Of a DNA stretch of 64,000 bases, positions 1 through 64,000 are shown one piece after another. The translations under genes and the position numbers were made by a program. The notes beneath the pieces were generated by a model. It saw only the letters and a program-made list of their open reading frames with translations. It was not told where the DNA came from and searched no databases. The stretch comes from Marsupella aquatica. Lineage: Eukaryota; Plantae; Marchantiophyta. Within the stretch, counting starts at the first letter, position 1. Every line of letters starts with the position of its first letter. The stretch is taken from assembly GCA_973895155.1 (NCBI GenBank), contig OZ316891.1:16705651-16769650 (forward strand), given 5' to 3'.

Positions 1-664
1 CAGCCCACCAAAGCAACAGACCGACGATTGGAGGCGTTCAACCCGTGGCCCGCATGATGCGTAAACAACTCCTTAAACATAAACACAGACCACGAGTCTT
101 TAGACACATTAACGGACACATACATAGAGATTACACCTTTTAATTTCCCTTATGCACCCTTTTTGCATACTATAAGGACTTACATTCAATAACTAGACCC
201 AAACTTATGTTATAGTAGTGGCACTCTTTCCATAATGGAAGCATGGTTTTAATGAGACCATACTACATTGGGCCAGACCATAGACCATAGGGTTAGCTTT
301 CCCCATCATATGGTTGGCTGTAACACACTCATCACCCAACCAAGGGGGAGTGTTATAAGTGATAAACCTAACCCCGGTAAACTAGACTTACCCTAGTGAA
401 TAGGGACAAGAGGTGGTTACATAACCACCACGCCCTATACTATATAGGGAGCCCCCATACTCCCAAATGGAATAGAAGGTAGTGAGTTTGTTGGCGCATG
501 AGATCTATGTCCCTGAATATTCTTAGCTATAAAGTGAGGAAAGAAGAAACTTTGCACAACTCTCCCTCCAGTTTGCCAGATCCCAAATGCTAGAACATAT
601 GTCAATATATATGTGGAAGGTGGGCATAGCCAATACATATAAATGGAGGGTGTGAAGGATAGTG

Positions 665-3600
665 TCAGTCCCCATCATCTGCAAGGACTGATGGCATTAA
701 GCCCTTCCCTTGCCGAGGGAAAATTGGAATGACAATGGACCATCCTCTCATGGTGTGCATCGGAACCATAATGCACTGATCCACCTGGCTAGGAAAAACT
801 ATGGTGTCACTAAACTCAGTCCCTGTGGGTGCAACTCGGGTTGTGTCCACGCGATAAAAACCACACTCATCCGCAACCATCGTAGCTCTCGCTGGAGGTG
901 ACATGATCGACTTGTGCCACCTCACCTCTAATACAGTGGTGACAAATGACCCAAAATGAACATCTGAATTGTCCACAACTGTCCCACAATAAGGAACCTC
1001 TACATCATCTACATCAGTCATCATGAAGATTCCAGAGTTACAAGTACTCTTCTTCATATGGTCCGTCCTCCAAGTCCGAAAGTGGTGCCCTGACTCATAC
1101 ATGTGTGTATGAGTCGTGGCCCACATCCCTGGCCCCCTAATGATGTTTTGTACATCAATGGGAATGGATGTAGGCCCATGCAGAGCCAAGAGCCTGTCCA
1201 TGCGCTCCAAAGCCCAGACACAAAAAATGATGCAATGCCACGACCTGTTTGCGCAACTCCCACTTGAAGCTCCAACCATGCACTGCCAAATATGTTGTCA
1301 CAAGATTGTTAGAGATTTGCAGCCTTCTCAAATCCAAATCCAAATCACAATCTCATACAATTTTAGAGTACCATACCTATACATCTCCCTCCAATCAGAC
1401 ATCTCCGGTCGATTGCCCAACACATAATTATGGATCTGTCGATGGAAGATGTCATCATCCAATGATTGCTTCTTGGCCGCACCCATCAATTGCAACCCAC
1501 CATTGTCATCATCTTGTGCCTCTTCCCAAGTCATGGGAGCCACGCTGTCCAAACTCCCTATCACCCCCAAGAATAGAAATTAAAGACACTCTGACATAAT
1601 GAACCCTGTTGCCATACTTCCCTCAGGGCGAGCTGGTTGACGCACCCAACCCTTGAGCACCTTCATATATTGCTCAATCCAATACATCCACCGGGCATGG
1701 ACTGGGCCCGCAATGGCAACTTTATCCACTAGGTGACATAGCAAGTGCATTTGCATGTCAAATAGTACATGTTGGGGGGAACACTCGCTCCAAATTGCAC
1801 ATCACTTGCGCCGTCCTCTCCCTCATCAAAGGAATGTCAGACTCCTTGATCTCCTTGCCACATACCCACCTACGAGGCACTCAAAAACATTCCAGGAATA
1901 AATATCTCAACCCAACCAATTGTGGGCTAAGATGGTTACCAATTCAATGCCTAAGCTTATTGATCTCCCTCTACCTAAGATATTCCTAATAACGTCGTTC
2001 TTTAAGACGTTCTGAAAGGTGGGTTCCTAGACGACGTTCTTTACGTCGTATGTGACGTAGTATTGTGATATTACCTAGTCAAGAGAGACGTAAATTATTA
2101 AGAGACAACGTATCTTTTACTAGAATGTCGTTTGAGACACCATAAATTTATGTTCCCATAACACCACAAAATCAAACTCTAAGATAATTCCAACCTGAAA
2201 ATGGAGCACAACTCGTACACTATGAGTCGGAGTAGGCGGCGCTCTCTAGAATCATCGCAACAACACAACACTGTAGGGAGCACATGCTGTATCAACTTGT
2301 GATAATCATGGGACTTCAACCCTATCGGGGGGATGTACTCATTCCTCGTTGTGCACCCACGGAATCCAGCTCCGTAATGGCTTGGGAACTTCATCTCACA
2401 AATCATCCCATTCACATCCTTCAGAATGTCTCGAGGCAAAATCCAAGGGGCTGGTGGTGTCACCCCATTACGTGTTGTCCAAGAAAGAGAATCAACTTGT
2501 TAGGGTTTGGGGTTTCAGGCAATTAATTGCATAATAATACACAATATCCTGGGAAATTCTTACAAATCCAGGGCTGATGTTTTCTCATGTACCTGATATC
2601 CAACAGCTCTTCACAACTCCTACATTTTTTGCATCCACTCGAACTCCACGAGTATCATTCTCACCATACATGTACTTCACCAAATTCTTTGCGACCACTT
2701 CAATGTGCATGGGGTCCAGTAGCCACCGGATCTTGAGCATCTGCTTGCACAACATGGTAATAAAGTGGAAAACTCTAGCATTCTGAGAGTTGATGAAAAA
2801 AACTATACACAATGATAGGCTTATTGTACCTACCCTCCAATAAGGCAAGTCCCACAATGCTGATCGTCGGTTTACTCCACAATCTTTGGGTTTGAGCAGC
2901 TTAGCCTCCACCATCTCTGCCATTTGAATTTGAGCTTTTGTTGAAGGCACATTAGGACATGGTCTCAACTCAGTCTGTGCCCAATGTCTTGTGTTCCATC
3001 GCATGGGGTCATCCATTGATAATCTCATCGTGCTGCCCTCATATGTGGTTTTGTGCAATAGTACTGAGTACCTCCCATGCAACTCAGGGCCACATGAAGG
3101 GCAACCTGAGTAACCAGCCACCTTCAAGCCTGATATTGTGCCCATGCCTGCCAAAGAAACCCCGTCATATTTCCGCAATAAAAGAAGCCAAATGTTCTAC
3201 ATAAAGTGATTTAGCACAATATAATTACATTTTGGTTGCTTTTCAAATTACCTGGCCCATCAGTGGTGCAATGGGTGATCATGACTCTCATGTTGAATGT
3301 CCTCCCATTGTCCAGTGCACGGGGGACATCTATTGTTGGGGCCCCATTTTCCCACAAGTCATGTAGCTCTTCATAAGCTGGGGCCAAGCAAACATCTGGA
3401 TTCTTGCAAGCCTCGGGACCGGGAATGATAGCTAGGAGGAGAACATGACCCTTTTTCATCGCCAACCATGGAGGGATGTTTTGATTTATCAAAAGAACTG
3501 GCCACATGGACTTTGGCTTCCGTCGCTACTTGTATGGGTTTACCCCATCTATTGCCAACCCCAATCAAACGTTCCATGGCTCTGCCGCAAACTTTGGCCA

Positions 3601-3757
3601 TGTGGCATCAATGTGCTTCCATGCTGGACTATCTTGGTGATATCGCATTATCCCTGTTGGGGATTTGGTCTTGGCATGCCAAGTCTGTAGGGAGGATAGG
3701 TGTCTTCGCCAGTACAGATGCTGCAATCGGGGTGTGATTGGAAAATACCTCAGTACC
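665..3757 (-). pseudogene. CACTA transposase (TnpD/Transposase_21, DUF4218- and DUF4216-like), downstream exons; frameshifted
   Basis: Motifs LRYFPITPRLQHLY, DSPAWKHID, WPVLLINQNIPPW, LLDPMHIE, GLKSHDYHKLIQH and HLVDKVAIAGPVHARWMYWIEQYMKVLKGWVRQPARPEGSMA (~1600-1760), separated by GT-AG introns. Confidence 0.9.
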
Positions 3758-3804
3758 TGAATGGAAGACAACCATGAGGAATAATTCATCGTTAACATAA
3801 AAAA

Positions 3805-3928
3805 TACGTTCACCAGAACTATGTTCACCAGAACTACGTTCCCCAAACATATACATTGTTCAAGATGACGTATTAACTATATGTTGACCATAACTACGTT
3901 CCCTAAATATATACGTTGTTCAGGACGA
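3805..3928. repeat. ~60-bp intronic minisatellite, left part; continues at 15283-15345
   Basis: Unit gatgacgtattaactatatgttgaccataactacgttccctaaatatatacgttgttca occurs at 3864-3922 and again, nearly identical, at 15286-15344. Confidence 0.85.
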
Positions 3929-4162
3929 GGGGAATTTACAAACGACAGCAAACAGATAACAGTAACAGCAAACAGTTACTGTTATCAGCTAAAAGAAACT
4001 GTTACCAATGAACAGTGTTTGGGTAGCAGTGAACACTGATCATGAAAAAAGTGGACTAAAGATGCGTTTCAAACTACTGGTATAGAAATGAATACGATCA
4101 AATTCGCATGAAAGGAAATTGGACTAGACGGAATCATGTATTTTACAACAAATAAAACCGTT

Positions 4163-5048
4163 TCACAATTGAGATAAACAAAATCCGAGACCAATATATG
4201 TCAAAATGCACAGGGGAAAAATAAAACTGCCATATACAATCGCAAAGTACATAACACGTTCGGCGCAGGTCCAAAAAATGCCCATATAAGTTACAACCTG
4301 TAGGCCTAGAAATCTGATATACAGAAGCCACGGTAGACCCCGGCTGAGGATTTCCAGTAAAACAAAAGCAGTGTTGGGCGCTAGCCAACAACTGCAGGAA
4401 AAACTACGGAATTCCTGAAGACGACATCCGGGAAAAATCCTAACAACTAAGCCGAGGGCGACTCCATCCTGAAACATCGAAAGAGCTTAAGCAGCGCTCG
4501 GCTCTAGCTTAAAGTGATCACCAAACTGAACAATGTGATGCCGTTCTTCATGAAAAACCGGAGGAACAAGCAATAAGTGATTGCATCTAGCTTTCAGAGT
4601 TGCAATCATCCTCCAATCCTGCCGCTTCTCTCCTCCGATTTTTCTTGAATCCAAGACCACGCAATCGAATGTATCTCTCAGAAGGACCCCAATGCACTGC
4701 CCTCGTATAACCTTCATTGGGAATGTTACTGTCCTCAAAGTCAACTCGCCCAAACATTTCTTGAACTTTCCTATCGATTGGCAGTACACCATCAATAGGA
4801 ACAGCCTGATGAGACGAGAACGTGCTTGCAAATGGGAGCGGAGGAGAATCGACGATCCATGGGATGTTCTTTTCTCCAGGACTAATAGCTTCATCATACG
4901 GTAGAGCGTGACGGTTCCGAAAAGTAGAGGTTTCAGTTTCCTCAGTCTCCATCCGTGACTTAAAAGAACTGAAATGGCTCTCTTCCGGACGCACACGAGA
5001 AGGGAGGAACGTTGCCTCCCAATCCATGAGCTCACCGTTTGTCTCCAT
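4163..5048 (-). pseudogene. Possible third, degenerate cargo ORF of unknown function in the MULE
   Basis: Overlapping minus-strand ORFs 4587-5240, 4487-5035 and 4163-4477 can be joined across a frameshift and a stop. No domain recognised. Confidence 0.35.
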
Positions 5049-5299
5049 GTTTAATGAATCCAATCTAGTGGCAACTTCCCCTCTGAAAAAATGCAAAAAT
5101 TGTCTGCAAAAGGCCCGCAAAGGTTCGAAAATGGTCGTGGGTCCAAAAGATCTTGTCCGGGAGGAATGTCTCCCTCGAAACACCCGAAATGTATCTCCAG
5201 AAAAGGGGCCGCAACCGGGCGTCTGTCCCAAAATAGTCACCTGTCCAAAAACTTGTCGTCCGTGACAAGTGTCATCCTTGAAAACCGTCGTTTAGGGTT

Positions 5300-5420
5300 T
5301 GATCCTAAAATGTCGTCTGAGAGAGATGCCGCCAACAAGAGATCCTAAAATATCGTGCGAAAAAGCTGTCAACAAGAGATCCGAATGTCATCCAAGAGAT
5401 CCGAAAATGTCGTCCGAATA
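5300..5420. repeat. Short tandem repeat (aagagatccKaaaatRtcgt-like units)
   Basis: gatcctaaaatgtcgtc / gatcctaaaatatcgtg / gatccgaatgtcatcc / gatccgaaaatgtcgtcc in tandem. Confidence 0.7.
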
Positions 5421-5748
5421 TAGCCGATGTGGGTATCTTTGGAAAACTAACGGACCTAAATGAAATGGCCGTTGGTATTCGAAACGTCTATTATACTATG
5501 TATTCACTACTATTTGTCTCATTATGATGACCGTTGGTAGGACACGACAAAGACCAAACGGCCGTGTTACACAAAGAAGAGCTGGAAATATTTACTTTAC
5601 GAATCACCATTTGGCGAGCGCCTGGCGCTTGTAAAAACACAAGGAATCAGACCTTAATTTATCAGGAGTCAATGAGAAGATTTGAATACAACTTGGTACT
5701 AGCGCCAGGCGCTGGTAAAAAATTACTCCCTAAACTCCTCAATACGTG

Positions 5749-8700
5749 TCACAATTCTGCAGATTCTGATTCGGAACCAGAATCTGAACTCTCGGATTTG
5801 TCCGTGGACATAGCCTCATCATCTATGTACTGGCTGCGGGAGAAGTCATCAACATAAGGATGTTTCATGAACTTCCTGTCAACACCCCTTCTTAACCGAA
5901 GACCTTTGTTTTCCCAGCAAAGCGTCCTTGTACCCTAGGCTTTCCTTGCGGCTTTCTCTGCATAGGAGGGAAGAACAAAAGGTTTTTCTGGTGTTTCTAT
6001 GTTGTGTCTAGCAACCCTCCTTCGCAGTTTGAAACGTCTCCTTGCATTCCACTCTGACCTGATCAAACAAAATCCAGCTAGTTAGGAGCCTTTCTCCAAA
6101 ACAACACAAAAATGTTATAAATTGACGGGAATGGAGAAAGAAGCTTACGAGTTTATGAACATTACTCGGAAGAGTCATCACTATCGGTTTCATCAGGAGA
6201 TCAACGAGGTTCTTCCTTTTCCTCCTCCGAGTCCCTTGTACCTTGTTCATCTCCATCTCCACCTTCACTGGACTCATCATCAGAATCAAAATTGAGTACC
6301 TACCAAAGCTTATCTCGCTTCTTTCTGTCGGCAATAGGAACAGGTGGAGGTAAAACCGCAATCTCTTTGGGAGACAACAAATCCATGAAAACCTTCGAAG
6401 TGGTTTCAATAAATTCTTTTCTATGTTCTATCCCGAGCACAAACCTCCCGGAGAAGTCTCCAGCAATGAAGGAGCTTCCAGCCCCAGCGGTCCAATCCAT
6501 AAAAATATCACGAGGTCGGGTGACAAGCTTTATGACAGATTGCATAAACCCAACAGACAGGCGAGCATTTCCAGAAAATTCCATTTGCGGGAATGGATCG
6601 AATTTGAGAGAAGGGAGTCCGATCAAATTGGTGACCGAGGGGTCCTCACTAATGGAGAGTGGACGGAATTTAGGGTCTTTGGGAATTTTGCATTTCCCAT
6701 TAATTCGACCAAATATGTCCAGCCTGAGGGTAAACATCTGCGGAAAGCAATCCCAAGTGTCAGTTGGCAACTCTAGGTTAAACGAGTTATATTTCAAAAT
6801 GCGACATTGTTAAGAGTACATAATTACATGACGGTCTGTCTTTGCCGCGTACATCGGGACAGACATTACAACATTATGCGTGCATATGCACTGAAATTTT
6901 CTCGATTCTTGACAGGCAGCAATGACTTGAGACATGGGATCGTACTCCCCATTGTGTAGAATTGCTAGGAATCCATCATCTGATAGAAATGGATCCATGG
7001 ACTTGAAAAAAGATCTAGCCATGGAGTGATCTGGAGTGTTCCATTTAGGAACCTTCTTATCTATGATCGTTGGTTTGAACCCGGTCGGTAGGTAAATGAA
7101 ACCGGCATCCACTCCAAACGATCTTTCTTTTCCTCCCAGCACAACACCCTTCTCTTTATATCCCGACTTAACGAGATCCTTCCCCCACTGCTCCACATTA
7201 CTAACCCAATCAGGTTTTTCCCCCTTGTTGAAAGTCGAGTCAAAAAATTTGGACATGCTTGTCTCAACCATGGCATGATGAGACACTCTAGTTTTGAAGT
7301 TTCCAACTTCACGTTGGACACCGGATGCTGCAACACTCTCCCTTGAAGAAGGTCCACCTTGGATAGCTCGCTTTCGTTTCTTCTTGGTACTTGTGGCGTC
7401 GACCGGAACTATTACTTTCCCCTTGTCGACAGGAGTAATGGGGTCCGATCAGGCTCCGGTGTTTGCCTCAGAAACTTCAGGTGTAGCATCCACTTTAGTA
7501 TCTCCTGTTCCCGCTATATTAGACTTCCTCCCTCCTAAATTATCAATAGGTCCTAGTTAGAACAAGTAAATCCGGAGTATTGAAACAAGCTAGCGCCAGG
7601 CGCTAACCAAATAAAAATCACTTAGGTCTCAACAAAGGCCTAAGAATCTAGAAAGAAATGTGAATTCGAATGACAGTTCTACCCAGCGCCAGGCGCTGGC
7701 CAAACCACGGAACATTATACTCACTTTTCCTCCCAGATTTTGTTGACTCGCTTGGTGCTGCTAACTCCGCTTTTGCTTTCACTTGAGGTTTTCGACTTCA
7801 GTCCACATGAACAATAGTCGTTTCACAGATACTTTGCAAGTCTATCACAGACTTGTCTACATCGTCTATCAGGCCCTGCTTCATGTCCGACACAATTTTT
7901 GCTGGTATGTGGGACTTTGAAAGCTTGTGGAATGCATCTTTCTCCCTTTGATCAAAAGGAGAATCCCATCTATCTGTATCTAGATACCATGGGCAGTGAG
8001 TTCTCTCCCATTATGTCATAGGTCTCGGAGTAAATATGCCCTCCGCTGGGTACATGGAGTACAAATCAGCTATGGCGTCATCCTCACTTATTGTAATCCA
8101 CTTCATGAAAGCTGCAGGATATGCCCAGAAGTAATTAGGTTTGGTTACCTCCATGTGCATGTAGAACCTGTAAAGATACCTTTTAGCCCGCTTCTGGTTT
8201 TTCTGGGTGTAGTCTTCTTTGTCTGGATACTTTGAAGGCCACATCGTGTGAAAGAACTTACTCTTCACAGAATCACCATATCTCTTGAATTCATTTGTAA
8301 CAAACTGAATGAGATCATCAAACGAACCACAATTCCACTCTTCTAATCTAGTTGCGGGCATCGTCTACTCTACTTCACGCAGACATGAATGTAACATGTC
8401 GACAGCAATTCCCTCTACACTATTCCAAGTGATCCAAGTATGACACCATTGTTTGACTGGGTCGTCGTTAACACTTGCCGGGTGGAAAAACTGTCTCCAC
8501 AGCTCAGGATTGCAATCTGCCACAAGTAGGGTGCTTTCCAACTTTGGGTCTAGGGCAGAAACAGCAGTGAACAATCGGGTGCGGTCCATTGTACATACGA
8601 CGGCGTCAGGCTTCTTCTCTCTCTTGTTTCCTCTGTGACAGCATACATTTCTGCACATGTACTAAGAAAATCTTCAATTTAAGACTTAACAAGGGCGTAA

Positions 8701-9954
8701 TTTTTGAGGACTTCACTGCACAGTCTTTGGTTGCGTCCTTCATCATGGCCGCATGGCGTTTGGACATCTCGCCCACCGACCAGGGACTCCCTTGAGCCTC
8801 GGCTGCCTCCATGTCAAGCTTGAATTAGTGAGAATATGACTTTATCTTATTCTCACATAAAATGTAAACAAGAGGTTCCTGTGGCATCTTCTTTGTATAC
8901 CATGACCCCTTCCGAATGCTCTCAAACTTCTTGAAATTAGCTGGATCAATCAGTTTACTGTAATACTCAAGGTCATGCGCCAGAATTTGTTTGATTCTAT
9001 CTGCATCGAGAATCCAGGATGGCTCAACAACGGCTTGGCCAAGCCTACACAAAGAGATGCAGCGAGTTAGAGTCGAAGTACAATTTATGTATAACCAGCG
9101 TCGAGCGCTCTTAAATAGAACACTCGCAAGATTCAAAGAAGGTACCTGAAAAGAACGAGAACTTACTAATTCACGGTGTGCATAGCTATCTCGATTTCAA
9201 TAACAGATCCCTTGTCTCCCTTAAATATTGTGCAGAGCACTCGAGGATGGTATTTTGGATTGTCAAGATTCTCCTCGGTAACAAGTGTCCATGACTACAG
9301 CCTGTGATTTCCATCAAAGACAGAGAACATCTTATCCTTCAGCACGAGAAAATTTGGATCGGCCTCGCATTCTGCCTCAAACTTCTCGTTCTCCAATTGC
9401 CAAATTGGATCCCATGATTGACGAATTTCCTGGGTATAGGTCAGAACAATTCCATTCTCATCCGTTGGCTGCACATAGAAACGCATTCCTATGGAGGAAT
9501 TGTAACCCATACTGCGAAACGAGTCTTTCAGCTTCTCGATGGAAGAGCTATCTTTCTGCAAAGTACGAACCACCTCCATGTGAACCAATCGGCATAGAGG
9601 GATTCGAGGCGGCTCCTTGTCAAATCCACGAGAATCCTTTCCAAAACACATGACATGTTTTGAGATGAGATCAGTCTCCAGGAGTGCGCAGACCGAAATA
9701 TTTTGGATCGCAATCGTGTCAAGGTTCTCCATCTTTCTACGTAGAGATTTAGGAACCAAAACAACGCTAACAGAAGTAGGAGGCAGCAGCTTTGTGGAAC
9801 GAGTTACACGACATGTATAAACTGAAGCAGTAAACGAAGACTGCGAGGATTCAGAATAAGCTTGCTCTTGGTCAGGAGCAGCACTATACCCTCTGGATGA
9901 AGAGGGGAATACCTCCATCATCTTCCTTCCAGAAGCGTACGAACTATCGTACAA
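5749..9954 (-). pseudogene. Multi-exon ParB/Srx-like domain + beta-class N4/N6 DNA methyltransferase-like (PF01555-like) protein; several premature stops
   Basis: N-terminus IPLCRLVHMEVVR...IEKLKDSF...FSVFDGNHRL*SW. C-terminal part VDAGFIYLPTG (motif IV position), FLSDDGFLAIL, FMQSVIKLVTRPRDIFMDWTAGAGSSFIAGDFSGRFVLGIE (motifs X-I-II), then an acidic/basic tail. Approximate introns 9045-9166, 7554-7724, 6738-6827 and 6059-6165. Confidence 0.75.
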
Positions 9955-10192
9955 TGAAATTATGGAACTCTAATCAACTCTCAACGTGTAATATATTCTA
10001 GAAGGAGGGTGGAGTTCAACGGAACTCTTCGATTAAAGCGAGAAGCTCATAAGTTTGGCGGATTCCAACGTATGTATGCAGAGAACTTAATTAGCAAAAT
10101 CAAGCGATAGAAGAAGCATAACACACACGGAACTCATAAGTTACCGTTAAATGTTACCGTTATGACCGTTTTCTTCCCTCACTCGGAATACT

Positions 10193-10603
10193 AGTGCCGG
10201 GCACTATTATAAACAAGTTCCCGTGAAGTAGATAATTTGGATGATTGTCATGGCAGCGCCCGGCGCTAGTAAACATAACAGCTATAGAATAGGTTTGAAA
10301 TGGTGTCTCCAGTAAATAAATTTTGTGAAAACAACCCCATATTTGAAGAAATGTTTAATGTTTTAATGGTTTTTGGGAAACATTACTTGCATCCTATACT
10401 AGCGCCCGGCGCTAGTGATAACGGGTATTTTTCATCCATAGTTTTAAAATAATTCACATTTTCATTGATCATTTAAATCAAATTATTCTATAGTATTGAT
10501 GGATATCTGGAGGGTTTTTCGTATACTAGCGCCTGGCGCTAGTATGAAATATCGAGATTTGGGGCATATTATGTTTGAGATATTTTAGTTAGCGCCAGGC
10601 GCT
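10193..10603. promoter_or_regulatory. Cluster of five AGCGCCNGGCGCT palindromes in the divergent intergenic region
   Basis: Copies start at 10193 (AGTGCCGGGCACT), 10255, 10401, 10528 and 10591. The 10528 copy extends to the 23-bp ATACTAGCGCCTGGCGCTAGTAT. Regulatory role is inferred. Confidence 0.65.
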
Positions 10604-10881
10604 ACTCAAATTGTTCCAACTATACAATATCTTAGAGTCTGTTAAAGATTTTTGTGGTGTCTTTTTTGGCATTATGTACGTGTCTGACATCCGGACTTAT
10701 CGGGGAAAAACAACAAAATTCATTTATGGCGCCAACGGATCCTATATCGACTATGTTTTATGTCTTACACAAATGCATATGTTAACGTGAAGTTCCCATG
10801 TTCGACTGATATAAGCTCCATATTACCATAGACTTTTCTTCCTCGAAACATTACAGTCCTCGTTATTTGTTTTCGATTGCA

Positions 10882-13800
10882 ATGTCTCGGTCCATCGTTC
10901 TATCCCGATTCGGGACTAGGGATATTGTGACCATCCCCGTCCCTGTGGAAGACACGTACAAGCAGGTCCGGGAGAGATACCTTTGCGGTAGATTTGATTT
11001 GAAGATGAATGATATTGAGGCCATTCTTCGAGAGCTTGAAACCAGTGATGACATCAAAGATGCAGCAACATTCAATGTGGATGATGCTGAATGGTTTTGG
11101 CATCTATACGCGGGGATTTCGTACTCACTTCGAGTAAGACACCATGAAGGACCGTCCAGTGTCCCCCAAGATCCATTTGATGTTGTTGAGATTTCTTCTA
11201 GTGAAGATGGGGATCACACTCCAAGTCCTACGTTGAAAATGAAAGTCCTGCAATGTGCTGTCGTTAAAGGTGAGACTCCAGGAAGCTCCAACCAGTTGGA
11301 GGTCGTGTATCGGTGCAGTGCAATGGATACGTTACTCAAATCCACTGGTCATAGCGAGTTATCGAGGTTCATATCAGCGGGTGATTTCAGACATGAGCAA
11401 GTCTCCTGTCTGCCAACTAAGTATAATAGGAACGTCGTGTTTGAATTGCCACCAATTGACAAGATGCTCTCTAAAGGCTCTAGGCTTAGGGACATGGACC
11501 GTGCCAAAGATTGCTACATTTGGACACGCATATTTCCAACTACGGCGAACGTCCAGCCAAAAAACTTTTGGCAATTTGGTAAGGTTACCTGTACGGGATT
11601 CATTGAATGTCGAAACAAGTCCTGCGAGTACTTCCAAAGGAAGAAGAAGGCAAATGCTAAGGCATGGCAAGGTACTCCAAAGCTTAGTGGTCAGTATGTT
11701 GTCGGATCTTTTATCAAAGAGGGCGGTGTTGTGTGTCATTATTGTGATCAGATTCCTTTTTGTGTCAAGTATTGCCTTGCCCATTTGTTCTATATGTACC
11801 CGCAAGTATTACTTGATGCGGAAACATGTAGTCATATGTCCCGCCTGGCGATTCATATAGGTGAGCATAACCATCCAGGTAGAAAAACCTTATGTAGGAG
11901 TGCGGAGAAGATGGTTGAGGATTTAATTAAAAAAATCATGAAGCCAATCCTCTGGCAAAACCAGTTGGGATCTTGAATTCTGCTACAGGGTCCATAGTGA
12001 AAGCTCTCTGCGAACATGTTGACGACATAGTCGATATCGAAGAAACTGAAATATGGAAGTCTTTGATGGTACTTTCCACTCCCCAAAAGTTTGCATCTCT
12101 TTGTCGGAGCGTTAGGATAGACCAAAAGGGTCGGGGTGAACTTGATTTTCTCTCGCAAATGCAAAAGAAGATTAACCTGTTGTTTCTCCAGAGGTATTTT
12201 CTCCCGGGTCAGGGAATTCAAGAGGACAGGCCTCACATCTTTAAATTGACCACAAAGGATCACGGTTCCGGTGTGGATCTTTTGAGACAGATGCAACCTG
12301 GTGGAAGACTCGAAGGAGCCTGGGTCAGTTTTGATGTGATGCAGCGTATCACAACCGATTGGTTTACTTTTAGCGCGCATGTCTACGACCATAACTTCCG
12401 TGCACTTTGTACAATTTTCACATGCGAGTTGAAAGGTGAAGACACTTAGTCTTTCGAAAAGGCTTGGAGAGTTATGATTGAGGTTTGCAAGGAGAATGGA
12501 TTACATGAGGTTGTCATCCAAGGGTTTATGGCGGACAATGCACAAGCTGGATGGAATGTTGTGCGGAATGTTTTTTTCGGTGGACACCCAGACCTGGAGA
12601 GGGAGCGCTCTGATGCATTTCACTTTTATCAATCTTTCCATCGGCATTCCAAGGAAGGAGTACTCGAAGAATGTCAATCGGAACATCGAAGACCTTGGGA
12701 GAAACTAAGAAACGCTCCAACGTTTGTGGTAGCCTATCGCGTGTCCCGAGAGATTGTGGTTTGGTGGCAATCAGGAAATTGTGTCCCTGGAAAGCTCATG
12801 ATGCTACAAAGCTGGATATCCTGGTGGGTTGTTCGATGGCGCCAATGGGGAAATTTTATTCGAGTGGTATGACATCCATCTCCTCTCTTGTCTTTCATTT
12901 CCATCAACTTTATTAGCGCCAGGCGCTCGTATGATTTGCTCGTATTTGAGTCCAACATGTCCATAAAGTTCCAGAATCATACTTGCAATTGTATTTCACG
13001 TATGTTATAAATACTTGTCGGTGTCAGCGCCAGGCGCTGGTAATACAATGCTAGTACTGATTATTGCATTTGGACTATGGCAGAGCAAAAGCGCAGAAGA
13101 AGGTGCCTTGATTCCGAACTGTACAGGGTCAGAATCAAGGCATGCGTCTATGAAAGCTTGGGCTACAAAGAAAAAAGTTGGACTTTTTTAAGCATGCAAA
13201 GTGGACCAAAACCGAGCCCTATCTCAAGTTGCGGGATACAGTGCATATCAAAAAGGGTTGAACAGAGGAAAGGGACCGACTATATGGGAATTGGCGTTCC
13301 GTTCCGCCGATCAAGCAGGTTCGCCGAGGTTATTTGAAGATGTGACCAACATGCTTCTTTCAAACGCGACGGACTTCGATTTGGAAAGAAGTACTCCCCT
13401 TAACAGAGATATCGTGACCAAGTCAATGAAGAGAAAGGGACATGCAACTGGGACTGCCTCTCCACAAGACTCCCACCGGTGACACCGTTCTCATAACCAC
13501 ACCAAATACTCGTGGTTTGAAAAGGAAAAACCTAAACAGAACTGACTTTGCCTCCATTCCCTCAAATTCTAATGATCCTGTGACAAGAGTGGTGAATCTC
13601 TCTGGTATGGACACACCAGATGGTGATACTGATTCACTGGACAATACCCCTCAAACAACCCGTACAACAAGATCCACAAAACCTCCGCTCAGTGCACTAG
13701 CCTCACTTCAGAATCCACTTCCACGGACGATTGTGCTAGAAAAGGATGTCCCTCTGGGGCAGTGGCAGTTGCGACGGACGTCCAAGTATGGAGCAGGTCC

Positions 13801-14614
13801 CTAGTGTAATGGGACACTCAATGGGAGTTCTGATCGCGATGAGTGTCGAAATCGTATCAAGAAGGTTGGCTCCCATTCGTCTGACGGTGTTGTTGGAATT
13901 GTCGTGAAGGGCCATCGTCTCTTCAGGGGCGAACCGATCTCCGGAATGATTTGGTTCTGCCCAAACCAAACCTGTTATAAGGGTTGTCCGCGTCGTGGTG
14001 TTCATCAGCTTCCTCCTCTTCCTAAAATTTTGCCTGTTCTGAATGGTACGAGCCTATCTCCTTCTGAAATCACGTTCCTCGAAGAGCAAGGACTTGTCTT
14101 AGCCCAAACAACAGGATTGAGTCGATCTGCGCCATCTTCGTTTGACCTCAGGATAAATGTGAACGTGTTCCCAGAAATGATAAGGTTTTTGGAGCCAAAT
14201 GTCCGGCTGGGTAGTCGGAATGAGAGGAACTCAAGACCTCGGTCTAATCTCATTGTGGGTCACACTAAGCGAATGGAGTCTGCACGACAAGAAGAGATGA
14301 GTTTGGATGGGGAATGGAATGTTTGGACTAGAAATGCTTTTGGAAAACAATTTCAAATTCGAACCCATGAGAACTTTCGATCACCAAACACGTACTTCGT
14401 GCAAATCTGTATCTTCCCTGCTTGCTCATGTGAGGACTTCTTCCTACGACATTCGCGTGGCAAGTCGTACATGCCTTGTAAACATCTATACTGGGTGTAC
14501 ATAAATGTTTTCAAACTTGAGGTTGAGGAGTCGACTCTTTGTAGCCAACCAATTTTGACTGTGGGCGAAGTCAGGCTTGTCTTGGAGAGGCAGAACTTGA
14601 ATGGCTTACAATAG
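10882..14614 (+). pseudogene. MULE-like DDE transposase with N-terminal GCM/WRKY-like zinc-binding domain and C-terminal SWIM finger; frameshift and stops
   Basis: CTGFIECRNKSC...CHYC...C...IHIGEHNHP; VSFDVMQR; FMADNAQAGWNVVRNVF; DAFHFYQS; intron ~12868-13083; PNCTGSESRHASM...GKGP; SWIM CSCEDF...PCKH. Frameshift in the A-run near 11930 and TAG at 12447. Confidence 0.8.
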
Positions 14615-15542
14615 GGGTCGAAACTTCCGTATAGGTCGTTCAATATAACGGATAGTCACTATTTTGTCTTTACCCAATGGATATGTTACTTGTTTTATTC
14701 AAAGATTTTTGGTTAGCGTCGGGCGCTGCTTCCAAAAATCTTATTTTTCTTGCTTTTTTATGTATGCGTGTAGTGTAAGCATTACAACATGTTTTATTGA
14801 AAATGTGTAAGTTGATATCATTCTGTTTTTATCTTTCAAGCCGCATTTATTCAATTATTCTGAAATAAATCGTTAGGTGGTGTTTTGTCATTTGTTTGTC
14901 ACGGTACTCGGTCCATTTAAGTGAACTCATTTTGATTGAGTTCATTTGGACACTACTCTTCACTTGTTTTGTGGTGGGTCCCACCCTAAGGTTCACTTTT
15001 TAGCTTGGACGAATAGTGATATTTGAATGAATGTTTCATTGAGTATAGTCCCCATACCATGTTATTTATATACCCTAAATAATTATTTGTTTTAAACCTA
15101 ATTCACTAAAGAAAAATTATGTGATTAGCGTAGTTTTTCATTCGGACCAAAGGGCTATGGTTGATGCAAAATTGGGAACAGGGAATCGCTTACTGGTAAC
15201 AGTTAAATTTGACTGTTAACAGCAAAAAAATTCCTGGTAACAGGTTTTCTGTTTTCTGTTTTCTATCATGGCTATCATACCCTAGGATGACGTATTAACT
15301 CTATGTTGACCAAAACTACGTTCCCTAAACATATACGTTGTTCAAGAAGACATTTAAAAAATGTACGTCATCTGCAAAGACGTAAAATTCAAGTGGGAGT
15401 CGTTTAGGGTGTTTACATCGTGTTGTAAGACGTACATATCATGAGGGCAATGTTAACGGACACAAAACGCCGTAAGGTACGACAAAAAATAGTAAGATGG
15501 GAGGTTGTGTATGTGGACATGTGACAGAGAGGATGTCATTAC

Positions 15543-16345
15543 CTTCTCAGCAATCTTGTCTCCAATGGTATCAGGACGATACCGTGGAAGGCCACATCGC
15601 TCAATCAGGCAATGGGTGTGGTCCAAGTATGTCCCTCTATACAAGATGCACCCAGCAGGGCACATATGTATAGTCTCTAAAGCCAATCCGATAGAAGATA
15701 ACAACTTCTTAGCCTCTCTCACACAACCTGGAAGGTTGTTAGGTTGGGGCAAGATTTTGTTGTGGAACAACGCAAAGAGTGCATCTGTATGGACATCTGA
15801 TCCATTGAAAACCCCCTGTAAATTTAACATCAAGAGTGTGGCTCCCAACCTGCATTTGCATTGAAAACCACAAAGAAACCACCTTTTTAATTAGTTCCAG
15901 GCATGCCATTGAGTATGGTCCAATTGGGAACTTACGGGTTTATGCACACCCTTAAGCAACATTACAATAGAAAAACTATAATGGAATGATTGGATTGTAC
16001 CGTGAGGTCGGGGAACCCTGGAATAGCGGAGTCCTGGATTTTGTTTCCAGTTGGTCCCAATCATCTTCGTCTAGTTCCATGATAGGAGGGCCATCCTCAG
16101 GTACATGAGGTCCAAAGTGGATGTGCACAAGGTGCGCAAAAGCATCCTCTACATCTTCATCAAAATTGCCATCATGTGCATCATGGTACTCATCCACATC
16201 CTTGTCCACATCCTCGTCCTCATGCACATGATCACTCTCAACATCTTTGTCGTCAGAAAAAGATAATGTGGCTCGCATGTGGAATGCACGGGCTAACTCC
16301 GTCATCATCGATGGATGAGGTGTAGGTGTTATATTTGGACCATCC
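15543..16345 (-). pseudogene. CACTA transposase upstream exons
   Basis: ILPQPNNLPGCVREAKKLLSSIGLALETIHMCPAGCILY...CGLPRY...IAEK joins in frame to VLRYFP at 3757. The acidic exon 16000-16345 ends SRTPLFQGSPTSR. Confidence 0.85.
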
Positions 16346-16488
16346 TATGCAAGTAATCAATATTAGATAACGTAATCTCCAAATTAGACAATGTGTTCCC
16401 AATACTGCATGGGGTAATGAAGGTCAAAGAATGCAATATAAGTCTCACTCCGTGTAATGAATAAGTGATCAATGAACATATACAATCT

Positions 16489-17972
16489 TCAATGCCAATC
16501 ATAGTCTACAAAAATCTCATCCCCAGCTCGAATGGTGTGGGTGGATGTGTCACGATGTAGTGACTGCATCCCACGGGCAAACGAGGGTGACTCTGGTCAT
16601 GGTACTCGTGCCACTCAGCATTGGGGCGAAACCCCAAACGCCGACACCCCACTGTGCTATTGATATAACCCGCCAAGTTTCCAGTACGAGGTGGGTAACC
16701 ATCCATCTAAGTATACCTAGGGTCCAACTTTAGTGACATGCCATACCGACCAAAGGTTGGGCATTGGCAAGACAAGATACGCCATCTTTGTCGCGAATAC
16801 TTGGCCCATAAAATGCAATCAACTCAGGTAGGTCCTCAGGTGCACAACCTTCCGGCACCACAATATCCACAAGTGCAAATAATCCAAGACCTACGTCTGG
16901 TCCCAATGTAGATGGGAGGAGGACCCATGGCCTATCCCAAACTACAATAGGCTCCCGAACAAGCAGGACCATAGGGAGGCCAAACTGGGTTGGGAATGAG
17001 TCCTTTATGATGTCCAAGGCTCTCCCTCTTAACTCTCTTGGTGCTCGGGAAAAAGAGGCATCAAGAAAAGGACAGTGTGGCGGCACCATCCTAGGGGTAC
17101 GAGACGTAATGGACCAAGGTCTAGTGGTGACCTCTACTCCCCTCTCAATAGGGTGATTGCGTATGACCCTCCTCCTATCAAAAACATGGTCTATTGCCCT
17201 AAAAGTGGCATGGAGTGCTAATGGGGGAACTAGTGCTGTGAGCGCGTGACGTGCAACCTGTCTCATGTGGTCCAAGGGCGGAGAGACAACACACAAAATC
17301 TGTTTCACATGCGAACAGGAGAACTTCAGAAATCAGGGAAGAAACCTTTCCAACTAAACACTCAAGAAACACAAGAAACCCAAACATGTCTGCAATAAAA
17401 ATAAGGACTTAATGAATTGAATAGTGTCAATAAAGGTTTATAAATTACCTGATGTGTCGGGGTACGTAACGGCCGTGGAGGCCTAAATGGCTAAGGACAG
17501 TGGTCCTCTTGTGGGAGACGACGCCCTTGCATCTACTACATGGGCAGGGCATCTTTTGGACTGGGCCAATCCCTTGAAGGGCAGCCATGGCCTCTCCAAA
17601 CCTGTCCTCATCCTCCGGCATGGGTGATCGGTGTTGTAATGTCTGGTCATCAGAGGGAGACCTGGACCGGCGGTGGCGGTGGGAGTGTCGATGGGAGCTC
17701 CTATGTCTTTGTCGCTCCCGATGGTGTCAATGTCAATGATCCCTAGATCGGTACTCCCTATCTGGCGACTGATCCCAACTCCTCTCAGACGAATGGTGCC
17801 TGCTCCTATCAGATGATAAGTCCCTCCTCTCGCGTGAGTGGTATCTCGACCTCACAGGTGAGTGCTCCCTCCTCCTCTCCCTCCCCCTATCATGAGAACG
17901 GTACTTGACTTGGTGCTGTGTACCTCCATCATAGCGGTCATCAGATGACCACTCCGATGAATACGAGGCCAT
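16489..17972 (-). pseudogene. SET-domain protein gene inside the CACTA element, with an RS/RE-rich first exon; frameshifted
   Basis: PSTLGPDVGLGLFALVDI...FYG; YLDGYPPRTGNLAGYINS...PNAEW; after a frameshift, THTIRAGDEIFVDYDW (~16490-16540). Probable intron ~17390-17448. Confidence 0.75.
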
Positions 17973-19393
17973 GGTCTGCAATAGTACACAGTCACACATA
18001 TACACACAAACTTGCAAACTCAGCCTTGGAAATGGAACATCGGGACCACTACAGTACTAAATAATTTACATCAAGCAATACAATGTACTTTTACTTTACA
18101 TTGCCCAAAACACAGAAGACGACGTAACTCTTAAACCCTACGTCATATACCCTACCCCAAACGACGTAAACCCTAAACCCTATATTTTAACGATGTACAT
18201 CACATTGTTAAAACTCAAACGTCGTCTCTTACAACGTTACACTAAGAGATCAATTAGGGTAACATAGCCTTGAACGACGTTAGATTACAGAGAACGGCGG
18301 AAACACATGGTTGCAAACTCTGTCGCATTCTATTTGGAAAATATCGGGGCATAGTGTCGAATGTGAGTCATTCGACCATTCCGCACACACCTCACCCCAT
18401 ATCTAGTTGTAGCAAGGTGATAAAGAAATAAATGACTATTTACTCCTTAACAACTCGATTTCGTTCCCGTTAGGAGTGGATAAGATCAAAAAGACTGAAT
18501 TAACACAATTTGAGAAGTTTACACCAACATTCTTAGGTTGGAGAGATTTCTAATGATCTCCTTAATATAAGTGTTTAACCACAAACTCAAGTGGGTAATC
18601 TTTAGGATTCACAGTGCAATAATAAAGACTAGAATTAACAAAGATTGAAACTAGAGAGAGAGTAGATAGAAAGTTTCAATATGCAAAGGAATTGAATTTC
18701 CGACCATCACCACTCCTTCAATAAGGATTATGGCCTAATTTAAGATTCGGAAATCAACATTTTCTATGCTTTTTGATTTCTCGTAGCAACTCTCATCCAT
18801 CTATTGAATTTAGAAGACATGAACGTAAATCAACCCGAGACACTTTTCTGGTCCTGTTGAGGACGGTACTAGGATACTCGAATTGGCTTACTTCTCCTAC
18901 AATCCTTAAGATTGCTTGTTTGAGTTTTGAGCAAATGCCAATTTCCTCTTTGGTGAATCTTCCATATGTATTGGTCACAAATCTCATTGATCTTCCAATA
19001 TCATTATAGGCACACTCTAGTATTCATTGAACATTTCACAACAACTCAAGGGTTGCTAAACTTCTTCCTTTTACTTAACCATGGTAAAAAGAAGGGGAGA
19101 AAAGGCATAGATTTCTCCAAAATAAAAATGGGGAAATCAAATGTATCTCTCTCCTTTGTTGACTTTGGGTTCTCCTCCGTTTGTACTAAAAGTGGAGATT
19201 ATGAAAAGACATGCCTCTTCAAAACCCAAGTCTAAAGAAATATGTAAATAAAAGTGAACTATCCTAGTCAAAAATGGAGTAGAGTCCCCAATGGATACAT
19301 CAACAAAATACTGGAGTCTACTTACTCATATAGTAATCTATATAGCTATTTCTAAGTCTAAACTAATGTGACTCTAACTCTCTAAATATAACT

Positions 19394-20131
19394 CTATTCT
19401 GGTCCTAGCTTTTGGGAAGGAACCTCTTCAGGGTTAGCCATGGCAAGGGGTTCTGGTCGAAGGAAAACTCCCTGCTGACCAGTGGTAAAAGGGATGGACG
19501 GGTCAATATCCATGTTCTCCTGATGGGCACTTGGGTCATGAGAATAAGTGTAAGAATGGGAGTGGAAGTGTGTACTGGGAGTGGGGAAACCAGGAGGGTT
19601 GAGGGGTGATGAGGGGCCAGTGGAATAGACTCCTTCATGAGGACTAGGAGAGAAAGATCTGGTAGTAAAGGGAGGAATCTCAGTATCAGCTAATAGCTCC
19701 TCAGTAGTCAAGTCACTCATCTCCCTTAAGGCTTCACAGGTCTTTGAGAGGCCTGTAAGTGCATCATCCACCTTGGTACTCACATCTACCACTAAATGGT
19801 TAATCTTGGAGAAAAGGATGGGTGTGGTGTTCTTAGCCAAATACTCATCATAAATTTGGGCCTTAAGAAGATCCAGAGAAGCTATCTTGGTCAAAGGCTC
19901 AATCAGATCCAAAGATTGAGTGATACTGAGTTGGAGAGTATGCTCAAGCTCATTCTTCTTCTTACTCCTTTCCAATTGCTGTTTGAGTTCAGATACCTTC
20001 TTCTTGAGAAACTCATTCTCCTTCTCTAACTTCCTCTTTTCTGTGGTATCACTCATGGTGGAGATTTTCTCAAGAATCTGCCCTGGTTTCACTCCTAACT
20101 TTTGAGAAATGTCAGTGATGGCCTTCTCCAT
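19394..20131 (-). CDS. TE-associated coiled-coil protein
   Basis: ~245-aa open frame with heptad-like KRKLEKENEFLKKKVSELKQQLE. Its ATG overlaps the upstream stop (TGATG). Confidence 0.55.
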   Translation of the reverse strand: MEKAITDISQKLGVKPGQILEKISTMSDTTEKRKLEKENEFLKKKVSELKQQLERSKKKNELEHTLQLSITQSLDLIEPLTKIASLDLLKAQIYDEYLAKNTTPILFSKINHLVVDVSTKVDDALTGLSKTCEALREMSDLTTEELLADTEIPPFTTRSFSPSPHEGVYSTGPSSPLNPPGFPTPSTHFHSHSYTYSHDPSAHQENMDIDPSIPFTTGQQGVFLRPEPLAMANPEEVPSQKLGPE

Positions 20132-21135
20132 CACAGTGGTCTCCTCTTCACCTTCTGGAATGTGTCTGAGATGATCCGGAAATCAGCTAGGGTGTCTAGG
20201 GAGGCATGGCCGGGTGCATCCGGAAATTCATCCGGGTCGACGAAGGCCGGGTCGGAAAAGTCCGGGTCGAGATTCCGGGCAGCAGACCGGGTCTTTCGAG
20301 GATTTGTCTCTACTGGCTCCTCATCCTCACTGTCATCAGAGGTGGCCTGGGTGATATCTGGATCTGTCTCTCCATACTTTATGAAGTTGAACTTGGCCAA
20401 TAGTAATTTCTTCTCCTCTCTGAACAAAACTCCTTCAAAGCTATATAGATGTACCAGGTAGCAGGAGAGGGGAGTAGGACTCTTGTTGGATAGGTTCTGT
20501 ACCAACTTCCTTATCAAATCAAAGATAAGCTTAGCCCAGTTGACTTTTCTTTCTCCCTTGTAAGCAGCAACAATGGTAGAGTCAACTCCAACAGTAACTC
20601 TTCTTGGCTTCTCAGGGTACAGCAGGGGTAGCAGAAAGCTGAAGACTCGTCTCAGATCAGGATCCAAACACTTAGAAACATTGAACCCGTCCTTACTGTT
20701 GATGGCTCCTTTGAAGTAAGGGAGGATTAGATTGACAGCTCTCCCCACTGGACCTTCTCCTTCATCTTTCAATACAAAAGCTCCTGCAATCATCATCTGA
20801 GTCCATCGCTCAGGTCGGCCTCTAGAGGTATCCTTAAACTCAGCCGAATACTCCTTGGATTGGATCTCTCTAATCATATCTTCGCTCTGATAACTCCAGG
20901 GTAGCTCCATCAGAGACTCACAGCCCATCCTGAGCAAAGACTCCCTCAGTTCGACCTTCTCAGCTTCACTGTCCGGAATAGCTGGCCTCAGAATTTTCAT
21001 GGCAATAGGGACCTCCTTTCTCTTCGATCGTCTCACAGGGGCTTTAACCGGAGTAGGTGCAGGTGATGTTGAGGTTGAATGCCCCTTAGAGACGCGAGAA
21101 GTGGACATTCCGGCTGGATCCGCCCCTTGCTCCAT
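20131..21135 (-). CDS. TE-associated protein of unknown function (possibly plant-mobile-domain-like)
   Basis: Open frame 20131-21225 with likely start MEQGAD. Motifs GCESLMELPWS, FKGAINSKDGFNVSKC, LLYPEKPRRVT, VNWAKLI, PTPLSCYLVHLY. Confidence 0.6.
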   Translation of the reverse strand: MEQGADPAGMSTSRVSKGHSTSTSPAPTPVKAPVRRSKRKEVPIAMKILRPAIPDSEAEKVELRESLLRMGCESLMELPWSYQSEDMIREIQSKEYSAEFKDTSRGRPERWTQMMIAGAFVLKDEGEGPVGRAVNLILPYFKGAINSKDGFNVSKCLDPDLRRVFSFLLPLLYPEKPRRVTVGVDSTIVAAYKGERKVNWAKLIFDLIRKLVQNLSNKSPTPLSCYLVHLYSFEGVLFREEKKLLLAKFNFIKYGETDPDITQATSDDSEDEEPVETNPRKTRSAARNLDPDFSDPAFVDPDEFPDAPGHASLDTLADFRIISDTFQKVKRRPL

Positions 21136-22077
21136 AGGATTTCTGGAAGCAGAAAATTGATTTCTGGTAAATATTCTGCCTCCTCTACGACAAGCTCTAC
21201 AATGATGCGACTTTAGAATGTTCAATCTCTTCGATGTCGACCACTGGTAAAAATGTCCGGGTCGACCTGGCCGCAGCGTTTCTGATCAACTGAAAATCGT
21301 TTTGGAAGAATTGCATCAAGATTTCGTCAACCACAATGCAGGGTCATCTAACGTGGGGAAAATCTAGACTCAATCTGGCCTGAAATGGTGATGTCCGGGT
21401 CAACCTGGCCTCCATTCTCACAAACGATGTATCCACTATCAGGATCTCAAACTTCCTGCCTTCACTTCCAGCGGTGGAGTAGGCATTCCCCTCACAACGA
21501 ATCAGTCAGTACCCTCATATCCAGGCTCTCATCATGCAATGCAAGATTGGTCCTATAATCCGGACCCAAGATCCTCTACCACAAGGGTAGAGCCTCCTCA
21601 CTCTACTGCTTAAATAGCCTAATGCGCTCGGGAGCTCAAAACCTACTAAGTTCGGCTTTGAGAGGTGTGAGAGGCCGAATTGACTCTCCTTCCTTATATC
21701 TGAATTCTGTTGTGGTCGTGCCTGTGTTTGACTTATGGTTCTAAAAACTTTGGCAATGAACAGTTGTTGTGAGTAGAGTCTCGGTATAAGCTCTATATCT
21801 CATTCCAGGCTTATAGTAAAAAGTTCTGGATCGATCCTCCTTTTCTAATATCAATCTGGTTGACCTCAGATCAGCTTGAAAGTCTCATAACACTTCAAAG
21901 TAGTCTTCAAGTCCCTCTTCAGCCTCATTTGAGATCTTAAACGTAAAAATTCTAAAATTTATGGTTAGTTAACCCTTCTTTTATAAACATCCTTATCTCA
22001 CACTAGTGTTTAGTTGTGCTCTACTGTAGCTCTACTCTTTCTCAAGGTCATCTACATTCGCTCCAAGTCTAGCCTCA

Positions 22078-24289
22078 ATGCCACATCCAGCTTATCTGCC
22101 TCTCAATATCAACTTTGATGCTGTGAAAGTGTCCATGGAAGACCCAGAGGAGGTGGAGAGGGTTCAAATAGCTTTGCGGTCAACTCATTCATTGGTTGAT
22201 GCTTTCAATCAGAGTTGGAAATTCATGGGAGGAACTGGGACAAAGGAGTCACAATTTTTGGAATACCTTTAGAACATAGAAGAGAACGCTCCGGCATCAG
22301 ATATTGAGCCCGACATTCAAGCTGCGGAGTTTGTGGGGACCTTGGGGGGCATCAGTTGATCCTCTTCCTTCCTTCTCGTCCTTACTGGATGACGTGTGGG
22401 ACGATCCCTCGTTCCCTGGGATGGAGCCGGATTCACAACCACCCTCTGTTACTCCCATCAAGAGCCAAGTGAGGATTTAGAGATATGAGCCTGACGATGA
22501 TAGCAGAGAGTTAAGGACACACAGAAGGCGACATTGTTCCCATTCTTTGAGTAGCAATAGTAGCATTGAGAGGAGACAAAAGAAGGGGAAGGGAAAGGAG
22601 CGCAGAGAGAGAGACAGCAACAACAAACACAAGAGAAAAAGGGCTGATAGAGATTCAAGGGTGGACAGAGATAGGAGAGGTCAAAGGTCACCTCGACATT
22701 CACATTCAATGGGAGGAGGTCATCGGCAAGCTTCTCCTCAGCAAACCGTTGCTACTCCTGCCAGCAAAGAACAACTGTCGGTAATCAGCCTAGCTGCTTT
22801 TGATGCAAAGCCAGAGGTGCTTGATGAGAAGGCACTAACAAATTGAGTGCAGGTCTGTTGTACGAAACACTTCCCCGGGTGGACGACTTGGAAGGACCTG
22901 GTGCACAATACAAAGAAGTTTCAAGTACTCCTCAATGACATAGAGGCCGGATTCAAGAATGACAGAGAGATTGATTTTTGACACATCAGGCAGAAGATTG
23001 TGAGTTTCCTTGCTGACAAAAGATTCAGGTGGAGAAGCAAGGTCCGAGCAATGAAATGCAAGCAAACAGGGCAGTACCGTAAGCCTGAAGGGATGACTGA
23101 GTCGGACTTCAATTTGATAGTGTCTGAACTTGAAGCACCCCCAAACACCCTAGTAGGAAAACGAGTGCACATGGGTGACAAAGCCACTGCAGCTTGAAAG
23201 AATAGCGGACGCCTTCTAATAACCAATTTTTGGGGCCGGGCAAGGAGGATGGCGAGGGTTCCTCACAACCTATGTAAGTCTCAGACCCAACTTCCATGTT
23301 TTCATTTGGCTGCTCCGGTGTAAACCATAGTCTAACGTCATGCTTTGAAATTACGTCGCCTGATCCCTTAATAACGTCGCCCACAACAACGTTAACTTCA
23401 CTTTACAACTTATCCTGAGACGTACTTTACTCTTAATATTGTTATAGCGACGTTACATATACCCTAAATCTCTAAACGTCGTTAGAGCAACGTTACAGCA
23501 ACGTAAAATAGTTTAGCAATGCATGAAACGACGTTAATATCTATCTCGACAGGGTTCAATACGTACTGTCATATGACGTTCTTTGGTTTCTCGCAGAAAC
23601 ACAAGTTTGGAGTCGATGCCGAGCCATTGGAGGAGGAGCGACTGTACTCAAAACAGTACGGCCCGACAGTGCTATGGGCCAAGTTGGCCTCAGTCCCAAA
23701 GGATCACCGGGTAAGAGCTAAAGTGAATGCTAGGTTGTAGGTGACTTTAGGCCTACTTTGTGGACATGAACTGACCGGAATGCTATCATGCAGGTGGAGG
23801 ATTGGACTCCTCCGGAGGGCTTGGTGGCACGGCCCATCCCTGAGGATCACTTGCCAGCCAGGGTACTGCACGTGGAGGGTTTGCAGGAGGAGGCCCTAGT
23901 AGATTGCGGGCATGAAGGCCAGGCGACAGGCTAGGTCTTCTCGTGATCTATTCCCTGAGGCAGAGGATCATAGGGGGCATACTAGTGGCCAAGGCCGGAG
24001 GGAGAGAGAGAGAGCCAAGGGAGGGAGAGAGAGGGAGAGAGGGAGAGATAAGTCAGATAGACGGAGGGAGAGGAGGAGGAGGAGTGGTTTAGGGAGTGAT
24101 GGCACTACGGGACCTCCACACACGAAGGGGAGTAGGCCAATGACTACTCATAGGGCTGCGACACAGGCATATATGTTGTCCCCCACTACGACTAGCTTAG
24201 AGGAGGATGTCACCAGGTACGAGTTGCGCCCAAGAGGCGTACAACCCAGTTCTACACGGAGGTCTGGACGTGATACCAGCCAGACTTAG
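22078..24289 (+). pseudogene. Probable CACTA TnpA-like second gene, multi-exon and degenerate
   Basis: Divergent from the transposase inside the element. Segment WTTWKDL...FLADKRFRWRSK...RKPEGMTESDFNLIV resembles TnpA/Ptta-type proteins. ACGT-rich intron ~23275-23596. Confidence 0.5.
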
Positions 24290-25859
24290 CGTCACTAGGG
24301 TATAGCCTATTTTACTTGTTGGACTTCATCCTCCATTTTGTACATCTTTGGCCCATAACAATATTATCTAATATGACACACTTTTCTCGGATTACAGCGT
24401 CTATACTATATGCATCTTGAATGTGTATGATCCCTAAACCCCAACCGCCCACCAAAATAAAACTCACCCCAATGTAGACTTGAAGCGTGTTTATAACCTA
24501 CAATAACGTTGTACGGCAGGGTCCGGGTGTCCATAATGTACCAAGGTCTGAGCCTCGTTTTTTCATTCACGTCGTTAGACCCATTAAACTTACGTCTTCT
24601 ACTTAGACATAATATACATTAACGTCTACAAATGAACTGTACTTTACCACACTTATAACAAGGTAACACTCTTATGTCGTCTAAAGCTATGTATTGCACG
24701 TCGTTAAAGACTATGCTTTCAGGTTACTTAGTTTCCGACAAGGCAACGGGCGTCGTTTGAGACGTCGTTAAGAATGTCTTTACGTCTTGTCAGACGACGT
24801 TACCTTAAGAAGGACATCTACATTAGCTCTGAACTGTAACGATGTACTAGACATCGTGAACATGCATAACCAAGTTTCTTGCGAGGCAACAAGCGTCATA
24901 TGAGACAACGTTAAGTACATCATCAATGACAACGTAGTTAACGTTGCCACATTGACGTCGAGGATACCGTCTTTGCGTTTATAGGTTCATACGTCGCGAT
25001 TAGCCTGTTGTAAGGCAACGTTAAGTTGGCTGAAAATTTAGTTGTGAGAGATTGAGAGAACATGGGTTGAAACTCCATCCTGGCAAGTGTAAATTCTTCC
25101 AAGACCAGACTGAGTATTTGGGCCACACTATCTACCCAAGGGGATTGGGTGTGTAGCAGACCAAGGTACAGAGGCCATTACATAGATTCCTCGTCCTACT
25201 AATGTGAGTAGAGTTTGTGCATTCTTGGGATTGGCGAGCTACTACAAGAGATACGTTAAAGGATTTAGCCAGCTTGCTAAACCTTAACCATACTCACTAA
25301 GTTGGATCAGGAGTGGATTTGGGGTGATGACCAGGAGCATGCCTTTCAAGAGTTGAAAGAAAGATGGGCATCATCCCCTATTTTGAGAAGACCCATTCGA
25401 GGGAGACCAGCTACACACTGATTGGAGTGAAGTAGGACTTGGAGCAATGCTGACTCAGAAGGATGATGAGGGGAATGAGTTTTCCAGTAGATCAAACAAT
25501 TCAGCAAAGGCTAAGTATAGCTCTTATGAGGGAGAGTATTTGGCAGCAGTGTGGGCTGTTGCACACTTTTGTTGTTACTTGTTTGGTAACCCCTTCACCT
25601 TGATCACTGATAATCAGCCTCTCAAGTGGTTAATGGAGTCTAACAAGCTTACAGGGAAGCTTGTTCGATGGACATTGTTGTTACAGGAGTATGATTTCCA
25701 GGTTGTGCATAGGCTTGGAAAAGTGAACTTAGATGCAGATGGATTGAGCCGCAATCCATGTACCAGTCAAGAGGATAAGATTGGAGCCAAATGGCATGAT
25801 GAGTCAGATAAGGATTGGTGTCAGGATGACATGCATCTGCCTTCCTTTGTTGGGAGTCA

Positions 25860-27332
25860 TGAAACTCAACTACATTAATACTTAGCTCCGGCGTCGCTAA
25901 CTTTGATGCCGAGCTCCCTTATGGTCCAGGCCCAGATAGGCCAGCCCGGGAGGACGTAGCATGGGGAAGACTTGTGGGCAACAAGACGTGGCACTAGCGA
26001 AGGCAAGGAGCCAAGCTGGTGACTCACACTAAGGACTTGGACTAGCTGAGAGCTGGTTGGGTCAAGGGGCAACAGGTCGGGCTCAAGGACGACCGTCCGG
26101 ACCTCCGGATGGACTTTGAGTTCTGAGGGTTTGAGTGTCATCTCCTCTTCGGCCCAAGGCCAATGGAGTTGATGCCATGGGCAACGGACGCTTGGGGAGC
26201 AAGTTATGGCCCGATCCGAGTTGGGCCAGTTAGGGGCCCCAAGCAACGATGAGGCTTGAGGGCCTAGGCGTGAGCACCGGGTTGGCCCAATCACAACGGG
26301 CTAAGGCACTCCGCTTGCGGATGCCTAACGAGAAAGTTATGGGCGTTGCCAGTTGGTGGCGCGCCCATTATGCGCGATAGGATCCGGGTTGGGGGCCAAA
26401 TGTTTAGGGACCAAAGCTGATCCGGGGGTGGCAGGTCTCTAGAAGCATATATGAGGGGAGTGGTGTCTCCTTGGGGGCTAAGGGCGAGCCAAAGTCGTGA
26501 GTCGCGGCGGTCGTGATACTAAGGAAAAATGTCAAACAGAAACGATGATATCTTCCCAATGGGAAGTCCGTTGGAGGACTTCTTGGGTGCGTTGGAAAGC
26601 TCTCAAGGAGGGCTACCTCCTCCTGAGCTCAGATGAGTCTGGGGGCTCCATGGGATCTTGAGGTTTGCGGGTGTTAACTCGCCCGCTTGCCAAATCCTGT
26701 CGAACAGCAATCAAGTTGCGTTCAATCTGCCAAAGGAGCTTGCGTTGGGGAGGCAAGGCCAAGTAGGTGTGGAGTTTGAGTTCCAAGGGTGCTTGGCCCC
26801 TAGACCATCAGTGGGGAAAACCTGGAGTTGGTTGCTAGAGTCGGGGCCAATGCTTGTCTCGACGTGTTGGGACAAGCTTTACGACAAGCTAAGCTATTTG
26901 GGCCATGAGCATGTTCTGGGGTCAGGGCGGTCAGTTGGTGATGGATAGGTACGAGGGGGAACCCGGGCCGCACCCAAGGAAGGAGCTGTTCTGGACAAAT
27001 AGTGGACATGGGTTTTGGTTCCAGCTTATGGCATCAAGAGGACCTATTGCTGACCTATTTACCAATGTTTGTTGAGCTTGAGTTAGGATGCTAGACTTGG
27101 CAAGTTCTAGATCCTAAAGGGTTGCTTGTGCAGACAGTGAGGACCGTTGAGTAGCGGTTGTATTGGAGAGCAAGTGCGACTTTGTATGGGAGGGGCCGCT
27201 AGCGGTGCAAAGGGCACTAGGTTGCTTGCTCGAGGTATTTCTGTGGAGGCGTTCGGGCACCAAGGGCACTTAGGCGTGAGTGCTGGGATTGGTGAGGGCG
27301 CTAGGTGGCAAGGTCCACCACTTTGGGTTCCA
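25860..27332. mobile_element. ~1.5-kb GC-rich LTR-like insertion between RNase H and integrase (ends approximate)
   Basis: Breaks pol colinearity and contains LTR-typical cataacttt/ttggaaag motifs. Candidate TGAAAC...GTTCCA ends, but no clean TSD. Confidence 0.45.
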
Positions 27333-28534
27333 GCATGCAATGGATTTGTGGACTCTACTTCATTGGATGAAGTAGATGATGAGTCTACAGATATGGATGT
27401 TGGTGAGGTTGTGATTGGACAGCAAGATATTCACAACGATGAGAGAGTGTTGGAATACCTGTGCACTGGTTCTATTGGTGGCAGTGTTGATGCCAAGGAG
27501 CGTGACAGGGTTCTGCAAAGAGCCAAGAGGTGTTGATGGGAAGGAAACCATCTTTTGAGAGTACTACGTGATGGTAAGGTATTGGTGGTACCAAAACCAT
27601 CACAACGAGTACATTTGGTGCAACATGCGCACAAGGAGTTGGGTCACTTTGGTGTGAAGCACACTTATAGTTTGCTGTAGACACAGTATTGGTGGCGTGG
27701 TATGCACACTCATGTCCAATAATTGATAGCTAAGTGTGTGGTATGTGATCGAGTGAGAGCATCCTTCAATGCTCCCACTCCCCAGTTGCATCCATTGCCG
27801 ATCATGGGTTTGGGGTATAGATGGAGTTTGGACTTTGCTGGTCCATTACCTCTTACCCAACAACATAATCGGTATATTTTGGTTATGGTGGAGCACTTTT
27901 GCAAATGGAATGAGCTAGTAGCGTTGCCAGATAAAGCTAGTGGAGGAGTTGCTGCCACATTTTTGGATCGTGTACTCAGTCATTTTGGAGCACTAGCTGA
28001 GGTGTTGACTGATCAGGGAACTAAGTTCTGTGGAGAGTTTGAGAGTTTGTGCGAGCAAGCTCTGATTGATCATTGTACTACTTCTCGTGACCATCCTGAG
28101 GCAGCTGGATTGGCTGAGAGAGTAGTACAAATTGTGAAGAGAGGATTACGCAAGTATGGCTTGCAAGTTGGTCATCTGGGAGATTGGGATCTCCAATTAC
28201 CTTGGTTAGCTATGGGCTACTGTTTCAATCGGCAAGCATCACTTGCATCCTTCTCACCTTATTTCTTGCTCTATGGTAGAGAGCTAGATTTGCCAGCAAC
28301 TATTTGTCATGATACTGCATCGGTTATGAACATGGATAATCTTGATGTTTGGGTCAAGGTTTGTTCAAAGAGGGCAAGGATTTTTCAGAGAGTCATGCCC
28401 ATGGCCTTTGACAACCTTGCCATTGCCCAACATCGTGATACTTTGCAGTATGCCACTATTTGTGGAGGAGGTTATCGTGCACGGATTCGGCAATTTCATC
28501 CCGATGATTATGTTTATTTGCAGTTGATAGCACT

Positions 28535-31500
28535 TGTGATGCCTTGCCAAGATCACAAAGTACCTAGTTAAGCCTAAAATAATGGGTAAATAAAAATTAG
28601 TTAGATAGTATAAGGTACAAATAAAAACCTAAGCCGATTACAACGCGTCGCGGGGAGGGATGCGATAGGATCAGATCCAACGGTTGTGATTAAGCGGTAT
28701 TAGGGTTATGAGAGAATTGAGTCGTTGGAATTTGCGAGGTGATTAAGAACACTGGGCAACCGGTTTGGGAGTTGCAGGGTCACACTTTGGCTTGGACCAA
28801 GGAGGCCATTCTTGGAGAGTTTTTAGGGACTAAAAAGATGAAGCAGAAGGGTAGTTCAGCGTCTACAACACCAGCTAAGCGGAACCGGTCTGAGAGGCAG
28901 GCCAAGGTAGAAGTCGTGCCAGTTCGAGATAGGGCAGTAGAGGATAAGTTTATGGCGGGTTGGGCGGATAGGCTACCTGCCGACTTACAATTGCAGTTTG
29001 CACAAGAAGAAGATGAGGTCTTCTATGCTATCCAGGATAACAAGTATTCTGGATACATGAACAACACCGACTTAGAGGGATTCATCCGGTTGCTGTGGCG
29101 GTTAATTGACATACCAGACAAAGATCTATTAGACTTCGTGGGATGCTGGGAGGCTTCTTCTAACACGATGCTGATGTATGGGAAGGTGGTGGAATTAACG
29201 CCAGCACTAATTGAAGCCGTCTTTGCTCTTCCACAAGGGAATAAAACTAAGGTGGAACAGCGAAAGATATTGTCGGATAACCAATTCCAATCATTTCCAG
29301 GACCCTCTACTAAGAATGGGTTCTTTAGAAATCAATGCACTAATCCACATGTGGGGTAGTTGATTAATTTCTTAAGAGTCACGCTACACTGTACATTGTC
29401 GAGAGCAGAGATCGGCAAGGCCCAAGTATTTTTGGTGGAGAATATCGATTCAAGCCGAGACTACAACGGCTATCTCTTAATGTAGTTAAAGAAGGCATTA
29501 AATGAAGAGAAGCAGAGTATTGGGGAAGGAGTGGTACCTAGACTAGGGTACCATCTGCAATTACTTTGCCGATTTGCAAGAAGCCAGTCTTTTGCACCCG
29601 TGCTACCACTACAAGAATGGATGCCAATCACAGCACCCTTGGAGGAGGACAAGGAGCCCCTGAACAAACAACGGCAAGAGAAGCGGCCGACAATACAGCC
29701 CGCAATACAGGCATTCAGGGATGGGAGAATTCCCCTCTCAAGGAACCAGAGGTGGTAACATATGATGTGGTGAGAAATCTGTTGCGACAACCTACTCGTA
29801 ATAATCCATATGCAGGTATTCAACTGGTAGAGAGGAAGATGACTGCCAAAGAAAGAAAGAAACGGGATGAGCAAATGGATTTGGGGTCAAAAGATGGAAG
29901 CTGAGGCCAAAGTCAAGAGAGGCCAGTCCTTAGAGCTTCTAGCCGGGCCCAAGTGGAGGTAAATCAACCAGTGGCAGCCCAACAATACTCAGAGGAGGAG
30001 ATTGGGGGCTTTGCAGAAGAGGCTGGCATACTCGATAGTCAGGTTAATGTGGATGACTACAACGATGATTATGTTGATCATGGGGAGAGGCCGGTGCTAG
30101 GTGTGAGAACGTTGGGAAGGTTTTGTAGAAGACTTTCCTCAATATTTTATGGCAAGCCGGAGGATCAAAAAACCCCAGAGTCTCTGCCACCGGATGTGAC
30201 ACCATTGGAATTTGACCGGATGAAGGAGGCCGAGGCAGGTCTGAAGGAGAAAATTGCCAAGTGAAAGGTCCAAAATGACAAACAAGAACGGCAGCTACCA
30301 GGTGGTGATTGGCCGAAGGAAATCAAATGGCTTAGTGAGAAGCAGGCCGAGCCTCTCACTGACTTTGATCAATTACGGGCAGAAGCTTGGGAGAAACGGC
30401 CTCATTGGCAGATGCCAATATCACTTGGAAGGTCAAATTATGTGAGGGATCGGGCTAGGGAGTATGGAGACATGTGGACTGCTAGCCTTAGAAATCTTTG
30501 GCAATGAGTTAGAATCGGGACCATTTCTTAGAAAGGAAATGGCTGACCAAACAAGGCTGGAGGAGGCTATGACGTTGGAGCGATTAAAGAAAGAAGAAGT
30601 AATTGCTTGGCTTTGCTACATGGAAGCCAAAGTTGCTAAGACAAAGGTTGATCAACAAGCTCAAAAGGATCTCTTGGCTAAGCAGTAGGAATTGGAGGTG
30701 GCAAACAACCAATTGGAAAAATACCAATTGGAAAACTACCAATTGGACAACCAGCAGCTCAAGGAAAAATTGACGAAGGTACAGTTGGAGTTAGCCGATT
30801 CAAAGGAGGAAGTATAGGGTCTAAATTGGCAAGTTGAGAGGCTCAGAAAGATGGCTAACGACCAGGCCACCCAGAGCAAAAAGGCCTTGGCTAAAGCCCA
30901 AAGGAAGTATGACAAGCTACTCGACCGGTTGGAGGCCATGCGAGAGAAGCATGAGGATGCCATTTGTACAGAGGCCAATGATCACCTAAGCCAAGTCCAA
31001 CAGATACGCAAGGAGCTTTAGGAGGAGATAACCAAGACAAAGCAGGCATGGACGGATGAGGTCACAAAGCTGGAAACCATCAACGATTCCCAGAGAGCCG
31101 CTCTAGATAAGGAGTTTGAGACCGTGCAGATCTTAAACAAGGAACTAAAGACGGCCAAGGATGAGGCGCATCGGCTTAACGAGGAAGTTGAGGACTTATC
31201 TTAGGAGCCGGAGGAGGCCAAGGACAAGATGATCGGGTTGCAGAGGCGGGCAGATAATCAAACGGAGAAATTTTGAAAGTATGCCCAAGCAAGACATGGA
31301 TCACCGACTGGACGGTCTCCCGCTAGTGGTGTGGTAGCTGGGAATAGGGACATGCCAAAACCGACATCAATATTGTCAAGGGTAACTGAGGGTAAGGTAA
31401 TGCAGTTGGTTGCGGAATAGGCCAAGACATTCATTGGGCCAGCACGTACTTATGGGGTGCCTATCAAGGCCACTCCATAAGAGGTCGAAAGTATGGCCGC

Positions 31501-32726
31501 TCACATTTGTGGGACTGTTGCTACAAAGGCAACCGTAGTCAAGATAAGTAATGCGGATGAACTTGGAGTTGCGGTAATAGGTTCAGACACAGGTACCGCC
31601 ACCATGGACTATCGGAATGTGAAGCCATGGAAGATCGAGACAGAACATATTGGAGAGCAGGCTTGGATGGAGGAAGTGAAGGCCAACGCTATCCAAGTCG
31701 TTTCCCAGGAGGATGCTGCCGATGCCGAGGCCGTTAAACCAGGGCCCAAAGCCGGGGAAGCCAAAGGGATCAAGCCAGAGCCAATTGCAGGAGGAGATGC
31801 AAAGTCGAAAGATTCAGGCTCACCCCTGGTCATCTGACAATTAAGGAGGGCCAGTCGTTGGTTGGAAGGAGGACGTGGTGGTAGGAGAAGGGCTTGGGCC
31901 AGAAGGGCGCGGCCGTTGTAGGATGAGATAGGGCAAGTAGCGCCCTGTCGGCTTAGGTAGTATTAGGTGTTCGGTTCCCGTAGGGTTCCGGGTTAGTCAA
32001 GTTGTGTTTTGTGATCGTTAATTAGCAGGTTTATCGCGGTGGAAGGCCGTGATTTGTGGTTTTGATTTTCGCCGATTCCCTTGGATGCGCTGCAAGGATA
32101 AAAACTTGGGTAGCATGGCTCGAGGGGCTTTTTTCTAGTCAAGACTCTAGTGTAAATCAGTATTACTAGCATAGGAAGCTCTCGGCTAAATCTAGACCGT
32201 GGATTATCAGTAAACCACAAGTTCCCATGGATATCTATGCAATTGTTTGAATTGAGTTGGCCTTGTTGCCTAGTTCGCAGATTCTTGCCAATCATGGTGT
32301 TGTGTGTTATGATATTTGTTGCTTGATCGATTTGAGTTTGTTAGAGCGATACTGTGAGCTAATACGATCGCATTGTCTTGATTGAAGACTGCCAAACAAA
32401 ACTCTGAGAGAAAAGTGAGGATTGAGAGTGTTTTGTTGGTTAAAGTGTGTTTTGAGAAAAAAATTCAGCCGGCTTAAGAGATTGGGGTACATTCCGGGGA
32501 CGAAATACAAACATACCCGACAAAGTCAATTAAGGAATTAGGCGTCTCAGCAATACACAATTCACAAGCCTAGTGAAAGAATTGGTCCAACATAGTGTGG
32601 ATCAAAGAAGTAGACCATGTTTCCAAGCCGAATAGTAGCCAAACCACCATAAGCTGACCATAAGTAGTGGTTCATAGCCGGTTGCGGATGGTTCTTGGGG
32701 TTAGAGGTGTTGGGAAACGCACCACA
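28535..32726 (+). mobile_element. 4.2-kb solo-LTR-like unit (TGTGATGC...GCACCACA) with degenerate ORFs, inserted in the integrase
   Basis: Flanks gcact/acacc fit an ancestral TSD gcacc (the Ala-Pro codons), and removing the unit restores the integrase frame. Internal ORF remnants at 28739-31837. Confidence 0.8.
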
Positions 32727-33240
32727 ACACCAACTACACTTGATGTGACTGCGGGTCGGACCATTTTACGTGTGCATAAAGTGCTATCTTTTGGTGTGTA
32801 GATGTTGGAAGGGCGTGATGGTATGGTTTGGAAGGATCATGTGCGCAACTGTGCACCATGGCATCTTCCAAACATTGATGGTACAATGGATCCAAGCTTA
32901 GCACATGTTCGTGCTAGCTTGAAGTGTATTTTGTGTGGATCTGCTCAGGGAGCAACTACTATGTTGATTTGTGATAAGTGTTCTAGAGGATGGCACATGT
33001 CATGTTTGACACCATCATTGCAGGTGATTCCTAGTGGATCATGGTTGTGTCCTCAGTGTCGGTGAAGCCAACTAGTTATCCTTTGTGTTCTCTTGGTAGA
33101 TATGGATTGTAGAGAGGTGATTGATGGGGCTCACTTGCATCCGGCCTCCTGATCTTCACACCTAAAAAGGTGTATATCAACCTTGTAGAACTCATGGCTA
33201 GCTAGAGTTAGGGGACCTTACTCCCAACTACGGGGGCGAT

Positions 33241-33337
33241 TGTGGGTTTTGGACATGTATGGACATGAGTTCCACTTGTATTCCATTTTCTTGTGTTTGT
33301 GATGTGGCAGTGTGACTATGTCTGGATGTATGTGACA
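33241..33337 (+). repeat. Candidate short 3' LTR of the PHD-Gypsy element
   Basis: G-rich tract (cgggggcgat) followed by TGTGGG...TGTGACA. No 5' LTR is available in the window to confirm it. Confidence 0.3.
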
Positions 33338-33652
33338 AGCGATGAGCGTTTTCACAAGAAGAGATAAGATGTAGATTTCCTTTTAAGATAGTCTTGGAAA
33401 CAGAGAGTCATTGACATGCAAGAGCAAAGGAACTGGGGAGTCCAATCATCAACGAGTTGTTTTCCTTGCAATGGATAATCCAAGTTGCGAGGAAGCTGAC
33501 CTCTCATCCCAGATCGAGCATCCTCGATGAGACAAAAGTTAGAGAGGAACCCAAGGAAGAGTCCTTCCTCTCAACACTAGAAGTTTGTCCTCTATTTTTG
33601 GCAATGAGTCTTGAGAAACAGAAACTTTTGTGATTCAAAATTGACATTTCCT

Positions 33653-36600
33653 GATTGGATCGTTTCTATCTACGTGAGCAAGGGGAATGGATAGAGGAAG
33701 TCAGTGAGCTGTGGCATGATGGAGGTTCGGCATTGTCAGATCACGACCCGGTGGTGTTGACTGTGCGGATAGCAGTTCCTGAGACAGGGGATAACACGGG
33801 GCCAAGAGTGAAACTCTTTAAGGCTAATCCTGAGATTGTAAGATGTAGGAGCAATATGGAGGCGCTAGAGAGTGCATGGGTTACTGGGAGGGGAAATGGC
33901 ACCGATCCCCTTTTGACTTTTGAGAGAGCAAGTGCAAGTTTACGGAAGGTATATACTTTGATCCAAGCTTCACCTAAGGATCAGGCAATGGATTTGGCTA
34001 TCCTGCGGAATGAACTACGAGCTCTCAAGTTGTCAATAGTGGAACACACAGAGGAGGATTTGAGAGACTATGTGAATGTAGAAGATGCATTACACGCTGC
34101 GGAATTAGAAGAAGCTCATTGTGGAAGAAGGCTGGCAAGGGTAAGGTGGCTGGGTGAAGGTGACGAGCCATCCAAGTTCTATTTTGCCACGACCAAGGCA
34201 AAACGTGCGCGAGAGGCCATGGTGCGGTTGGTGGTTGACGGTGGCAGGGAGCTGACAGACCCAGCTCGTATTCTTACTGAGGTGGTTGAATGTTGTGAAG
34301 AGCTTTATGCCCCAAGGACTTTACCGGGGTCTGACCAGATGGACACCTTAAGGGCGCGTCAGAAGCTTCTTGCGCATACGCAGTACACACTCACTGCTGC
34401 TAAAATTGCTTGGCTGGAGGGTCTACCAAATGATAAGGAAATAAAAGAGGTGTTATGGATGCTGCCAAGGGATAAAGCTCTTGGACCGGATGGCCTAACG
34501 GCGGAGGTGTACCGTGCTTGTTGGGACTTCATCCAGGTGGACCTGATCACCATGGTGCAGGAGTATTGGCTTACGGGTGGCTTACGGGTAGACTTGCTCC
34601 AGGGATCAAAGAAGGAATCATCAAATTCATCCCTAAGAAGCCTGACAAGCGCTTCTTGAGGGACCGGCGCCCACTGACTATGCTGAATACAATCTATAAG
34701 CTAATTGCAAATTTTTTGGCTTTACGGTTGAAATTGATTCTGCCTAAACTGATTAGCCCATAGCAAACAGGGTTCATCCCGAGACGGAACATCCTTGAGA
34801 ATATCTCCCTAGCTTGGCTTACTTGTGACTGGGTAAGAAATCATAAACAAAAATCGTTATTCCTGAAGTACGTTGGACTTTGAGAAGGCATTTGATCGTG
34901 TGAATCATATGTACATATGGGAAACGATGCTTCTGCTTGGAATCAGTAGTCAGTTCATTAAACTGGTGCAAGCTTTACTAAGTGAAGCTACTTCACGAGT
35001 GCATCTGAATGGAATGCTTTCGGGGGATATTGGTCTGCGGCATGGAGTGAGGCAAGGCTGTCCCTTGTCACCGTTACTTTTTGTAATTTCTACCCAACCA
35101 CTCATGGATTATATGGATGCGGGGCTGGCAGGAGGAAGACTACTAGGGATACGAAATTTTGAGCAACTTATAGTGTGCTATCGGTTGTTTGCTGATGACC
35201 TTGGAATGTTTATCCCTGCCACTGAGAGAGGCTTCCAACTGGTGACGGCAGTATTGCACTGCTACAAAACAGCCAAGGGGGCTAAATTGAATTTGCAAAA
35301 ATCTGTGGTGATTCATGTGGGGATGGAGAACACCCCGACATGGCTTAGAGAGACTGGCTGTATTATCAGTGCTCCGGGAGAGTTACAGAAATACCTTGGG
35401 GCCCCACTTGGTGTGGACTTGAAGACAGAGCAACTACATAGGTTTCGCCTGGACAAGATTGGTATCAGGCTTTCTTCATGGGCCAACAAGCTACTGTCAT
35501 TCACTGGGAGATCCCTTTTAATCCGCCATATTCTCCAGGCAATACCTATTTATCATACTATGTTTCTAAAGGCATCGGCAGGTCTGGCACGGAAATTAAC
35601 TGCACTTTGCCGTGACTTTCTTTGGGGATACAATCCGGAAGGAGGCAGAAAGATCCCTCTGGTTTCATGGGCACGGATGTTGAGGCCGCAAATGAAGGGT
35701 GGCCTGGGGTTTAAGGAATTCAGGAGCCACTCAGATGCCTTACTCTCTAAGTGGTTCACACGGGCGCTGGACTGTCCAACATCTGAGTGGGCTCTCATGT
35801 TTGAAGCGAACCTGAACCTGATCAGTTGGGAGAACTACAAGGTGATACGCAGGAACTCGTACACTTTTAGGGATAAACTGTTGCTATGCAGCCCTAGGTC
35901 TTTTCATGGTTTATCCTATACGGGCGGGCTATGGAGGGCATGGACTGAACTCCGCTCACATCTCATTTTTGTACCCTTGGAAGTGATTCCTGGTAGATGG
36001 AGTATAGGGGACACTTTGCGCTGCTTGAAAGGATTTCAAGCTTGGTCACATGAGGATTTTGCGGTGGTAATAGAGAGCTTTGGTAGGTTGGGGATTAAAT
36101 GTATTCAGAATCTGTGGAGAGAAGAGCCGGGTGGTTGGATAGACTTATCAGAACGGTGGGATCATATCAGGGGACTCTTAGCGGTTCAGCAGGTGAAGTG
36201 CAGGGATTTTGGTGAGAGGCTCATGGAAATCAGGTCCTACCAGTTTGACTATGTTCCTGGACTGGTCTGTTGGAGGTGGGCTGATAAGCTTGGGATGCTA
36301 AAAGAATTCAAACTCACTAATGTACGAGCGTACCAATTTTTACATCCAAATGCTGCGGATTATGAGACCCTGAACCGTACTTGGGGTACATACAAGTCGG
36401 CAGCAGAATGGAGAGAAGGTTGGGCAGGGATATGGAGATCGGATTTGTCAACACGTGCCAAGACCTTTATCTGGCGGGTGTTGGCTTCAGGACTTTTTAC
36501 AGGAGTGAGAGCTGCTCGCATTGGCAAGGGTTTGGGGCAATGCAAGCTATGTCCTAGAGATTGTGAATCACTTCCGCATTTATTTATGCTCTGTGAACAT

Positions 36601-37193
36601 GCAAGGAAGTGCTGGCTGGTGTGCGCAGATAGTTTTGGGGGTTTGTTGGCTAACTTCCCAGTTGGATTGGTCGGGTTGCTGGATTCTGCGATGGGGAGAG
36701 AACCCATGAAAGTAGTGAAAATGTTTGTGCTTTATCAGATGCTATGGATGTTGTGGACTGGTAGGAATGAACATATGTTTCAGGTAGCGGGTACGCGTAG
36801 ATTTGACTTTAGGTTTTTGCTTTCGGAGGCCTCGGACCATGTTGCTGCTATTGGACAGGGGCTGCCCCGAAACAGAAGACATAGTAGATTACTTCGTGCA
36901 CGCAAACAGCTTAATGTAGAGAGAGTTGTATGGCTCAGCCGCAGTGATGGGTGGGTGACATCGGTCACCCGGTCTTGACATTGGTGCAGGTGGACTGCTT
37001 TTGGTGGTTCCGGTGTCTTGCCCCTATGGACTGATGTTTTCGCTACGGGGTGTGGGATGTTTCTTTTTTTTGTGCCCTTGGGCTGTACTGGTCTGGCTTT
37101 TGCTGGTTCTGGTGGGTGCTGTTACTTGACGTGTGCTGCTTGCTTCCCCCTGCCACGCGGTTTTCGTGGCTTGCTTATTTATAAAAAGAAAAA
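33653..37193 (+). mobile_element. 5'-truncated LINE (L1-like): endonuclease C-terminus, RT, zf-RVT, A-rich tail; frameshifted
   Basis: LDRFY...SDHDPV; KALGPDGL; RPLTMLNTIYK; LDFEKAFDRV; GVRQGCPLSP; LFADD; KYLG; GGLG; CKLC...HLFMLC; tail ataaaaagaaaaa. Confidence 0.9.
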
Positions 37194-37246
37194 CATATTC
37201 CAAGGAAAATTGACATTTCCTTCCCGCCAATGAAGGAATGAGTCCC

Positions 37247-37325
37247 TTTAGGTGTCACCAAGGAATGTTCCTATCCCTGAAGGAATGAGTCCCAGGGATA
37301 GGAACATTCCTTGGCGACACCTAAA
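37247..37325. repeat. Near-perfect inverted repeat, 33-bp arms and 13-nt spacer
   Basis: tttaggtgtcaccaaggaatgttcctatccctg ... cagggataggaacattccttggcgacacctaaa, one mismatch. Confidence 0.9.
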
Positions 37326-38049
37326 TTGACATTTCCTTCCCGCCAATGAAGGAAAAAATCCAGGGATTTGAAAGTTTGGGTGTCGCCGAGCAGTTGAATT
37401 CAAACGGATAGTATGGTAAGATAATCCATGAAAAGAGGAGGGGTTTTGGGGGGCTGCCTAATCTTTGTGGATGCCAAGAGAATTCATTAAGAATTCATGT
37501 CATGTGTTGAATGAATTGTCTTTTGAATTCAAGTTATCAGTTCATAGCTCAAAAGGTCATGTAGAGCTAGAGGAAATTTATCCTTGCATTCAGAGAGGAC
37601 TTCTCGATCGTCTAAGTATTGTTTTGCGGAATCTTTGCAGTAGCAATCTTGCAAATGGCAGAGAGGTTGCGATAAGTGGACGGAAGGAGGACAATCTTCT
37701 CTGTTGGTCTTGTCAAGTTGGATTGCGTCAAAATGTAATATGTGTGGTTAAAATGTGATGTTACTGATAGTCATTTTCAGGGTTGAAACGCATAGCTACA
37801 AGTCATCTAGACCCCATTCCTTGTCATTTTTTAAGGTAATTGGAAGCGTTGGCAGGGAATTGTTTTTCCTTAAATTGAGGTTCTTGTGGAAACGTGAAAG
37901 TCGACACTACAGTACCAAGTGCATCAACTCGATCTGGGAAGACATAGGTTTTTTGTCTTATTTTTGTGCAGATTCTTGTTAGCGCCTCGCGTAATTATTT
38001 TGGTATGACCATCTTTGTTGTGATATTGTTTAGCTTCTATGATCAGTTT

Positions 38050-39240
38050 TGCAGGTCATCACAACATGTCAAGAGTAAAAGAAATTCCAGTGTTTGTTCA
38101 CTCATAATGTGGTGATCCCTATGTATGGGGCCAAGTCCGATGTGCAGGTAATTTAACAACCAAAATTGGATTTTGGCTAGCACCCAACACTGTTAAGTTT
38201 ATCTTGACCTCACCTTATTTTTTTCATTGCAGGTTTTCACTATGCGCCTAGATTATTTTTTGCAAATCTTGTCAAAGGTCAAAAATCCAAAGGATCCTAA
38301 ATTCATACCACTTTCAAGAATTGAGGATCCCTCTATCACAAATCTGGTTGGACTTCCTTTTGCAAAGGTGGATACAAATCCTAAGCTTGAATTTGCTAGA
38401 AATGCCAGACTCCATCCAGGATTCATGCAGTCTTTGTTGGAGTTAATTACGTGCCCAAGTGATATTGTTTTGGATTGGGTTGTAAGTTCCGGGAGTACTT
38501 TTGTGGTAGGGGATTACTATGATCAATTTGTAATTGGAGTCAAGAATAGGATGGAGTTCCTTGAAAGGGCTTCAAAGATATTTTTGGAACTTCTCACTCC
38601 CAAAGTACTTGAATTGTCTGCTCCTCCTGGAAATGTGGTTGCAAAGAGGAAGAGAATCAAACTTAGATCAGTCCTCAATTTTGATTCAGACGATGAAGAG
38701 TATGCCGGTGAGGGGGAAGGACAAGAGGATCTCCACATTCCCATAGCACCGCAAACTGGAGAGGATCACAAATCTAATGAAGGGAGGGACAACGGAGACT
38801 CTTCTGAGTAATGCTTGTAAGCTTCCTGTCAAGCTCCCCCTCTCCGGAATTCACTCTTTGCTTTCACTTTTCCCATCCAGTTTTTCCTTTTTCAAAAATA
38901 CTGTGAGTTGACATACAAGACAAAATTCTCCTCCTCGGGTCAGACTTTAATCTATGACGGCATTTCCAACTCAGAAGGAAAGTTGCCAGAAGTTGTATTG
39001 GGACTCTAGAGAAACCATTTGTATTACCTTTGTATGCCAAGAATGCTGCCAGGAGAGTTGATAGTGTGCGTACACTCCAATAGGAGAATAAAGGTCTGAG
39101 ACCAAGGAGAGGTTTTGATAGGAAGTTTGTTAAAAACCCATATGTTGATGACATGTCGAAAGCAAATTTATTGATGACGAAGCAGAGTCCACCGACAGGT
39201 CTAAGTCAAGCGAGTCAAAGTTCTCAAATGAAGTTAGGTC
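38050..39240 (+). pseudogene. Partial paralog of the methyltransferase-like gene (3' exons), remnant of a second related element
   Basis: PMYGAKSDVQ|intron|VFTMRLDYF...FMQSLLELITCPSDIVLDWVVSSGSTFVVGDYYDQFVIGVK...LNFDSDDE...EKPFVLP...ENKGLR...DRKF..PYVDD, colinear with 5749-6900. Confidence 0.85.
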
Positions 39241-40592
39241 AGAATAGTAATTCAGGTTTTTACTATAATGGTGAAGTTATACTAGTGCCGGGGGCTACTG
39301 AAATGTCTTCTTTGAATTTCTTCTTGGAACGCTTATGTGTTTTGTACTTCAGCCGATATGTATAAAACTATTCTGTCAATTCATTTCATTTCATCCACTA
39401 TGATCAAGGTCATGACAGATTATTGACATTGAATCCAAGTGACATTCATTTTGTGTGTGGGATGTTCATAATGTTACCTTGGCAAATACAATAAAAATAA
39501 TGGCAATATTATAAATTAGAACATCTTTAGTGTCCACTGAGTTAAAAGCTGTTCGTGCTAATAAGAGGAGGCAGGGCAAACAAAAATTTGAATTAAGCTG
39601 GAGACTCATGGTGAATCTGGAGTGTCATTTTTAGTGCTTGCACATGGTACACAGTGAAGGGTTTATTCGGAAAGTACAGGATTCGAAACAAGAAGATGCT
39701 AGTCTTTTGCAAAGAGCCAATGCCATCGCGTCGGGACTTATAAGTGAGGGTGACTTACAAGTGAAGGGTACCCTTGCAACATGGAAGAGACTAACATATG
39801 GATTCATACAAATACAAAGAAAAAGTTTGAGGGTGTTCTGCCTACATCGGGAAAGTAAGGAAGAACAAGAAACATTTTCCTAAAGCAAATTCAATAATTA
39901 AATTTGAAAAATAGCACCGATTAGGAGGTGAGGTAGATTGTCCACAAGGGGACTCTAAAAAAAGGCTCCAAACCGATTATCGACTTTGGTACGAGCCACG
40001 TCAAGTCAATCTGGCGGTTGCATTGAAATAAACGTTGAGGAGAGCCCGATAGACAAGCAAGGGGGTGGTGTTGGATGAAGAAATAAACCTAGGTAGCGGT
40101 GGTAAGTGGGAACGCCACGGGGGAGTCTTTTTAGAGGAGTTTCTCGGGTTGGTACTGCATCTCCGGCACTGGGTCACCAGATGACGACGACGATCGGTGT
40201 GGGACAGACGAGGTCTAAACGAGAAGAGGAAAGAGAGCGAAGTGGGATCATGTGTTTGTGAAGTGTTGAGGACTGGAGTGTCCTGAAATTGTTGTTCGTT
40301 TGGATGCCTGTACGTGTGCCGGGAGCAGAATCTCTCCTGGATAGCCAACTGATTCATTCCTCGCCACCGAGGATTGATCGGCAAGAAGAGACGGAGGGGC
40401 GGACACTGCTTCGGGGCTGTTTGGAGACAGGTCATCGGCGCGAGTTTTTCGGAGGTGTGCAGGTGAAGTCCGCTTGTAGTTGTTGCGGTGGTGTTGCAGA
40501 GCAGCAGTTCGTGAGAAAGGTAATGGTATGGTGTTGAGATCGATCTTGCGGCGATAAGTGGATACAAAACGGGAAAGGGTGGGGTTGAACTT

Positions 40593-43500
40593 ATGGAGAT
40601 TGATGTGGTCGGGGCAGGAGGACAGCAGTCTTCCTCGGCTCCTTCTCCCGAGGTGTCTTTAGGTGGACAAGAGACGGTCACCAAACCGGAGAAGGGCAGC
40701 AAAGCTGCGGTAGGGCAGCAAAATAGCCTCGCCGACGATGAGGAAGATGTATGTAGAATCTGCCGGACTCCTGGGGATGACGAGTCTCCACTTTACTACC
40801 CGTGTGCCTGCAGTGGTAGCATCAAATATGTACATCAGGACTGCCTGCTGCAATGGCTCAATCATAGCAACGCTCGGCAGTGTGAGGTACAGTGCTGTTC
40901 TTGTCTCCTCTCCGCGATGAGTGAGGAATTATTCCGATGTCCTTGACCGCCCTCGAATAGTCGTGTCCAGATGTGCGCGATCCTTAATACTCAATCTCAC
41001 AAGCGTGGAGCACTGCACGATTGGCAAGAGACCTTCAACGCGGGAATCTGTGTACAAATTCGCAGTTATGGATATCTTGTTTCCTTCCTTCTCTTAACGA
41101 TCCCTGTGTAGTCCTTTTTCGCAAGACGAAGTCTAGCTGCCATCGCACTATTCTCTACCGATTGTATGCTACTACAACGTCGACGAATGATTTTGATGAT
41201 ATCAGGATTATGAAGAGGTGTTTCTCGAGTGGTGATAAGAAATTCATCTAGACTGGATGGTGAACGTCGTTACTAGGTTTAGGTTTGATCTGAACTCTAA
41301 TAGTTAATGTCTTGTTTAGAGCGATGCTATCTTTCCACGCTCCCTATAAAACCCCAATTTTCGAGAGAATCATCAATTAACTGCTTCTGGAGTCTTTTGT
41401 CCATGTATACCGTGTGTTCTTGACCAAAGCTCAATCAAATTAAGTCCGCAGCGTCTACCGTCAAATCCCAGGGCTCAACCCTGGACAGGCGGTCATTATT
41501 GTTTCTCCTATCTTCCGTCTTTTTAGCTTTTCAGCGGCATTACTTGGAGCGGAATCGGACAGTTTAGGGTTCCTCATTAGTAAAGCATGGTTTGAAGGAT
41601 TAATTCTGCAAAGGCGCATGACGCCAGGGTATTGATTCTGGCTCGTTGGAATCTTTTGTTAGCATTTGGAAAGTAGGCCTTGTAGACATTGGACATAGAT
41701 TTTTTGGTGGCCGGCTTTTTTGTTTGGTCAGAAGGACATGTGTGGACTGGGTGCGTGTTCGAATTTTGTGCAGATTCTTTCATAAGTACTAATTGTGTGT
41801 CGTCTTCGACGTTGTGCAGGTTTGCAAGCATGCGTTTGCATTCTCACCTGTGTACGCTGAAAATGCTCCTTCCCGACTGCCATTCCAGGAATTGCTTCTT
41901 GGAATGGCTCTGAAAGCAGCTCGTGGTATGCGTTTTTTTATGCGGTTAGTGTTTGTTCTGTCCGTCTGGCTCCTCTTCATCCCGTTTACGACCTTCTGGA
42001 TATGGCGGTTTACATTTGTAAGAAGTTTCAGCGAGGCACATAAGCTATTTGTTAGTCGTTGCACTCCTGGTCTGCTACTTACGGACTGCTTGCACGGCTT
42101 TCTATTATCGGCTGGGATTGTTTTCATTTTCTTGGGCGCTACCTCTTTGAGAGAGTATTTTCGGCACCTTCGGGAGCTTGGGGGCCAGGAAGGCGAACGT
42201 GCTGAAGAAGGTGCAGACAGAGGAAGGGCAGGAAGGCAGGTTGCTCGGGAGGTGCAAGGTGCAGGTGGAAGGGGAGCAGCCGCAGATTTGCAAGAGCCCC
42301 TCCTGCAACCGGGTGGTCTGATTGGCGACTTAGGTCCAGGGCAGGGTCTAGCCGCAGGGGCTGGTCAGCTCATCAGAAGAAATGCAGAGAATGTTGCTGC
42401 CCGTCTGGAGTTGCAGGCAGCTCGCTTGGAAGCTCATGTAGAGCAGATGTTTGATGCAGTTGAGGATCCAGATGGTGCTGAAGATGTTCCATTCGACGAG
42501 CTTGTGGGAATGCAGGGCCCCGTCTTCCATTTGATAGAGAACGCTATAACGGCAAGTGGCCCCCCATTCTCTTCTATGTCTCTCTTTCTGAAGGAACTAA
42601 TATTGCATCTTGATGTTGCATGGATGGCATTTGGTAGATTGACGTCTGCACATTAATGCTTTTCACGCTGTCGGAGCATGGTAGAGGCAGCGATCTGGTG
42701 GGAACCAGACTTCTTGGGTACCTCAAGTTCATATGGTTCTCCTGAGATTTAGATGACAATGGAAAAGTACTTGAAGTATTCTTTTCGGAATATGGTGTAA
42801 ATTCTGGTAGGATGTGATTTCCCGTGTTCCTTACTAGTGGTTAAGCCTTCTACTTCTTTTGCAGGTGTTGGCGAGCAATGCGATTTTCTTGGCCCTTGTA
42901 GCTTTGGTTCCGTTCACATTAGGGCGAGTGGTATTATCTGTCGCTTCTCGTCTTGTGTTTGTCACTATCACAGCCAGTGGCATGATACCATCCAACACCA
43001 CGTCCTCCAGTGTAGGAAACAATTCGCTGGGAAACATGTCCGCCACGTTGGTTGGAAGAAATGTGTTCTTTGGAGACACCGTAAATATTGCAGCTGATGG
43101 TAGTGCAACCGGTGGTCTTGCTTCCGGTTACAGCGGGAATGTTGTACGCAATGCTGTCTCAGAGGCAATGGCAGCAGCGCTCCGACTCTCTGATGCGGCA
43201 ACTGTCGCTGTCGGTTATGGAGTGATCCTCTTGGCCTTGAGTTTGTATCTGGGTCTTATTGCACTGATTAGATATAGCCGAGGGGAGCCAATTACAGTTG
43301 GTCGTATTCATGGAGTTGCGACAATGGCAGAAGCTGCACCATCTGTTGCTAGGCAAGTGATGGCTGGAGTAAAATATATGGCAACGATGGTCAAGGTTGC
43401 GTTTCTTCTTATCATTGAACTCGGGGTTTTCCCTCTGATGTGTGGATGGTGGCTCGATATTTGCACACTTGGCATGCTGGATGTCACGATTGCACAGCGC

Positions 43501-46500
43501 GTGGAATTCTTTTGGGCTTCACCTCTGACAAGCTCGTTACTTCATTGGCTTGTGGGCATTGTCTACATGCTCCAAATAAGCATCTTTGTGAGCCTTCTCC
43601 GAGAGGTCTGACTCATCAGCAACCTTGTACCCTTTCATTGGATGCTTTTTGTCCGATGTTCGCTCTTTTATTACTCCACCTATTTTCATACTTGACAGTT
43701 GGTGGTACCGATGGATGACTGTGAAAGTCATCAGCTTTAAGTCGATCAGAGGTTCTGGTTGGTACCAAAATTAAATGATAGTTATTTTTACTCTTATGCG
43801 CGGGGCTCTCTTTTACATTCCTGTTAGCGCACATTTTGTAGAATACGAGCGGGACTCCGTCTACACTAAAAACGAATTGCGTACCATAATATTACGCCAG
43901 TAGTAACAAATTTTGACGTTTCAGGTTTTTGAAGTGTTTCTTGTGTGTAGGAAACTGGCACTGTTGCCGTGTTGCAGTTGACTGTAGAGCTTTTGTGCAG
44001 TGCAGTACAAGGCTTTCTTATTAGTGGCCCTCACTTTTTGGTGTTGGTTGATTTCAGGTTCTACGCCCAGGAGTGCTTTACTTCCTGCGAGATCCAACTG
44101 ATCCCAACTACAACCCTTTTCGCGACTTGATTGATGATCCTATTCATAAGCATGCACGGCGTGTACTTTTGTCCGTTGTTGTGTATGGCAGTTTAATCGT
44201 GATGCTGGTGTTTCTTCCAGTTCGATTGGCTATACTAACTGCACCAGCCATGTTTCCTCTTGACATTAGGTATGTTGATCCTGCAAATTAGTTAGCGACT
44301 TAGCTTGCTGTTCTGATCAGTGATCGATCCTCTTTTCCTCAATGTGGAATACGTCTAATGAGACAACACAGAGCTGACTCTTTGTTCTTGCACCTATGCA
44401 GAGTATCAGATCCGTTCACAGAGATTCCTGCAGACATGCTTTTGTTCCATATCTGTATACCATTCGCCGTGGAGCATTTCAGACCACGGGCAACAATCAA
44501 AGCAGGTCTTTTTCACTGGTTTTCATCGGTGGGTTGGGCACTTGGTCTATGTGAATTTTTGCTCCCAGGCCCGGAGGAGACAAATGTCAACAACAATGAA
44601 GGGGAGAGAGGGCGCAGGGTCCAGGAAGGTCAGGCCAATGGTCTGAATAGAAACCCTGCTCAAGCTGCCCTTGATGAACAGCTAGGAGATGCAGCGTCCA
44701 CAATGAATATAATTAGAGAAGAATCTGCAGAATACGACGAAGATGGAGAAGAAAGTGAAGAAGAGTAAGCTTTGTTTTGGTCATGAGCTTTGACCGCTTT
44801 TCGGGAGCTTTGGTTCTTCATTTATCTTCATTTATCTGGATGAATACACGTCAGAGTTTGGGAAGAAATGGAGCAGTTTTTAAAAAATTCGCTCTCAGGG
44901 ATGATAGTGGAAAATTTATCTGGTACTAGTGTACCGTATGCAAGTGCACAAGGTCTGAAGTTTTAATATTGAGACAATATTTGTAAAAGTACCTGACTGA
45001 TCTTTATCTGTTTATTGTCCAATTACCATTTTGCAGGTACAAGTTCGTCTTGCGAATTGTAATGCTCTTGATTGGGGCATGGATAACTCTTCTAGCGGTC
45101 AATTCTGCAATGGTTCTTGTGCCAGTAACACTAGGACGAGGGATATTCTCATTATTCTCTCAACTCCCTATAGCACGTGGTGCCAAATGCAATGGTTAGT
45201 ATGTACAATTGAGGGGTGACGAACTCCTTTTGAGTGGCTGTTGTGTATAATGCACGTAGACGTTTTCATCTGTTCGGAACTTCTTGAATGGGTCATGTCG
45301 TTCGGATTTCAGAATGAATTCTGCGTCGTGCTGACTTCCGGTGCCTAATTCGCCTGGCTGCTCTCATTGCTCTGCAGATCTATATGCCTTCAATATTGGG
45401 TGTTATGTATTGTGGGCCACAGCCGCTGCTGTGCGATATGTGATTGATTACTTGAGAACACACGATGTCCATGTTCTACTCATGCAAGTCTTAAAGTGGT
45501 CTGCTATTGTGGCTAAGAGTGTCGTACTGCTTACACTCTGGGTAGGTGATTCATCTTTGACAATCACGTGGTCGTGTCTCTTTTCCACTTGTAGAACGAT
45601 TCCAGCTTCATTTGTGTTGGTTACCTCATCTGCAAAAGCTTTTGACGTTTTGAAGTTTTTTTGGAATTACTGTACTGAGTACTTTGCATTTAATTGTAAT
45701 ATAGACTGTCGTGTAATTTGCTCATCAAAGTCATTGACTTCAACATGGTGAGCTAATTGCTGGTCTTTTGCAGATTGTTGTGATTCCAATCGTGGTCGGG
45801 TTACTTTTTGAGCTGTTGGTGGTGGTTCCTCTTCGGGTACCAATTGATGAAAGTCCCGTTTTTATCTTCTACCAGGATTGGGCTCTGGGGTTGGTGTTTC
45901 TAAAGATCTGGACACGACTGGTAATTATTCTTTCATATTCCCTTAAATGATTTACTTTATGCACACATGCAGTTATCTCTATGAAACAATGGCGAGCAAA
46001 GGTTGCAATTATTGTGAAAGGCGGATGGAGTGTAGGAAGGCTGTGGAGGTTTGTTTGTTTTGTTTTGACCTGATAATTGTATAACTCCACAATTTCGAGA
46101 AATTTACATTGGACGGTAGAAGTATGGAAACGGAGTAGTGATTTGGTTCACCAATGAGTACTTGCATCGTGCAGGTTATGCTTGGCCAGATTACACCATT
46201 GGCAGATGAAAGGTGGCGATTAAGGTTTGAGCAGGTTAGGGCTGATGGGTTTGCGAATCTTCGGGGATTCTGGGTGCTGAAGGAGATTATTGCTCCCATT
46301 CTGATTAGGCTTCTGGTGGCTCTATGTGGCCCCCATGTGTTTGCGCGGTGGATCTTCCCTAGCTTAGGCTACTCTCTCATTGTGAACTCAGCTGTAAATC
46401 GATTTGCCTGGCTAGGTTGCCTTGGAATAGCTGTGTTTTGGTATGGTGTGAAGCGGTTGCGGCAGTGGTTGTTGGATCTTCACAACTCAATCAGGGACGA

Positions 46501-46852
46501 TCGGTACTTGGTCGGCAGACGGCTCCACAACTTTGGGGAGAGGAAACGAAGTGGATCACCTGCAACTCCCAAAGCGGAAAGTTTCCCTGTGACAACCAGA
46601 TTTGCTGCTTCAGCCATGGAAGAGGATCCTAGACTAGGCAGCCCCACAGATCAAGACTCCCCTTCCACTCTGCCTACGTCTACTTCAGCAGGAAGTAGTA
46701 GTACTGCTGTTGTGGAGGATAAGAGACCAGCTGAATCCAGGGATGTCTTATTAAGGGCAGCAATACAAGAAGGTGAGAGAATAGGGATAGCAGGGGCATC
46801 TTTGCGGTTTCGCCATTCCACTGCTACTTCTTCAAGCGATGCTGACCAATAA
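40593..46852 (+). CDS. SUD1: ERAD RING-CH E3 ubiquitin ligase, SUD1/DOA10/MARCH6 family; exons 40593-40886, 41820-42551, 42865-43605, 44058-44269, 44402-44764, 45037-45194, 45378-45541, 45774-45920, 46175-46852
   Basis: RINGv CRIC...[96 protein letters not shown]; many hydrophobic helices. Splice sites keep the frame. Confidence 0.95.
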
Positions 46853-48090
46853 CGAGGTCACGTTTAAAAGTCAGACCAGAGAGGTCAGCAAGAGGTCTCT
46901 ATTTTGGGAAGACTTTCTGTACATTTATTTCTAATTACGACCTAGGGTGGAGCCCTTTCAAATGTGAATTGTTGGCATCAAGAGTTCCTTGTTTTCGATA
47001 TATCTTGAAGTTTCCCTTCGTCTAAGATTGGGATCAGCACAAGGCTCTGCTATGCATGTTGAACGTCTTGATAACAGACTTCTCAGAGTAGACGCCAGGT
47101 GGCAGGCGAATAGTTGAAGACATGTACTTGGCAAGGTTAGTACACCATAAGATTCATCCATTTTTCATGTACTCATACATATTCTTAGGGTTCTTTGGCA
47201 AAGCAATTTTTGAAAGTCACCCACTGTAGTCCTACCATGTTGATTTGGTTGTAAAAATGAAGAAGTTTTGGCCGCTGTATCTAGCATCTTTAGGGACAAC
47301 TCCCCCGACCGTGTCATGTTTGCCCGCCTGAGATACAATTTTTAATCTTGTGTGTTCGACTCATTATCAATGACAATATTCCAAAGATAAGTATTCTCTT
47401 CATTAGCAGTACTCCATCATTCGATGTCTTGGAATTGCTGTTGTCTTTGTTGTTTCACCTCAGACTCTATAACTACAGATTGGACTTATAATCTGAGTTT
47501 AGACTGTGCTTACAGACGTTCAGATGAGGTCTCATCTGAAAGTGATTTTCCAATCTGCGTTATTTTGTAGAGAACTTCACACGCAGTCCTGTAGTGACAT
47601 TAGTAGGCTAAGGATATGACAGGGTTCACGCGGAGATGACGTTCGTTGGTTGCATTTCTGTGCACGGAATGTGATGTCAGCTAGTTGATTTTTTTCTAGG
47701 GTTTGCGAAAGCTCTTGAAAATTTAATGGTGTCTTGTTTGTGTCCGGGGGGGGGGGGGGGGGGGGTGGCGCGCGCGTTCCTGCTTGATTTAAACATTAAA
47801 AACTATTTCGGAGGATGTTCATTTGTTGAAGAACGTGGTACACGTGCTTTACTTTGTTCTGAGAAAGAAAAATTTGCAGATTCGCTGGTTTCCTGTTTTA
47901 AGGTCTGCCTGAATTAGGCACACATGCTGGATGATTGCAGAGGAGTGCTCCTTGTGTCGTGACATGGCATATTGTTTTTCCAAGATTGTCACCACTGGTT
48001 ATGGTCTGTTTTATTTTTCTCGATTATATCTGTTCAGTCGTTCTTTTGATTTCTATGATTACGGTGATCATCTCCATCTGGATTTGTGTC

Positions 48091-48360
48091 TCCGTGGATT
48101 TGTAGTATGGTGTCTTTGGTTAGATGGGGGTTGGGGACTAGTGTGTAGGGTCGTGTATTGCGGTCAGATGGGAGATGGCATTTCCATCATCATTTTCCAA
48201 TGATGATAAATCTTTTCTGGCATTTCCATCATCGTCCCGTGGATTTGTAGTGTGGTGTCTTTCGCTAGATGGGGGTTGGGGGCTAGTGTGTAGGGTCGTG
48301 TATTGCGGTCAGAATGATGATGGTAAATGTTTTCTGGCATTTCCATCATCGTCCCCCAAT
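48091..48360. repeat. Direct tandem duplication, ~145-bp period
   Basis: ccgtggatttgtagt...ctagtgtgtagggtcgtgtattgcggtcaga at ~48091 and ~48236. Confidence 0.85.
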
Positions 48361-48702
48361 GATAATAATTGTTTTCAAACAGCAATTTTGTTGCATGAAT
48401 AACAATGATCTTCTTGGTACAAGTCTCATACAAAGTCATCTTGGATGACCACCATATCAAAGTCAAAGTTGCCTGACCTAGGCAAGTTCCTGATGAGATC
48501 CACTGCTTTGCTCTCCCATGGGCCATGAGGGGCCTCAAAAGGTCGCAAAAGCCCTTGAGATGCATGATAATGTGAGCTATTCTTCTGGCAAAGTAGCATT
48601 TCTTGGCATAGTCAATAGTTTACTTCTTCATGCCTGGCCTATGGCACTGCCTATTCAACAAAGCATCTTCTTATAAAGGCAGATGAAGTCTCTTTTTAAG
48701 AG

Positions 48703-48935
48703 CCTAGGTCTAGAGTGAAACCTCTAGACCTATGGCCATCATGTGTGGAAAACAGAGGTCTAGAGTCAAGCCTCTAGACAGGAACTCTATAAAGATCCTA
48801 GGTCCAGAGTGCAACCTCTAGACAGGAACACTATGGCCATCATGTGCATGGAAAAAAGAGCCTAGGTGTAAAGTGAAATTTCTAGATTGTAACTCTAAAA
48901 GAACCTAGGTCTAGAGTGAAGTCTCTAGACTCTAA
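48703..48935. repeat. Array of about five hairpin units GTCTAGAG-N6-CTCTAGAC
   Basis: Units near 48708, 48758, 48802, 48866 (degenerate) and 48909. Confidence 0.8.
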
Positions 48936-49429
48936 CTCTATGGCCATGTGTGCATGGCCATATACATGACTATGATGTATGTCAACTGGTATATGTAAAT
49001 TTTTGGTGATAAGTTATAAGTATTTACATTCAAAAAATGGGCACTATGGCCCCACCACAACATATGTGCATAGAAAGAAAGAAGGATGTGCATACAAAGA
49101 CAGACTTGCATTCAAAAACATATGGTATATTATATATGATTATTAAAATGATGAGTTTTTTTCAATTCATTAACATTCAAATAATATGAATAGAGAATAT
49201 ATTTTGATAACATTTCATTCTCCTCTTTGCTATTCATAGAGTAAATATAGATTTTTGACTGGGCTGGTCGTCCTGATGAAAAACAACCCCACTGGCAATA
49301 TCCAATGCATCAATCCAAATTTTATAATGCTTGCTCGCAACTTTGATACCAGGGACACATGATTCATTTGCCTACTTCAATTCTTGGAATGCACCCTTGC
49401 ATTTCTTGATCCAATGGAACACCTTGTCT

Positions 49430-49980
49430 TTGACATATACAAGGGACACATGATCTTCCCAAAGCTCTTGATGTATGGTAGAAGGATACAAAGCCAACAA
49501 CCCAGGGCTGCAGTGAGATTGGTCAACGTCCCCCATTCTTGAATGGCCTTCCCCTTCTTAAAACTCAGGGTCATCCTTTCCTGTGATCATGTGACCTGCA
49601 AACTCAACTTGCTAGGCATTAAACTTGTAACCACTAGGTTTTGCATAAAGCACACTGTCCCTCAACCTCTTGAGCACCTCTTGTAAAAGGCGGTTGTGTT
49701 TGTTGAAAGTCTTCCCATAAACCAAGATATTGTTCAAAATGATCACCACCCCTTGATCCAATAGATCATGGAAACACACTGTTCAAAACATCATGAACAT
49801 AGTGGGAGCATTGGATAAGATGAAAGGCATCACCAAAAACTCATAGGACCCAAACCAAGACCTAATAGCCATCAAAACTTATGGCCTTCAACCACCCAAA
49901 CTTGGTAATAAGTTGTCCTGAGATCCAACTTAAAGAAGTACTTGGTTCCCACCAGGCATTACACAAATCATCTTAATAGT
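49430..49980 (-). pseudogene. Degenerate Ty3/Gypsy RT fragment
   Basis: Minus strand YFFKLDL...GSYEFLVMPF.LSNAP.MF...VVIILNNILVY...EVLKRLR. Confidence 0.75.
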
Positions 49981-50339
49981 CTATTTGTTAAGTGTGATAT
50001 AATAGTGTTGTTTTAAGTTATAGAAATAAGCAATTTTTTGCAATGTTTTTGGTTGGTTTAGAGGGACTTTAAGCTTAAATTATAGTAGTAGGATAAAGAA
50101 GCCAGTTTAGTAAGGGCGTTGCCTACACTTACTAAGGGCGCCTTGAGTAAATTAACCCTAACTTTCTTGCCATTAAGATCAAATGTGTTCAAGAAGCTCT
50201 ATTCAACCAGATAAAGAGTTTCTGAGAATCTATTAGAAGAATCAAGTTGCCGCTCTTTTGTTTGTGCATTTCAGGAGGGTGTTAACTTAATACACAGCTT
50301 ATTGCTTGCATAGAATCCCACTTATTCTATACTTGTTAA

Positions 50340-50830
50340 CGAGGAGTAACAAAATCTACCCAATGTTGAGCAGTGAATGGGTTTCCCCAACTGTGATCAG
50401 TCCCAAGAAACCAGGTCCAGATAGAAAGAATAAGATCTGAGTTTGCCAAGATTTGGGGAAGTTGAATGCAGCCTCTATGAAGGATCACTACCCTCTTCCC
50501 TTCATTGACATGGTGCTTGACCTTGTTGCCCTCTGTGAATTGTACAGTTTTCTGCATGACTACTTTAGTTATAAGCAGGTTTCCATTCAAAGGAGGATAG
50601 AGACAAGGTCGCGTTTACCACAAATTGGTACTTATGCATGATGTTGTTTGGGTTATGCAATGCTCCATGTACCTTCCAACATATAATAATGATTATATTC
50701 CAAGAATACTTCAGGCATTTCATTGACAAGTTCTGTGTTTACAGCTTGGCTGCTGACCATTTAATGCACCTTGAGAGAAAACTTTATAGAATGCGGGAAG
50801 GCATTATCTTTGGACAAGTTAGTTTGCAGA
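50340..50830 (+). pseudogene. Degenerate Ty3/Gypsy RT fragment
   Basis: EWVSPTVISPKK; KLNAASMKDHYPLPFID; MLFGLCNAPCTFQ. Confidence 0.8.
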
Positions 50831-51039
50831 GAGATGACATGTTGATCCTGGCTGAGAATACTCTCCTTCCAACCTATACCCCCCAGGGGGGGCCGAGATG
50901 TGTGGGCCTAAACTAAGCGGATCTTATCCTAATGTAATCCAAGGTTAACTAACCCTAGTAAGGCCAAACTAACTAAGTCAAGAACTTGAGTCAATTTCTA
51001 ATATCATCCTCTTTGGGTATTGACCACAGGTAAGCGGAC

Positions 51040-52030
51040 CGAGTTCCTCAATTGTATAGGGTCAATGAGGTTTCCTACCGGCTAAGGGGCCAATCTAGGC
51101 AAGGCATTTGGGGGACCACATTGTCCATGCTGGCCAGCTTTCTTGAAGACCCATGATTACCATTGTCTACTACAACATATCATTCTAGTTGCCATCATTG
51201 GATTGGGCAATGAGGATCTTTGTGATGCCCTATGGTCATTAGGTAAGCTCTTGAGGTGGGTGTGTCAAAAAGAGGTGAATGAGGATGAGATTGCAGCCAT
51301 AGACCTGTTTGGAGTGGAGGTACTGTGCAAGTTGGAGAGGGCACTCGCTCCTTTCATTCTTTGACAGTCAAGTTCACTTCCTCCTCCACCTAGTGAACGA
51401 GGTTGGAATTGCACGATTGGGACATTATTGTTGGATGTATAATTGGATAGTGTGGTATATGGGAGTGATGAAGTCATATGCGTCAAATTGTGCGAGAGTG
51501 GAAGGTAGCATATATTGCTGAGCATCATCTTGAAGCAGAGATCATATTTTATTGTACAAACATTGTAGCTACACTTGATCCCAGTGCTCCAAGGGGCTGG
51601 ATAGACGAGACATCAAGGGAAGCAGACTTTGAGAATGACCGTCTCATAGGGGTTTGGGGAGAACAACTTTTGGGCTTAGCTGAATGCCTTCAACTCACTA
51701 CATTTATGTCGTATAACTTGCCTGAGATTTGGGAGATTGGACAACTTTTTATGAGGAGGAAAAGACAAATAGTCATCGACCACACATCTTCCCCAAGTTT
51801 GTCCCATATATGAGGGAAAAGTGACAGAGATCAATGCCTTGTTGGAGCAAGGGGAGAGTGTACCAGACTTTCCTTTGGTTACAGACAACCTTCACACCTT
51901 GGTTCATGGACCATTACTCACATTGACAAATTGGACAGGAAGGCCATGTGATCAAAGGGAAGACATTTTTGTGTGCAATGGCTTGATTAGAAGAGGGCAG
52001 CTACATAGGAGTGTGGGGTCATGGGTTGGT
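51040..52030 (+). pseudogene. Degenerate CACTA transposase fragment (DUF4218-like region)
   Basis: LKTHDYHCLLQH; FDSQVHFLLHLVNEV...WMY...VMKSY...ARVEGSI. Confidence 0.8.
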
Positions 52031-54699
52031 TCATCCAAGACTTGAGGGGGGTCACTTCCATGGAAGTGGCACATCACATGCGATGAAGTATAGGCCCATT
52101 TAAATGGATGTGGCGGAAGACTTCCAAAGTTTTGTAAAAAAACATTTAGGGTTTTTTTTGTAAAAAATGGCAAAATATAAAGAAAGAAAGGGTTTTGCCA
52201 AAAAAAAACAATATCACTTATAAGTTAGTGGGGTCAAACCCTAAAACATTGCACACAATGTAATGGATGATTGTCGGAAACATATACAGTCACATGCCCT
52301 ACAACCACAACCCTTGTACAATTCAATCTACATCGGACCCTCATAAAAGTGATTGGATACTTTTCTTATCGGAATGCTCCCGACTCTCAAAGTAACGCAT
52401 TCGAGGACCATTTTTGTTTGCATCGGAGCTCTAATATGTCATATAAAAACAATGGCAAATTGCATTATTTTTAGAATTGGAACTTTGCGATGTTATTAGT
52501 ATTTTATGCTTGACTACACACAATACCGGAGCATTGGAAAAATTCTGACAATGTACTAGTGCGGGGTGGGCCTTGTTGCAGTGTTGAATAAAACTGCCAT
52601 TAGGCCTATTTTTTTTGAAGTCAAGTTAATTGTGCATGAAATAAATCAAGACATCATTCAAAAGTAAAGTACTTCCTCACTCATTCCTTTGTGTAAAAGT
52701 GGGATTGAATGTAGAGTACTGGGCTCAAACGGACTGTTGAGAGTTGTACAGGGTGCAGTCTAAGGGTTACTTGGCCTATCACAATGTCAAGTAGCACGGA
52801 TGAGGCGTCACAAAGCTGAGCCTGAAAGGGGAGGATGCCAACCTTAACTCCCAAGACATAGTTTAGGGCACTCCCATGTAACTCTGCGCCAGCTGCACTG
52901 GCTACCCTAAAATCGTGCCAATTTTTTAGGCCCCTACCTAAGGCACAAGCCCTAAATTTGCACATACAACTCTACCCCCTTCTCCTAAGTGCAATAGGAA
53001 CGACAGTCGCCCCGCAGCTAGCAGCACAAGTACCATGCCCAGGCCTATGTTGCAGAGGATCGTGGCACACACACACACCAGTGAAACCCTTCTGACAAGA
53101 GACGCAGGCTGCCTACCACAACGATCGAAGATACTCTCAACATGGCGCGTGCAGGACAGGTATGTGTAAACAGACCACATTTGCTTATTTCCTACATGAA
53201 TAATTGACGATTTCCACAAGCAGTTATGCAATACCGGCTAGCCTAGTGTTGGTCCATGTCTCCCCGTTACCGCCGCGGCTACAGGTAGCAGAAACATGGG
53301 ACAGGGATTAAATGAAAATGATTTTTGATCCCGCCCCAGGGATGGGGGCTGAACAACGACCCTGGGGTCTGTAATGCAGGTCATCTCTCCTGCATCCCAA
53401 CACTAGTTGATGGTCAACTTCACGCAGCTTGACTGGCTGTTATGTAGTACCGCATAGATGTCCTGGATTCATCCTGGATTACACTAGTCCTCACAATGCT
53501 AACTTCTCAATATATGCCGATTACTAACCGTGGCTTTTACTGTGATCACTCTCACTCGATCACCGACATTCAACAAAAATTGCTTTTTCCCTCAACACTA
53601 TGCATACGACTTTCCACACCCTGCATCTGGCAAGGATTATACCCTTGGCCTATTCCCATCGTTATTCGCCTCTATCAACATAAGCATATCGTCGCAGCCT
53701 TACATGTTGTGCACAGGCCAAACTACACATGCACTTCTAGTAACTAGATGTCTGCTACAATGACAGGTTTTTTTCTCATTCACAATTGTGTCCTGGTTCG
53801 ACTACCAACTTTAACTTTAATTTTAACACTACCTAGCCTACGATATCTTTATGTCTGTTGACCATATCTTTATAAAGATATCTTCATGTCTGTTGACCAC
53901 ATGTGCTGCAACAAGACTTAGATTTGTCCATGACCGCAAACCATGACTAATTCATGATAAAATGTCTATCGATGGTATAACCAGATAATGTGAATGACTC
54001 GGTATGTGGGTATTTAAAGAGACATTATTCGTTACCATGCTCAACGCTGTCCAGACTTTGCTTATGCTAGCTATGATTTAGTCCAGAGTTGACATTGGCC
54101 TTGAATGGGTGTTCTTCTTATGAAATTATCTCTCTTACAATGAGCAAGCATCATCATATAATGCTCACAAAAATCTAACTTAGAAGATTCCAAATAAAAA
54201 AAATATTTTCCTACAAAGTACCCCTGGGCCCTCAGCTTATATAATACAGGTAGGACGTGCGAACGCTTCAAGGGTATTTTAAATTCATCCCGAACTAATT
54301 ATTATAAGATAGTTAGAAGATAATAAGGGTGGGTTTTTTAGCGTCCAATAGGTTTTAAGTAACAAGGTATTTTTGAAACTCCCATTTATTATATTTAGGC
54401 AAGGGGGTAGTAATTTATTGCAACACGTGGCAGTATATGATTGGTCCACATGTCTACTGTTAGTTGGTACTCATTATATTAATGTTTTTCAGGTTTTGGT
54501 CCTGACAACTTTGCTTCAAGGTTAATGGGGGTCCGGGCGGGGGTATTAGAGTGGTGGCAAGAGTGTGAGGCGATGGATGAGATTGACTCTCCGTCATATC
54601 GTGCACCAATCGTGCGGTGACGATAAGGCCAGGGAGAGGGCCGATGTGTTTGAATAGGATTAGGGCGTAGGCTCCTTGTCCCTCTCCCCCCTCCCTGCC

Positions 54700-55760
54700 C
54701 TCCCTGCATCCCTCCTGGCATTCCGTGGAGGGCTCATTCCTTGGTTCATTCCTCACTTGGTCCCCCACTTGCTGCCGATTGAGCTCGCTTCCCGGCTCGC
54801 TTTGACCTTTTCTCGTTGTTTTTGCAATCTTGCTGCAACAGTGATCGCGTTCACCATCCCCGCCGCCATTGCTTGTTTCTGGTCTCTGTCGTTGCTGGAG
54901 CTTTGCACATTGCTGCCATCGCCTTCAGCAGTTGTGCTTGCCGCCTTTGCTATCGCTGGAGCTTTGTTCATTGCCGCCATCGCCATCACGGGCGCCTTCA
55001 GTAGCTGTGCTCACCGCCTCCGCTTCAGCTCGGGCTTCAACTCTATGACCAGGTCTACGACTCACTCGATTGACAGGGCCGAGGATAGGGCTTGTTGTTT
55101 GACGTTCTTTGGTCGTTTGCCATTGCTTGCGCTCACTGTCTCTCGGACCCGATTCCCGAGTGTCTCTGCTTGTCATCTCCGCTCTCGTCTCCGCTGCTGT
55201 GGTGACACTTTTTGTGACTCTTGGCCCAACTCTTGGTGACCATTTTTTTGCTTCAAGGTTTTCTTGGTGCATTCGTAGTTTGGGTTCTTGGTGCTTTCTT
55301 TTGAATGGGCTTTTGAACTTTTAACTCTAAATGCTTTCATTTCTCGCAGTTGTTGTTGCCAAGGCTTAAGCACATACATGTTGCTGACAGTTTAGATAGG
55401 GTTAGGGTTGTGTGCATTGCGATGGCTCTTGGTGCCTCCCTCGTGGCATTCTATGTCGGGCTCATGCCTTGGCTCATTTCGATGATGGTCCCCCGCTTGC
55501 TCTGGGCTTGCTGCGGGGCTTGCTGTCATCCGCGTTCTTCTCTCTTTGTTCCAGGTTCTTTTTGCAATCTTGTTGCAGCGATCGCATCTGCCATCCGTGT
55601 CGCCATTGCTTGTCCATGGTCTCCGCCATTGCTGGAGCTCGGGCTAGAGCCCCACTTGTCGCCACCATCATCTTCAGCAGCTGTGCTTGTTGCCATTGCT
55701 TTATCAAAGCCTCTGGTTGTTGCCATTTGTTGCCTTTAGCAACTATGCTCATTGCCATCG
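54700..55760. repeat. Diverged direct repeat pair (~54700-54990 and ~55430-55760)
   Basis: Shared ttttgcaatcttgYtgca...gatcgc...ccatcc...gccattgcttgt...ggtctc...ttgctggagct and cttcagcagYtgtgcttgY blocks. Confidence 0.7.
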
Positions 55761-58700
55761 TCAGTCTAGTTACTTTGTCCCATGTTTATCAAATTTGATC
55801 CTTCCATTTTGCAATTGTGGTGACAATGCGTGGGGATTTTTGGGTTATTTATTGCTTTCATACATGAAACTAGTGCTGGAAGGCCTACTGGAAGGTGTGG
55901 TGCGTCCCATGGTTCCCTAAACCCAAGACACCCCCTGCACAAGCCAATTCCCGTAGGTTTCGCTCTCGGCGAGGCCGGTTTCGTGGCTTAGCGGCATGGG
56001 ACGCTGCTAACTCTACTAACATTTTACACACATATACTGGACAGATCCTTCATCGGGTCATGAGATACGTAGTCAACTTATTCTATGCCTTCCCTTGTTT
56101 TCCCTTTGTGGTCTTCCTTTAGGTATGTTTGGATTCTGCCGCCGGAATGATCCCCAACTGGCTTGGGTAAGCCGCTAAGACCTCTCTCAGCTCGACACAT
56201 CCAACTCTTACTACCTTGCTTACTCCCTTCTCTTGGTTGATGTGGGCAATCTTCAAACAAGTTAATGCGACACACAAATAGCAAAATGACTCTTTCTGAC
56301 TGAGTTATACCATGCACTTGCCATACAAACAATACTTCTCATACACAAGATCTGCAAACTAAGCCGTGAGGCCAACTCTATTCATCTCTTAGGCATGAGG
56401 AAACATGAATATACACAAGGGTCACAGTATAACTAACCGAGAGCTTCTTTTACTACTTGATCCCAATCCTGTTGGTGCACTAAAAACTTGCTAAGAAAGA
56501 AGGCCTTGAACTCCCCGCAGCCCAGGTACTTATCCTGGCAGTGGATCCGCCTAATTCCTTGCAGCGTAAGCCTAATCTACCTAACTATAATCTACCTATG
56601 TACAGCGAGGCAGGAGCACAAGTGTTGCTCTTACCAGTGGATCCGCAATCCCACTAATCTAAGTGTCAAGGCCGCCTCTTGGTCCTGATCCTAATTCTAA
56701 ACTTGGAGATCTGAGCCCGCCCTGCCCACTCACGCCTCCTTCCTCCACATCCGCCCTCCTTAAAAGGAGCGGCCCTCCACCACCGTCATGGTAGCGGTGG
56801 CTGGTCCTCAATGGACGCCCCCAACGCTTCCTCCGCAGCCACTGCCATAGGTCCGTCCTTTGACAAATTACCTGCCCCGGACCGAGTCAACTCTCCATCC
56901 GCCTGACTGGGCTCACCCTCGGCTTTGGTCTCAGCATCGTCCATGACCTCTAATACGGCTACGGCCTCCCCGACATGCTCTAGTGGTGGATCCGGTACCC
57001 CGGCTTCATCACTGAGTGTCCTGACCTCGGCTCTGCCATCCCTGCCTTCTAGGGTAGTTGGATCCTCTGCCGTGACCCTGCCTGAGGTTGGTGTCGGGTT
57101 TACCTCCTTGATCATGACGGCTTGAGAAGCCGCATTACTCCCTGACCCAAAAGGTTTTCGCTTCTTCTTCTTCCCTGTTTTGGCAGCTGGTCCCTTCCCC
57201 TTGCCACGTATCTCCGGCACTGGTGCGAGTGTTGTGGCTTGACCTTCGGCCAGTACTACTCCTGGAAACTTGATTGCCCCAATTGGAGTTGGACCTGATG
57301 AAGTGTGACGCCGCCGGTATGACGGGTAATGAGTAATTTGGTCTAACCGCGCTTAGCACGCGCGTTAGGGGTATCTTAGGCCATTATTATTAGCATAACG
57401 ACAATATTTAGGTAGCCATTATGAGTAGGAAATCATTAGTCAATAAGGGGAATTCATGTTCGGGCTGGCGGCGTGTTGCCATTCGCACGCTCGGGTTGCG
57501 AGCATGTAATGGGCCCTTTTTCCCCCTCCCTCGGGTCTGTATAACAAACTCCGGGAGGCGGCCACTTACACGAGCTGACCTGGACTGGCGAAGGGGCCGG
57601 TACACTGCAAGCGTGAAAGGCTTGGCCTATAAGCGACGAGGAGGCGTTGGGCGATCGACGAGCTCTCAGGGTATAAAAGGGGGGCCGATCCTTTGTAGTG
57701 CACCAACTCTCCAGTCCACGCGCCAGCTTTGATCCCAGCTCTCTCACTTTTCCTTAGTCACCTGCTATCTCCTTTGAATGTCGCACACGATCCTTTCCAG
57801 TTTGGCCATACCATTCTGGACTCAGTTCCTGTCTATCAGAGGGCACTTGGGCCGACTCGTTGAAACACGCCAACCCGCGCCGATATGAGATCAAACGCAA
57901 ATACGAGAGAGCCATCCGCCTAGCAGGCCGCCACCACTATCTCCTTAACTTTCAGTACCCGTCCTAGAGAGAGCTTTACCGACCCAAAGAGGTATCAGGG
58001 TACTTCTTCGACGGAGGCAAATACATCGGCTTCTGGGAGGCATTGCTTCGGCTTCCGGACGAGGTCTTCAATATTCCGGGCATGATCGACTTGCAGCGGC
58101 ACCACTTCAACCACATCCCCGCTTGGGTCCGGGCTATCATCATTGGCGAGTTCAACACTACCCGGTCGACAGGACCATCTTCACTTGCATTGGAAAACCT
58201 CCACCGGCACCTGCAAAACTTCATGGCAACTCTACCATCAATGACCAGTGCCGGCCAACCCGTGCCCATACCCGCACCTACACCTCCTCAGCCTCAGCCA
58301 AGCCGGTCCCCGCCACCGGTTCCACCACCTCTCCAAGTATGATCTGTGGTGAATGCGGTAAACATCAGCTTCGAAGATGAGGAGGGTCATCCTCCTCTGA
58401 ATTGACGACCGCGGGGTACGAACAACCCAACACCACTCCAGCAAGCCCGAGGGGATAACACGGTAACGCTAGTGGCCCCGACACCAATACTCATGGCAGT
58501 CGTGCTACCACCACCTGACCAAGAGGAAGGAGAGATGTCCCCTTCTTCTAGTCACCCCGGTAATCAGTCTCCGGGTAGGAAGAGGAAGGAGCCCGCAGCC
58601 GTATCCGGGTTGCCTTTGGCCACGATTGCGGTAGCCAAGCTGACCATGCATCGCATGGAAGACAACGTTCACAAGAACATCCTCCACCCCAAGCATGCAT

Positions 58701-60043
58701 GCTATCTGAAGACCCGGGGGTTTGAGCACCTTGCCTCTCTCCCTTGGAACGGAAGCAGGTATTACGGGCAGGATATGACAGAGTTCATTCAGAACTTTGA
58801 CGAGGCCCGCCAATAAACCCGAGCGCATGGGAGAGAGATGTGTCTCGATGAGGCACGTCTGAAGATGATTTCCGGCTTACCCAAGGGGATAAACCGGGTA
58901 GAGTTGCGGGCTCCTGGGGGCAAGGGAGCTAAATACCAATCATCTAGCTTCCCAGCCGAGGGGTAGTGGACAATGGGTTCTTAATGAGGATGTGCCTCAT
59001 CCCGGAGGTAGCAGAATGCCTAGAGTTCCAGCCGTATGCCCTCCACATGATGGAACCCAGAGGAGAAATATCGGCCGCTCAGGTCATCCAAGTGGAGAAC
59101 TATCGGCCCAAGAAGTGGGCTCCTTCTTCGTCAAGAAGTTTCACAAGGAGATGGAGCGGAGAAGGAAGACTTTGTACCTTGGCGGAAGGGCGTACTTTGC
59201 TAGCCATGTCAAAATCATCCTCGAGTGGTATGCTCATTTCGACCACCGGAGCCTCCCGTGTCTCAACGAGCCCGAGCTGACCCCGCCAAAATGGGTGTTC
59301 CCAGCCCAGGTAAGGCGACCGCAGCCCGAGGCCCAAAGTCTGGCAACTGCAAGTCCTGCTACCCCGGCCCCGCAACCCGCCGCTGCCGCCCCGCCATGCA
59401 TACCCATTGACGTTATCACGACCTTAGACGCGATCAATTGGGACAATGCCATCAAAGCCGGGCCGGATGAAGCCGTACCCGAAGCAGATACCACGGTAGC
59501 CGGGGAGATTCCTCCACCCCCCGCGGTTGTGCAGGAGAACCACCCACCTCTAGTGGGACCTGCTCCTTCGATCGACTCACCTCAAGGGCTGGATGTGTCC
59601 ACTCCTACTCCCGCACGGGTTGGAGTCTGCCAGTGCCTGAATCCAGAAGGACACAGTCTAGACCATCCGGAACTCTTTGCATAGGGCACATTTTTGAACG
59701 GGTTGTTGGGATATTTCTTGCAACAGATCTCTCGGGACACCGGGGAATACATGGCCCGGAGGGTGGCCTACTTCTTCAACCAGGAGTTGGTTGCGGCAGT
59801 AAGGGCAGGACATGCGCAGGCAAAGACCGCGCAGAGAATAGAGCGATATCGGGTTGAGTCTGCCTACCTGAAGGACGAAGTGGCAACCCTGGAGGCTGAA
59901 CTCCAACAACTACGGCCTCAGGTAAGGGCCACGGAGGACCAGGTCGCTGAGGCTTGAGCCCAAGCCACCTTAAGTACAGGCCGGGCTCGGAAAGGACGTC
60001 AAGATTGCGCGGCTCCGGACCAAGATTGACGGTTTGCAGGGGC

Positions 60044-63018
60044 TGTGGACTAGCTCAAAATAGGGTATGTAAGAAACTCATCATTTTTTTTGCTTTTTGT
60101 ACAAGGATAGTAAGAAATACATTTTAGCATTAGTAAAGTACTTAGCAACCCTAAGTCACTAAGGAAGGATAGTAGGGAATCATGGAAGGGAAAAATATGT
60201 TGTTCTAAGAAGATGTAAAGGGGTAAGTGAGGTCTTTATGGTAGGGCAGCAAATATTCTTTCCTTAGTTAGGATAGGCGACTAAATCGGGACCGGAAAAT
60301 GACCCAACACCTGACATCTCATTTTTGGCTAATATTTCTCCCATGGGTGCGGGGAGGTCCCTAGGGAACCCTGAAAAATTATGAAGTGAAGTAGGGTCTC
60401 AACCTAGGAATTGTGAGTATTTTGGCTGAACTTAAAATAACCATCTAGCGGGTCCCGGAGAAATTATCCAAGGGGTAGATATTTTTGGTTCAAGGTTAAA
60501 ATTGGGTATAGTATAGCCCATAATATCCCTTGAAAGTCTAAGAAGTAGTTTATCAACTTTGGTTAGTTTTTGGGAGCACCTCAAAGATTGGGAAAAGTAA
60601 TGCAACCTATAGATATGGGCAAACTTAGATATTTTTAGAAAAGTCAGTGCGGGGTATTTAGTGCATTTGACAAATTCAAAAGGGAGTCCTATGTCCAAGG
60701 ATCCCATAACTATGCTCAGAAGTTCTTTTAGACATATGGGTGATTTTTGGCATGGCTTTAAAAAGGGCTAGTACAAAGTTTTCTCCCGCGAGAGAACCAA
60801 ATTTTTTCTAAGTGTGGAAACGCGACGACGCGGCTGCGACGAGGCTAGCACAAGGCAGGAAGGAGTCTAAGCACGAGGGCGGCTGCGAGTTGAGTGATTA
60901 GACTATGAAATCACATGGTGGAAAATCTATGGTGGGCTATTGTTGCTCCAGCACGAGATCGACTAACTTAGGCAATGTAAAATTGATGCAGCAGCTGTCT
61001 AGTAAACGTGATCTCTGCCTGGATGCTGACAAATTGAGAAAGGGCAGGCACTACATAGGCTATAGAGCTTGCTGTCAAGGAAAACGTGGATGGTGCTGGC
61101 TGATTCACTCCACTGACTGATTCAATGTGCTGGCTGATTCAATGTGCTGGCTGATTCAATGTGCTGGCTGATTCAATCTACGGGTAGGTAAGCTTGTGCT
61201 GAGTAAATTCAAAAGAGAATGGCTGGCAATTGAGAATCCATGTGCTGAGAATTGACCAGCTGCTGCAATTTACAGCAGTTGTGAGCTATGGCTACTCCTG
61301 AGCAAATCAATCACAATCCAGCCCAACAATTAGAAGGGACTCAGTCATAAATCAGAGGAGAAGCTACTGCAAAAATCAGTCAAGCAATTAGTCAAGGAAT
61401 CATCCTCAAATCAGCTGCACAATCAGGCACGATGCTAAGCTCTATAGCTTCTGGAAAGACTGGACCTTATGAGGAACTCTCTCAGGTCGACACCTGGTAT
61501 ACACATAAGTGTAAACCGGGACCTATGACAGTGTAATTCGGAGCCCTTTTGCACAAAAGGGATTGAGAGAGGGAAAATGTCATAACTTGAGCTAGGGGCA
61601 TCCGTTGGGGCCCATATTTTTTGTGCCGATTCAAGGGAAGGTAAAGCATCGTTGAGTGAAGGTAGAAACCCAGGAAAAGAAATACCCAGAGATATTTTAA
61701 ATCGTCGCCATGGGGGGGTCCCGCTAGCTTGCAAACGGGAGCTGCCAAGGGGGAATGAATACCTGATGTAGGGCCAAATACTTTGGGTACCCATACCACT
61801 TTAGTAAGGCTCTAGGGAAGGGTACTTACCTTTGGCCGAAGGTGCAAGGCCATCAAGTTAATAGAAGTGAGTATAGAGGGTAGTTTGCTTAGGGTAGTAT
61901 AAGGGGTACAAGTCAAATAAGGCCAACTTTGACTAGGCATAACTTTGGACTCAAGTACTCTTTTTGTGAGCTTTCAAGTGCGTTGGAAAGTTGATGAAGA
62001 GGACCATAAGTAGGAGCAGGTTTGGAGGTCAAAGCATGCAACTCATGTGTGGCATATTCCAGGGCTTGGAAGGAGTCAAGCAATAGGTTGTAGAGTGAGC
62101 TATGAACTATAGTTTGGACTTGGTGTGTTAGGAGGACTTGGGGGAGGTATAGTTGGACCCCAGGTCAAGCTTGGTGTGGTGTGAAAGGAGAATAGTATAT
62201 AAGGTGGAAGATTTTATTTGTTGAGGACCAGAAGTCTCATTCTTAAGTGTAAGCTCTACCTTGCAAGTTGGGGCTAAGATTGAGAAGGGGAAGGAGGTCC
62301 ATGCTTAGTGTGGAGAGTGTGTAGTGACCTTTTATGTAAGGATTGAGTATACAATAAAAGGATTCTTCCAATCTTCATTGTGACCACTAAGTGTGACTAA
62401 ATGTGAAGTATTTGAGAGCAAGAGAAGAGTCCATGCTAGGATGCAATCTTGGTCTAATCGTGAAGGGGATGTGCTGGTACACAACCAAGGCCAGGGAGAC
62501 AAGGTTAAGGTGGAGCACTACTTTGGGGTTTAGAGAGGATTGTATCTTGAGGGTGGAAAGTACCTTGCTTTGTGTGAGAACCAAGAGGAAGAGTTCTTTG
62601 CACAAAGAGTTTTTCTAGAGCTCAAGGGGGTGTGTGGACCCAAACCAAGGCCAGGGGGGAAATGTTAAGGGGTAACACTACCTTGAGGATCTTGAGGGGA
62701 CTTAAGCTTGAAGAGAAAAGTACTTGGGGTTTTTGGGTGTTTGTTTAGGGTCTACTCTAAGGTGACAGCTTGGAGTGGATATCCCCCTTGCTAATCCTTG
62801 GAGTAGAGGAGAGAGAAAGAGTGGGAGTGCAAAAGTAGTCAAGGTGACTACCTCTCTAGAAGTGGAGAGTTGAAACTACTTGTGTATGGTGTACTTAGAC
62901 CTTGCATGCACATTTCAGAAGTTTTGTCAATCCTTTGTGACCCTGGTATGACATGGAGCAAGTATTAGGTAGTTTTTTAGGGGAAAAGATGCTTAAGCTC
63001 CTTGATAAGTGTTTGACA
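60044..63018. mobile_element. ~3.0-kb non-coding solo LTR
   Basis: ggggc|TGTGGAC ... GTTTGACA|ggggc, a perfect 5-bp TSD. Removing it restores the host frame. Confidence 0.85.
61094..61177. repeat. 17-bp tandem repeat (tgctggctgattcaatg)n
   Basis: About four copies directly visible. Confidence 0.85.
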
Positions 63019-64000
63019 GGGGCAAGCCATCAGTTGGCAAAAGGGTCTGGAGGAAACTGACTCCAGGTCTCAACGGGACACAGCCAAGATTGACACCCTG
63101 AAGGCAGAGGTGGCGCGGCTTCAAGGAGAAGTCACAAAACAGGCCCAGTTGGTGGACAAGCTGACGAGCGACACCCAGCATCTGGAGGAGGCATGCCAGG
63201 AGACCGTGGAAGAGGCAGACGCGGCAAAGCAGGAAAACAAATCTCTGCTGGACCAGGTCCAGCTACTCAAGCCGGACGCCGACAGGCTCAGAAGGCAGTG
63301 GGATAGCCGCTCCCACTCAGGCGGCTCTGGCAAGCGTGCCAGGCATTAGCGGCGGAGTAGGATTAGAGTAGAGCTAGGAATAGCTAAATTAGGCTATAGG
63401 GACAAGCACCTGCCCTAGTTAAAGCAGCACTGCCATGCTGTACAACCTGCATAGATTAGGATCTTCTAATAAGACAAGCCGTTTTCCAGCCTGACAGCCA
63501 GCTTAGTTAGGACCTTAGTTAGTGAATCTTCGGGCGCAAGGGCACTCCGTTCCTAGCCCTTAGTATTTAGTGCACCCCTTGGTAGAGGCAGGAGGAATTT
63601 TTAGTCTCAATGTTGGACATCCGCGGTATGTGCGGGGAGTCCCAACCTCTGGGAGTGAAAGAGTACCAAGGGGAGGGTGTAGGACTAAGCTCGTTGGGCG
63701 AGTGCGGAGCCGGGCTCCGTTGTAGTGTACATCCTCGGCCTCGGACCTGTTCATTCCAGGGCTTTTGGGTCAACTAAGTGTACGCATATGTCTCCTATGT
63801 AGTAAAATCCTTTCCCACTATTTCCTTCGTGTAAATCAAGATTGTATGCTTGTGCGTATGTATATGTGTGAATCTCGTGTATAGGTGCCAACGCTTGGCC
63901 AAAAGCACTACCCAAGTCGTGCACGAGGTGCAGCTTGCGGGTAAGTGGTTGCGAGCCCGGGTTTAGTACCCATACCATCGAATCCGGATCGAAGGCGGAC

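Follow-up and report, generated by a model that had tools for sequence, protein, structure and literature searches.

A decayed, probably Mutator-like transposon in Marsupella aquatica combines a predicted ParB–methyltransferase gene with palindromes dispersed through its own non-coding DNA

A 64-kb stretch of Marsupella aquatica DNA (the window, taken at its full length) contains a decayed 11-kb DNA transposon at 3929-15282, formed by two head-to-head genes: a transposase on the plus strand and a five-exon accessory gene on the minus strand. The element is delimited as follows, with one further open frame near its left end:

3921-3928, + strand: left target-site duplication, 8 bp, within the 60-bp tandem repeat that belongs to a flanking CACTA-like element
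3929-4010: left end, with GGG terminus, imperfect terminal inverted repeat and short ACAGC/AAACAG repeats
4587-5084, - strand: open frame of ~165 codons without family match, either a small third gene or one more 3' exon
15190-15282: right end, with imperfect terminal inverted repeat, GTTTTCT x3 and CCC terminus
15283-15290, + strand: right target-site duplication, 8 bp, identical to 3921-3928 at 6/8 positions, both differences being C/T

With the element deleted in silico, the 60-bp repeat of its CACTA-like neighbour is whole again. The terminal inverted repeat is imperfect, spans the outer ~70-90 bp and ends in GGG...CCC. A sequence-only reading of the locus had proposed an element bounded by a target-site duplication, with a transposase and a divergent spliced gene; we recovered the ends, the duplication and the gene models. 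Related contigs of varied identity cover all 30 bins of the element (three runs with 2866-4696 contigs each, a fourth with 219), revealing a dispersed multi-copy family, and no contig of another copy joins accessory gene, transposase and palindromes. The window copy is dead, with stops and frameshifts in both genes. CpG observed/expected is 0.79 in the element and 0.46-0.57 in the remaining window, a difference that counts towards the favoured reading given below, although the higher level could reflect age.

The transposase is laid out as follows:

10882-14614, + strand: whole gene, one intron; 3 stops, 2 frameshifts
10882-12866, + strand: exon 1, one frameshift near 11928, one stop
13084-14614, + strand: exon 2, one frameshift near 13479, two stops

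Exon 1 contains, by eye, a Cys/His-rich region (11590-11625), together with what we take to be two catalytic-like Asp (12327-12335, 12528-12539) and a DxxH (12612-12623); exon 2 presumably contributes the catalytic-like Glu (13129-13143) and a C-terminal SWIM-like finger from 14423. We take this order (D, D, DxxH, E, SWIM-like finger) to be that expected for a DDE transposase of Mutator-like elements (MULEs). The label Mutator-like, already given in the sequence-only reading, fits these motifs and the length of the target duplication but gained no profile match for the transposase in Pfam, NCBIfam, PDB or Atlas; on motifs and duplication length we regard the transposase as probably Mutator-like. 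Target-site duplications of MULEs measure 8-11 bp (PMC6446971), a range that includes the 8 bp found here (with two C/T differences), and the terminal repeats (in MULEs long, short or, in non-TIR groups, absent) and the dispersed family likewise agree with a MULE.

The accessory gene is laid out as follows, with domain names as predicted:

9921-5747, - strand: whole gene, five exons, about 1221 aa; 10 stops, 1 frameshift
9167-9921, - strand: exon 1, ParB/sulfiredoxin-fold nucleotide-binding domain; DGNHR at 9315-9301
7725-9044, - strand: exon 2, helical region, loosely alignable in its first part with the DNA-binding domain of ParB; one frameshift, located between 8684 and 8631
6828-7534, - strand: exon 3, basic linker followed by the methyltransferase fold's first half; motif IV degenerate, YLPT within 7100-7080
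6166-6737, - strand: exon 4, remaining half of the methyltransferase fold, with DWTAGAG (within 6500-6477) as SAM-binding motif I, and an acidic tail
5747-6058, - strand: exon 5, tail common to Riccia relatives

Relatives of its product occur in liverworts and ferns. The protein aligns with a full-length Riccia protein (E 3e-71), and it was on Riccia relatives at about 25% identity, not on the window's own protein, that both folds were modelled; these models match the ParB-like and the N4/N6-methyltransferase-like fold that had been read from the sequence. The element's frames (transposase, fusion gene and one small unmatched frame) include no ParA partner.

Residues 150-330 of the Riccia P0012 model superimpose on KorB (Z 7.7, RMSD 2.7, 95 aligned), with further matches to PadC (Z 7.0), ParB-N (6.4), Srx (5.8) and SerK (5.1), and in a search of 48,161 chains the six best hits (Z 7.7 to 4.9) all have the ParB fold. 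These Z-scores are middling. Nucleotide-bound ParB structures align over 179-198 residues, covering N-terminal and DNA-binding domains (Z 8.3-8.9, RMSD 7-8 Å); model residues 165-536 pair end to end with 193/194 residues of nucleotide-bound ParB (Z 8.9, RMSD 7.3 Å). The central HTH DNA-binding domain gave no separate match in the structure search of the Riccia model, Foldseek for the ParB-like fold returned no PDB match at E<=0.001, and ParB Pfam models matched none of the 49 relatives. Within the Box II-like GxxR motif (DGNHR), G is kept in 47/49 and R in 44/49 relatives, and an upstream Arg in 46/49. The canonical ParB motif is GERR, for which the Marsupella protein has GNHR instead. We predict for the N-terminal half a ParB/sulfiredoxin nucleotide-binding fold with a loose ParB-like DNA-binding region. 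Orphan ParB folds vary in their ligand (CTP, ATP, GTP or nothing detectable), and their nucleotide specificity is unpredictable from sequence or models.

For the C-terminal half, the Riccia P0154 model (mean pLDDT 53) has a Foldseek match to CcrM (E 8e-9) and aligns structurally with MboIIA (Z 11.8), CcrM (11.0), PvuII (10.1) and the N4CMT structure (9.6). The window protein is tied to this model by HMM (E 6.5e-10 and 8e-6, the former being the exon 3 match to an HMM built from Riccia rows only), and exon 4 matches Pfam N6_N4_Mtase (E 6e-4). Motif IV precedes motif I, the order of β-class N4C/N6A enzymes (PF01555), and a β-class N4/N6 methyltransferase fold is predicted. The motif I pattern is kept in 29 relatives (DFAGGWG in 21/29 pattern matches), and the window's DWTAGAG aligns to motif I of M1.HpyAVI. 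At motif IV, (D/N/S)PP(Y/F), the first position is Asp in 34/39 aligned rows and the fourth is aromatic in 0/39 (two rows misaligned); one fern relative reads DVPF, as a pattern match only. In the window's family Tyr replaces the Asp in two sequences, the window itself reading YLPT. The available text on N4CMT describes the motif IV aromatic as stacking on the target base (PMC10406627). The methyltransferase half is probably inactive; the absence of the aromatic from all aligned rows, compounded in the window's family by loss of the Asp, makes it unlikely that the protein marks the element's DNA, as had been suggested.

The palindrome AGCGCCNGGCGCT occurs in 10 exact copies in the window, all at 5617-13038, and in none of 100 shuffled windows. 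Allowing <=2 mismatches raises this to 15 sites (0.76 expected), 14 of them inside the element and the fifteenth (39284) behind a partial paralog gene. Those of the element, with one more decayed site, are:

4370-4382: decayed palindrome, 3 C>T changes, outside the 14; background of this class about 0.2 per 64 kb
4493-4505: palindrome, 2 mismatches; nearly all relatives have G at 4503, giving 1 mismatch
5617-5713: two exact palindromes (5617, 5701), behind the accessory-gene stop codon
7592-7697: two exact palindromes (7592, 7685), accessory-gene intron 2
9097-9109: palindrome, 2 mismatches, accessory-gene intron 1
10193-10603: five palindromes between the divergent genes, at 10193 (2 mismatches) and 10255, 10401, 10528 and 10591 (exact)
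10524-10544: perfect 21-bp palindrome within the intergenic cluster
12915-13038: two exact palindromes (12915, 13026), transposase intron
14715-14727: palindrome, 1 mismatch, behind the transposase

All 14 lie outside the coding model (P about 1e-7, with 32% of the element being non-coding), bearing out the earlier count of about 14 palindromes confined to the element and almost entirely to its non-coding DNA. Five fall in introns and five between the start codons of the two divergent genes, the densest cluster. The 52 kb of flanking DNA (a host gene, several other transposons) is palindrome-free apart from the paralog, and an unbiased palindrome count found no further enriched word in either the element or the remaining window. 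Within the window the element thus has what characterizes VANC-type systems, family-specific motifs concentrated in non-coding DNA. The nearest palindrome is >440 bp from the element ends, which bear other short repeats; the palindromes are therefore not the usual transposase end motifs. Among relatives, 1/28 common variable positions falls in the 65 motif positions (P 0.07, above 0.05); with 3-nt flanks, a width chosen afterwards, there is 1 variable position in 95 (P 0.010). Seven of the nine mismatches in the five imperfect palindromes (<=2 mismatches) are C>T or G>A, which makes it probable that in these dead copies the palindromes carried 5mC instead of being shielded.

The paralog allows a comparison of gene and sites:

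38052-39296, + strand: remnant of a second, distant copy, with accessory exons 3-5 (49-64% aa identity) and decayed palindromes

One of its palindromes lies in intron 3 (38179); the other (39284) sits just behind the same stop codon as in the element, though only exons align at DNA level; its motif I is more degraded than that of the window copy. A still more distant subfamily seems to have another inverted repeat in its first intron: CTCGGC-N7-GCCGAG occurs there in 2/4 metagenome relatives (39-41% identity), on two short contigs. Its second copy may stem from local duplication, and 11/300 shuffles produced a perfect repeat with 8-bp arms. The repeat is missing in metagenome relatives L001 (intron incomplete) and L004.

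The reading we favour, at a probability of about 0.45, is that this dead multi-copy, probably Mutator-like transposon encodes a predicted ParB and methyltransferase protein that likely binds the element's own non-coding palindromes as a dimer, and likely sustains the element's expression in the face of host silencing, without methylating it. The pairing of a predicted ParB-fold protein with 14 non-coding palindromes of its own argues for binding and protection of the element, and the twofold symmetry of the site for a dimeric reader, which would be the ParB half. As with ParB, KorB or Noc, loading may depend on nucleotide binding; the methyltransferase fold would act as a non-catalytic DNA-binding or dimerising module; and occupation of the shared promoter (5 sites) and introns could counter host 5mC silencing, as VANC does for VANDAL. 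By the published accounts available, VANC21 binds motifs in non-coding VANDAL21 DNA (PMC5735166), and self-binding is proposed for algal ParB accessory genes (PMC12477816; bioRxiv 2025.02.11.637652). The idea of a self-binding accessory protein, advanced in the sequence-only reading, is upheld with binding as a prediction.

We consider it unlikely that it is instead the transposase that binds the palindromes, whether for self-activation or to pair the ends, with the ParB-methylase gene as separate cargo. The Cys/His-rich N-terminal region of the transposase, which we take to be a candidate zinc-binding DNA-binding region, would suit such a role, and there is precedent in the Spm TnpA motifs as described and in AtMu1, a Mutator transposase that can itself activate cognate copies sequence-specifically, by the available text (bioRxiv 10.64898/2026.08.24.746577). 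However, the palindromes avoid the ends, which bear their own repeats, a twofold 13-21-bp site suits a ParB-type dimer, and ParB genes with inverted repeats are also described in the unrelated superfamily Plavaka (bioRxiv 2025.02.11.637652). Somewhat less probable again is that the ParB protein binds the sites but serves transposition, loading and then sliding or bridging so that the 11-kb element is compacted and its weak ends come within reach of the transposase. The short, imperfect end repeats, the spread of palindromes along the whole element and the retention of the ParB fold and nucleotide motifs are consistent with this, but the densest cluster lies in the shared promoter region rather than at the ends, and the protein-protein link is only putative. 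That the fusion is an active methylase which, once delivered to the palindromes, modifies the element with 4mC or 6mA, the strong form of the original proposal, is improbable: the β-class fold of the Riccia model, the widely kept motif I pattern and motif IV Asp, the fern DVPF and the CCNGG within the palindrome point that way, against which stand the missing motif IV aromatic, the Tyr substitutions in the window's family and the further degraded motif I of the paralog. Finally, RNA hairpins, splicing aids, host-factor sites or neutral repeats with no element-encoded reader would accord with the 5/14 intronic sites and the G+C-rich palindrome arms, but are very improbable, since the 1-nt loop precludes a hairpin and the same word recurs in intergenic DNA with no strand preference and is missing from the flanking DNA except at the paralog.

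The sequence-only reading knew of no description of this arrangement; the design is in print for brown-algal Sola and red-algal Plavaka elements (PMC12477816; bioRxiv 2025.02.11.637652), compared here by published description. Sola1-1_Ec32 of Ectocarpus carries, antisense to its transposase, a gene for a 1104-aa ParB-like and N4/N6 methyltransferase protein, for which self-modification is proposed (PMC12477816); strand, domains and size (~1100-1200 aa) resemble ours. It differs in host and superfamily (brown alga, Sola; here land plant, Mutator-like transposase), its methylase is taken as possibly active where the Marsupella motif IV is degenerate, and the available description mentions no binding sites, compared with 14 palindromes here. 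In red-algal transposons (PAG3/PAG2; Plavaka, Zisupton, Mutator), a ParB-domain PAG3 gene lies beside inverted-repeat arrays proposed as self-binding sites, with PF01555 methylase cargo in the same elements (bioRxiv 2025.02.11.637652). There, by that description, the fusion partner of ParB is a 2OG oxygenase, the methylase (with a SET domain) has a gene of its own, and tandem arrays of the repeats adjoin the ParB gene, whereas in Marsupella ParB and methylase fold form one protein and single sites are dispersed in introns and intergenic DNA. VANDAL21 of Arabidopsis is likewise a Mutator-type element with an accessory gene, VANC21, and many family-specific non-coding motifs; in the text available (PMC5735166), these motifs are 9-bp, non-palindromic and in one orientation, unlike the palindromic Marsupella sites, and VANC anti-silencing is shown by experiment, whereas the Marsupella function is put forward by analogy. 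Fold searches of accessory-protein relatives gave nothing that points to VANC. Bacterial ParB, Noc and KorB (PDB 7o0n, 7bm8, 6sdk, 8qa8) share a nucleotide-binding fold with GxxR, a following helical region to which ours is loosely alike, and palindromic sites; phage fusions, as described, join ParB to a PF01555-type methylase (bioRxiv 2025.10.10.680097). The Marsupella gene differs from both in being eukaryotic, spliced and without ParA, with long helical insertions and a degenerate methylase. N4CMT of bdelloid rotifers and MpDN4MT1 of Marchantia also have a β-class amino-methyltransferase fold in a eukaryote (PMC10406627; bioRxiv 2021.02.12.428880), but are reported as horizontally acquired, active host 4mC enzymes, N4CMT with SPPY, whereas the Marsupella protein is transposon cargo without the motif; the word ParB is absent from the available text of the MpDN4MT1 preprint.

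New relative to the algal systems, as these are described, are the occurrence in land plants, the Mutator-like carrier, the sites in introns and the probably dead methylase. To our knowledge, the only proteins demonstrated to bind their own transposons and lift silencing are VANC and those of TnpA type; ParB-type accessory genes have so far been a sequence-based proposal from algae. The Marsupella family adds a clean 13-21-bp candidate site, a hint of different sites in different subfamilies, and relatives in liverworts and ferns, close to tractable models; with these, ParB loading and spreading on eukaryotic chromatin, and anti-silencing, become directly testable. If true, the favoured reading could offer orthogonal protein-site pairs for chromatin targeting in plants. 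A bolder version is conceivable but doubtful: land-plant transposons would run a nucleotide-gated ParB sliding clamp that loads at parS-like palindromes changing with each family and spreads over the element, the dead methyltransferase fold gripping cytosines or shielding them from host silencing. Such a clamp would mean that loading and spreading of the ParB/parS type works in a eukaryotic nucleus, and that a natural specificity code pairs protein and site.

The element spans 3929–15282, with GGG/CCC termini, and its outer 70–90 bp form an imperfect inverted repeat. It is flanked by an 8-bp target duplication with two C/T differences and interrupts a tandem repeat of 60-bp units, the period of which returns once the element is excised in silico; duplication, inverted-repeat ends and restored period together bear out the sequence-only reading of a transposon bounded by a target duplication. 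A frame flanking the element gives a weak Transposase_21 match, assigned as follows.

Host of the insertion
2585–3928 and 15283–15890: CACTA-like element hosting the insertion (Transposase_21, E = 5e-4; the insertion lies in its internal 60-bp tandem repeat)

All 30 bins of the element are covered by contigs from four sequencing runs (3212, 4696, 2866 and 219 contigs), with many variants; these contigs are short, so neither copy counts nor linkage of the two genes is derivable from them, and summed depth is not taken as copy number.

The forward-strand transposase model (1172 residues, one intron, three stops, two frameshifts) matches no profile in any library searched (Pfam, NCBIfam, PDB, Atlas), and no relative turned up when collections of viral and prokaryotic genomes were scanned. 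By eye we assign it a cluster of Cys and His residues, then D, D, DxxH, E, and a finger of SWIM-like type, and we call it Mutator-like on this set of motifs together with a target duplication inside the MULE range, which PMC6446971 puts at 8–11 bp. On the reverse strand, the accessory gene is modelled as five exons encoding 1221 residues, with 10 stops and one frameshift. Its residues 101–1062 align with P0153, a Riccia sorocarpa protein of 1207 residues (25% identity, E = 3e-71), which means that the ParB–methylase fusion does not stem from the splicing model. Most of the lesions appear to belong to the window copy only: relatives among the sequencing-run contigs read differently at one stop per gene and at the two frameshifts of the transposase. 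Two candidate features were discarded: separate introns at 8869–8820 and 8714–8662, where relatives continue as one exon with a frameshift, and a methylase lesion at stop 6808–6810, which falls in an intron. At 6739–6832, some relatives from three runs skip intron 3, with two letters left at the joint; copies whose methylase region has lost its intron would explain this.

The sequence-only reading had proposed a ParB-like fold, and structure prediction for a Riccia relative, P0012, agrees. Built from a 58-row alignment, the model has pLDDT mostly >85 over residues 160–720; residues 150–330, compared with 48,161 chains, have ParB/sulfiredoxin folds as their top six matches, the best being KorB (Z 7.7, RMSD 2.7, 95 residues aligned). 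Superimposing nucleotide-bound ParB (N-terminal and DNA-binding domains) aligns 193 of 194 residues (Z 8.9, RMSD 7.3), which is suggestive, but no demonstration, of a ParB-type DNA-binding region; residues 540–730 gave no clear fold match in structure comparison. Foldseek of the model found nothing in PDB at E ≤ 0.001, and its closest viral match, at E = 6e-3, is to a phage protein resembling ParB. Sequence searches of Pfam, NCBIfam, PHROGs and PDB returned no ParB match, and an Atlas search for ParB only leads below 0.9 (DUF6551, DndB, DUF3723). The DGNHR motif and an upstream Arg are retained in 44–48 of 49 rows. Nucleotide use is a separate matter: CTP cannot be assumed, because one study purified 28 orphan ParB folds, of which 11 bound nucleotide (CTP, ATP or GTP) and 17 none (bioRxiv 2025.10.10.680097), and a phage ParB that lacks its NTP residues is described as still activating the partner enzyme (PMC13229309).

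For the second half, the predicted model of another Riccia protein, P0154, with a mean pLDDT of 53, resembles amino-methyltransferases of the beta class (CcrM, E = 8e-9; MboIIA, Z 11.8), and a profile from Riccia rows alone recovers window exons 3 and 4 (E = 6.5e-10 and 8e-6), upholding the proposed N4/N6-methyltransferase-like fold. Motif I is retained. In Riccia, motif IV has the form D-[LM]-P-[ST], and in the window, as in its nearest relative P0196, it is Y-L-P-T; the motif's aromatic residue, which a passage of PMC10406627 describes as stacking on the target base in N4CMT, occurs in 0 of the 39 rows covering the motif (68 rows matched, 29 without coverage). Judged from these motifs, this lineage most likely carries the domain as a pseudo-enzyme, and loss of the aromatic residue makes the idea that it marks DNA unlikely. 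An aromatic residue in motif IV is seen in a single retrieved relative, P0127 from Adiantum nelumboides, which has DVPF; on this pattern match, fern copies might be active methylases.

The palindrome AGCGCCNGGCGCT occurs exactly 10 times, always within the element (0 in 100 shuffles). Allowing ≤2 mismatches gives 15 window sites against 0.76 expected; 14 lie inside the element and 14/14 of these outside the coding model (32% of the element is non-coding; P about 1e-7), which confirms some 14 palindromes confined to its non-coding DNA. Of nine non-coding compartments seven hold sites, the exceptions being introns 3 and 4, and five sites fall between the two start codons; their symmetrised consensus extends to ~21 bp, and an unbiased count found no other enriched palindromic words. 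The intergenic region has 28 positions that commonly vary among relatives, and one of them is among the 65 that make up the motifs (P 0.07); adding 3-nt flanks, a width chosen afterwards, lowers P to 0.010. Loose contig ends at motif edges (11/12 shown) were excluded as evidence, since sites from elsewhere can align there. The second partial accessory copy (38052–39296; 49–64% amino acid identity) aligns as DNA in its exons only and retains one site beyond the corresponding stop codon and another, further decayed, in intron 3; no transposase remnant of it was found within the window. A LINE-like element with long frames (33655–36978, +) ends ~1 kb before this 5′-truncated copy (37200–39300). 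Two metagenome contigs with distant relatives carry a different repeat.

Inverted repeat in intron 1 of distant relatives (8-bp arms, 7-nt spacer)
L002, 883–1000: CTCGGC-N7-GCCGAG, twice
L003, 742–764: degenerate copy

The L002 pair is spaced 95 bp apart, like the 84–123-bp site pairs of the window, and a perfect inverted repeat of its size arose in 11/300 shuffles. Intron 1 of a third contig (L004) lacks the repeat and the fourth (L001) ends 60 nt into the intron. These sequences give a hint that the site is family-specific. When viral contigs were scanned for a 17-bp site, three single, unrelated matches appeared.

We favour, at a probability of about 0.45, a self-binding accessory protein that holds off silencing. 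A dimer would read the twofold site through its ParB half, loading may be nucleotide-gated, and the ParB half and inactive methylase fold would occupy the shared promoter and introns, possibly with spreading; occupancy would hold off silencing, much as VANC21 is described as acting against silencing at non-coding motifs of VANDAL21 (in part of PMC5735166). C>T or G>A changes, as left by 5mC decay once a copy is dead, make up 7/9 mismatches among the five imperfect sites, and this counts against such shielding. The palindromes could instead be transposase sites, a reading we consider unlikely, if the best placed of the others; in bioRxiv 10.64898/2026.08.24.746577 the AtMu1 transposase is reported to activate cognate copies. 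Slightly less likely still, the accessory protein would bridge the element's ends for transposition. An active methylase is improbable, the motif IV residue being absent from every covering row. That the element encodes no reader of its palindromes is very improbable.

A phmmer search gave 282 clusters at E ≤ 0.001; among the 150 of 282 listed, 20 protein relatives looked up included eight from Riccia sorocarpa, two from Calypogeia fissa and two from Adiantum. These relatives make a bryophyte-like host plant probable. Hits to the methylase profile comprised 39 gene models from Riccia and one further protein; word matching of the methylase exons against proteins of 607–2000 residues brought up none. 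Scans for the ParB half in viral and prokaryotic genome collections gave no relative, and tblastn of P0153 against phages matched motif I only (E = 0.03, three records); neither search points to a donor among bacteria or phages. The proposed bacterial derivation thus keeps the support of the fold but not of any prokaryotic or viral sequence relative. The arrangement is also less novel than first thought: passages of the preprint by Petroll et al. (bioRxiv 2025.02.11.637652) place ParB-domain PAG3 beside inverted-repeat arrays and propose self-binding, and part of PMC4738411 notes ParB-type HTH–methylase fusions in chlorophytes and chytrids. Searches of the openly accessible literature and of preprint main texts found no land-plant description of such elements. 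New here are a Mutator-like carrier in a land plant, sites that occur singly and are spread through its introns, the degenerate catalytic motif and the hint of family-specific sites.

Behind the accessory gene lies an intact-looking frame of ~165 codons (4587–5084, −) that may begin at a splice acceptor; it matches nothing in Pfam or PDB, nor any of the retrieved proteins, and is possibly a third gene or extra exon. Between it and the accessory gene are three or four imperfect direct repeats of ~17–35 bp, TCCTAAAATGTCGTC-like (5290–5420). Exons of a host membrane protein, presumably resembling a SUD1/DOA10-type E3 ligase, occupy 41793–46852 (+).

Follow-up and report, generated by a model that had tools for sequence, protein, structure and literature searches.

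A decayed Mutator-like DNA transposon of 11,354 bp (3929-15282), nested in a CACTA element, is present in the stretch of 64,000 nucleotides of Marsupella aquatica that was analysed (the window). It carries 15 copies of a short palindrome, and under the gene model all 15 lie in the non-coding 32% of the element. Judged from their sequence, these palindromes probably bind a dimer that is encoded by the element itself. If they do, the product of the accessory gene is a somewhat better candidate for the binder than the transposase. Tentatively, and with slightly less than even confidence, the palindromes are interpreted as parS-like loading sites for this accessory protein, used against host silencing.

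All ten exact copies stand at the coordinates given in the original prediction, which was also right about the variants at 4370, 9097, 10193 and 14715 and the palindromic extents of 13-23 bp. It had overlooked a further variant with two mismatches at 4493, which brings the total in the element to ten exact copies and five variants, and two decayed palindromes outside the element, at 38179 and 39284. When up to one mismatch was allowed, 11 matches were found in the window against a shuffle mean of 0.05, and this number was reached in none of 100 shuffles. Of 12 mismatches in the motif, ten are C>T or G>A changes. Two degenerate palindromes (4370 and 4493; 4370..4505) lie 3' of ORF3, a putative coding frame on the minus strand (4590..5100) for about 150-170 amino acids without a family match. 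One pair (5617 and 5701; 5617..5713) lies just 3' of the accessory gene (5750..9921, minus strand), a second pair (7592 and 7685; 7592..7697) in its intron 7724-7553, and the 9097 variant (9097..9109) in its intron 9166-9045. Five palindromes (the 10193 variant, 10255, 10401, 10528 and 10591; 10193..10603) occupy the spacer between this gene and the divergently oriented transposase gene. The last pair (12915 and 13026; 12915..13038) lies in the transposase intron 12867-13083, and a variant (14715..14727) 3' of the transposase gene. As had been proposed, the pairs near 7.6 kb and near 12.9-13.0 kb fall in predicted GT-AG introns whose removal keeps the frame, introns being defined by GT-AG sites, reading frame and homolog ends.

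Multiple features of this distribution favour loading sites: the confinement to non-coding DNA, the distance of the outermost palindromes from the element ends (441 and 555 bp), and the result of a matrix trained on the element, which found two sites in the remaining 52,647 bp where 0.23 were expected, both of them in non-coding parts of a relic of the accessory gene. Helical phasing of seven spacings was dropped as support, as its p value of 0.011 at 10.5 bp became 0.04-0.05 after a period scan; spacings of 111 and 90 bp do not fit the helical phase. Five single palindrome sites in viral contigs, without related genes, were taken as chance.

The transposon, whose ends (GGG...CCC) match imperfectly, at 62% across the terminal 40 nt, is flanked by an 8-bp target-site duplication, of which the left copy (CAGGACGA, 3921..3928, plus strand) and the right copy (TAGGATGA, 15283..15290, plus strand) show two C>T differences. 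Excision of the element with one duplication copy restores a 60-bp repeat of the host at 90% identity. Target-site duplications of Mutator/MULE transposons measure 8-11 bp (PMC6446971), and the duplication found here is in agreement with this. Long terminal inverted repeats were not found, and since MULEs without such repeats (non-TIR MULEs) exist, their lack is compatible with Mutator/MULE membership. Subterminal AACAG/CTGTT repeats, which are likely transposase sites, number seven in about 100 bp at the left end (3929..4030, plus strand) and seven in about 120 bp at the right end (15160..15282, plus strand), against 1.5 per kb inside. The window copy is broken, and neither protein is made intact any longer. 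Seven in-frame stops in this copy, against 138 susceptible codons, and the share of C>T or G>A among the motif mismatches speak against the proposed protection, as the copy was mutated anyway. The observed/expected CpG ratio speaks for it, with 0.69 in the element exons versus 0.39-0.54 in three adjoining transposon regions; exons of a host gene have 0.62, and youth of the element alone may account for the raised value.

The sites have two-fold symmetry and a free centre, with arms of 6-11 bp around one base in the window, and the absence of lone half-site hexamers inside the element also argues for the proposed loading sites. Outward of the half-site, a consensus continues with a purine at +1 (26 of 30), G at +2 (18 of 30) and a pyrimidine at +3 (29 of 30; binomial 1e-8, for a test picked after looking). 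The claim that the flanks differ holds beyond about 8 bp, where they are unrelated (mean identity 0.285 versus 0.26 at random), but not for the nearest 3-8 bases, which follow the consensus. When the spacers between sites were compared in 28 pairs, none aligned better than shuffles, and no tandem array over the palindromes was found in the element. Selection on a dimer-binding site, as had been proposed, explains the copies better than either duplication or a MITE would, given dissimilar spacers, no lone half-sites and no target duplication per copy; a check for conserved flanks and duplications found neither shared internal sequence nor a consistent target duplication. The dimer-site reading also gains from a diverged relative with an altered spacer, in which both the half-site and the consensus outward of it are found again.

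This relative (L001), a metagenome sequence of 2,078 bp, is the one outside locus with related sites that was recovered among 55 candidates. Its homologous transposase intron contains three palindromes with the same half-site, the outward consensus reading AGCAAT at all six half-sites, and a spacer of 0 bp versus 1 in the window. As L001 shows the transposase only, its palindromes cannot be tied to the accessory gene, which weighs against the accessory protein as binder. The relic in the window (38046..39296, plus strand), 23 kb from the element, shows accessory-gene sequence only, the 3' part of a diverged subfamily (52% amino acid and about 66% nucleotide identity), and keeps sites in its non-coding DNA, at 38179 in intron 38148-38232 and at 39284 after the stop. 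The latter aligns with the element site at 5701.

The transposase gene (10883..14614, plus strand) is broken by stops and frameshifts and encodes an N-terminal Cys/His-rich region, a D-D-(C/D)xxH core and a C-terminal SWIM-like motif. Mutator/MULE transposases have a DDE core with a C/DxxH motif, and among 13 aligned proteins both aspartates are present in 13 and C/DxxH in 12, with the glutamate placed by eye. The IS256 model matched the distant relatives P0180 (E 1e-4) and P0155 (E 0.15). Pieces from the window gave no match to Pfam MULE or SWIM; SWIM scored above the cut-off in three of eight distant relatives tested, and a SWIM-like Cys/His pattern is discernible at the end of the window transposase. 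No relatives of the transposase were found in viral contigs (16 candidates).

The palindromes may instead be internal sites for the N-terminal zinc-binding domain of this transposase, used in self-activation or synapsis, with another job for the accessory gene. This explanation survives best among the alternatives and is still unlikely. MULE-derived FHY3/FAR1 bind a GCGC-containing motif, and L001 ties the sites directly to the transposase only. In addition, a Mutator transposase alone can activate and demethylate its own copies (10.64898/2026.08.24.746577). However, the peaks of the AtMu1 transposase lie at the terminal repeats, and the ends of this element have AACAG repeats of their own but no palindrome, which favours the accessory protein. 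The relic, moreover, retains its sites beside accessory-gene sequence.

The accessory gene, of about 1,200 amino acids and also broken by stops and frameshifts, encodes a ParB/Srx domain, a middle region, a basic linker, a methyltransferase-fold domain and an acidic and basic tail, in that order. The ParB/Srx fold of the N-terminal domain (9169..9711, minus strand), which has invariant DGNHRL and E-x2-MH-x2-N motifs, is predicted from a structural model with a pLDDT of 82. In a comparison with 48,161 chains (VIA), all 11 chains with Z of at least 2 were ParB/Srx-fold proteins, the best being ParB 7bm8 (rmsd 2.9, 96 aligned) with a Z of 7.5, which is under 8. Foldseek with the domain model gave no E-value reaching 0.001, which counts against the assignment. 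All 11 sequences compared share an unchanged GNHR (the GxxR of Box II), and the DGQHR model gave weak matches on two relatives (E 0.06 and 0.2). It also counts against a loading clamp that the ParB/Srx fold is used by non-clamp enzymes as well, that nucleotide specificity is not readable from sequence, and that the middle region yielded neither a family match nor an identified helix-turn-helix or DNA-binding domain of another kind. No relatives of the domain were found in viral contigs (59 candidates), GTDB genomes (8 candidates) or phage records (best E 4). Calpain matches in the PDB and Pfam matches below the cut-off to TRAPP, Anthrax_toxA, NRN1 and DNA ligase (E 0.01-0.05) were taken as noise.

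The second domain (6303..7150, minus strand, with intron 6827-6738) resembles beta-class N4C/N6A methyltransferases. Among Pfam families, pieces of the accessory gene matched N6_N4_Mtase only, at E 4e-4 to 8e-4 and under the curated cut-off. In the C-terminal half the SAM-binding motifs I-II are kept, with DWTAGAGSS ... LGIE aligning with DpnA, CcrM and phage enzymes. The catalytic motif IV, [DNS]PP[YFW] (DPPY/SPPY), is absent from all minus-strand frames of the gene and from the relative P0004; both have YLPTG at the motif IV place, as inferred from the spacing to the aligned motif VI. The domain is, by these motifs, likely inactive, and this lack of a catalytic motif weakens the earlier hint that the CCNGG/GCGC core is a methylation target. 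Single-sequence prediction of this part gave a pLDDT of 31. Homolog searches with it returned no longer proteins in 3,416 candidates and one protein of near length in 1,910 candidates.

Another possibility, quite unlikely, is that the accessory protein is active as a non-canonical amino-methyltransferase and places 4mC or 6mA on the CCNGG/GCGC core or near it, thereby marking the element as self and blocking 5mC. The N6_N4_Mtase match and the likeness of the SAM-binding region to DpnA and CcrM point that way, as do the recognition of CCSGG by bacterial N4C enzymes and the presence of 4mC enzymes in Marchantia. Against this stand the YLPTG in place of motif IV, the requirement of SPPY for N4CMT activity, and the L001 palindromes, none of which contain CCNGG.

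A host factor, such as a transcription factor, an insulator or a recruiter of demethylases, could also bind the sites and be exploited by the element, which is very unlikely. The five copies clustered in the divergent promoter region would suit such a factor, and a dimer-type site leaves its binder unnamed. However, across 52.6 kb no copy lies close to the host gene or within another transposon, and a shift of the spacer from 1 to 0 bp would be easier with a binder evolving alongside the element.

Even less probable are RNA or single-strand DNA hairpins, acting in splicing or as small-RNA decoys, or by-products of hairpin-mediated repair. The middle site of L001 lies within a 60-bp near-perfect palindrome, in an intron that folds at z -12, and some window copies are symmetric out to 23 bp. 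The homologous window intron, in contrast, folds no better than shuffles (z -1.4), and in the window the arms measure 6-11 bp on either side of a single base; the exact sequence is kept beyond what pairing alone would need, no Rfam family reaches the cut-off in the element, and the L001 Rfam matches are hairpin look-alikes far under the cut-off. TA dinucleotides flanking 4 of the 15 copies, each 2 bp away, would suit a tiny independent MITE that had left the copies as insertions or footprints. This origin is already largely refuted and scarcely credible, as neither a consistent target duplication nor similar flanks nor a copy outside the transposon family was seen in the window.

Under the preferred reading of the palindromes as loading sites, the accessory protein, with its predicted ParB fold and likely inactive methyltransferase, would load at them as a dimer. 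Less certain than the binder is the purpose, which may be to shield the element from 5mC silencing or to control its two divergent promoters. Least certain, the ParB domain would bind an NTP and the protein would spread outward from every site, the 15 sites together covering 11 kb, and the methyltransferase fold would bind or shield DNA without methylating it.

Several known systems share features with this element. VANDAL elements of Arabidopsis (PMC5735166) are Mutator-like, lack long terminal repeats and carry an accessory gene, VANC, that acts against silencing, and their short motif lies in introns, intergenic and terminal non-coding DNA and differs between related families; VANC21 binds these same kinds of region, which supports the proposed loading sites. 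Unlike here, VANC motifs are 8-9 bp, non-palindromic and tandemly multiplied, in contrast to a dispersed 13-19-bp palindrome with unrelated spacers; that the sites are outside tandem repeats weighs against the preferred reading. The accessory protein, moreover, has no VANC family match and has ParB (predicted) and methyltransferase folds instead. ParB/parS, Noc, KorB and Shigella VirB/virS (PMC10770331; 10.1101/2025.10.10.680097) share the predicted ParB/Srx fold, GxxR and several palindromes on their own mobile element, and VirB, an anti-silencer of the ParB type, both loads and slides (PMC10770331). In contrast, the gene described here is a eukaryotic nuclear gene with introns, has an insertion of about 50 amino acids between Box I and Box II and a methyltransferase-fold fusion, and no helix-turn-helix was identified and no ParA seen.

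The same domain pair is common in phages as ParB-N6_N4 methyltransferase fusions (10.1101/2025.10.10.680097; PMC4738411), and such a fusion is a plausible source of the accessory gene. The accessory protein differs in being much longer, in lacking the catalytic motif and in its location in a plant DNA transposon, and its best phage matches cover the SAM-binding part only (E 0.04). Liverwort MpDN4MT1a/b and bdelloid N4CMT also have a eukaryotic beta-class amino-methyltransferase fold, but are host genes with intact (T)SPPY and not transposon-borne proteins with a ParB domain. DUF3723, conserved cargo of fungal Starships, is likewise an accessory gene of a eukaryotic transposon, with a function stated as unknown; Starships, unlike this element, are moved by a tyrosine recombinase. 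For the ParB-like domain of P0168, the nearest Atlas clusters scored 0.95 with 179 shared features and had DUF3723 on 47% of members. As the Atlas recognition of 1981 is below the 2300 mark of the tool, this kinship is a lead only, and hmmscan gave no Pfam DUF3723 (PF12520) match in nine of nine aligned members.

A description of such an element was not found in the literature searched, though a repeat library or a supplement may list it; no literature linking ParB with a liverwort Mutator transposon, or DUF3723 with ParB, was found. A 2025 survey of ParB folds gives sulfiredoxin as their chief representative in eukaryotes and mentions neither transposons nor plants; the known range of the fold would thus be widened by a plant transposon with a ParB fusion associated with DNA. 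The puzzle posed by VANC (PMC5735166) is how one transposon protein frees several kilobases of its own element from silencing with high specificity; a ParB-type protein that loads at defined palindromes and slides would be a concrete, testable mechanism for it. The DUF3723 lead offers a hypothesis for a Starship gene, and a short site with one protein is a possible tool for site-directed epigenetic control. The fullest version of this reading is rather unlikely to hold in every part: a bryophyte family in which a phage-type ParB-methyltransferase fusion became a nucleotide-gated sliding clamp that loads at parS-like palindromes in the introns and spacers of the element and spreads along it, acting against 5mC as VirB does against silencing, with site and protein co-evolving and Starship DUF3723 proteins maybe as relatives. 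If true, it would be a VirB-like anti-silencer acting on eukaryotic chromatin.

The dispersed palindromes are a real feature of the decayed Mutator-like element. All 10 exact copies of the 13-mer AGCGCCNGGCGCT claimed in the original prediction were located by a motif scan of the window, which gave one further occurrence with one mismatch, against a shuffle expectation of 0.05. Five variants, at 4370, 4493, 9097, 10193 and 14715, lie in the same region. Each palindrome is symmetric over 13-23 bp, and the central base is free, as had been claimed. Within the element, no lone half-site hexamer was found. The element contains all 15 palindromes, and all 15 lie in its non-coding DNA (32% of its length), namely in three introns, in the spacer that separates the two divergent genes and in 3' regions, while none occurs in two shorter accessory-gene introns. 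The flanks had been described as different; they are unrelated beyond about 8 bp, but the nearer bases follow an outward consensus. Among 30 half-sites, a purine is present at +1 in 26, G at +2 in 18 and a pyrimidine at +3 in 29, and the sequence past +3 is A-rich. The stronger conservation of +3 than of +2 would be a typical profile for protein binding. The distance between neighbouring sites (4370-13038) is often 62-63, 84, 93, 127 or 146 bp, values close to whole helical turns; the pattern is statistically weak (p ~0.01-0.05). We infer that a dimer of the accessory protein binds the palindromes, and such loading would protect or activate the element.

The element (3929-15282) is bounded by CAGGACGA and TAGGATGA, and excising it together with one flanking copy restores the surrounding 60-bp repeat at 90% identity. 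CACTA transposase domains (Transposase_21 and Transpos_assoc) are found in the DNA on both sides, indicating that the element was inserted into an older CACTA element. This decayed recipient covers 1-3928 and 15283-18260 and has 60-bp internal repeats. The two ends of the element match imperfectly (62% over 40 nt), and AACAG/CTGTT repeats number seven at each end versus 1.5 per kb in the interior. Within 4590-5600, a third ORF on the minus strand has no family match; it is preceded by degenerate 40-57-bp repeats and by the telobox-like TTTAGGGTTT.

A search of 1.84 billion proteins with the transposase gene (10883-14614, plus strand) gave 233 relatives at E <=0.001. Five of the 20 relative clusters looked up carry a species name, in all cases one of the liverworts Riccia sorocarpa and Calypogeia fissa, which suggests a host similar to liverworts. 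All 13 aligned proteins have both catalytic aspartates, and 12 of the 13 have C/DxxH. The Pfam MULE model does not match the element's transposase. MULE target duplications are 8-11 bp long, according to the available text of PMC6446971. The transposase features and the 8-bp duplication identify a divergent Mutator-like element. Four distant transposase relatives (P0106, P0123, P0136 and P0180) also have no Pfam MULE match, one of them matching the IS256 model and SWIM, and form a MULE clade missed by Pfam. The main alternative to binding by the accessory protein is that the transposase binds the palindromes. In the accessible part of one study, a transposase is able to activate its own copies, but the AtMu1 transposase peaks at the termini (10.64898/2026.08.24.746577); the outermost palindromes here sit 441 and 555 bp from the element ends.

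The reading frame of the accessory gene (9921-5750, minus strand) is kept across the three GT-AG introns tested. Stops and frameshifts persist, so the ParB-methyltransferase fusion is a gene model and not a transcript. Eight relatives of its first exon were found, with 44-80% identity and with PxIPxCR, DGNHRL and E-x2-MH-x2-N invariant. An AlphaFold model of the N-terminal domain, built from 11 input sequences, reached a pLDDT of 82. When compared with 48,161 chains, 11 had a Z of at least 2, all 11 with the ParB/Srx fold, and the best second-look matches were ParB, Noc and KorB (Z 6.7-7.5, rmsd ~3, 91-100 aligned residues). A ParB/Srx fold is therefore predicted; the Z-scores are middling, yet unrelated folds are absent among the matches. 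In its SAM-binding region, the C-terminal half is similar to beta-class amino-methyltransferases (E 4e-4 with Pfam and 6e-4 with DpnA). No catalytic [DNS]PP[YFW] occurs in the accessory gene or in its relative P0004. Both have YLPTG about 35 residues ahead of the stretch aligning to motif VI, the spacing of DPPY in phage enzymes, and for these reasons the methyltransferase fold is read as likely inactive. Active methylation by the accessory protein is a less likely explanation. ParB-N6_N4 fusions are frequent in phages, as stated in the available text of 10.1101/2025.10.10.680097, and such a fusion is a plausible origin of the gene. The basic C-terminal region (5750-6060), a candidate DNA-binding part, is well preserved in an accessory-gene relic (38935-39197; ~63% amino acid identity over 59 residues).

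A ParB fold suggests a way for few sites to act across 11 kb. By analogy with the anti-silencer VirB, which loads and slides (PMC10770331, available text), the accessory protein may load on the palindromes and then slide; NTP use and anti-silencing would be part of this activity. The layout of the palindromes matches that of the targets of VANC, the anti-silencing protein of VANDAL elements, as far as these are described in the accessible text of PMC5735166. However, the element is not a VANDAL member, since it has no tandem repeats at the sites and a different accessory protein. Less likely readings are that a host factor binds the palindromes, that they act as RNA hairpins, or that they are MITE copies; none of 28 inter-site spacer pairs aligns better than shuffles.

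Palindromes recur in relatives of the element. The accessory-gene relic at 38046-39250 has 52% amino acid identity to the element's gene; this relic (38046-39296 in all) is older, heavily CpG-depleted and 1.4 kb upstream of a host gene. Its decayed site directly after the stop codon aligns with the element's palindrome at 5701. A weak match at 38179 (score 12.6) is probably a second relic site, in an intron that lacks a palindrome in the main element. These are the only two matrix matches in the other 52,647 bp of the window, where 0.23 were expected. A motif with three mismatches at 37981 may be another decayed relic site. A metagenome search recovered one of 55 candidate loci, L001, with 62% identity in its best segment; it is too short to reveal an accessory gene. 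Its homologous transposase intron has three palindromes, which share the half-site and outward consensus with those of the window, with a spacer of 0 instead of 1. One is within a 60-bp near-perfect palindrome (L001 1167-1236) centred on the motif. The arms of the latter contain GTTTCAC/GTGAAAC, which resemble bacterial parS half-sites, possibly by chance. The sites in the relic and L001 indicate that the palindrome is a family trait, turning over in place and varying between subfamilies.

Eight coding segments have 7 in-frame stops, versus 138 codons one transition from a stop. In six variant sites, 10 of 12 mismatches are C>T or G>A. With ~4% decay at each C or G, some two thirds of the sites should be exact, and 10 of 15 are; thus, the sites decayed along with the genes, without a sign of present selection. 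Two further regions of the window, 25387-29356 and 32802-36975, contain pol remnants of LTR-retrotransposon type (RNase H, integrase) and a LINE that includes a PHD finger and a reverse-transcriptase ORF of 703 aa. A host MARCHF6/SUD1-like E3 ligase gene is also present (40524-46849; RINGv, MARCHF6_C). The CpG observed/expected ratio is 0.69 in the element exons, 0.62 in host exons, 0.32 in the relic, and 0.39, 0.52 and 0.54 in the neighbouring CACTA, LTR and LINE regions. The higher value of the element fits a lineage escaping 5mC over long periods, but youth would explain it as well.

No description of the element was found in the literature searched. Its accessory protein is not of the type of MpDN4MT1, which has TSPPY (10.1101/2021.02.12.428880), or of N4CMT (PMC8885841), as these are presented in the available texts. 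Iyer et al. (PMC4738411) described methyltransferases of algae and chytrids that derive from the ParB loci of phages, as well as inactive eukaryotic methyltransferases carried by DIRS1 retrotransposons; the element is absent from the methyltransferase listings in the accessible part of that paper. For P0168, a relative of the protein encoded at 9169-9921, the nearest Atlas clusters to the ParB-like domain are fungal DUF3723 (0.95), a placement that Pfam did not confirm. In the available texts, DUF3723 is Starship cargo with its function stated as unknown (10.1101/2021.12.13.472469, 10.1101/2025.02.28.640899). Cnidarian clusters (0.93) are also among the neighbours of P0168. The fungal and cnidarian neighbours hint that ParB-like proteins of transposons form a wider family in eukaryotes, and the palindromes with their accessory protein would represent a new form of transposon self-targeting.

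Follow-up and report, generated by a model that had tools for sequence, protein, structure and literature searches.

The fusion of a ParB-like domain to a methyltransferase on a transposon has already been published for a Sola element of the brown alga Ectocarpus, and related accessory genes are described in red algae. The Ectocarpus element, Sola1-1_Ec32, encodes a single protein of 1,104 aa that joins a ParB-like domain to an N4/N6 methyltransferase, lies on the strand opposite the transposase within a large DNA transposon, and has a proposed role in binding and modifying the element that encodes it (PMC12477816). Plavaka elements of red algae likewise carry PAG2 (PF01555 plus SET) and PAG3 (ParB plus a 2OG oxygenase); inverted repeats beside the ParB gene have been proposed as the sites of PAG3, and PAGs also occur on Mutator elements of Chondrus (bioRxiv 10.1101/2025.02.11.637652). 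According to the cited parts of the same preprint, transposon escape from DNA methylation has been shown only for VANC proteins (bioRxiv 10.1101/2025.02.11.637652). VANC is an extra gene of the Arabidopsis VANDAL elements, which are Mutator-like; its short motif occurs in introns, intergenic and terminal non-coding parts, and VANC21, by binding such intronic and intergenic motifs of its own element, causes hypomethylation (PMC5735166). Beta-class amino-methyltransferase folds of bacterial origin are also found in eukaryotes as MpDN4MT1a/b of Marchantia, which is without extra domains, and the bdelloid N4CMT, which has a chromodomain (bioRxiv 10.1101/2021.02.12.428880, PMC8885841, PMC10406627). 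Finally, phages encode ParB joined to a methylase (PMC4738411), and the bacterial ParB/parS clamps KorB, Spo0J and Noc combine the ParB/Srx fold and a GxxR-type box with palindromic sites.

Here we analyse a window of 64,000 nucleotides from the liverwort Marsupella aquatica that holds a gene of this kind, which we identify with high confidence as a transposon accessory gene. As in Sola1-1_Ec32, there is a ParB-like domain, a methyltransferase in the same protein (in the window, through predicted splicing) and a transposon setting, the last at one locus. The Ectocarpus case differs in being a Sola-1 element of 21.5 kb with a 4-bp target duplication in a brown alga, whereas ours is a probably Mutator-like element of 11.4 kb with an 8-bp duplication in a plant; the likeness is drawn from the published description, the cited parts of which hold no mention of catalytic-motif loss or of a palindrome (PMC12477816). 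In the PAG2/PAG3 systems, ParB and methylase are separate genes with other partners and the repeats form tandem arrays, in contrast to the single dispersed palindromes found here. The VANC motifs are 8-9 bp long and have grown by tandem repeats, whereas we find a 13-bp palindrome and bacterial-type domains; no sequence link between VANC and the window protein was found in Pfam scans of the gene's pieces, and the function that has been demonstrated for VANC is only predicted here (PMC5735166). What appears to be new is the occurrence in land plants, the probably Mutator-like carrier, the family-wide loss of a catalytic motif and a defined parS-like candidate site. ParB-methylase accessory genes, noted in algae, would thereby be extended to land plants together with a candidate binding site of clear pattern.

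A decayed accessory gene with predicted introns

The gene lies on the minus strand and is described by the following features:

5749..9921, minus: ParB-like plus beta-class methyltransferase-like accessory gene, a pseudogene; predicted model, collinear with Riccia and Adiantum proteins
9921-9167, 9044-8717, 8661-7725, 7552-6828, 6737-6166, 6058-5749, minus: its six exons
9045..9166, minus: intron 1, 122 nt, phase 2; position matched in locus L001, and the open frames of four relatives stop here
8662..8716, minus: intron 2, 55 nt, weak donor; frame change relative to the Riccia protein
7553..7724, minus: intron 3, 172 nt, containing two palindromes; placed by splice signals and frame
6738..6827, minus: intron 4, 90 nt; lacking from annotated liverwort proteins, at the same position with a diverged interior in the second copy
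6059..6165, minus: intron 5, 107 nt; donor and flanking exons common to the second copy
9169..9612, minus: ParB/Srx-fold domain
7725..9044, minus: middle region, exons 2-3, candidate DNA-binding part; conserved in Riccia, weakly in Adiantum
6370..7150, minus: beta-class amino-methyltransferase fold; motif IV degenerate (YLPT, 7094-7083), X-I-II kept (6500-6426)
38052..39297, plus: second gene copy, 5'-truncated and diverged, 3' half only; found by DNA alignment, 49-66% protein identity in three pieces

A preliminary description of this stretch had proposed an intron-containing gene on the basis of motifs that we locate on the minus strand: DGNHRL (9315-9298), YLPTG (7094-7080), LSDDG (6986-6972), MDWTAGAG (6500-6477) and LGIE (6437-6426). 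Removal of the five predicted GT-AG introns brings all of them into a single frame of 1,208 codons, in agreement with the proposed spliceosomal introns, although the splice junctions themselves are predictions; a 61-nt alternative to intron 2, or a frameshift in its place, is possible. The gene more likely starts at the ATG at 9921 than at 9954, the start given earlier, which reads TTG. The predicted exons of the window copy contain 10 in-frame stops, and this copy is dead. Placing all stops in introns was rejected, as 10 fall in exons and several align with residues of relatives; erasure by organelle-type U-to-C editing was also rejected, as at least one stop stands for Tyr/Phe. The preliminary description had overlooked this pseudogene state, along with the element ends, the transposase, the palindromes and the degenerate motif IV discussed below.

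In Pfam scans of the gene's pieces, in which chance matches below the cut-off were disregarded, PF01555 was the only credible family. The middle region had no Pfam or PHROG match, and neither an HTH nor another DNA-binding family was found in it; the Riccia protein P0099 matches it over model residues 377-606 (E 8.6e-12).

The N-terminal domain adopts a predicted ParB/Srx fold

The N-terminal domain includes PPRIPLCR, a box-I-like Arg in VVRTL, DGNHR and MHTVN, with a helical insert of ~45 residues. The Arg, the DGN and the Asn are invariant in 16/16 aligned rows, six of which are near-identical fern copies, and the GxxR Arg is present in at least 90% of these rows; we take the box-I Arg, the GxxR box and the downstream Asn to be the residues of the ParB nucleotide site. 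Profile searches did not detect the family: the window's domain matched nothing in Pfam, PHROG or NCBIfam, and ParB was not detected in profile searches of PDB sequences. Five models were built, one of which, for a relative of 62% identity, is confident (pLDDT 77.5, the others 46-57); in a search with it, 9 of 48,161 chains reached Z>=2, and all nine have the ParB/Srx fold, KorB leading with a middling Z of 5.5 (rmsd 3.2, 94 residues aligned). The best Foldseek matches of this model were ParB-CDP and Noc, none reaching E 0.001. The earlier reading of DGNHRL as a ParB GxxR-type box is supported, and the box is intact. Srx, SerK and SbnI, which use nucleotides other than CTP, have this fold in common with ParB. 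Among 30 matches to the domain in atlas features, eight were DUF3723, two ParB_N and 20 unnamed. An earlier fold built from six sequences (pLDDT 49) had retrieved 44 chains of unrelated helical proteins at Z 2-3.3 and was set aside.

The window protein differs from bacterial and phage ParB in the insert, in its spliceosomal introns and in its neighbours, as no ParA-like or terminase gene was recognised in the element. Searches for relatives of the ParB part came back empty for viral contigs (0/90 candidates) and prokaryotic genomes (0/19 candidates), and comparison with phage gave no significant match (four records, E>=4).

A methyltransferase fold with an altered catalytic motif

The beta permutation of PF01555 that had been read from the motif order holds up: the relative P0057 aligns to PF01555 positions 2-212 in the order IV...X-I-II, and a family profile matches CcrM (E 1.3e-7, positions 105-289). 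The direct profile check was divided, the window piece scoring 19.8 bits (E 8e-4) under a cut-off of 26.7 and two fern relatives scoring 42.2 and 40.4 bits over it. Against PDB sequences, the family profile gave 11 matches at E<=1 (best 1.2e-8), and 10 of the 11 are amino-methyltransferases that we take to be of the beta class.

The motifs on the SAM side, DWTAGAG and LGIE, are kept, with D/N of motif I in 49/49 rows, its last G in 44/49 and the motif II acid in 45/46. The catalytic motif, by comparison of the aligned sequences, is altered across the family. Among the 43 of 88 family rows that cover motif IV, none has the canonical [DNS]PP[YFW] and none an aromatic at its fourth position. The methylase-like domain has therefore probably ceased to methylate in the usual way, and the label of 4mC or 6mA writer cannot be assumed.

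This bears on the suggestion in the preliminary description that the gene is akin to the 4mC writers DN4MT1 and N4CMT and that a transposon-borne relative could be a vehicle for such genes. Those are host genes with a (T)SPPY motif and shown activity, whereas this family is multi-copy, fused to ParB and without SPPY, so by its motif the window protein does not look like a writer of their type. Neither is there a sign that the family was their source, the N4CMT chains in the PDB matching the family profile at E 0.025-0.027, below the bacterial enzymes at 1e-8.

An activity with a non-standard active site has to be weighed, in which the ParB part of intact copies would bring the protein onto the palindromes and its enzyme part would deposit 4mC or 6mA on the element. 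The conserved SAM side would fit such a writer, as would an Asp at motif IV position 1 in 7/43 rows (DFPS in Adiantum; DLPS, DMPS or DPPT in Riccia-type proteins), and a near-invariant downstream W-N (W in 41 and N in 43 of 46 rows) could supply the stacking aromatic. Moreover, the CCNGG at the centre of the palindrome is similar to bacterial 4mC targets, CCSGG among them (PMC8885841), and a 4mC or 6mA product has been predicted for the Ectocarpus protein (PMC12477816). The missing fourth-position aromatic argues the other way, and in the window's own group (support 87/96, not starred), to which 24 of the 31 rows in the tree belong, position 1 is mostly A, Y, F or C. N4CMT loses its activity when SPPY is changed to APPA (PMC8885841), and dead methyltransferase domains are known on transposons such as DIRS1 (PMC4738411). 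We consider an active writer, the line of the preliminary description, unlikely. The tree was too weak for the motif IV changes to be ordered on it; it was computed from 109 columns of 31 of the 43 rows that cover motif IV and rooted at its midpoint.

The carrier transposon and its palindromes

The gene sits within a complete element:

3929..15282: complete copy of a DNA transposon (11,354 bp), GGG...CCC termini, delimited by its ends and target duplication; it sits inside a CACTA-type element
3921..3928, plus: left target-site duplication, CAGGACGA; 6/8 identical to the right copy, both differences C/T
15283..15290, plus: right target-site duplication, TAGGATGA, 8 bp
3929..4007, plus: left terminal inverted repeat, imperfect; strongest pairing between 3976-4007 and 15194-15225 (32 nt, 78%)
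15194..15282, minus: right terminal inverted repeat, imperfect, pairing with the left one
10882..14614, plus: decayed transposase-like gene with stops and frameshifts, head-to-head with the accessory gene

The inverted repeats were extended out to the element ends by pairwise alignment. One repeat unit flanks the element on both sides (3864-3928 and 15286-15350, 92% over 65 nt), and the left flank holds Transposase_21 fragments (E 5e-4 and 2e-3). Inverted ends, an 8-bp duplication and the head-to-head transposase-like gene together support, at this one locus, the transposon setting that had been suspected. In the transposase-like gene we picked out by eye a Cys/His-rich N-terminal part, D..D with D-x-x-H, E, and a C-terminal SWIM-like finger, a pattern that would fit a MULE transposase. 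The element and this gene are probably Mutator-like: target duplications of Mutator-like elements range from 8 to 11 bp (PMC6446971), and here we find 8 bp, 6/8 matching, next to imperfect inverted ends. The gene had no MULE match in Pfam, its only profile match being a non-significant one to SWIM (E 1.4-1.7). An 8-bp duplication would be equally compatible with hAT and Zisupton.

Within the element there are 10 perfect copies of the 13-bp palindrome AGCGCCNGGCGCT, all non-coding, with none elsewhere in the window:

5617..5713: perfect palindromes at 5617 and 5701, downstream of the accessory gene's stop
7592..7697: perfect palindromes at 7592 and 7685, in intron 3 of the accessory gene
10193..10603: palindromes of the head-to-head spacer, perfect at 10255, 10401, 10528 and 10591 and with two mismatches at 10193
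12915..13038: perfect palindromes at 12915 and 13026, in a predicted transposase intron
14715..14727: palindrome with one mismatch, downstream of the transposase
39283: decayed palindrome behind the second gene copy, at the place matching the downstream palindrome of the first

At up to one mismatch there are 11 matches in 64 kb against 0.05 expected, a number reached in 0/100 shuffles, and all 11 lie inside the element. All 12 palindromes examined fall outside predicted exons, which make up 63% of the element (P ~2e-5 for 11), so that, as with VANC, the motif is gathered in the non-coding parts of its own element; constraint on exon sequence would by itself lead to such placement. The second gene copy, ~50% identical, has retained a decayed palindrome at the corresponding place. 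The gene, the transposase and the palindrome were seen together only in this one window, and the exact palindrome was absent from the 1.2 kb of locus L001, 576 bp of which precede the first Met of the gene. Conservation of the palindrome above background was rejected as too weak a signal: there are 3 mismatches in 144 sites where the stop count predicts ~9-11 (P 0.003-0.02, rising to 0.2-0.37 if the lower bound is taken), and the way in which copies are found biases the measure. From its pattern, we regard the palindrome as a defined parS-like candidate site.

The same palindromes could instead serve the transposase, with the accessory protein acting as a transposition helper like MURB, its clamp tethering or compacting the element or excised circles, and its methylase fold persisting as a structural remnant that takes no part in silencing. 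The spacer between the genes holds five of the 12 palindromes and the transposase intron another two, the Cys/His-rich part of the transposase could bind DNA, and Mutator offers precedents for a second ORF on which integration depends (PMC6446971). Yet transposase sites are expected at the ends, where at up to one mismatch no palindrome occurs before 5617 or after 14727, and a pure remnant would not predict SAM-side motifs that are kept across at least 84 clusters at 50% identity. We therefore doubt that the protein is such a helper.

Relatives in liverworts and ferns

Relatives of the accessory gene occur in liverworts and ferns, and algal names were absent from the relatives looked up. Adiantum capillus-veneris has fused proteins of ~1,000 aa in a near-identical cluster of 23 members at >=90%, of which the 15 members listed lie on nine different chromosome-size contigs; the cluster behaves like a recently spread element. 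A single-frame read-through of 748 residues matched 0 of 7,996 candidates of 411-1,309 aa, and shorter queries and profile queries succeeded where it failed. A metagenome scan yielded one locus from 321 candidates. In a comparison with phage proteins (653 records at E<=10), the methylases matched a fern protein only over its last ~240 residues, at ~25% identity.

That the window copy is dead, and that the annotated liverwort proteins retrieved are partial (the methylase part alone, or ParB and the middle alone), would also be consistent with neutral cargo, either a host or foreign fragment captured in the manner of a Pack-MULE or two genes side by side. Against this, all seven full-length Adiantum proteins examined match both ends of our model, upholding the original proposal of a single fused gene, and a 156-aa protein represented by three cluster members passes from the beginning of ParB straight to the end of the methylase, the structure to be expected of a deletion derivative. 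The same layout exists on an unrelated algal transposon (PMC12477816), and the named matches include no single-copy conserved host version. Neutral cargo is accordingly improbable.

A candidate clamp on the element's own DNA

Taking the gene to be a transposon accessory gene, we suspect that the protein of intact copies, and not the transposase, binds the 13-bp palindromes, a step we think moderately likely by analogy with VANC21 and with PAG3, whose ParB-fold gene adjoins inverted repeats (PMC5735166; bioRxiv 10.1101/2025.02.11.637652). The middle region would provide site specificity. The conserved Arg, DGNHR and Asn suggest that the protein then likely spreads from the palindromes as a CTP-closed clamp, CTP binding and sliding being modelled on ParB/parS. 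The methylase-like domain would bind SAM and contact a base, probably without the usual methylation, and may shield the element from host cytosine methylation, as the analogy to VANC suggests. That such a protein binds its own element and may guard it against silencing has been put forward before for comparable algal transposon genes. We give even chances to the mechanism as a whole, from loading through clamp spreading to the countering of silencing. A bolder reading is speculative and, in our estimate, rather doubtful: a bacterial-style ParB/parS system would operate in the plant nucleus of liverworts and ferns, with an element-encoded, CTP-gated clamp loading at its own palindromes and sliding, and a repurposed methylase domain blocking or replacing host 5mC. 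This would be a eukaryotic sliding-clamp device against silencing, independent of VANC and still spreading in a laboratory fern.

With the window copy dead, intact proteins are supplied by the near-identical, multi-copy family of Adiantum capillus-veneris. Should a CTP clamp prove to function on plant chromatin, the biology would be new and might yield a tool for protecting chosen sites from silencing. CpG retention is 0.78 in the element against 0.32-0.58 in five other repeat stretches, and this higher value may reflect age only.

A decayed ParB-methylase gene inside a transposon

The minus-strand gene that joins a ParB/Srx-fold domain, a middle region and a beta-class amino-methyltransferase-like domain (hereafter the ParB gene) is a real feature; the copy in the window is dead, and genes of this kind are already known from algal transposons, where a function has only been proposed. 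Our model has six exons.

9921-9167, minus: ParB gene exon 1
9044-8717, minus: exon 2
8661-7725, minus: exon 3
7552-6828, minus: exon 4
6737-6166, minus: exon 5
6058-5749, minus: exon 6

The start at ATG 9921 is favored because a relative aligns from 9933 onward (65% identity). The model (3,627 nt, 1,208 codons) contains ten internal stops and the copy is a pseudogene, roughly 6-8% diverged (range 3-15%) judging from the number of in-frame stops. The preliminary description held the gene to be intron-containing, which is upheld by predicted junctions: all five introns are GT-AG and intron 1 has the identical codon position in L001, a 1.2-kb metagenome locus carrying a relative, but intron 2, whose donor is weak, may instead be a frameshift, and intron 3 is predicted from splice signals and reading frame only. 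Introns 4 and 5 recur in a second, 5'-truncated copy (38052-39297, plus), whose exons are 49-66% identical and whose intron interiors are unlike; intron 4 is absent from annotated liverwort proteins. The second copy is strongly CpG-depleted (0.32) and has, at 37980, a version of the palindrome discussed below with three mismatches; near 38056 there may be an additional intron acceptor.

Named relatives come from liverworts and ferns; other relatives, the closest of all, are 64-74% identical. In Adiantum capillus-veneris, annotated proteins of 1,001-1,066 aa match both ends of the model (seven of the seven full-length ones examined) and exceed the PF01555 cut-off (both of two scanned). At 90% identity they form a 23-member cluster and one singleton, and the 15 cluster members listed lie on nine chromosome-size contigs. 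Since these fused proteins match both ends and one Riccia protein covers both ParB and middle region, it appears unlikely from these gene predictions that the two parts lie on separate transcripts, the outcome earlier named as refuting a fusion. One 156-aa protein, P0098 (three cluster members), joins the start of the ParB domain straight to methylase motifs X-I and looks like an internally deleted derivative.

The element and its transposase

3929-15282: transposon copy of 11,354 bp carrying the ParB gene
10882-14614, plus: transposase-like gene, broken, pointing away from the ParB gene
665-3876 and 15453-16344, minus: decayed CACTA-type element with Transposase_21 fragments, host of the inserted ParB element

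Extension of the inverted arms (3976-4007 and 15194-15225) reaches GGG...CCC termini at 3929 and 15282, flanked by the duplication CAGGACGA on the left and TAGGATGA on the right. One repeat unit runs on across both flanks, as expected for insertion into an older CACTA element. By eye, the transposase-like gene has a Cys/His-rich N-terminal part, two Asp motifs, D-x-x-H, a Glu motif and a SWIM-like finger, a layout we take to be that of Mutator; because its only profile match is SWIM at E 1.4-1.7, a Mutator-like class is probable and not firmer. MULE target duplications measure 8-11 bp in the accessible text of PMC6446971. In the left part of the element, an open frame of ~150 codons (4587-5048, minus) had no match in a Pfam scan and may represent a third gene; directly upstream of it lie short direct repeats of 20 nt (5301-5417).

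The arrangement resembles that of Sola1-1_Ec32 in Ectocarpus, where a 1,104-aa ParB plus N4/N6-methyltransferase gene stands opposite a transposase. The accessible part of that paper (PMC12477816) suggests that proteins of this sort may form a new class of accessory proteins and points to cases in green and red algae. That the ParB gene encodes a transposition helper strikes us as rather improbable, and we regard neutral cargo as very improbable. The available text of a Bostrychia preprint (bioRxiv 10.1101/2025.02.11.637652) describes PAG2 and PAG3 with inverted repeats, and that of PMC4738411 covers phage ParB-methylase loci and inactive DIRS1 domains and includes no land-plant family of this kind; the accessible portions of PMC10406627 and PMC12344493 hold nothing on one. 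In a literature search, with most subscription journals outside its coverage, no title dealt with a ParB-methylase transposon gene of ferns or liverworts.

The ParB/Srx-fold domain

The ParB reading of the preliminary description survives as a fold assignment, although the profile libraries searched miss the window's domain; two relatives touch the DGQHR model (E 0.06). Six near-length and four long relatives were found. In a 16-row alignment that includes six near-identical fern copies, D-G-N never varies, nor does an Arg upstream of it or an Asn downstream. The structure model of P0094, a relative 62% identical to the window's domain, has pLDDT 77.5 (46-57 for four others). Against 48,161 chains it reached Z of at least 2 with nine, all of ParB/Srx fold, among them Atu1540, which we presume to belong there; scores ran from KorB (5.5), PadC (5.4) and sulfiredoxin (4.9) down to Spo0J (2.4). 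Foldseek gave no match at E 0.001 but ranked ParB-CDP and Noc at the top, and many of its named viral matches are ParB-type proteins. The fold is well supported by agreement among results, without any single strong score, and we infer that the domain may use CTP. In an atlas-feature search with P0094, DUF3723 appeared in 8 of 30 matches and ParB_N in 2 of 30; fungal DUF3723 (PF12520) clusters look like its ParB-like domain, and a literature search for ParB together with DUF3723 found nothing.

A methylase-like domain with an altered motif IV

The suggested PF01555 relationship holds in that the window's piece matches at E 8e-4, albeit under the curated cut-off. Searching 1.84 billion representatives at E<=0.001 gave 85 proteins, 84 of them family members, mostly single-exon fragments; the other is an unrelated multi-methylase protein. 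Six of ten relatives looked up are named (Calypogeia fissa, three; Riccia sorocarpa, three). Eleven PDB sequences match a 31-row family profile at E<=1; DpnA (1.2e-8) and CcrM (1.3e-7; profile positions 105-289) are the best, and N4CMT stands at 0.025. Because the profile matches these methyltransferases, we consider the proposed beta-type order IV...X-I-II real.

The usual catalytic motif IV, by contrast, is not real in this family as judged from its alignment. The window reads YLPT, and among the 43 of 88 aligned rows that span the motif, position 4 is aromatic in none, position 3 is Pro in 41, and position 1 is Asp in seven and Ser in three. DN4MT1 has TSPPY (bioRxiv 10.1101/2021.02.12.428880, accessible text), and in N4CMT a change of SPPY to APPA abolishes activity (PMC8885841, likewise). 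SAM-side motifs are retained (D/N in 49/49, an acid in 45/46), and a W-N pair downstream of motif IV is near-invariant. We hold it unlikely that the protein is an active 4mC/6mA writer of a non-standard type; the idea is most plausible for those fern and Riccia forms that have the Asp. Two Riccia sorocarpa members, P0084 and P0091, bear the automatic UniRef name 'Trimethylguanosine synthase', probably a misannotation since PF01555 is their best Pfam family.

Palindromes and a possible mechanism

The window holds ten exact copies of the 13-bp palindrome AGCGCCNGGCGCT and one with a single mismatch, where shuffles predict 0.05. All 11 lie within the element, and none at <=1 mismatch occurs in the window's other 52.6 kb. 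Counting a two-mismatch copy at 10193, none of the 12 lies in a predicted exon. Five are in the spacer between the two genes, intron 3 of the ParB gene and the intron of the transposase hold two each, two more follow the ParB gene and one follows the transposase; the element's ends have none. A decayed palindrome follows the second copy at the place matching that behind the ParB gene. They were seen in one full element, and, against their generality, no exact copy was found in the 1.2 kb of L001. Binding motifs of VANC21 sit in non-coding parts of its own element (PMC5735166, accessible text).

The palindrome has a CHG site at its center and two CG sites besides; this is compatible with competition over cytosine methylation and proves nothing. 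Bacterial ParB spreads from parS. We give roughly even chances to a mechanism in which the protein would bind the palindromes via its middle region, its ParB-like clamp would close on CTP and spread along the element, and the clamp would carry with it a methylase domain that would bind SAM, is probably inactive or non-canonical and might hinder host 5mC.

Surroundings

The window is eukaryotic and plant-like: besides CACTA-type transposase fragments, it carries an integrase core of gypsy type, a reverse transcriptase of LINE type and a gene with a RINGv domain, the last resembling MARCH6/SUD1 ubiquitin ligases.

25387-28571, plus: decayed LTR-retrotransposon integrase region
33655-36978, plus: LINE-type reverse transcriptase with zf-RVT
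40524-46852, plus: intron-containing host gene with membrane segments and RINGv domain (E 2.4e-17)

Right beyond the LINE end (37207-37361), a 38-nt inverted repeat (92%) lies between two 39-nt direct repeats. Five ~40-nt direct repeats spaced 43-64 nt, each with a TCTAGA-type inverted motif inside, occupy 48701-48941, and about five units of a 17-nt tandem repeat occupy 61093-61184.

Follow-up and report, generated by a model that had tools for sequence, protein, structure and literature searches.

A SET-domain exon is nested inside the transposase (TnpD) gene of a CACTA transposon in the window studied here, the whole stretch of 64,000 nucleotides analysed from the liverwort Marsupella aquatica (contig OZ316891.1). 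The SET domain of this family is real, and the copy in the window is a pseudogene from which no intact SET protein can be encoded, so that it matters only as a pointer to the family. Judged from sequence comparisons, the exon is old, conserved and under selection in a bryophyte CACTA lineage. We regard it as somewhat probable that the CACTA gene makes an accessory protein-lysine methyltransferase, of predicted activity, by alternative splicing. SET genes on DNA transposons are already known, and the literature searched gave no report of such an exon within TnpD of a land plant.

The SET exon and its place in the transposase gene

The minus strand carries all three SET motifs of the window copy, spread over three frames in the translation of open reading frames (Table 1). 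The sequence-only reading had seen these motifs as the signatures of one gene; their presence is confirmed, and a single intact gene is not, as the copy is broken by two frameshifts and one stop. When the intact relative nearest to the window copy (P0001; 55% identity, E 2e-39) served as the tblastn query, the motifs fell into a single gene reaching from 17266 to the stop codon at 16489, with a combined E of 1e-71. It is broken by one frameshift near 16800, a second near 16544 and, between them, the stop at 16709-16707. The exon holds an internal Met at 17266 and a SET core at about 16930-16492. None of the three window ORF pieces matched Pfam SET singly. A profile built from the relatives recovered four pieces of one SET gene (E 3e-31 to 2e-5) and no second SET gene within the window. 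The comparison with PF00856 that had been proposed as a check gave matches among the relatives, 22 of 35 at E≤0.1 and 10 of 35 above the curated cut-off, so the absence of any SET hit, which had been named as grounds for discarding the idea, did not materialise.

Table 1. Coordinates of the transposon features in the window (strand given as minus, or as a dot where none is assigned)
Feature	Position	Strand	Evidence
Doubtful candidate CACTA-type terminus, CACTATG	18350..18356	-	sequence
Short-motif array of ACGT/ACGAC type, like subterminal repeats	18000..18300	.	motif counts, without shuffle control
First coding exon: Ser/Arg/His-rich stretch, then Transpos_assoc zinc finger (CxCxxC...HxxxH)	17449..17972	-	translation, PF13963
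Predicted intron between zinc-finger and SET exons, GT...CAG	17300..17448	-	sequence, GT at 17448; intron-like gap at the matching site in L001-L003
SET exon with its own stop	16489..17299	-	translation, tblastn, profile of relatives, sister copies, fold of P0001
Motif GLGLFA	ORF 17332-16733	-	ORF translation
Motif GNLAGYINS	ORF 16706-16509	-	ORF translation
Motif IRAGDEIFVDY	ORF 16596-16492	-	ORF translation
Rest of predicted intron before next transposase exon	16345..16488	-	AG acceptor at 16345, phase 0
Transposase exon: acidic stretch and N-terminal part of TnpD; decayed	15543..16344	-	tblastn to Riccia P0021, E 4e-20
Separate 11.35-kb repeated element in next TnpD intron	3929..15282	.	ends GGG...CCC, high depth
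Remaining TnpD exons with Transposase_21; decayed	668..3756	-	PF02992; tblastn to P0021, E 1e-34
Similar short-motif arrays in introns	2001-2250, 3751-4000, 15251-15500	.	motif counts, without shuffle control

The exons follow one another in the order zinc finger, SET, acidic stretch and Transposase_21. As the span originally singled out (16489-17972) begins with the Transpos_assoc exon, the SET exon is placed inside the TnpD gene. The sequence-only reading had described a gene directly upstream of the transposase; its location together with TnpD was right, and the separate upstream unit is corrected to an exon nested in the transposase gene, dead in this copy. That the SET sequence belongs to a CACTA element is supported by the Transpos_assoc and Transposase_21 exons around it. 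Transpos_assoc is known from the transposase start in CACTA elements (PMC8978399). The first exon matched PF13963 (Transpos_assoc) with E 2e-4 and 22.1 bits, below the cut-off of 27.7; two metagenome loci, L001 and L002, gave an equally weak match, and the exon aligned to them as well as to the N-termini of the proteins P0020-P0022. It is damaged by two stops near 17735-17727, and one base is probably missing ahead of the donor. The Transposase_21 exons sit 11.8 kb past the SET exon, beyond a nested insertion, and matched PF02992 above its cut-off at 3525-3214 (E 4e-20) and more weakly at 3876-3568 and 3196-2588. The Riccia protein P0021 matches the finger, half of the SET part, the start of TnpD and Transposase_21 in the order of the window, joining across the nested element.

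The window donor at 17448 is in phase 2 and would be in phase 0 only if this copy had lost one base; over 17171-17509 the sister contigs have one base more, somewhere in that interval. The acceptors of the SET exon and of the acidic exon are both in phase 0 in the window, these acceptors having been picked by eye and phase-0 AG being common by chance.

The element ends, which in a CACTA transposon would be CACTA/CAC terminal inverted repeats beside a 3-bp target duplication, were not found within the window. The terminus listed in Table 1 is doubtful because a copy-specific contig from run X3 ends at 18374, so that a neighbouring high-depth repeat may start near 18345, a position derived from the word length of 31. 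The opposite end of the element meets an LTR-like piece near 350-600 and then the window edge. A motif array similar to those of the window also lies upstream of the gene in L002.

Relatives, sister copies and selection

An exhaustive protein search returned 35 relatives and a later profile search 75; a word-index search with a 200-aa ORF returned none. A species name is attached to 20 of the 75, all of them liverworts: 16 are from Riccia sorocarpa and 4 from Calypogeia fissa, species of two different liverwort classes. These named relatives, together with the land-plant MARCHF6/SUD1 gene of the window, are the basis for calling the lineage bryophyte. The zinc-finger exon, GT donor, intron and SET exon recur in all three unrelated metagenome loci (L001-L003) at 39-45% identity, and the acidic exon follows the SET exon in L002, the sole locus long enough. 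Donors are in phase 0 in 3/3 loci, and the acceptors picked are in phase 0 in the window and in 3/3 loci. L002 and L003 carry stops in or near the SET exon.

A CxCxxC finger stands ahead of the SET part in 9 of the 124 proteins fetched, namely eight Riccia gene models and P0020, which holds finger and SET in one protein and comes from a 2.1-kb Logan contig. P0021, a Riccia gene model, joins the finger, half a SET, the acidic stretch and Transposase_21; the Riccia proteins are gene models that may be mis-joined. Long SET-TnpD fusions (878-2505 aa) were not found among the proteins, which is weak evidence, and a putative SET-TnpD read-through product is suggested by the gene model P0021 alone.

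No relatives were present among 26 and 3 pattern matches in viral contigs, and prokaryote genomes gave one marginal 34-residue match among 24 (E 3e-4). Six shorter and more distant SET proteins (P0116-P0121, 130-211 aa) share GNIAGYINS, and the four of them kept in the tree form a branch of their own; the tree was built without a host SET outgroup and without the window copy, and is read for internal clades only. No close host-type SET gene was among the matches of the relatives' search.

Contigs covering the SET exon were recovered from four public runs, which represent two organism labels and two studies, with 80, 185, 51 and 55 records. With 51-185 contigs per run and Riccia relatives spread over 7 different contigs, this is a dispersed multi-copy family. 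In the sister copies the stop at 16709-16707 reads Gln in 97-100% of depth in 4/4 runs, and at 16544 they have the base that the window lacks in 67-100% of depth, again in 4/4 runs. At 16800 the lost base is seen in the sole contig listed there, from run X3 (1/4 runs, the other three having no row). An assembly error behind the 16544 frameshift was considered and rejected: a low-depth contig (depth 19) identical to the window over 16440-16604 spans it, so the frameshift is real DNA, the run that holds this contig being possibly the window's own source. Contigs of other copies cease matching at 16489-16485, where they have loose ends, several of them at the SET stop codon itself.

The differences between the window and its sister copies are enriched in synonymous changes, with 18 of 38 in the SET exon (26% expected, p 0.004) and 16 of 30 in the SET core (p 0.001); the counts are a selected sample, drawn from the 40 best-supported of 92 rows, with 38 of these 40 falling in the exon. 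A dN/dS below one had been suggested as a check, and it was obtained in the sole unsaturated pair, L001 and L003 (dN 0.20, dS 0.54, dN/dS about 0.37), whereas the other eight comparisons gave dN of 0.39-0.65 with dS of at least 1.7 or saturated.

A fragment of a host SET gene, carried passively and of no function for the element, would also account for a dead copy such as that of the window, and CACTA elements often capture gene fragments (PMC8978399). We consider this very improbable and largely refuted, as the whole domain is kept at a fixed position through divergence deep enough to saturate synonymous sites, dN is well below dS, the family occurs in two liverwort classes with intact sister copies, and no close host-type SET gene was among the matches. 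A one-off capture, which the earlier reading itself had set as its counter-case, likewise does not agree with 75 relatives, the same layout in 3/3 loci and the synonymous excess.

Predicted protein, its proposed mode of expression and its alternatives

The AlphaFold model was made for the intact relative P0001 from 29 sequences, with a mean pLDDT of 78 and about 90 in the core. Foldseek returned 247 PDB chains at E≤0.001, and all those listed were SET proteins or a Set2 complex. The lead was LegAS4 (E 1e-6, 21% identity), with NSD3, MLL1, NSD1 and SET7/9 within about tenfold. Viral fold matches were generic SET matches, and we claim neither a viral nor a bacterial origin; the first Atlas match was a Streptophyta SET cluster (0.97). 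The substrate class cannot be read from the fold, because the listed PDB matches have only 15-21% identity and different classes are mixed among them.

For conservation, 63 cores of median identity 41% were kept from the 124 proteins after 30 short and 31 redundant ones had been dropped. The two GxG residues are present in 62 and 62 of them, the Asn of the NH motif in 60 and the terminal Tyr in 56 (5 gaps), and in 62 a Ser replaces the His of that NH motif. This His is not strictly required, since it is also absent in LegAS4. The alignment position 153 of P0001, which by its place in the alignment matches the usual active-site Tyr of EYxG, is Tyr in 33 and Phe in 29 of the 63, and Phe in the window copy; a Tyr/Phe change at that site alters the degree of methylation in EZH2 and SET7/9. 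The histone methyltransferases of the SUVH, ASH/ATX and E(z) types carry pre-SET and post-SET cysteine clusters or reader domains. The lack of a post-SET Cys cluster remarked on earlier holds for the family, as 0/63 dereplicated relatives carry one. Neither a reader domain nor PF01555 DNA methylase was matched in the Pfam scans of 35 and 22 SET relatives.

LegAS4/RomA (PDB 5czy, 8swi, 8sr6) is the best PDB match in both sequence and fold, and shares R-x-G-N-x-x-x-Y-I-N without the His as well as N-A-E-aromatic. At 21% identity and a profile E of 0.014 it is barely ahead of NSD, MLL1 and SET7/9. RomA methylates H3K14 and needs its ankyrin repeats for activity (PMC10653858), whereas such repeats are absent from the SET protein of the window family. 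We claim from this likeness neither a shared origin nor a shared H3K14 substrate.

In the mechanism that we propose, the zinc-finger exon would splice either to the SET exon, giving a short zinc-finger-SET product, or past it to the acidic exon, giving the transposase. We infer two such splice forms because the donor is in phase 0 in 3/3 loci and both downstream acceptors are in phase 0, and also because the finger precedes the SET part in 9/124 proteins. The zinc-finger-SET protein would bind SAM and transfer methyl to a lysine, with histone tails as the most likely target; it may reach the element through the shared zinc finger or through the transposase, and it may help the element to stay transcribed or mobile. 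The fuller form of this proposal, close to the idea of the sequence-only reading that a histone writer carried by the transposon could act on its own chromatin, is a self-targeted enzyme made as a transposase splice form, in which a finger-guided compact SET would place a chromatin mark against host silencing, in the role of TnpA in flowering plants. It is a tentative suggestion that we hold with considerable doubt.

Five relatives (P0001, P0004, P0067, P0069 and P0071) start at about Met 17266, some 12 codons into the exon, as would be expected if a separate small SET gene with its own promoter lay in the transposase intron and its product were not fused to the finger; some Arabidopsis En/Spm families do have TnpA and TnpD as separate genes (PMC13547354). 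However, gene callers that take no account of introns are the probable source of such starts, and only about 150 bases separate the zinc-finger and SET exons. The ORFs of P0006, P0066, P0068, P0073 and P0079 begin with a short run of hydrophobic residues closed by a Gln, which by eye resembles the translated T-rich end of an intron with its CAG, and P0020 holds finger and SET in one protein. We hold a separate gene to be unlikely. For the spliced accessory enzyme, the target may lie elsewhere than in chromatin, for instance in the element's transposase or in a host silencing protein. The fold is compact and has no cysteine clusters of the pre-SET or post-SET kind, which fits SET7/9 as well as it fits histone enzymes; SET7/9 is among the listed matches with TAF10 and ER peptides, and no reader domain is attached to the SET part; nevertheless the listed fold matches are mostly histone enzymes, and the Arg-rich stretches seen before the core in the alignment would suit a nuclear protein, so we give a non-chromatin target a small probability.

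Equally small is the chance that the protein is a non-catalytic binder or decoy that holds histone tails, SAM or a SET-enzyme partner and so blunts silencing. The Ser in place of His in 62/63 cores and the Phe at the usual EYxG Tyr in 29/63 would agree with a loss of catalysis, but at a median identity of 41% the cores still retain GxG, the Arg-x-x-Asn stretch, the Asn and the terminal Tyr, and the active RomA lacks the His too.

The accessory methyltransferase proposed here can be set beside known systems. SET genes on DNA transposons are known in algae, oomycetes and others, with predicted activity. Within the same superfamily there is PAG2 of the red algal Plavaka elements (EnSpm/CACTA), also a SET on a DNA transposon and a proposed modulator of its transcription (bioRxiv 10.1101/2025.02.11.637652). 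PAG2 is a separate gene, one of a cassette of three, in which SET is fused to an N6-adenine DNA methylase, whereas here SET is an exon of a plant-type Transposase_21 gene without a methylase; the weak PF01555 match of the window at 6303-6809 belongs to the nested element and not to the SET family. HarbingerS, Phytophthora MuDR families and Helitrons also hold SET lysine methyltransferase genes (PMC12730594, bioRxiv 10.1101/2025.02.11.637652), which we compare by description; they are accessory genes of other superfamilies, in contrast to an exon of the transposase gene. The En/Spm elements of flowering plants have, as is proposed for the family here, one transcription unit that is alternatively spliced into transposase and an accessory regulator (PMC13547354). 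Their accessory TnpA is a DNA-binding protein reported to be restricted to flowering plants (bioRxiv 10.64898/2026.08.24.746577), where the present family has SET, and their known added domains, Transposase_24 and Peptidase_C48, lie downstream (PMC8978399), whereas the SET exon lies upstream of Transposase_21. VANC of VANDAL elements, an anti-silencing protein that acts on the epigenetic state of its own element as is proposed here, differs in belonging to the MuDR superfamily, in having no SET and in acting through loss of DNA methylation, which is experimentally shown there, while the SET activity is predicted (PMC12730594, bioRxiv 10.1101/2025.02.11.637652). The angiosperm CACTA domain survey lists no SET-type domain, its main text being without the word SET (PMC8978399), and the main text of bioRxiv 10.64898/2026.08.24.746577 is without 'SET domain', 'bryophyte' and 'moss'. 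The literature searched gave no report of a SET exon in a land-plant CACTA/TnpD gene, although Repbase Reports, subscription journals and supplements could hold one.

If the self-targeted histone writer is true, it would be the first such with a testable self-targeting route in land plants. An enzyme active on histones would mean that an element writes chromatin marks and does not only erase or evade them. It would also reveal how self-regulation works in CACTA elements outside flowering plants. The family offers a small, conserved, plant-encoded SET example, and its intact copies occur in liverworts, a group with available chromatin tools.

The nested element and neighbouring sequences

The 11.35-kb element inside the TnpD intron is flanked on both sides by the intron repeat unit, and the parts of TnpD on either side connect as they do in P0021. 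Its right junction is spanned by a contig (an X4 record) that matches the window exactly. Its 8-base flanks are similar, with 2/8 bases differing and a comparison confounded by the intron's own repeat unit, and it contains dispersed palindromes of the AGCGCCAGGCGCT type. A minus-strand ORF at 6809-6303 gave a weak DNA methylase match (PF01555 E 8e-4; PDB DpnA E 6e-4), and a long decayed gene on the plus strand at 10810-14614 looks SWIM-type by eye, with no such Pfam match. The element is possibly KDZ- or MULE-like with a beta-class DNA methyltransferase. A second fragment of the methylase-bearing element, 66% identical and in the opposite orientation, lies at 38197-39197 (PF01555 E 6e-4).

Beyond the candidate terminus, a decayed plus-strand gene at 22146-24289 is TnpA-like by eye, and 0/4 of its pieces match Pfam. 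It is followed by the same motif arrays, and the stretch 22146-25048 ends in GTG adjoining Ty3 reverse-transcriptase sequence. Two readings fit this stretch: the 3' half of a different CACTA, or a divergent arm of the present element, split off by a retroelement piece at about 18345-22000. The decayed Ty3 element at 25049-33100 (RNase H, integrase) is itself split by an insertion at about 28550-32530, and a Cys-rich, PHD-like stretch near 32920-33065 seems by eye to form its end. A LINE ORF2 (RVT_1, zf-RVT) occupies 33655-36978 and is followed by an inverted repeat with 38-base arms at 37242-37330. Amid this transposon-rich DNA, an intact-looking host gene for a land-plant MARCHF6/SUD1-type E3 ligase is present at 40680-46852 (PF23113 E 9e-21).
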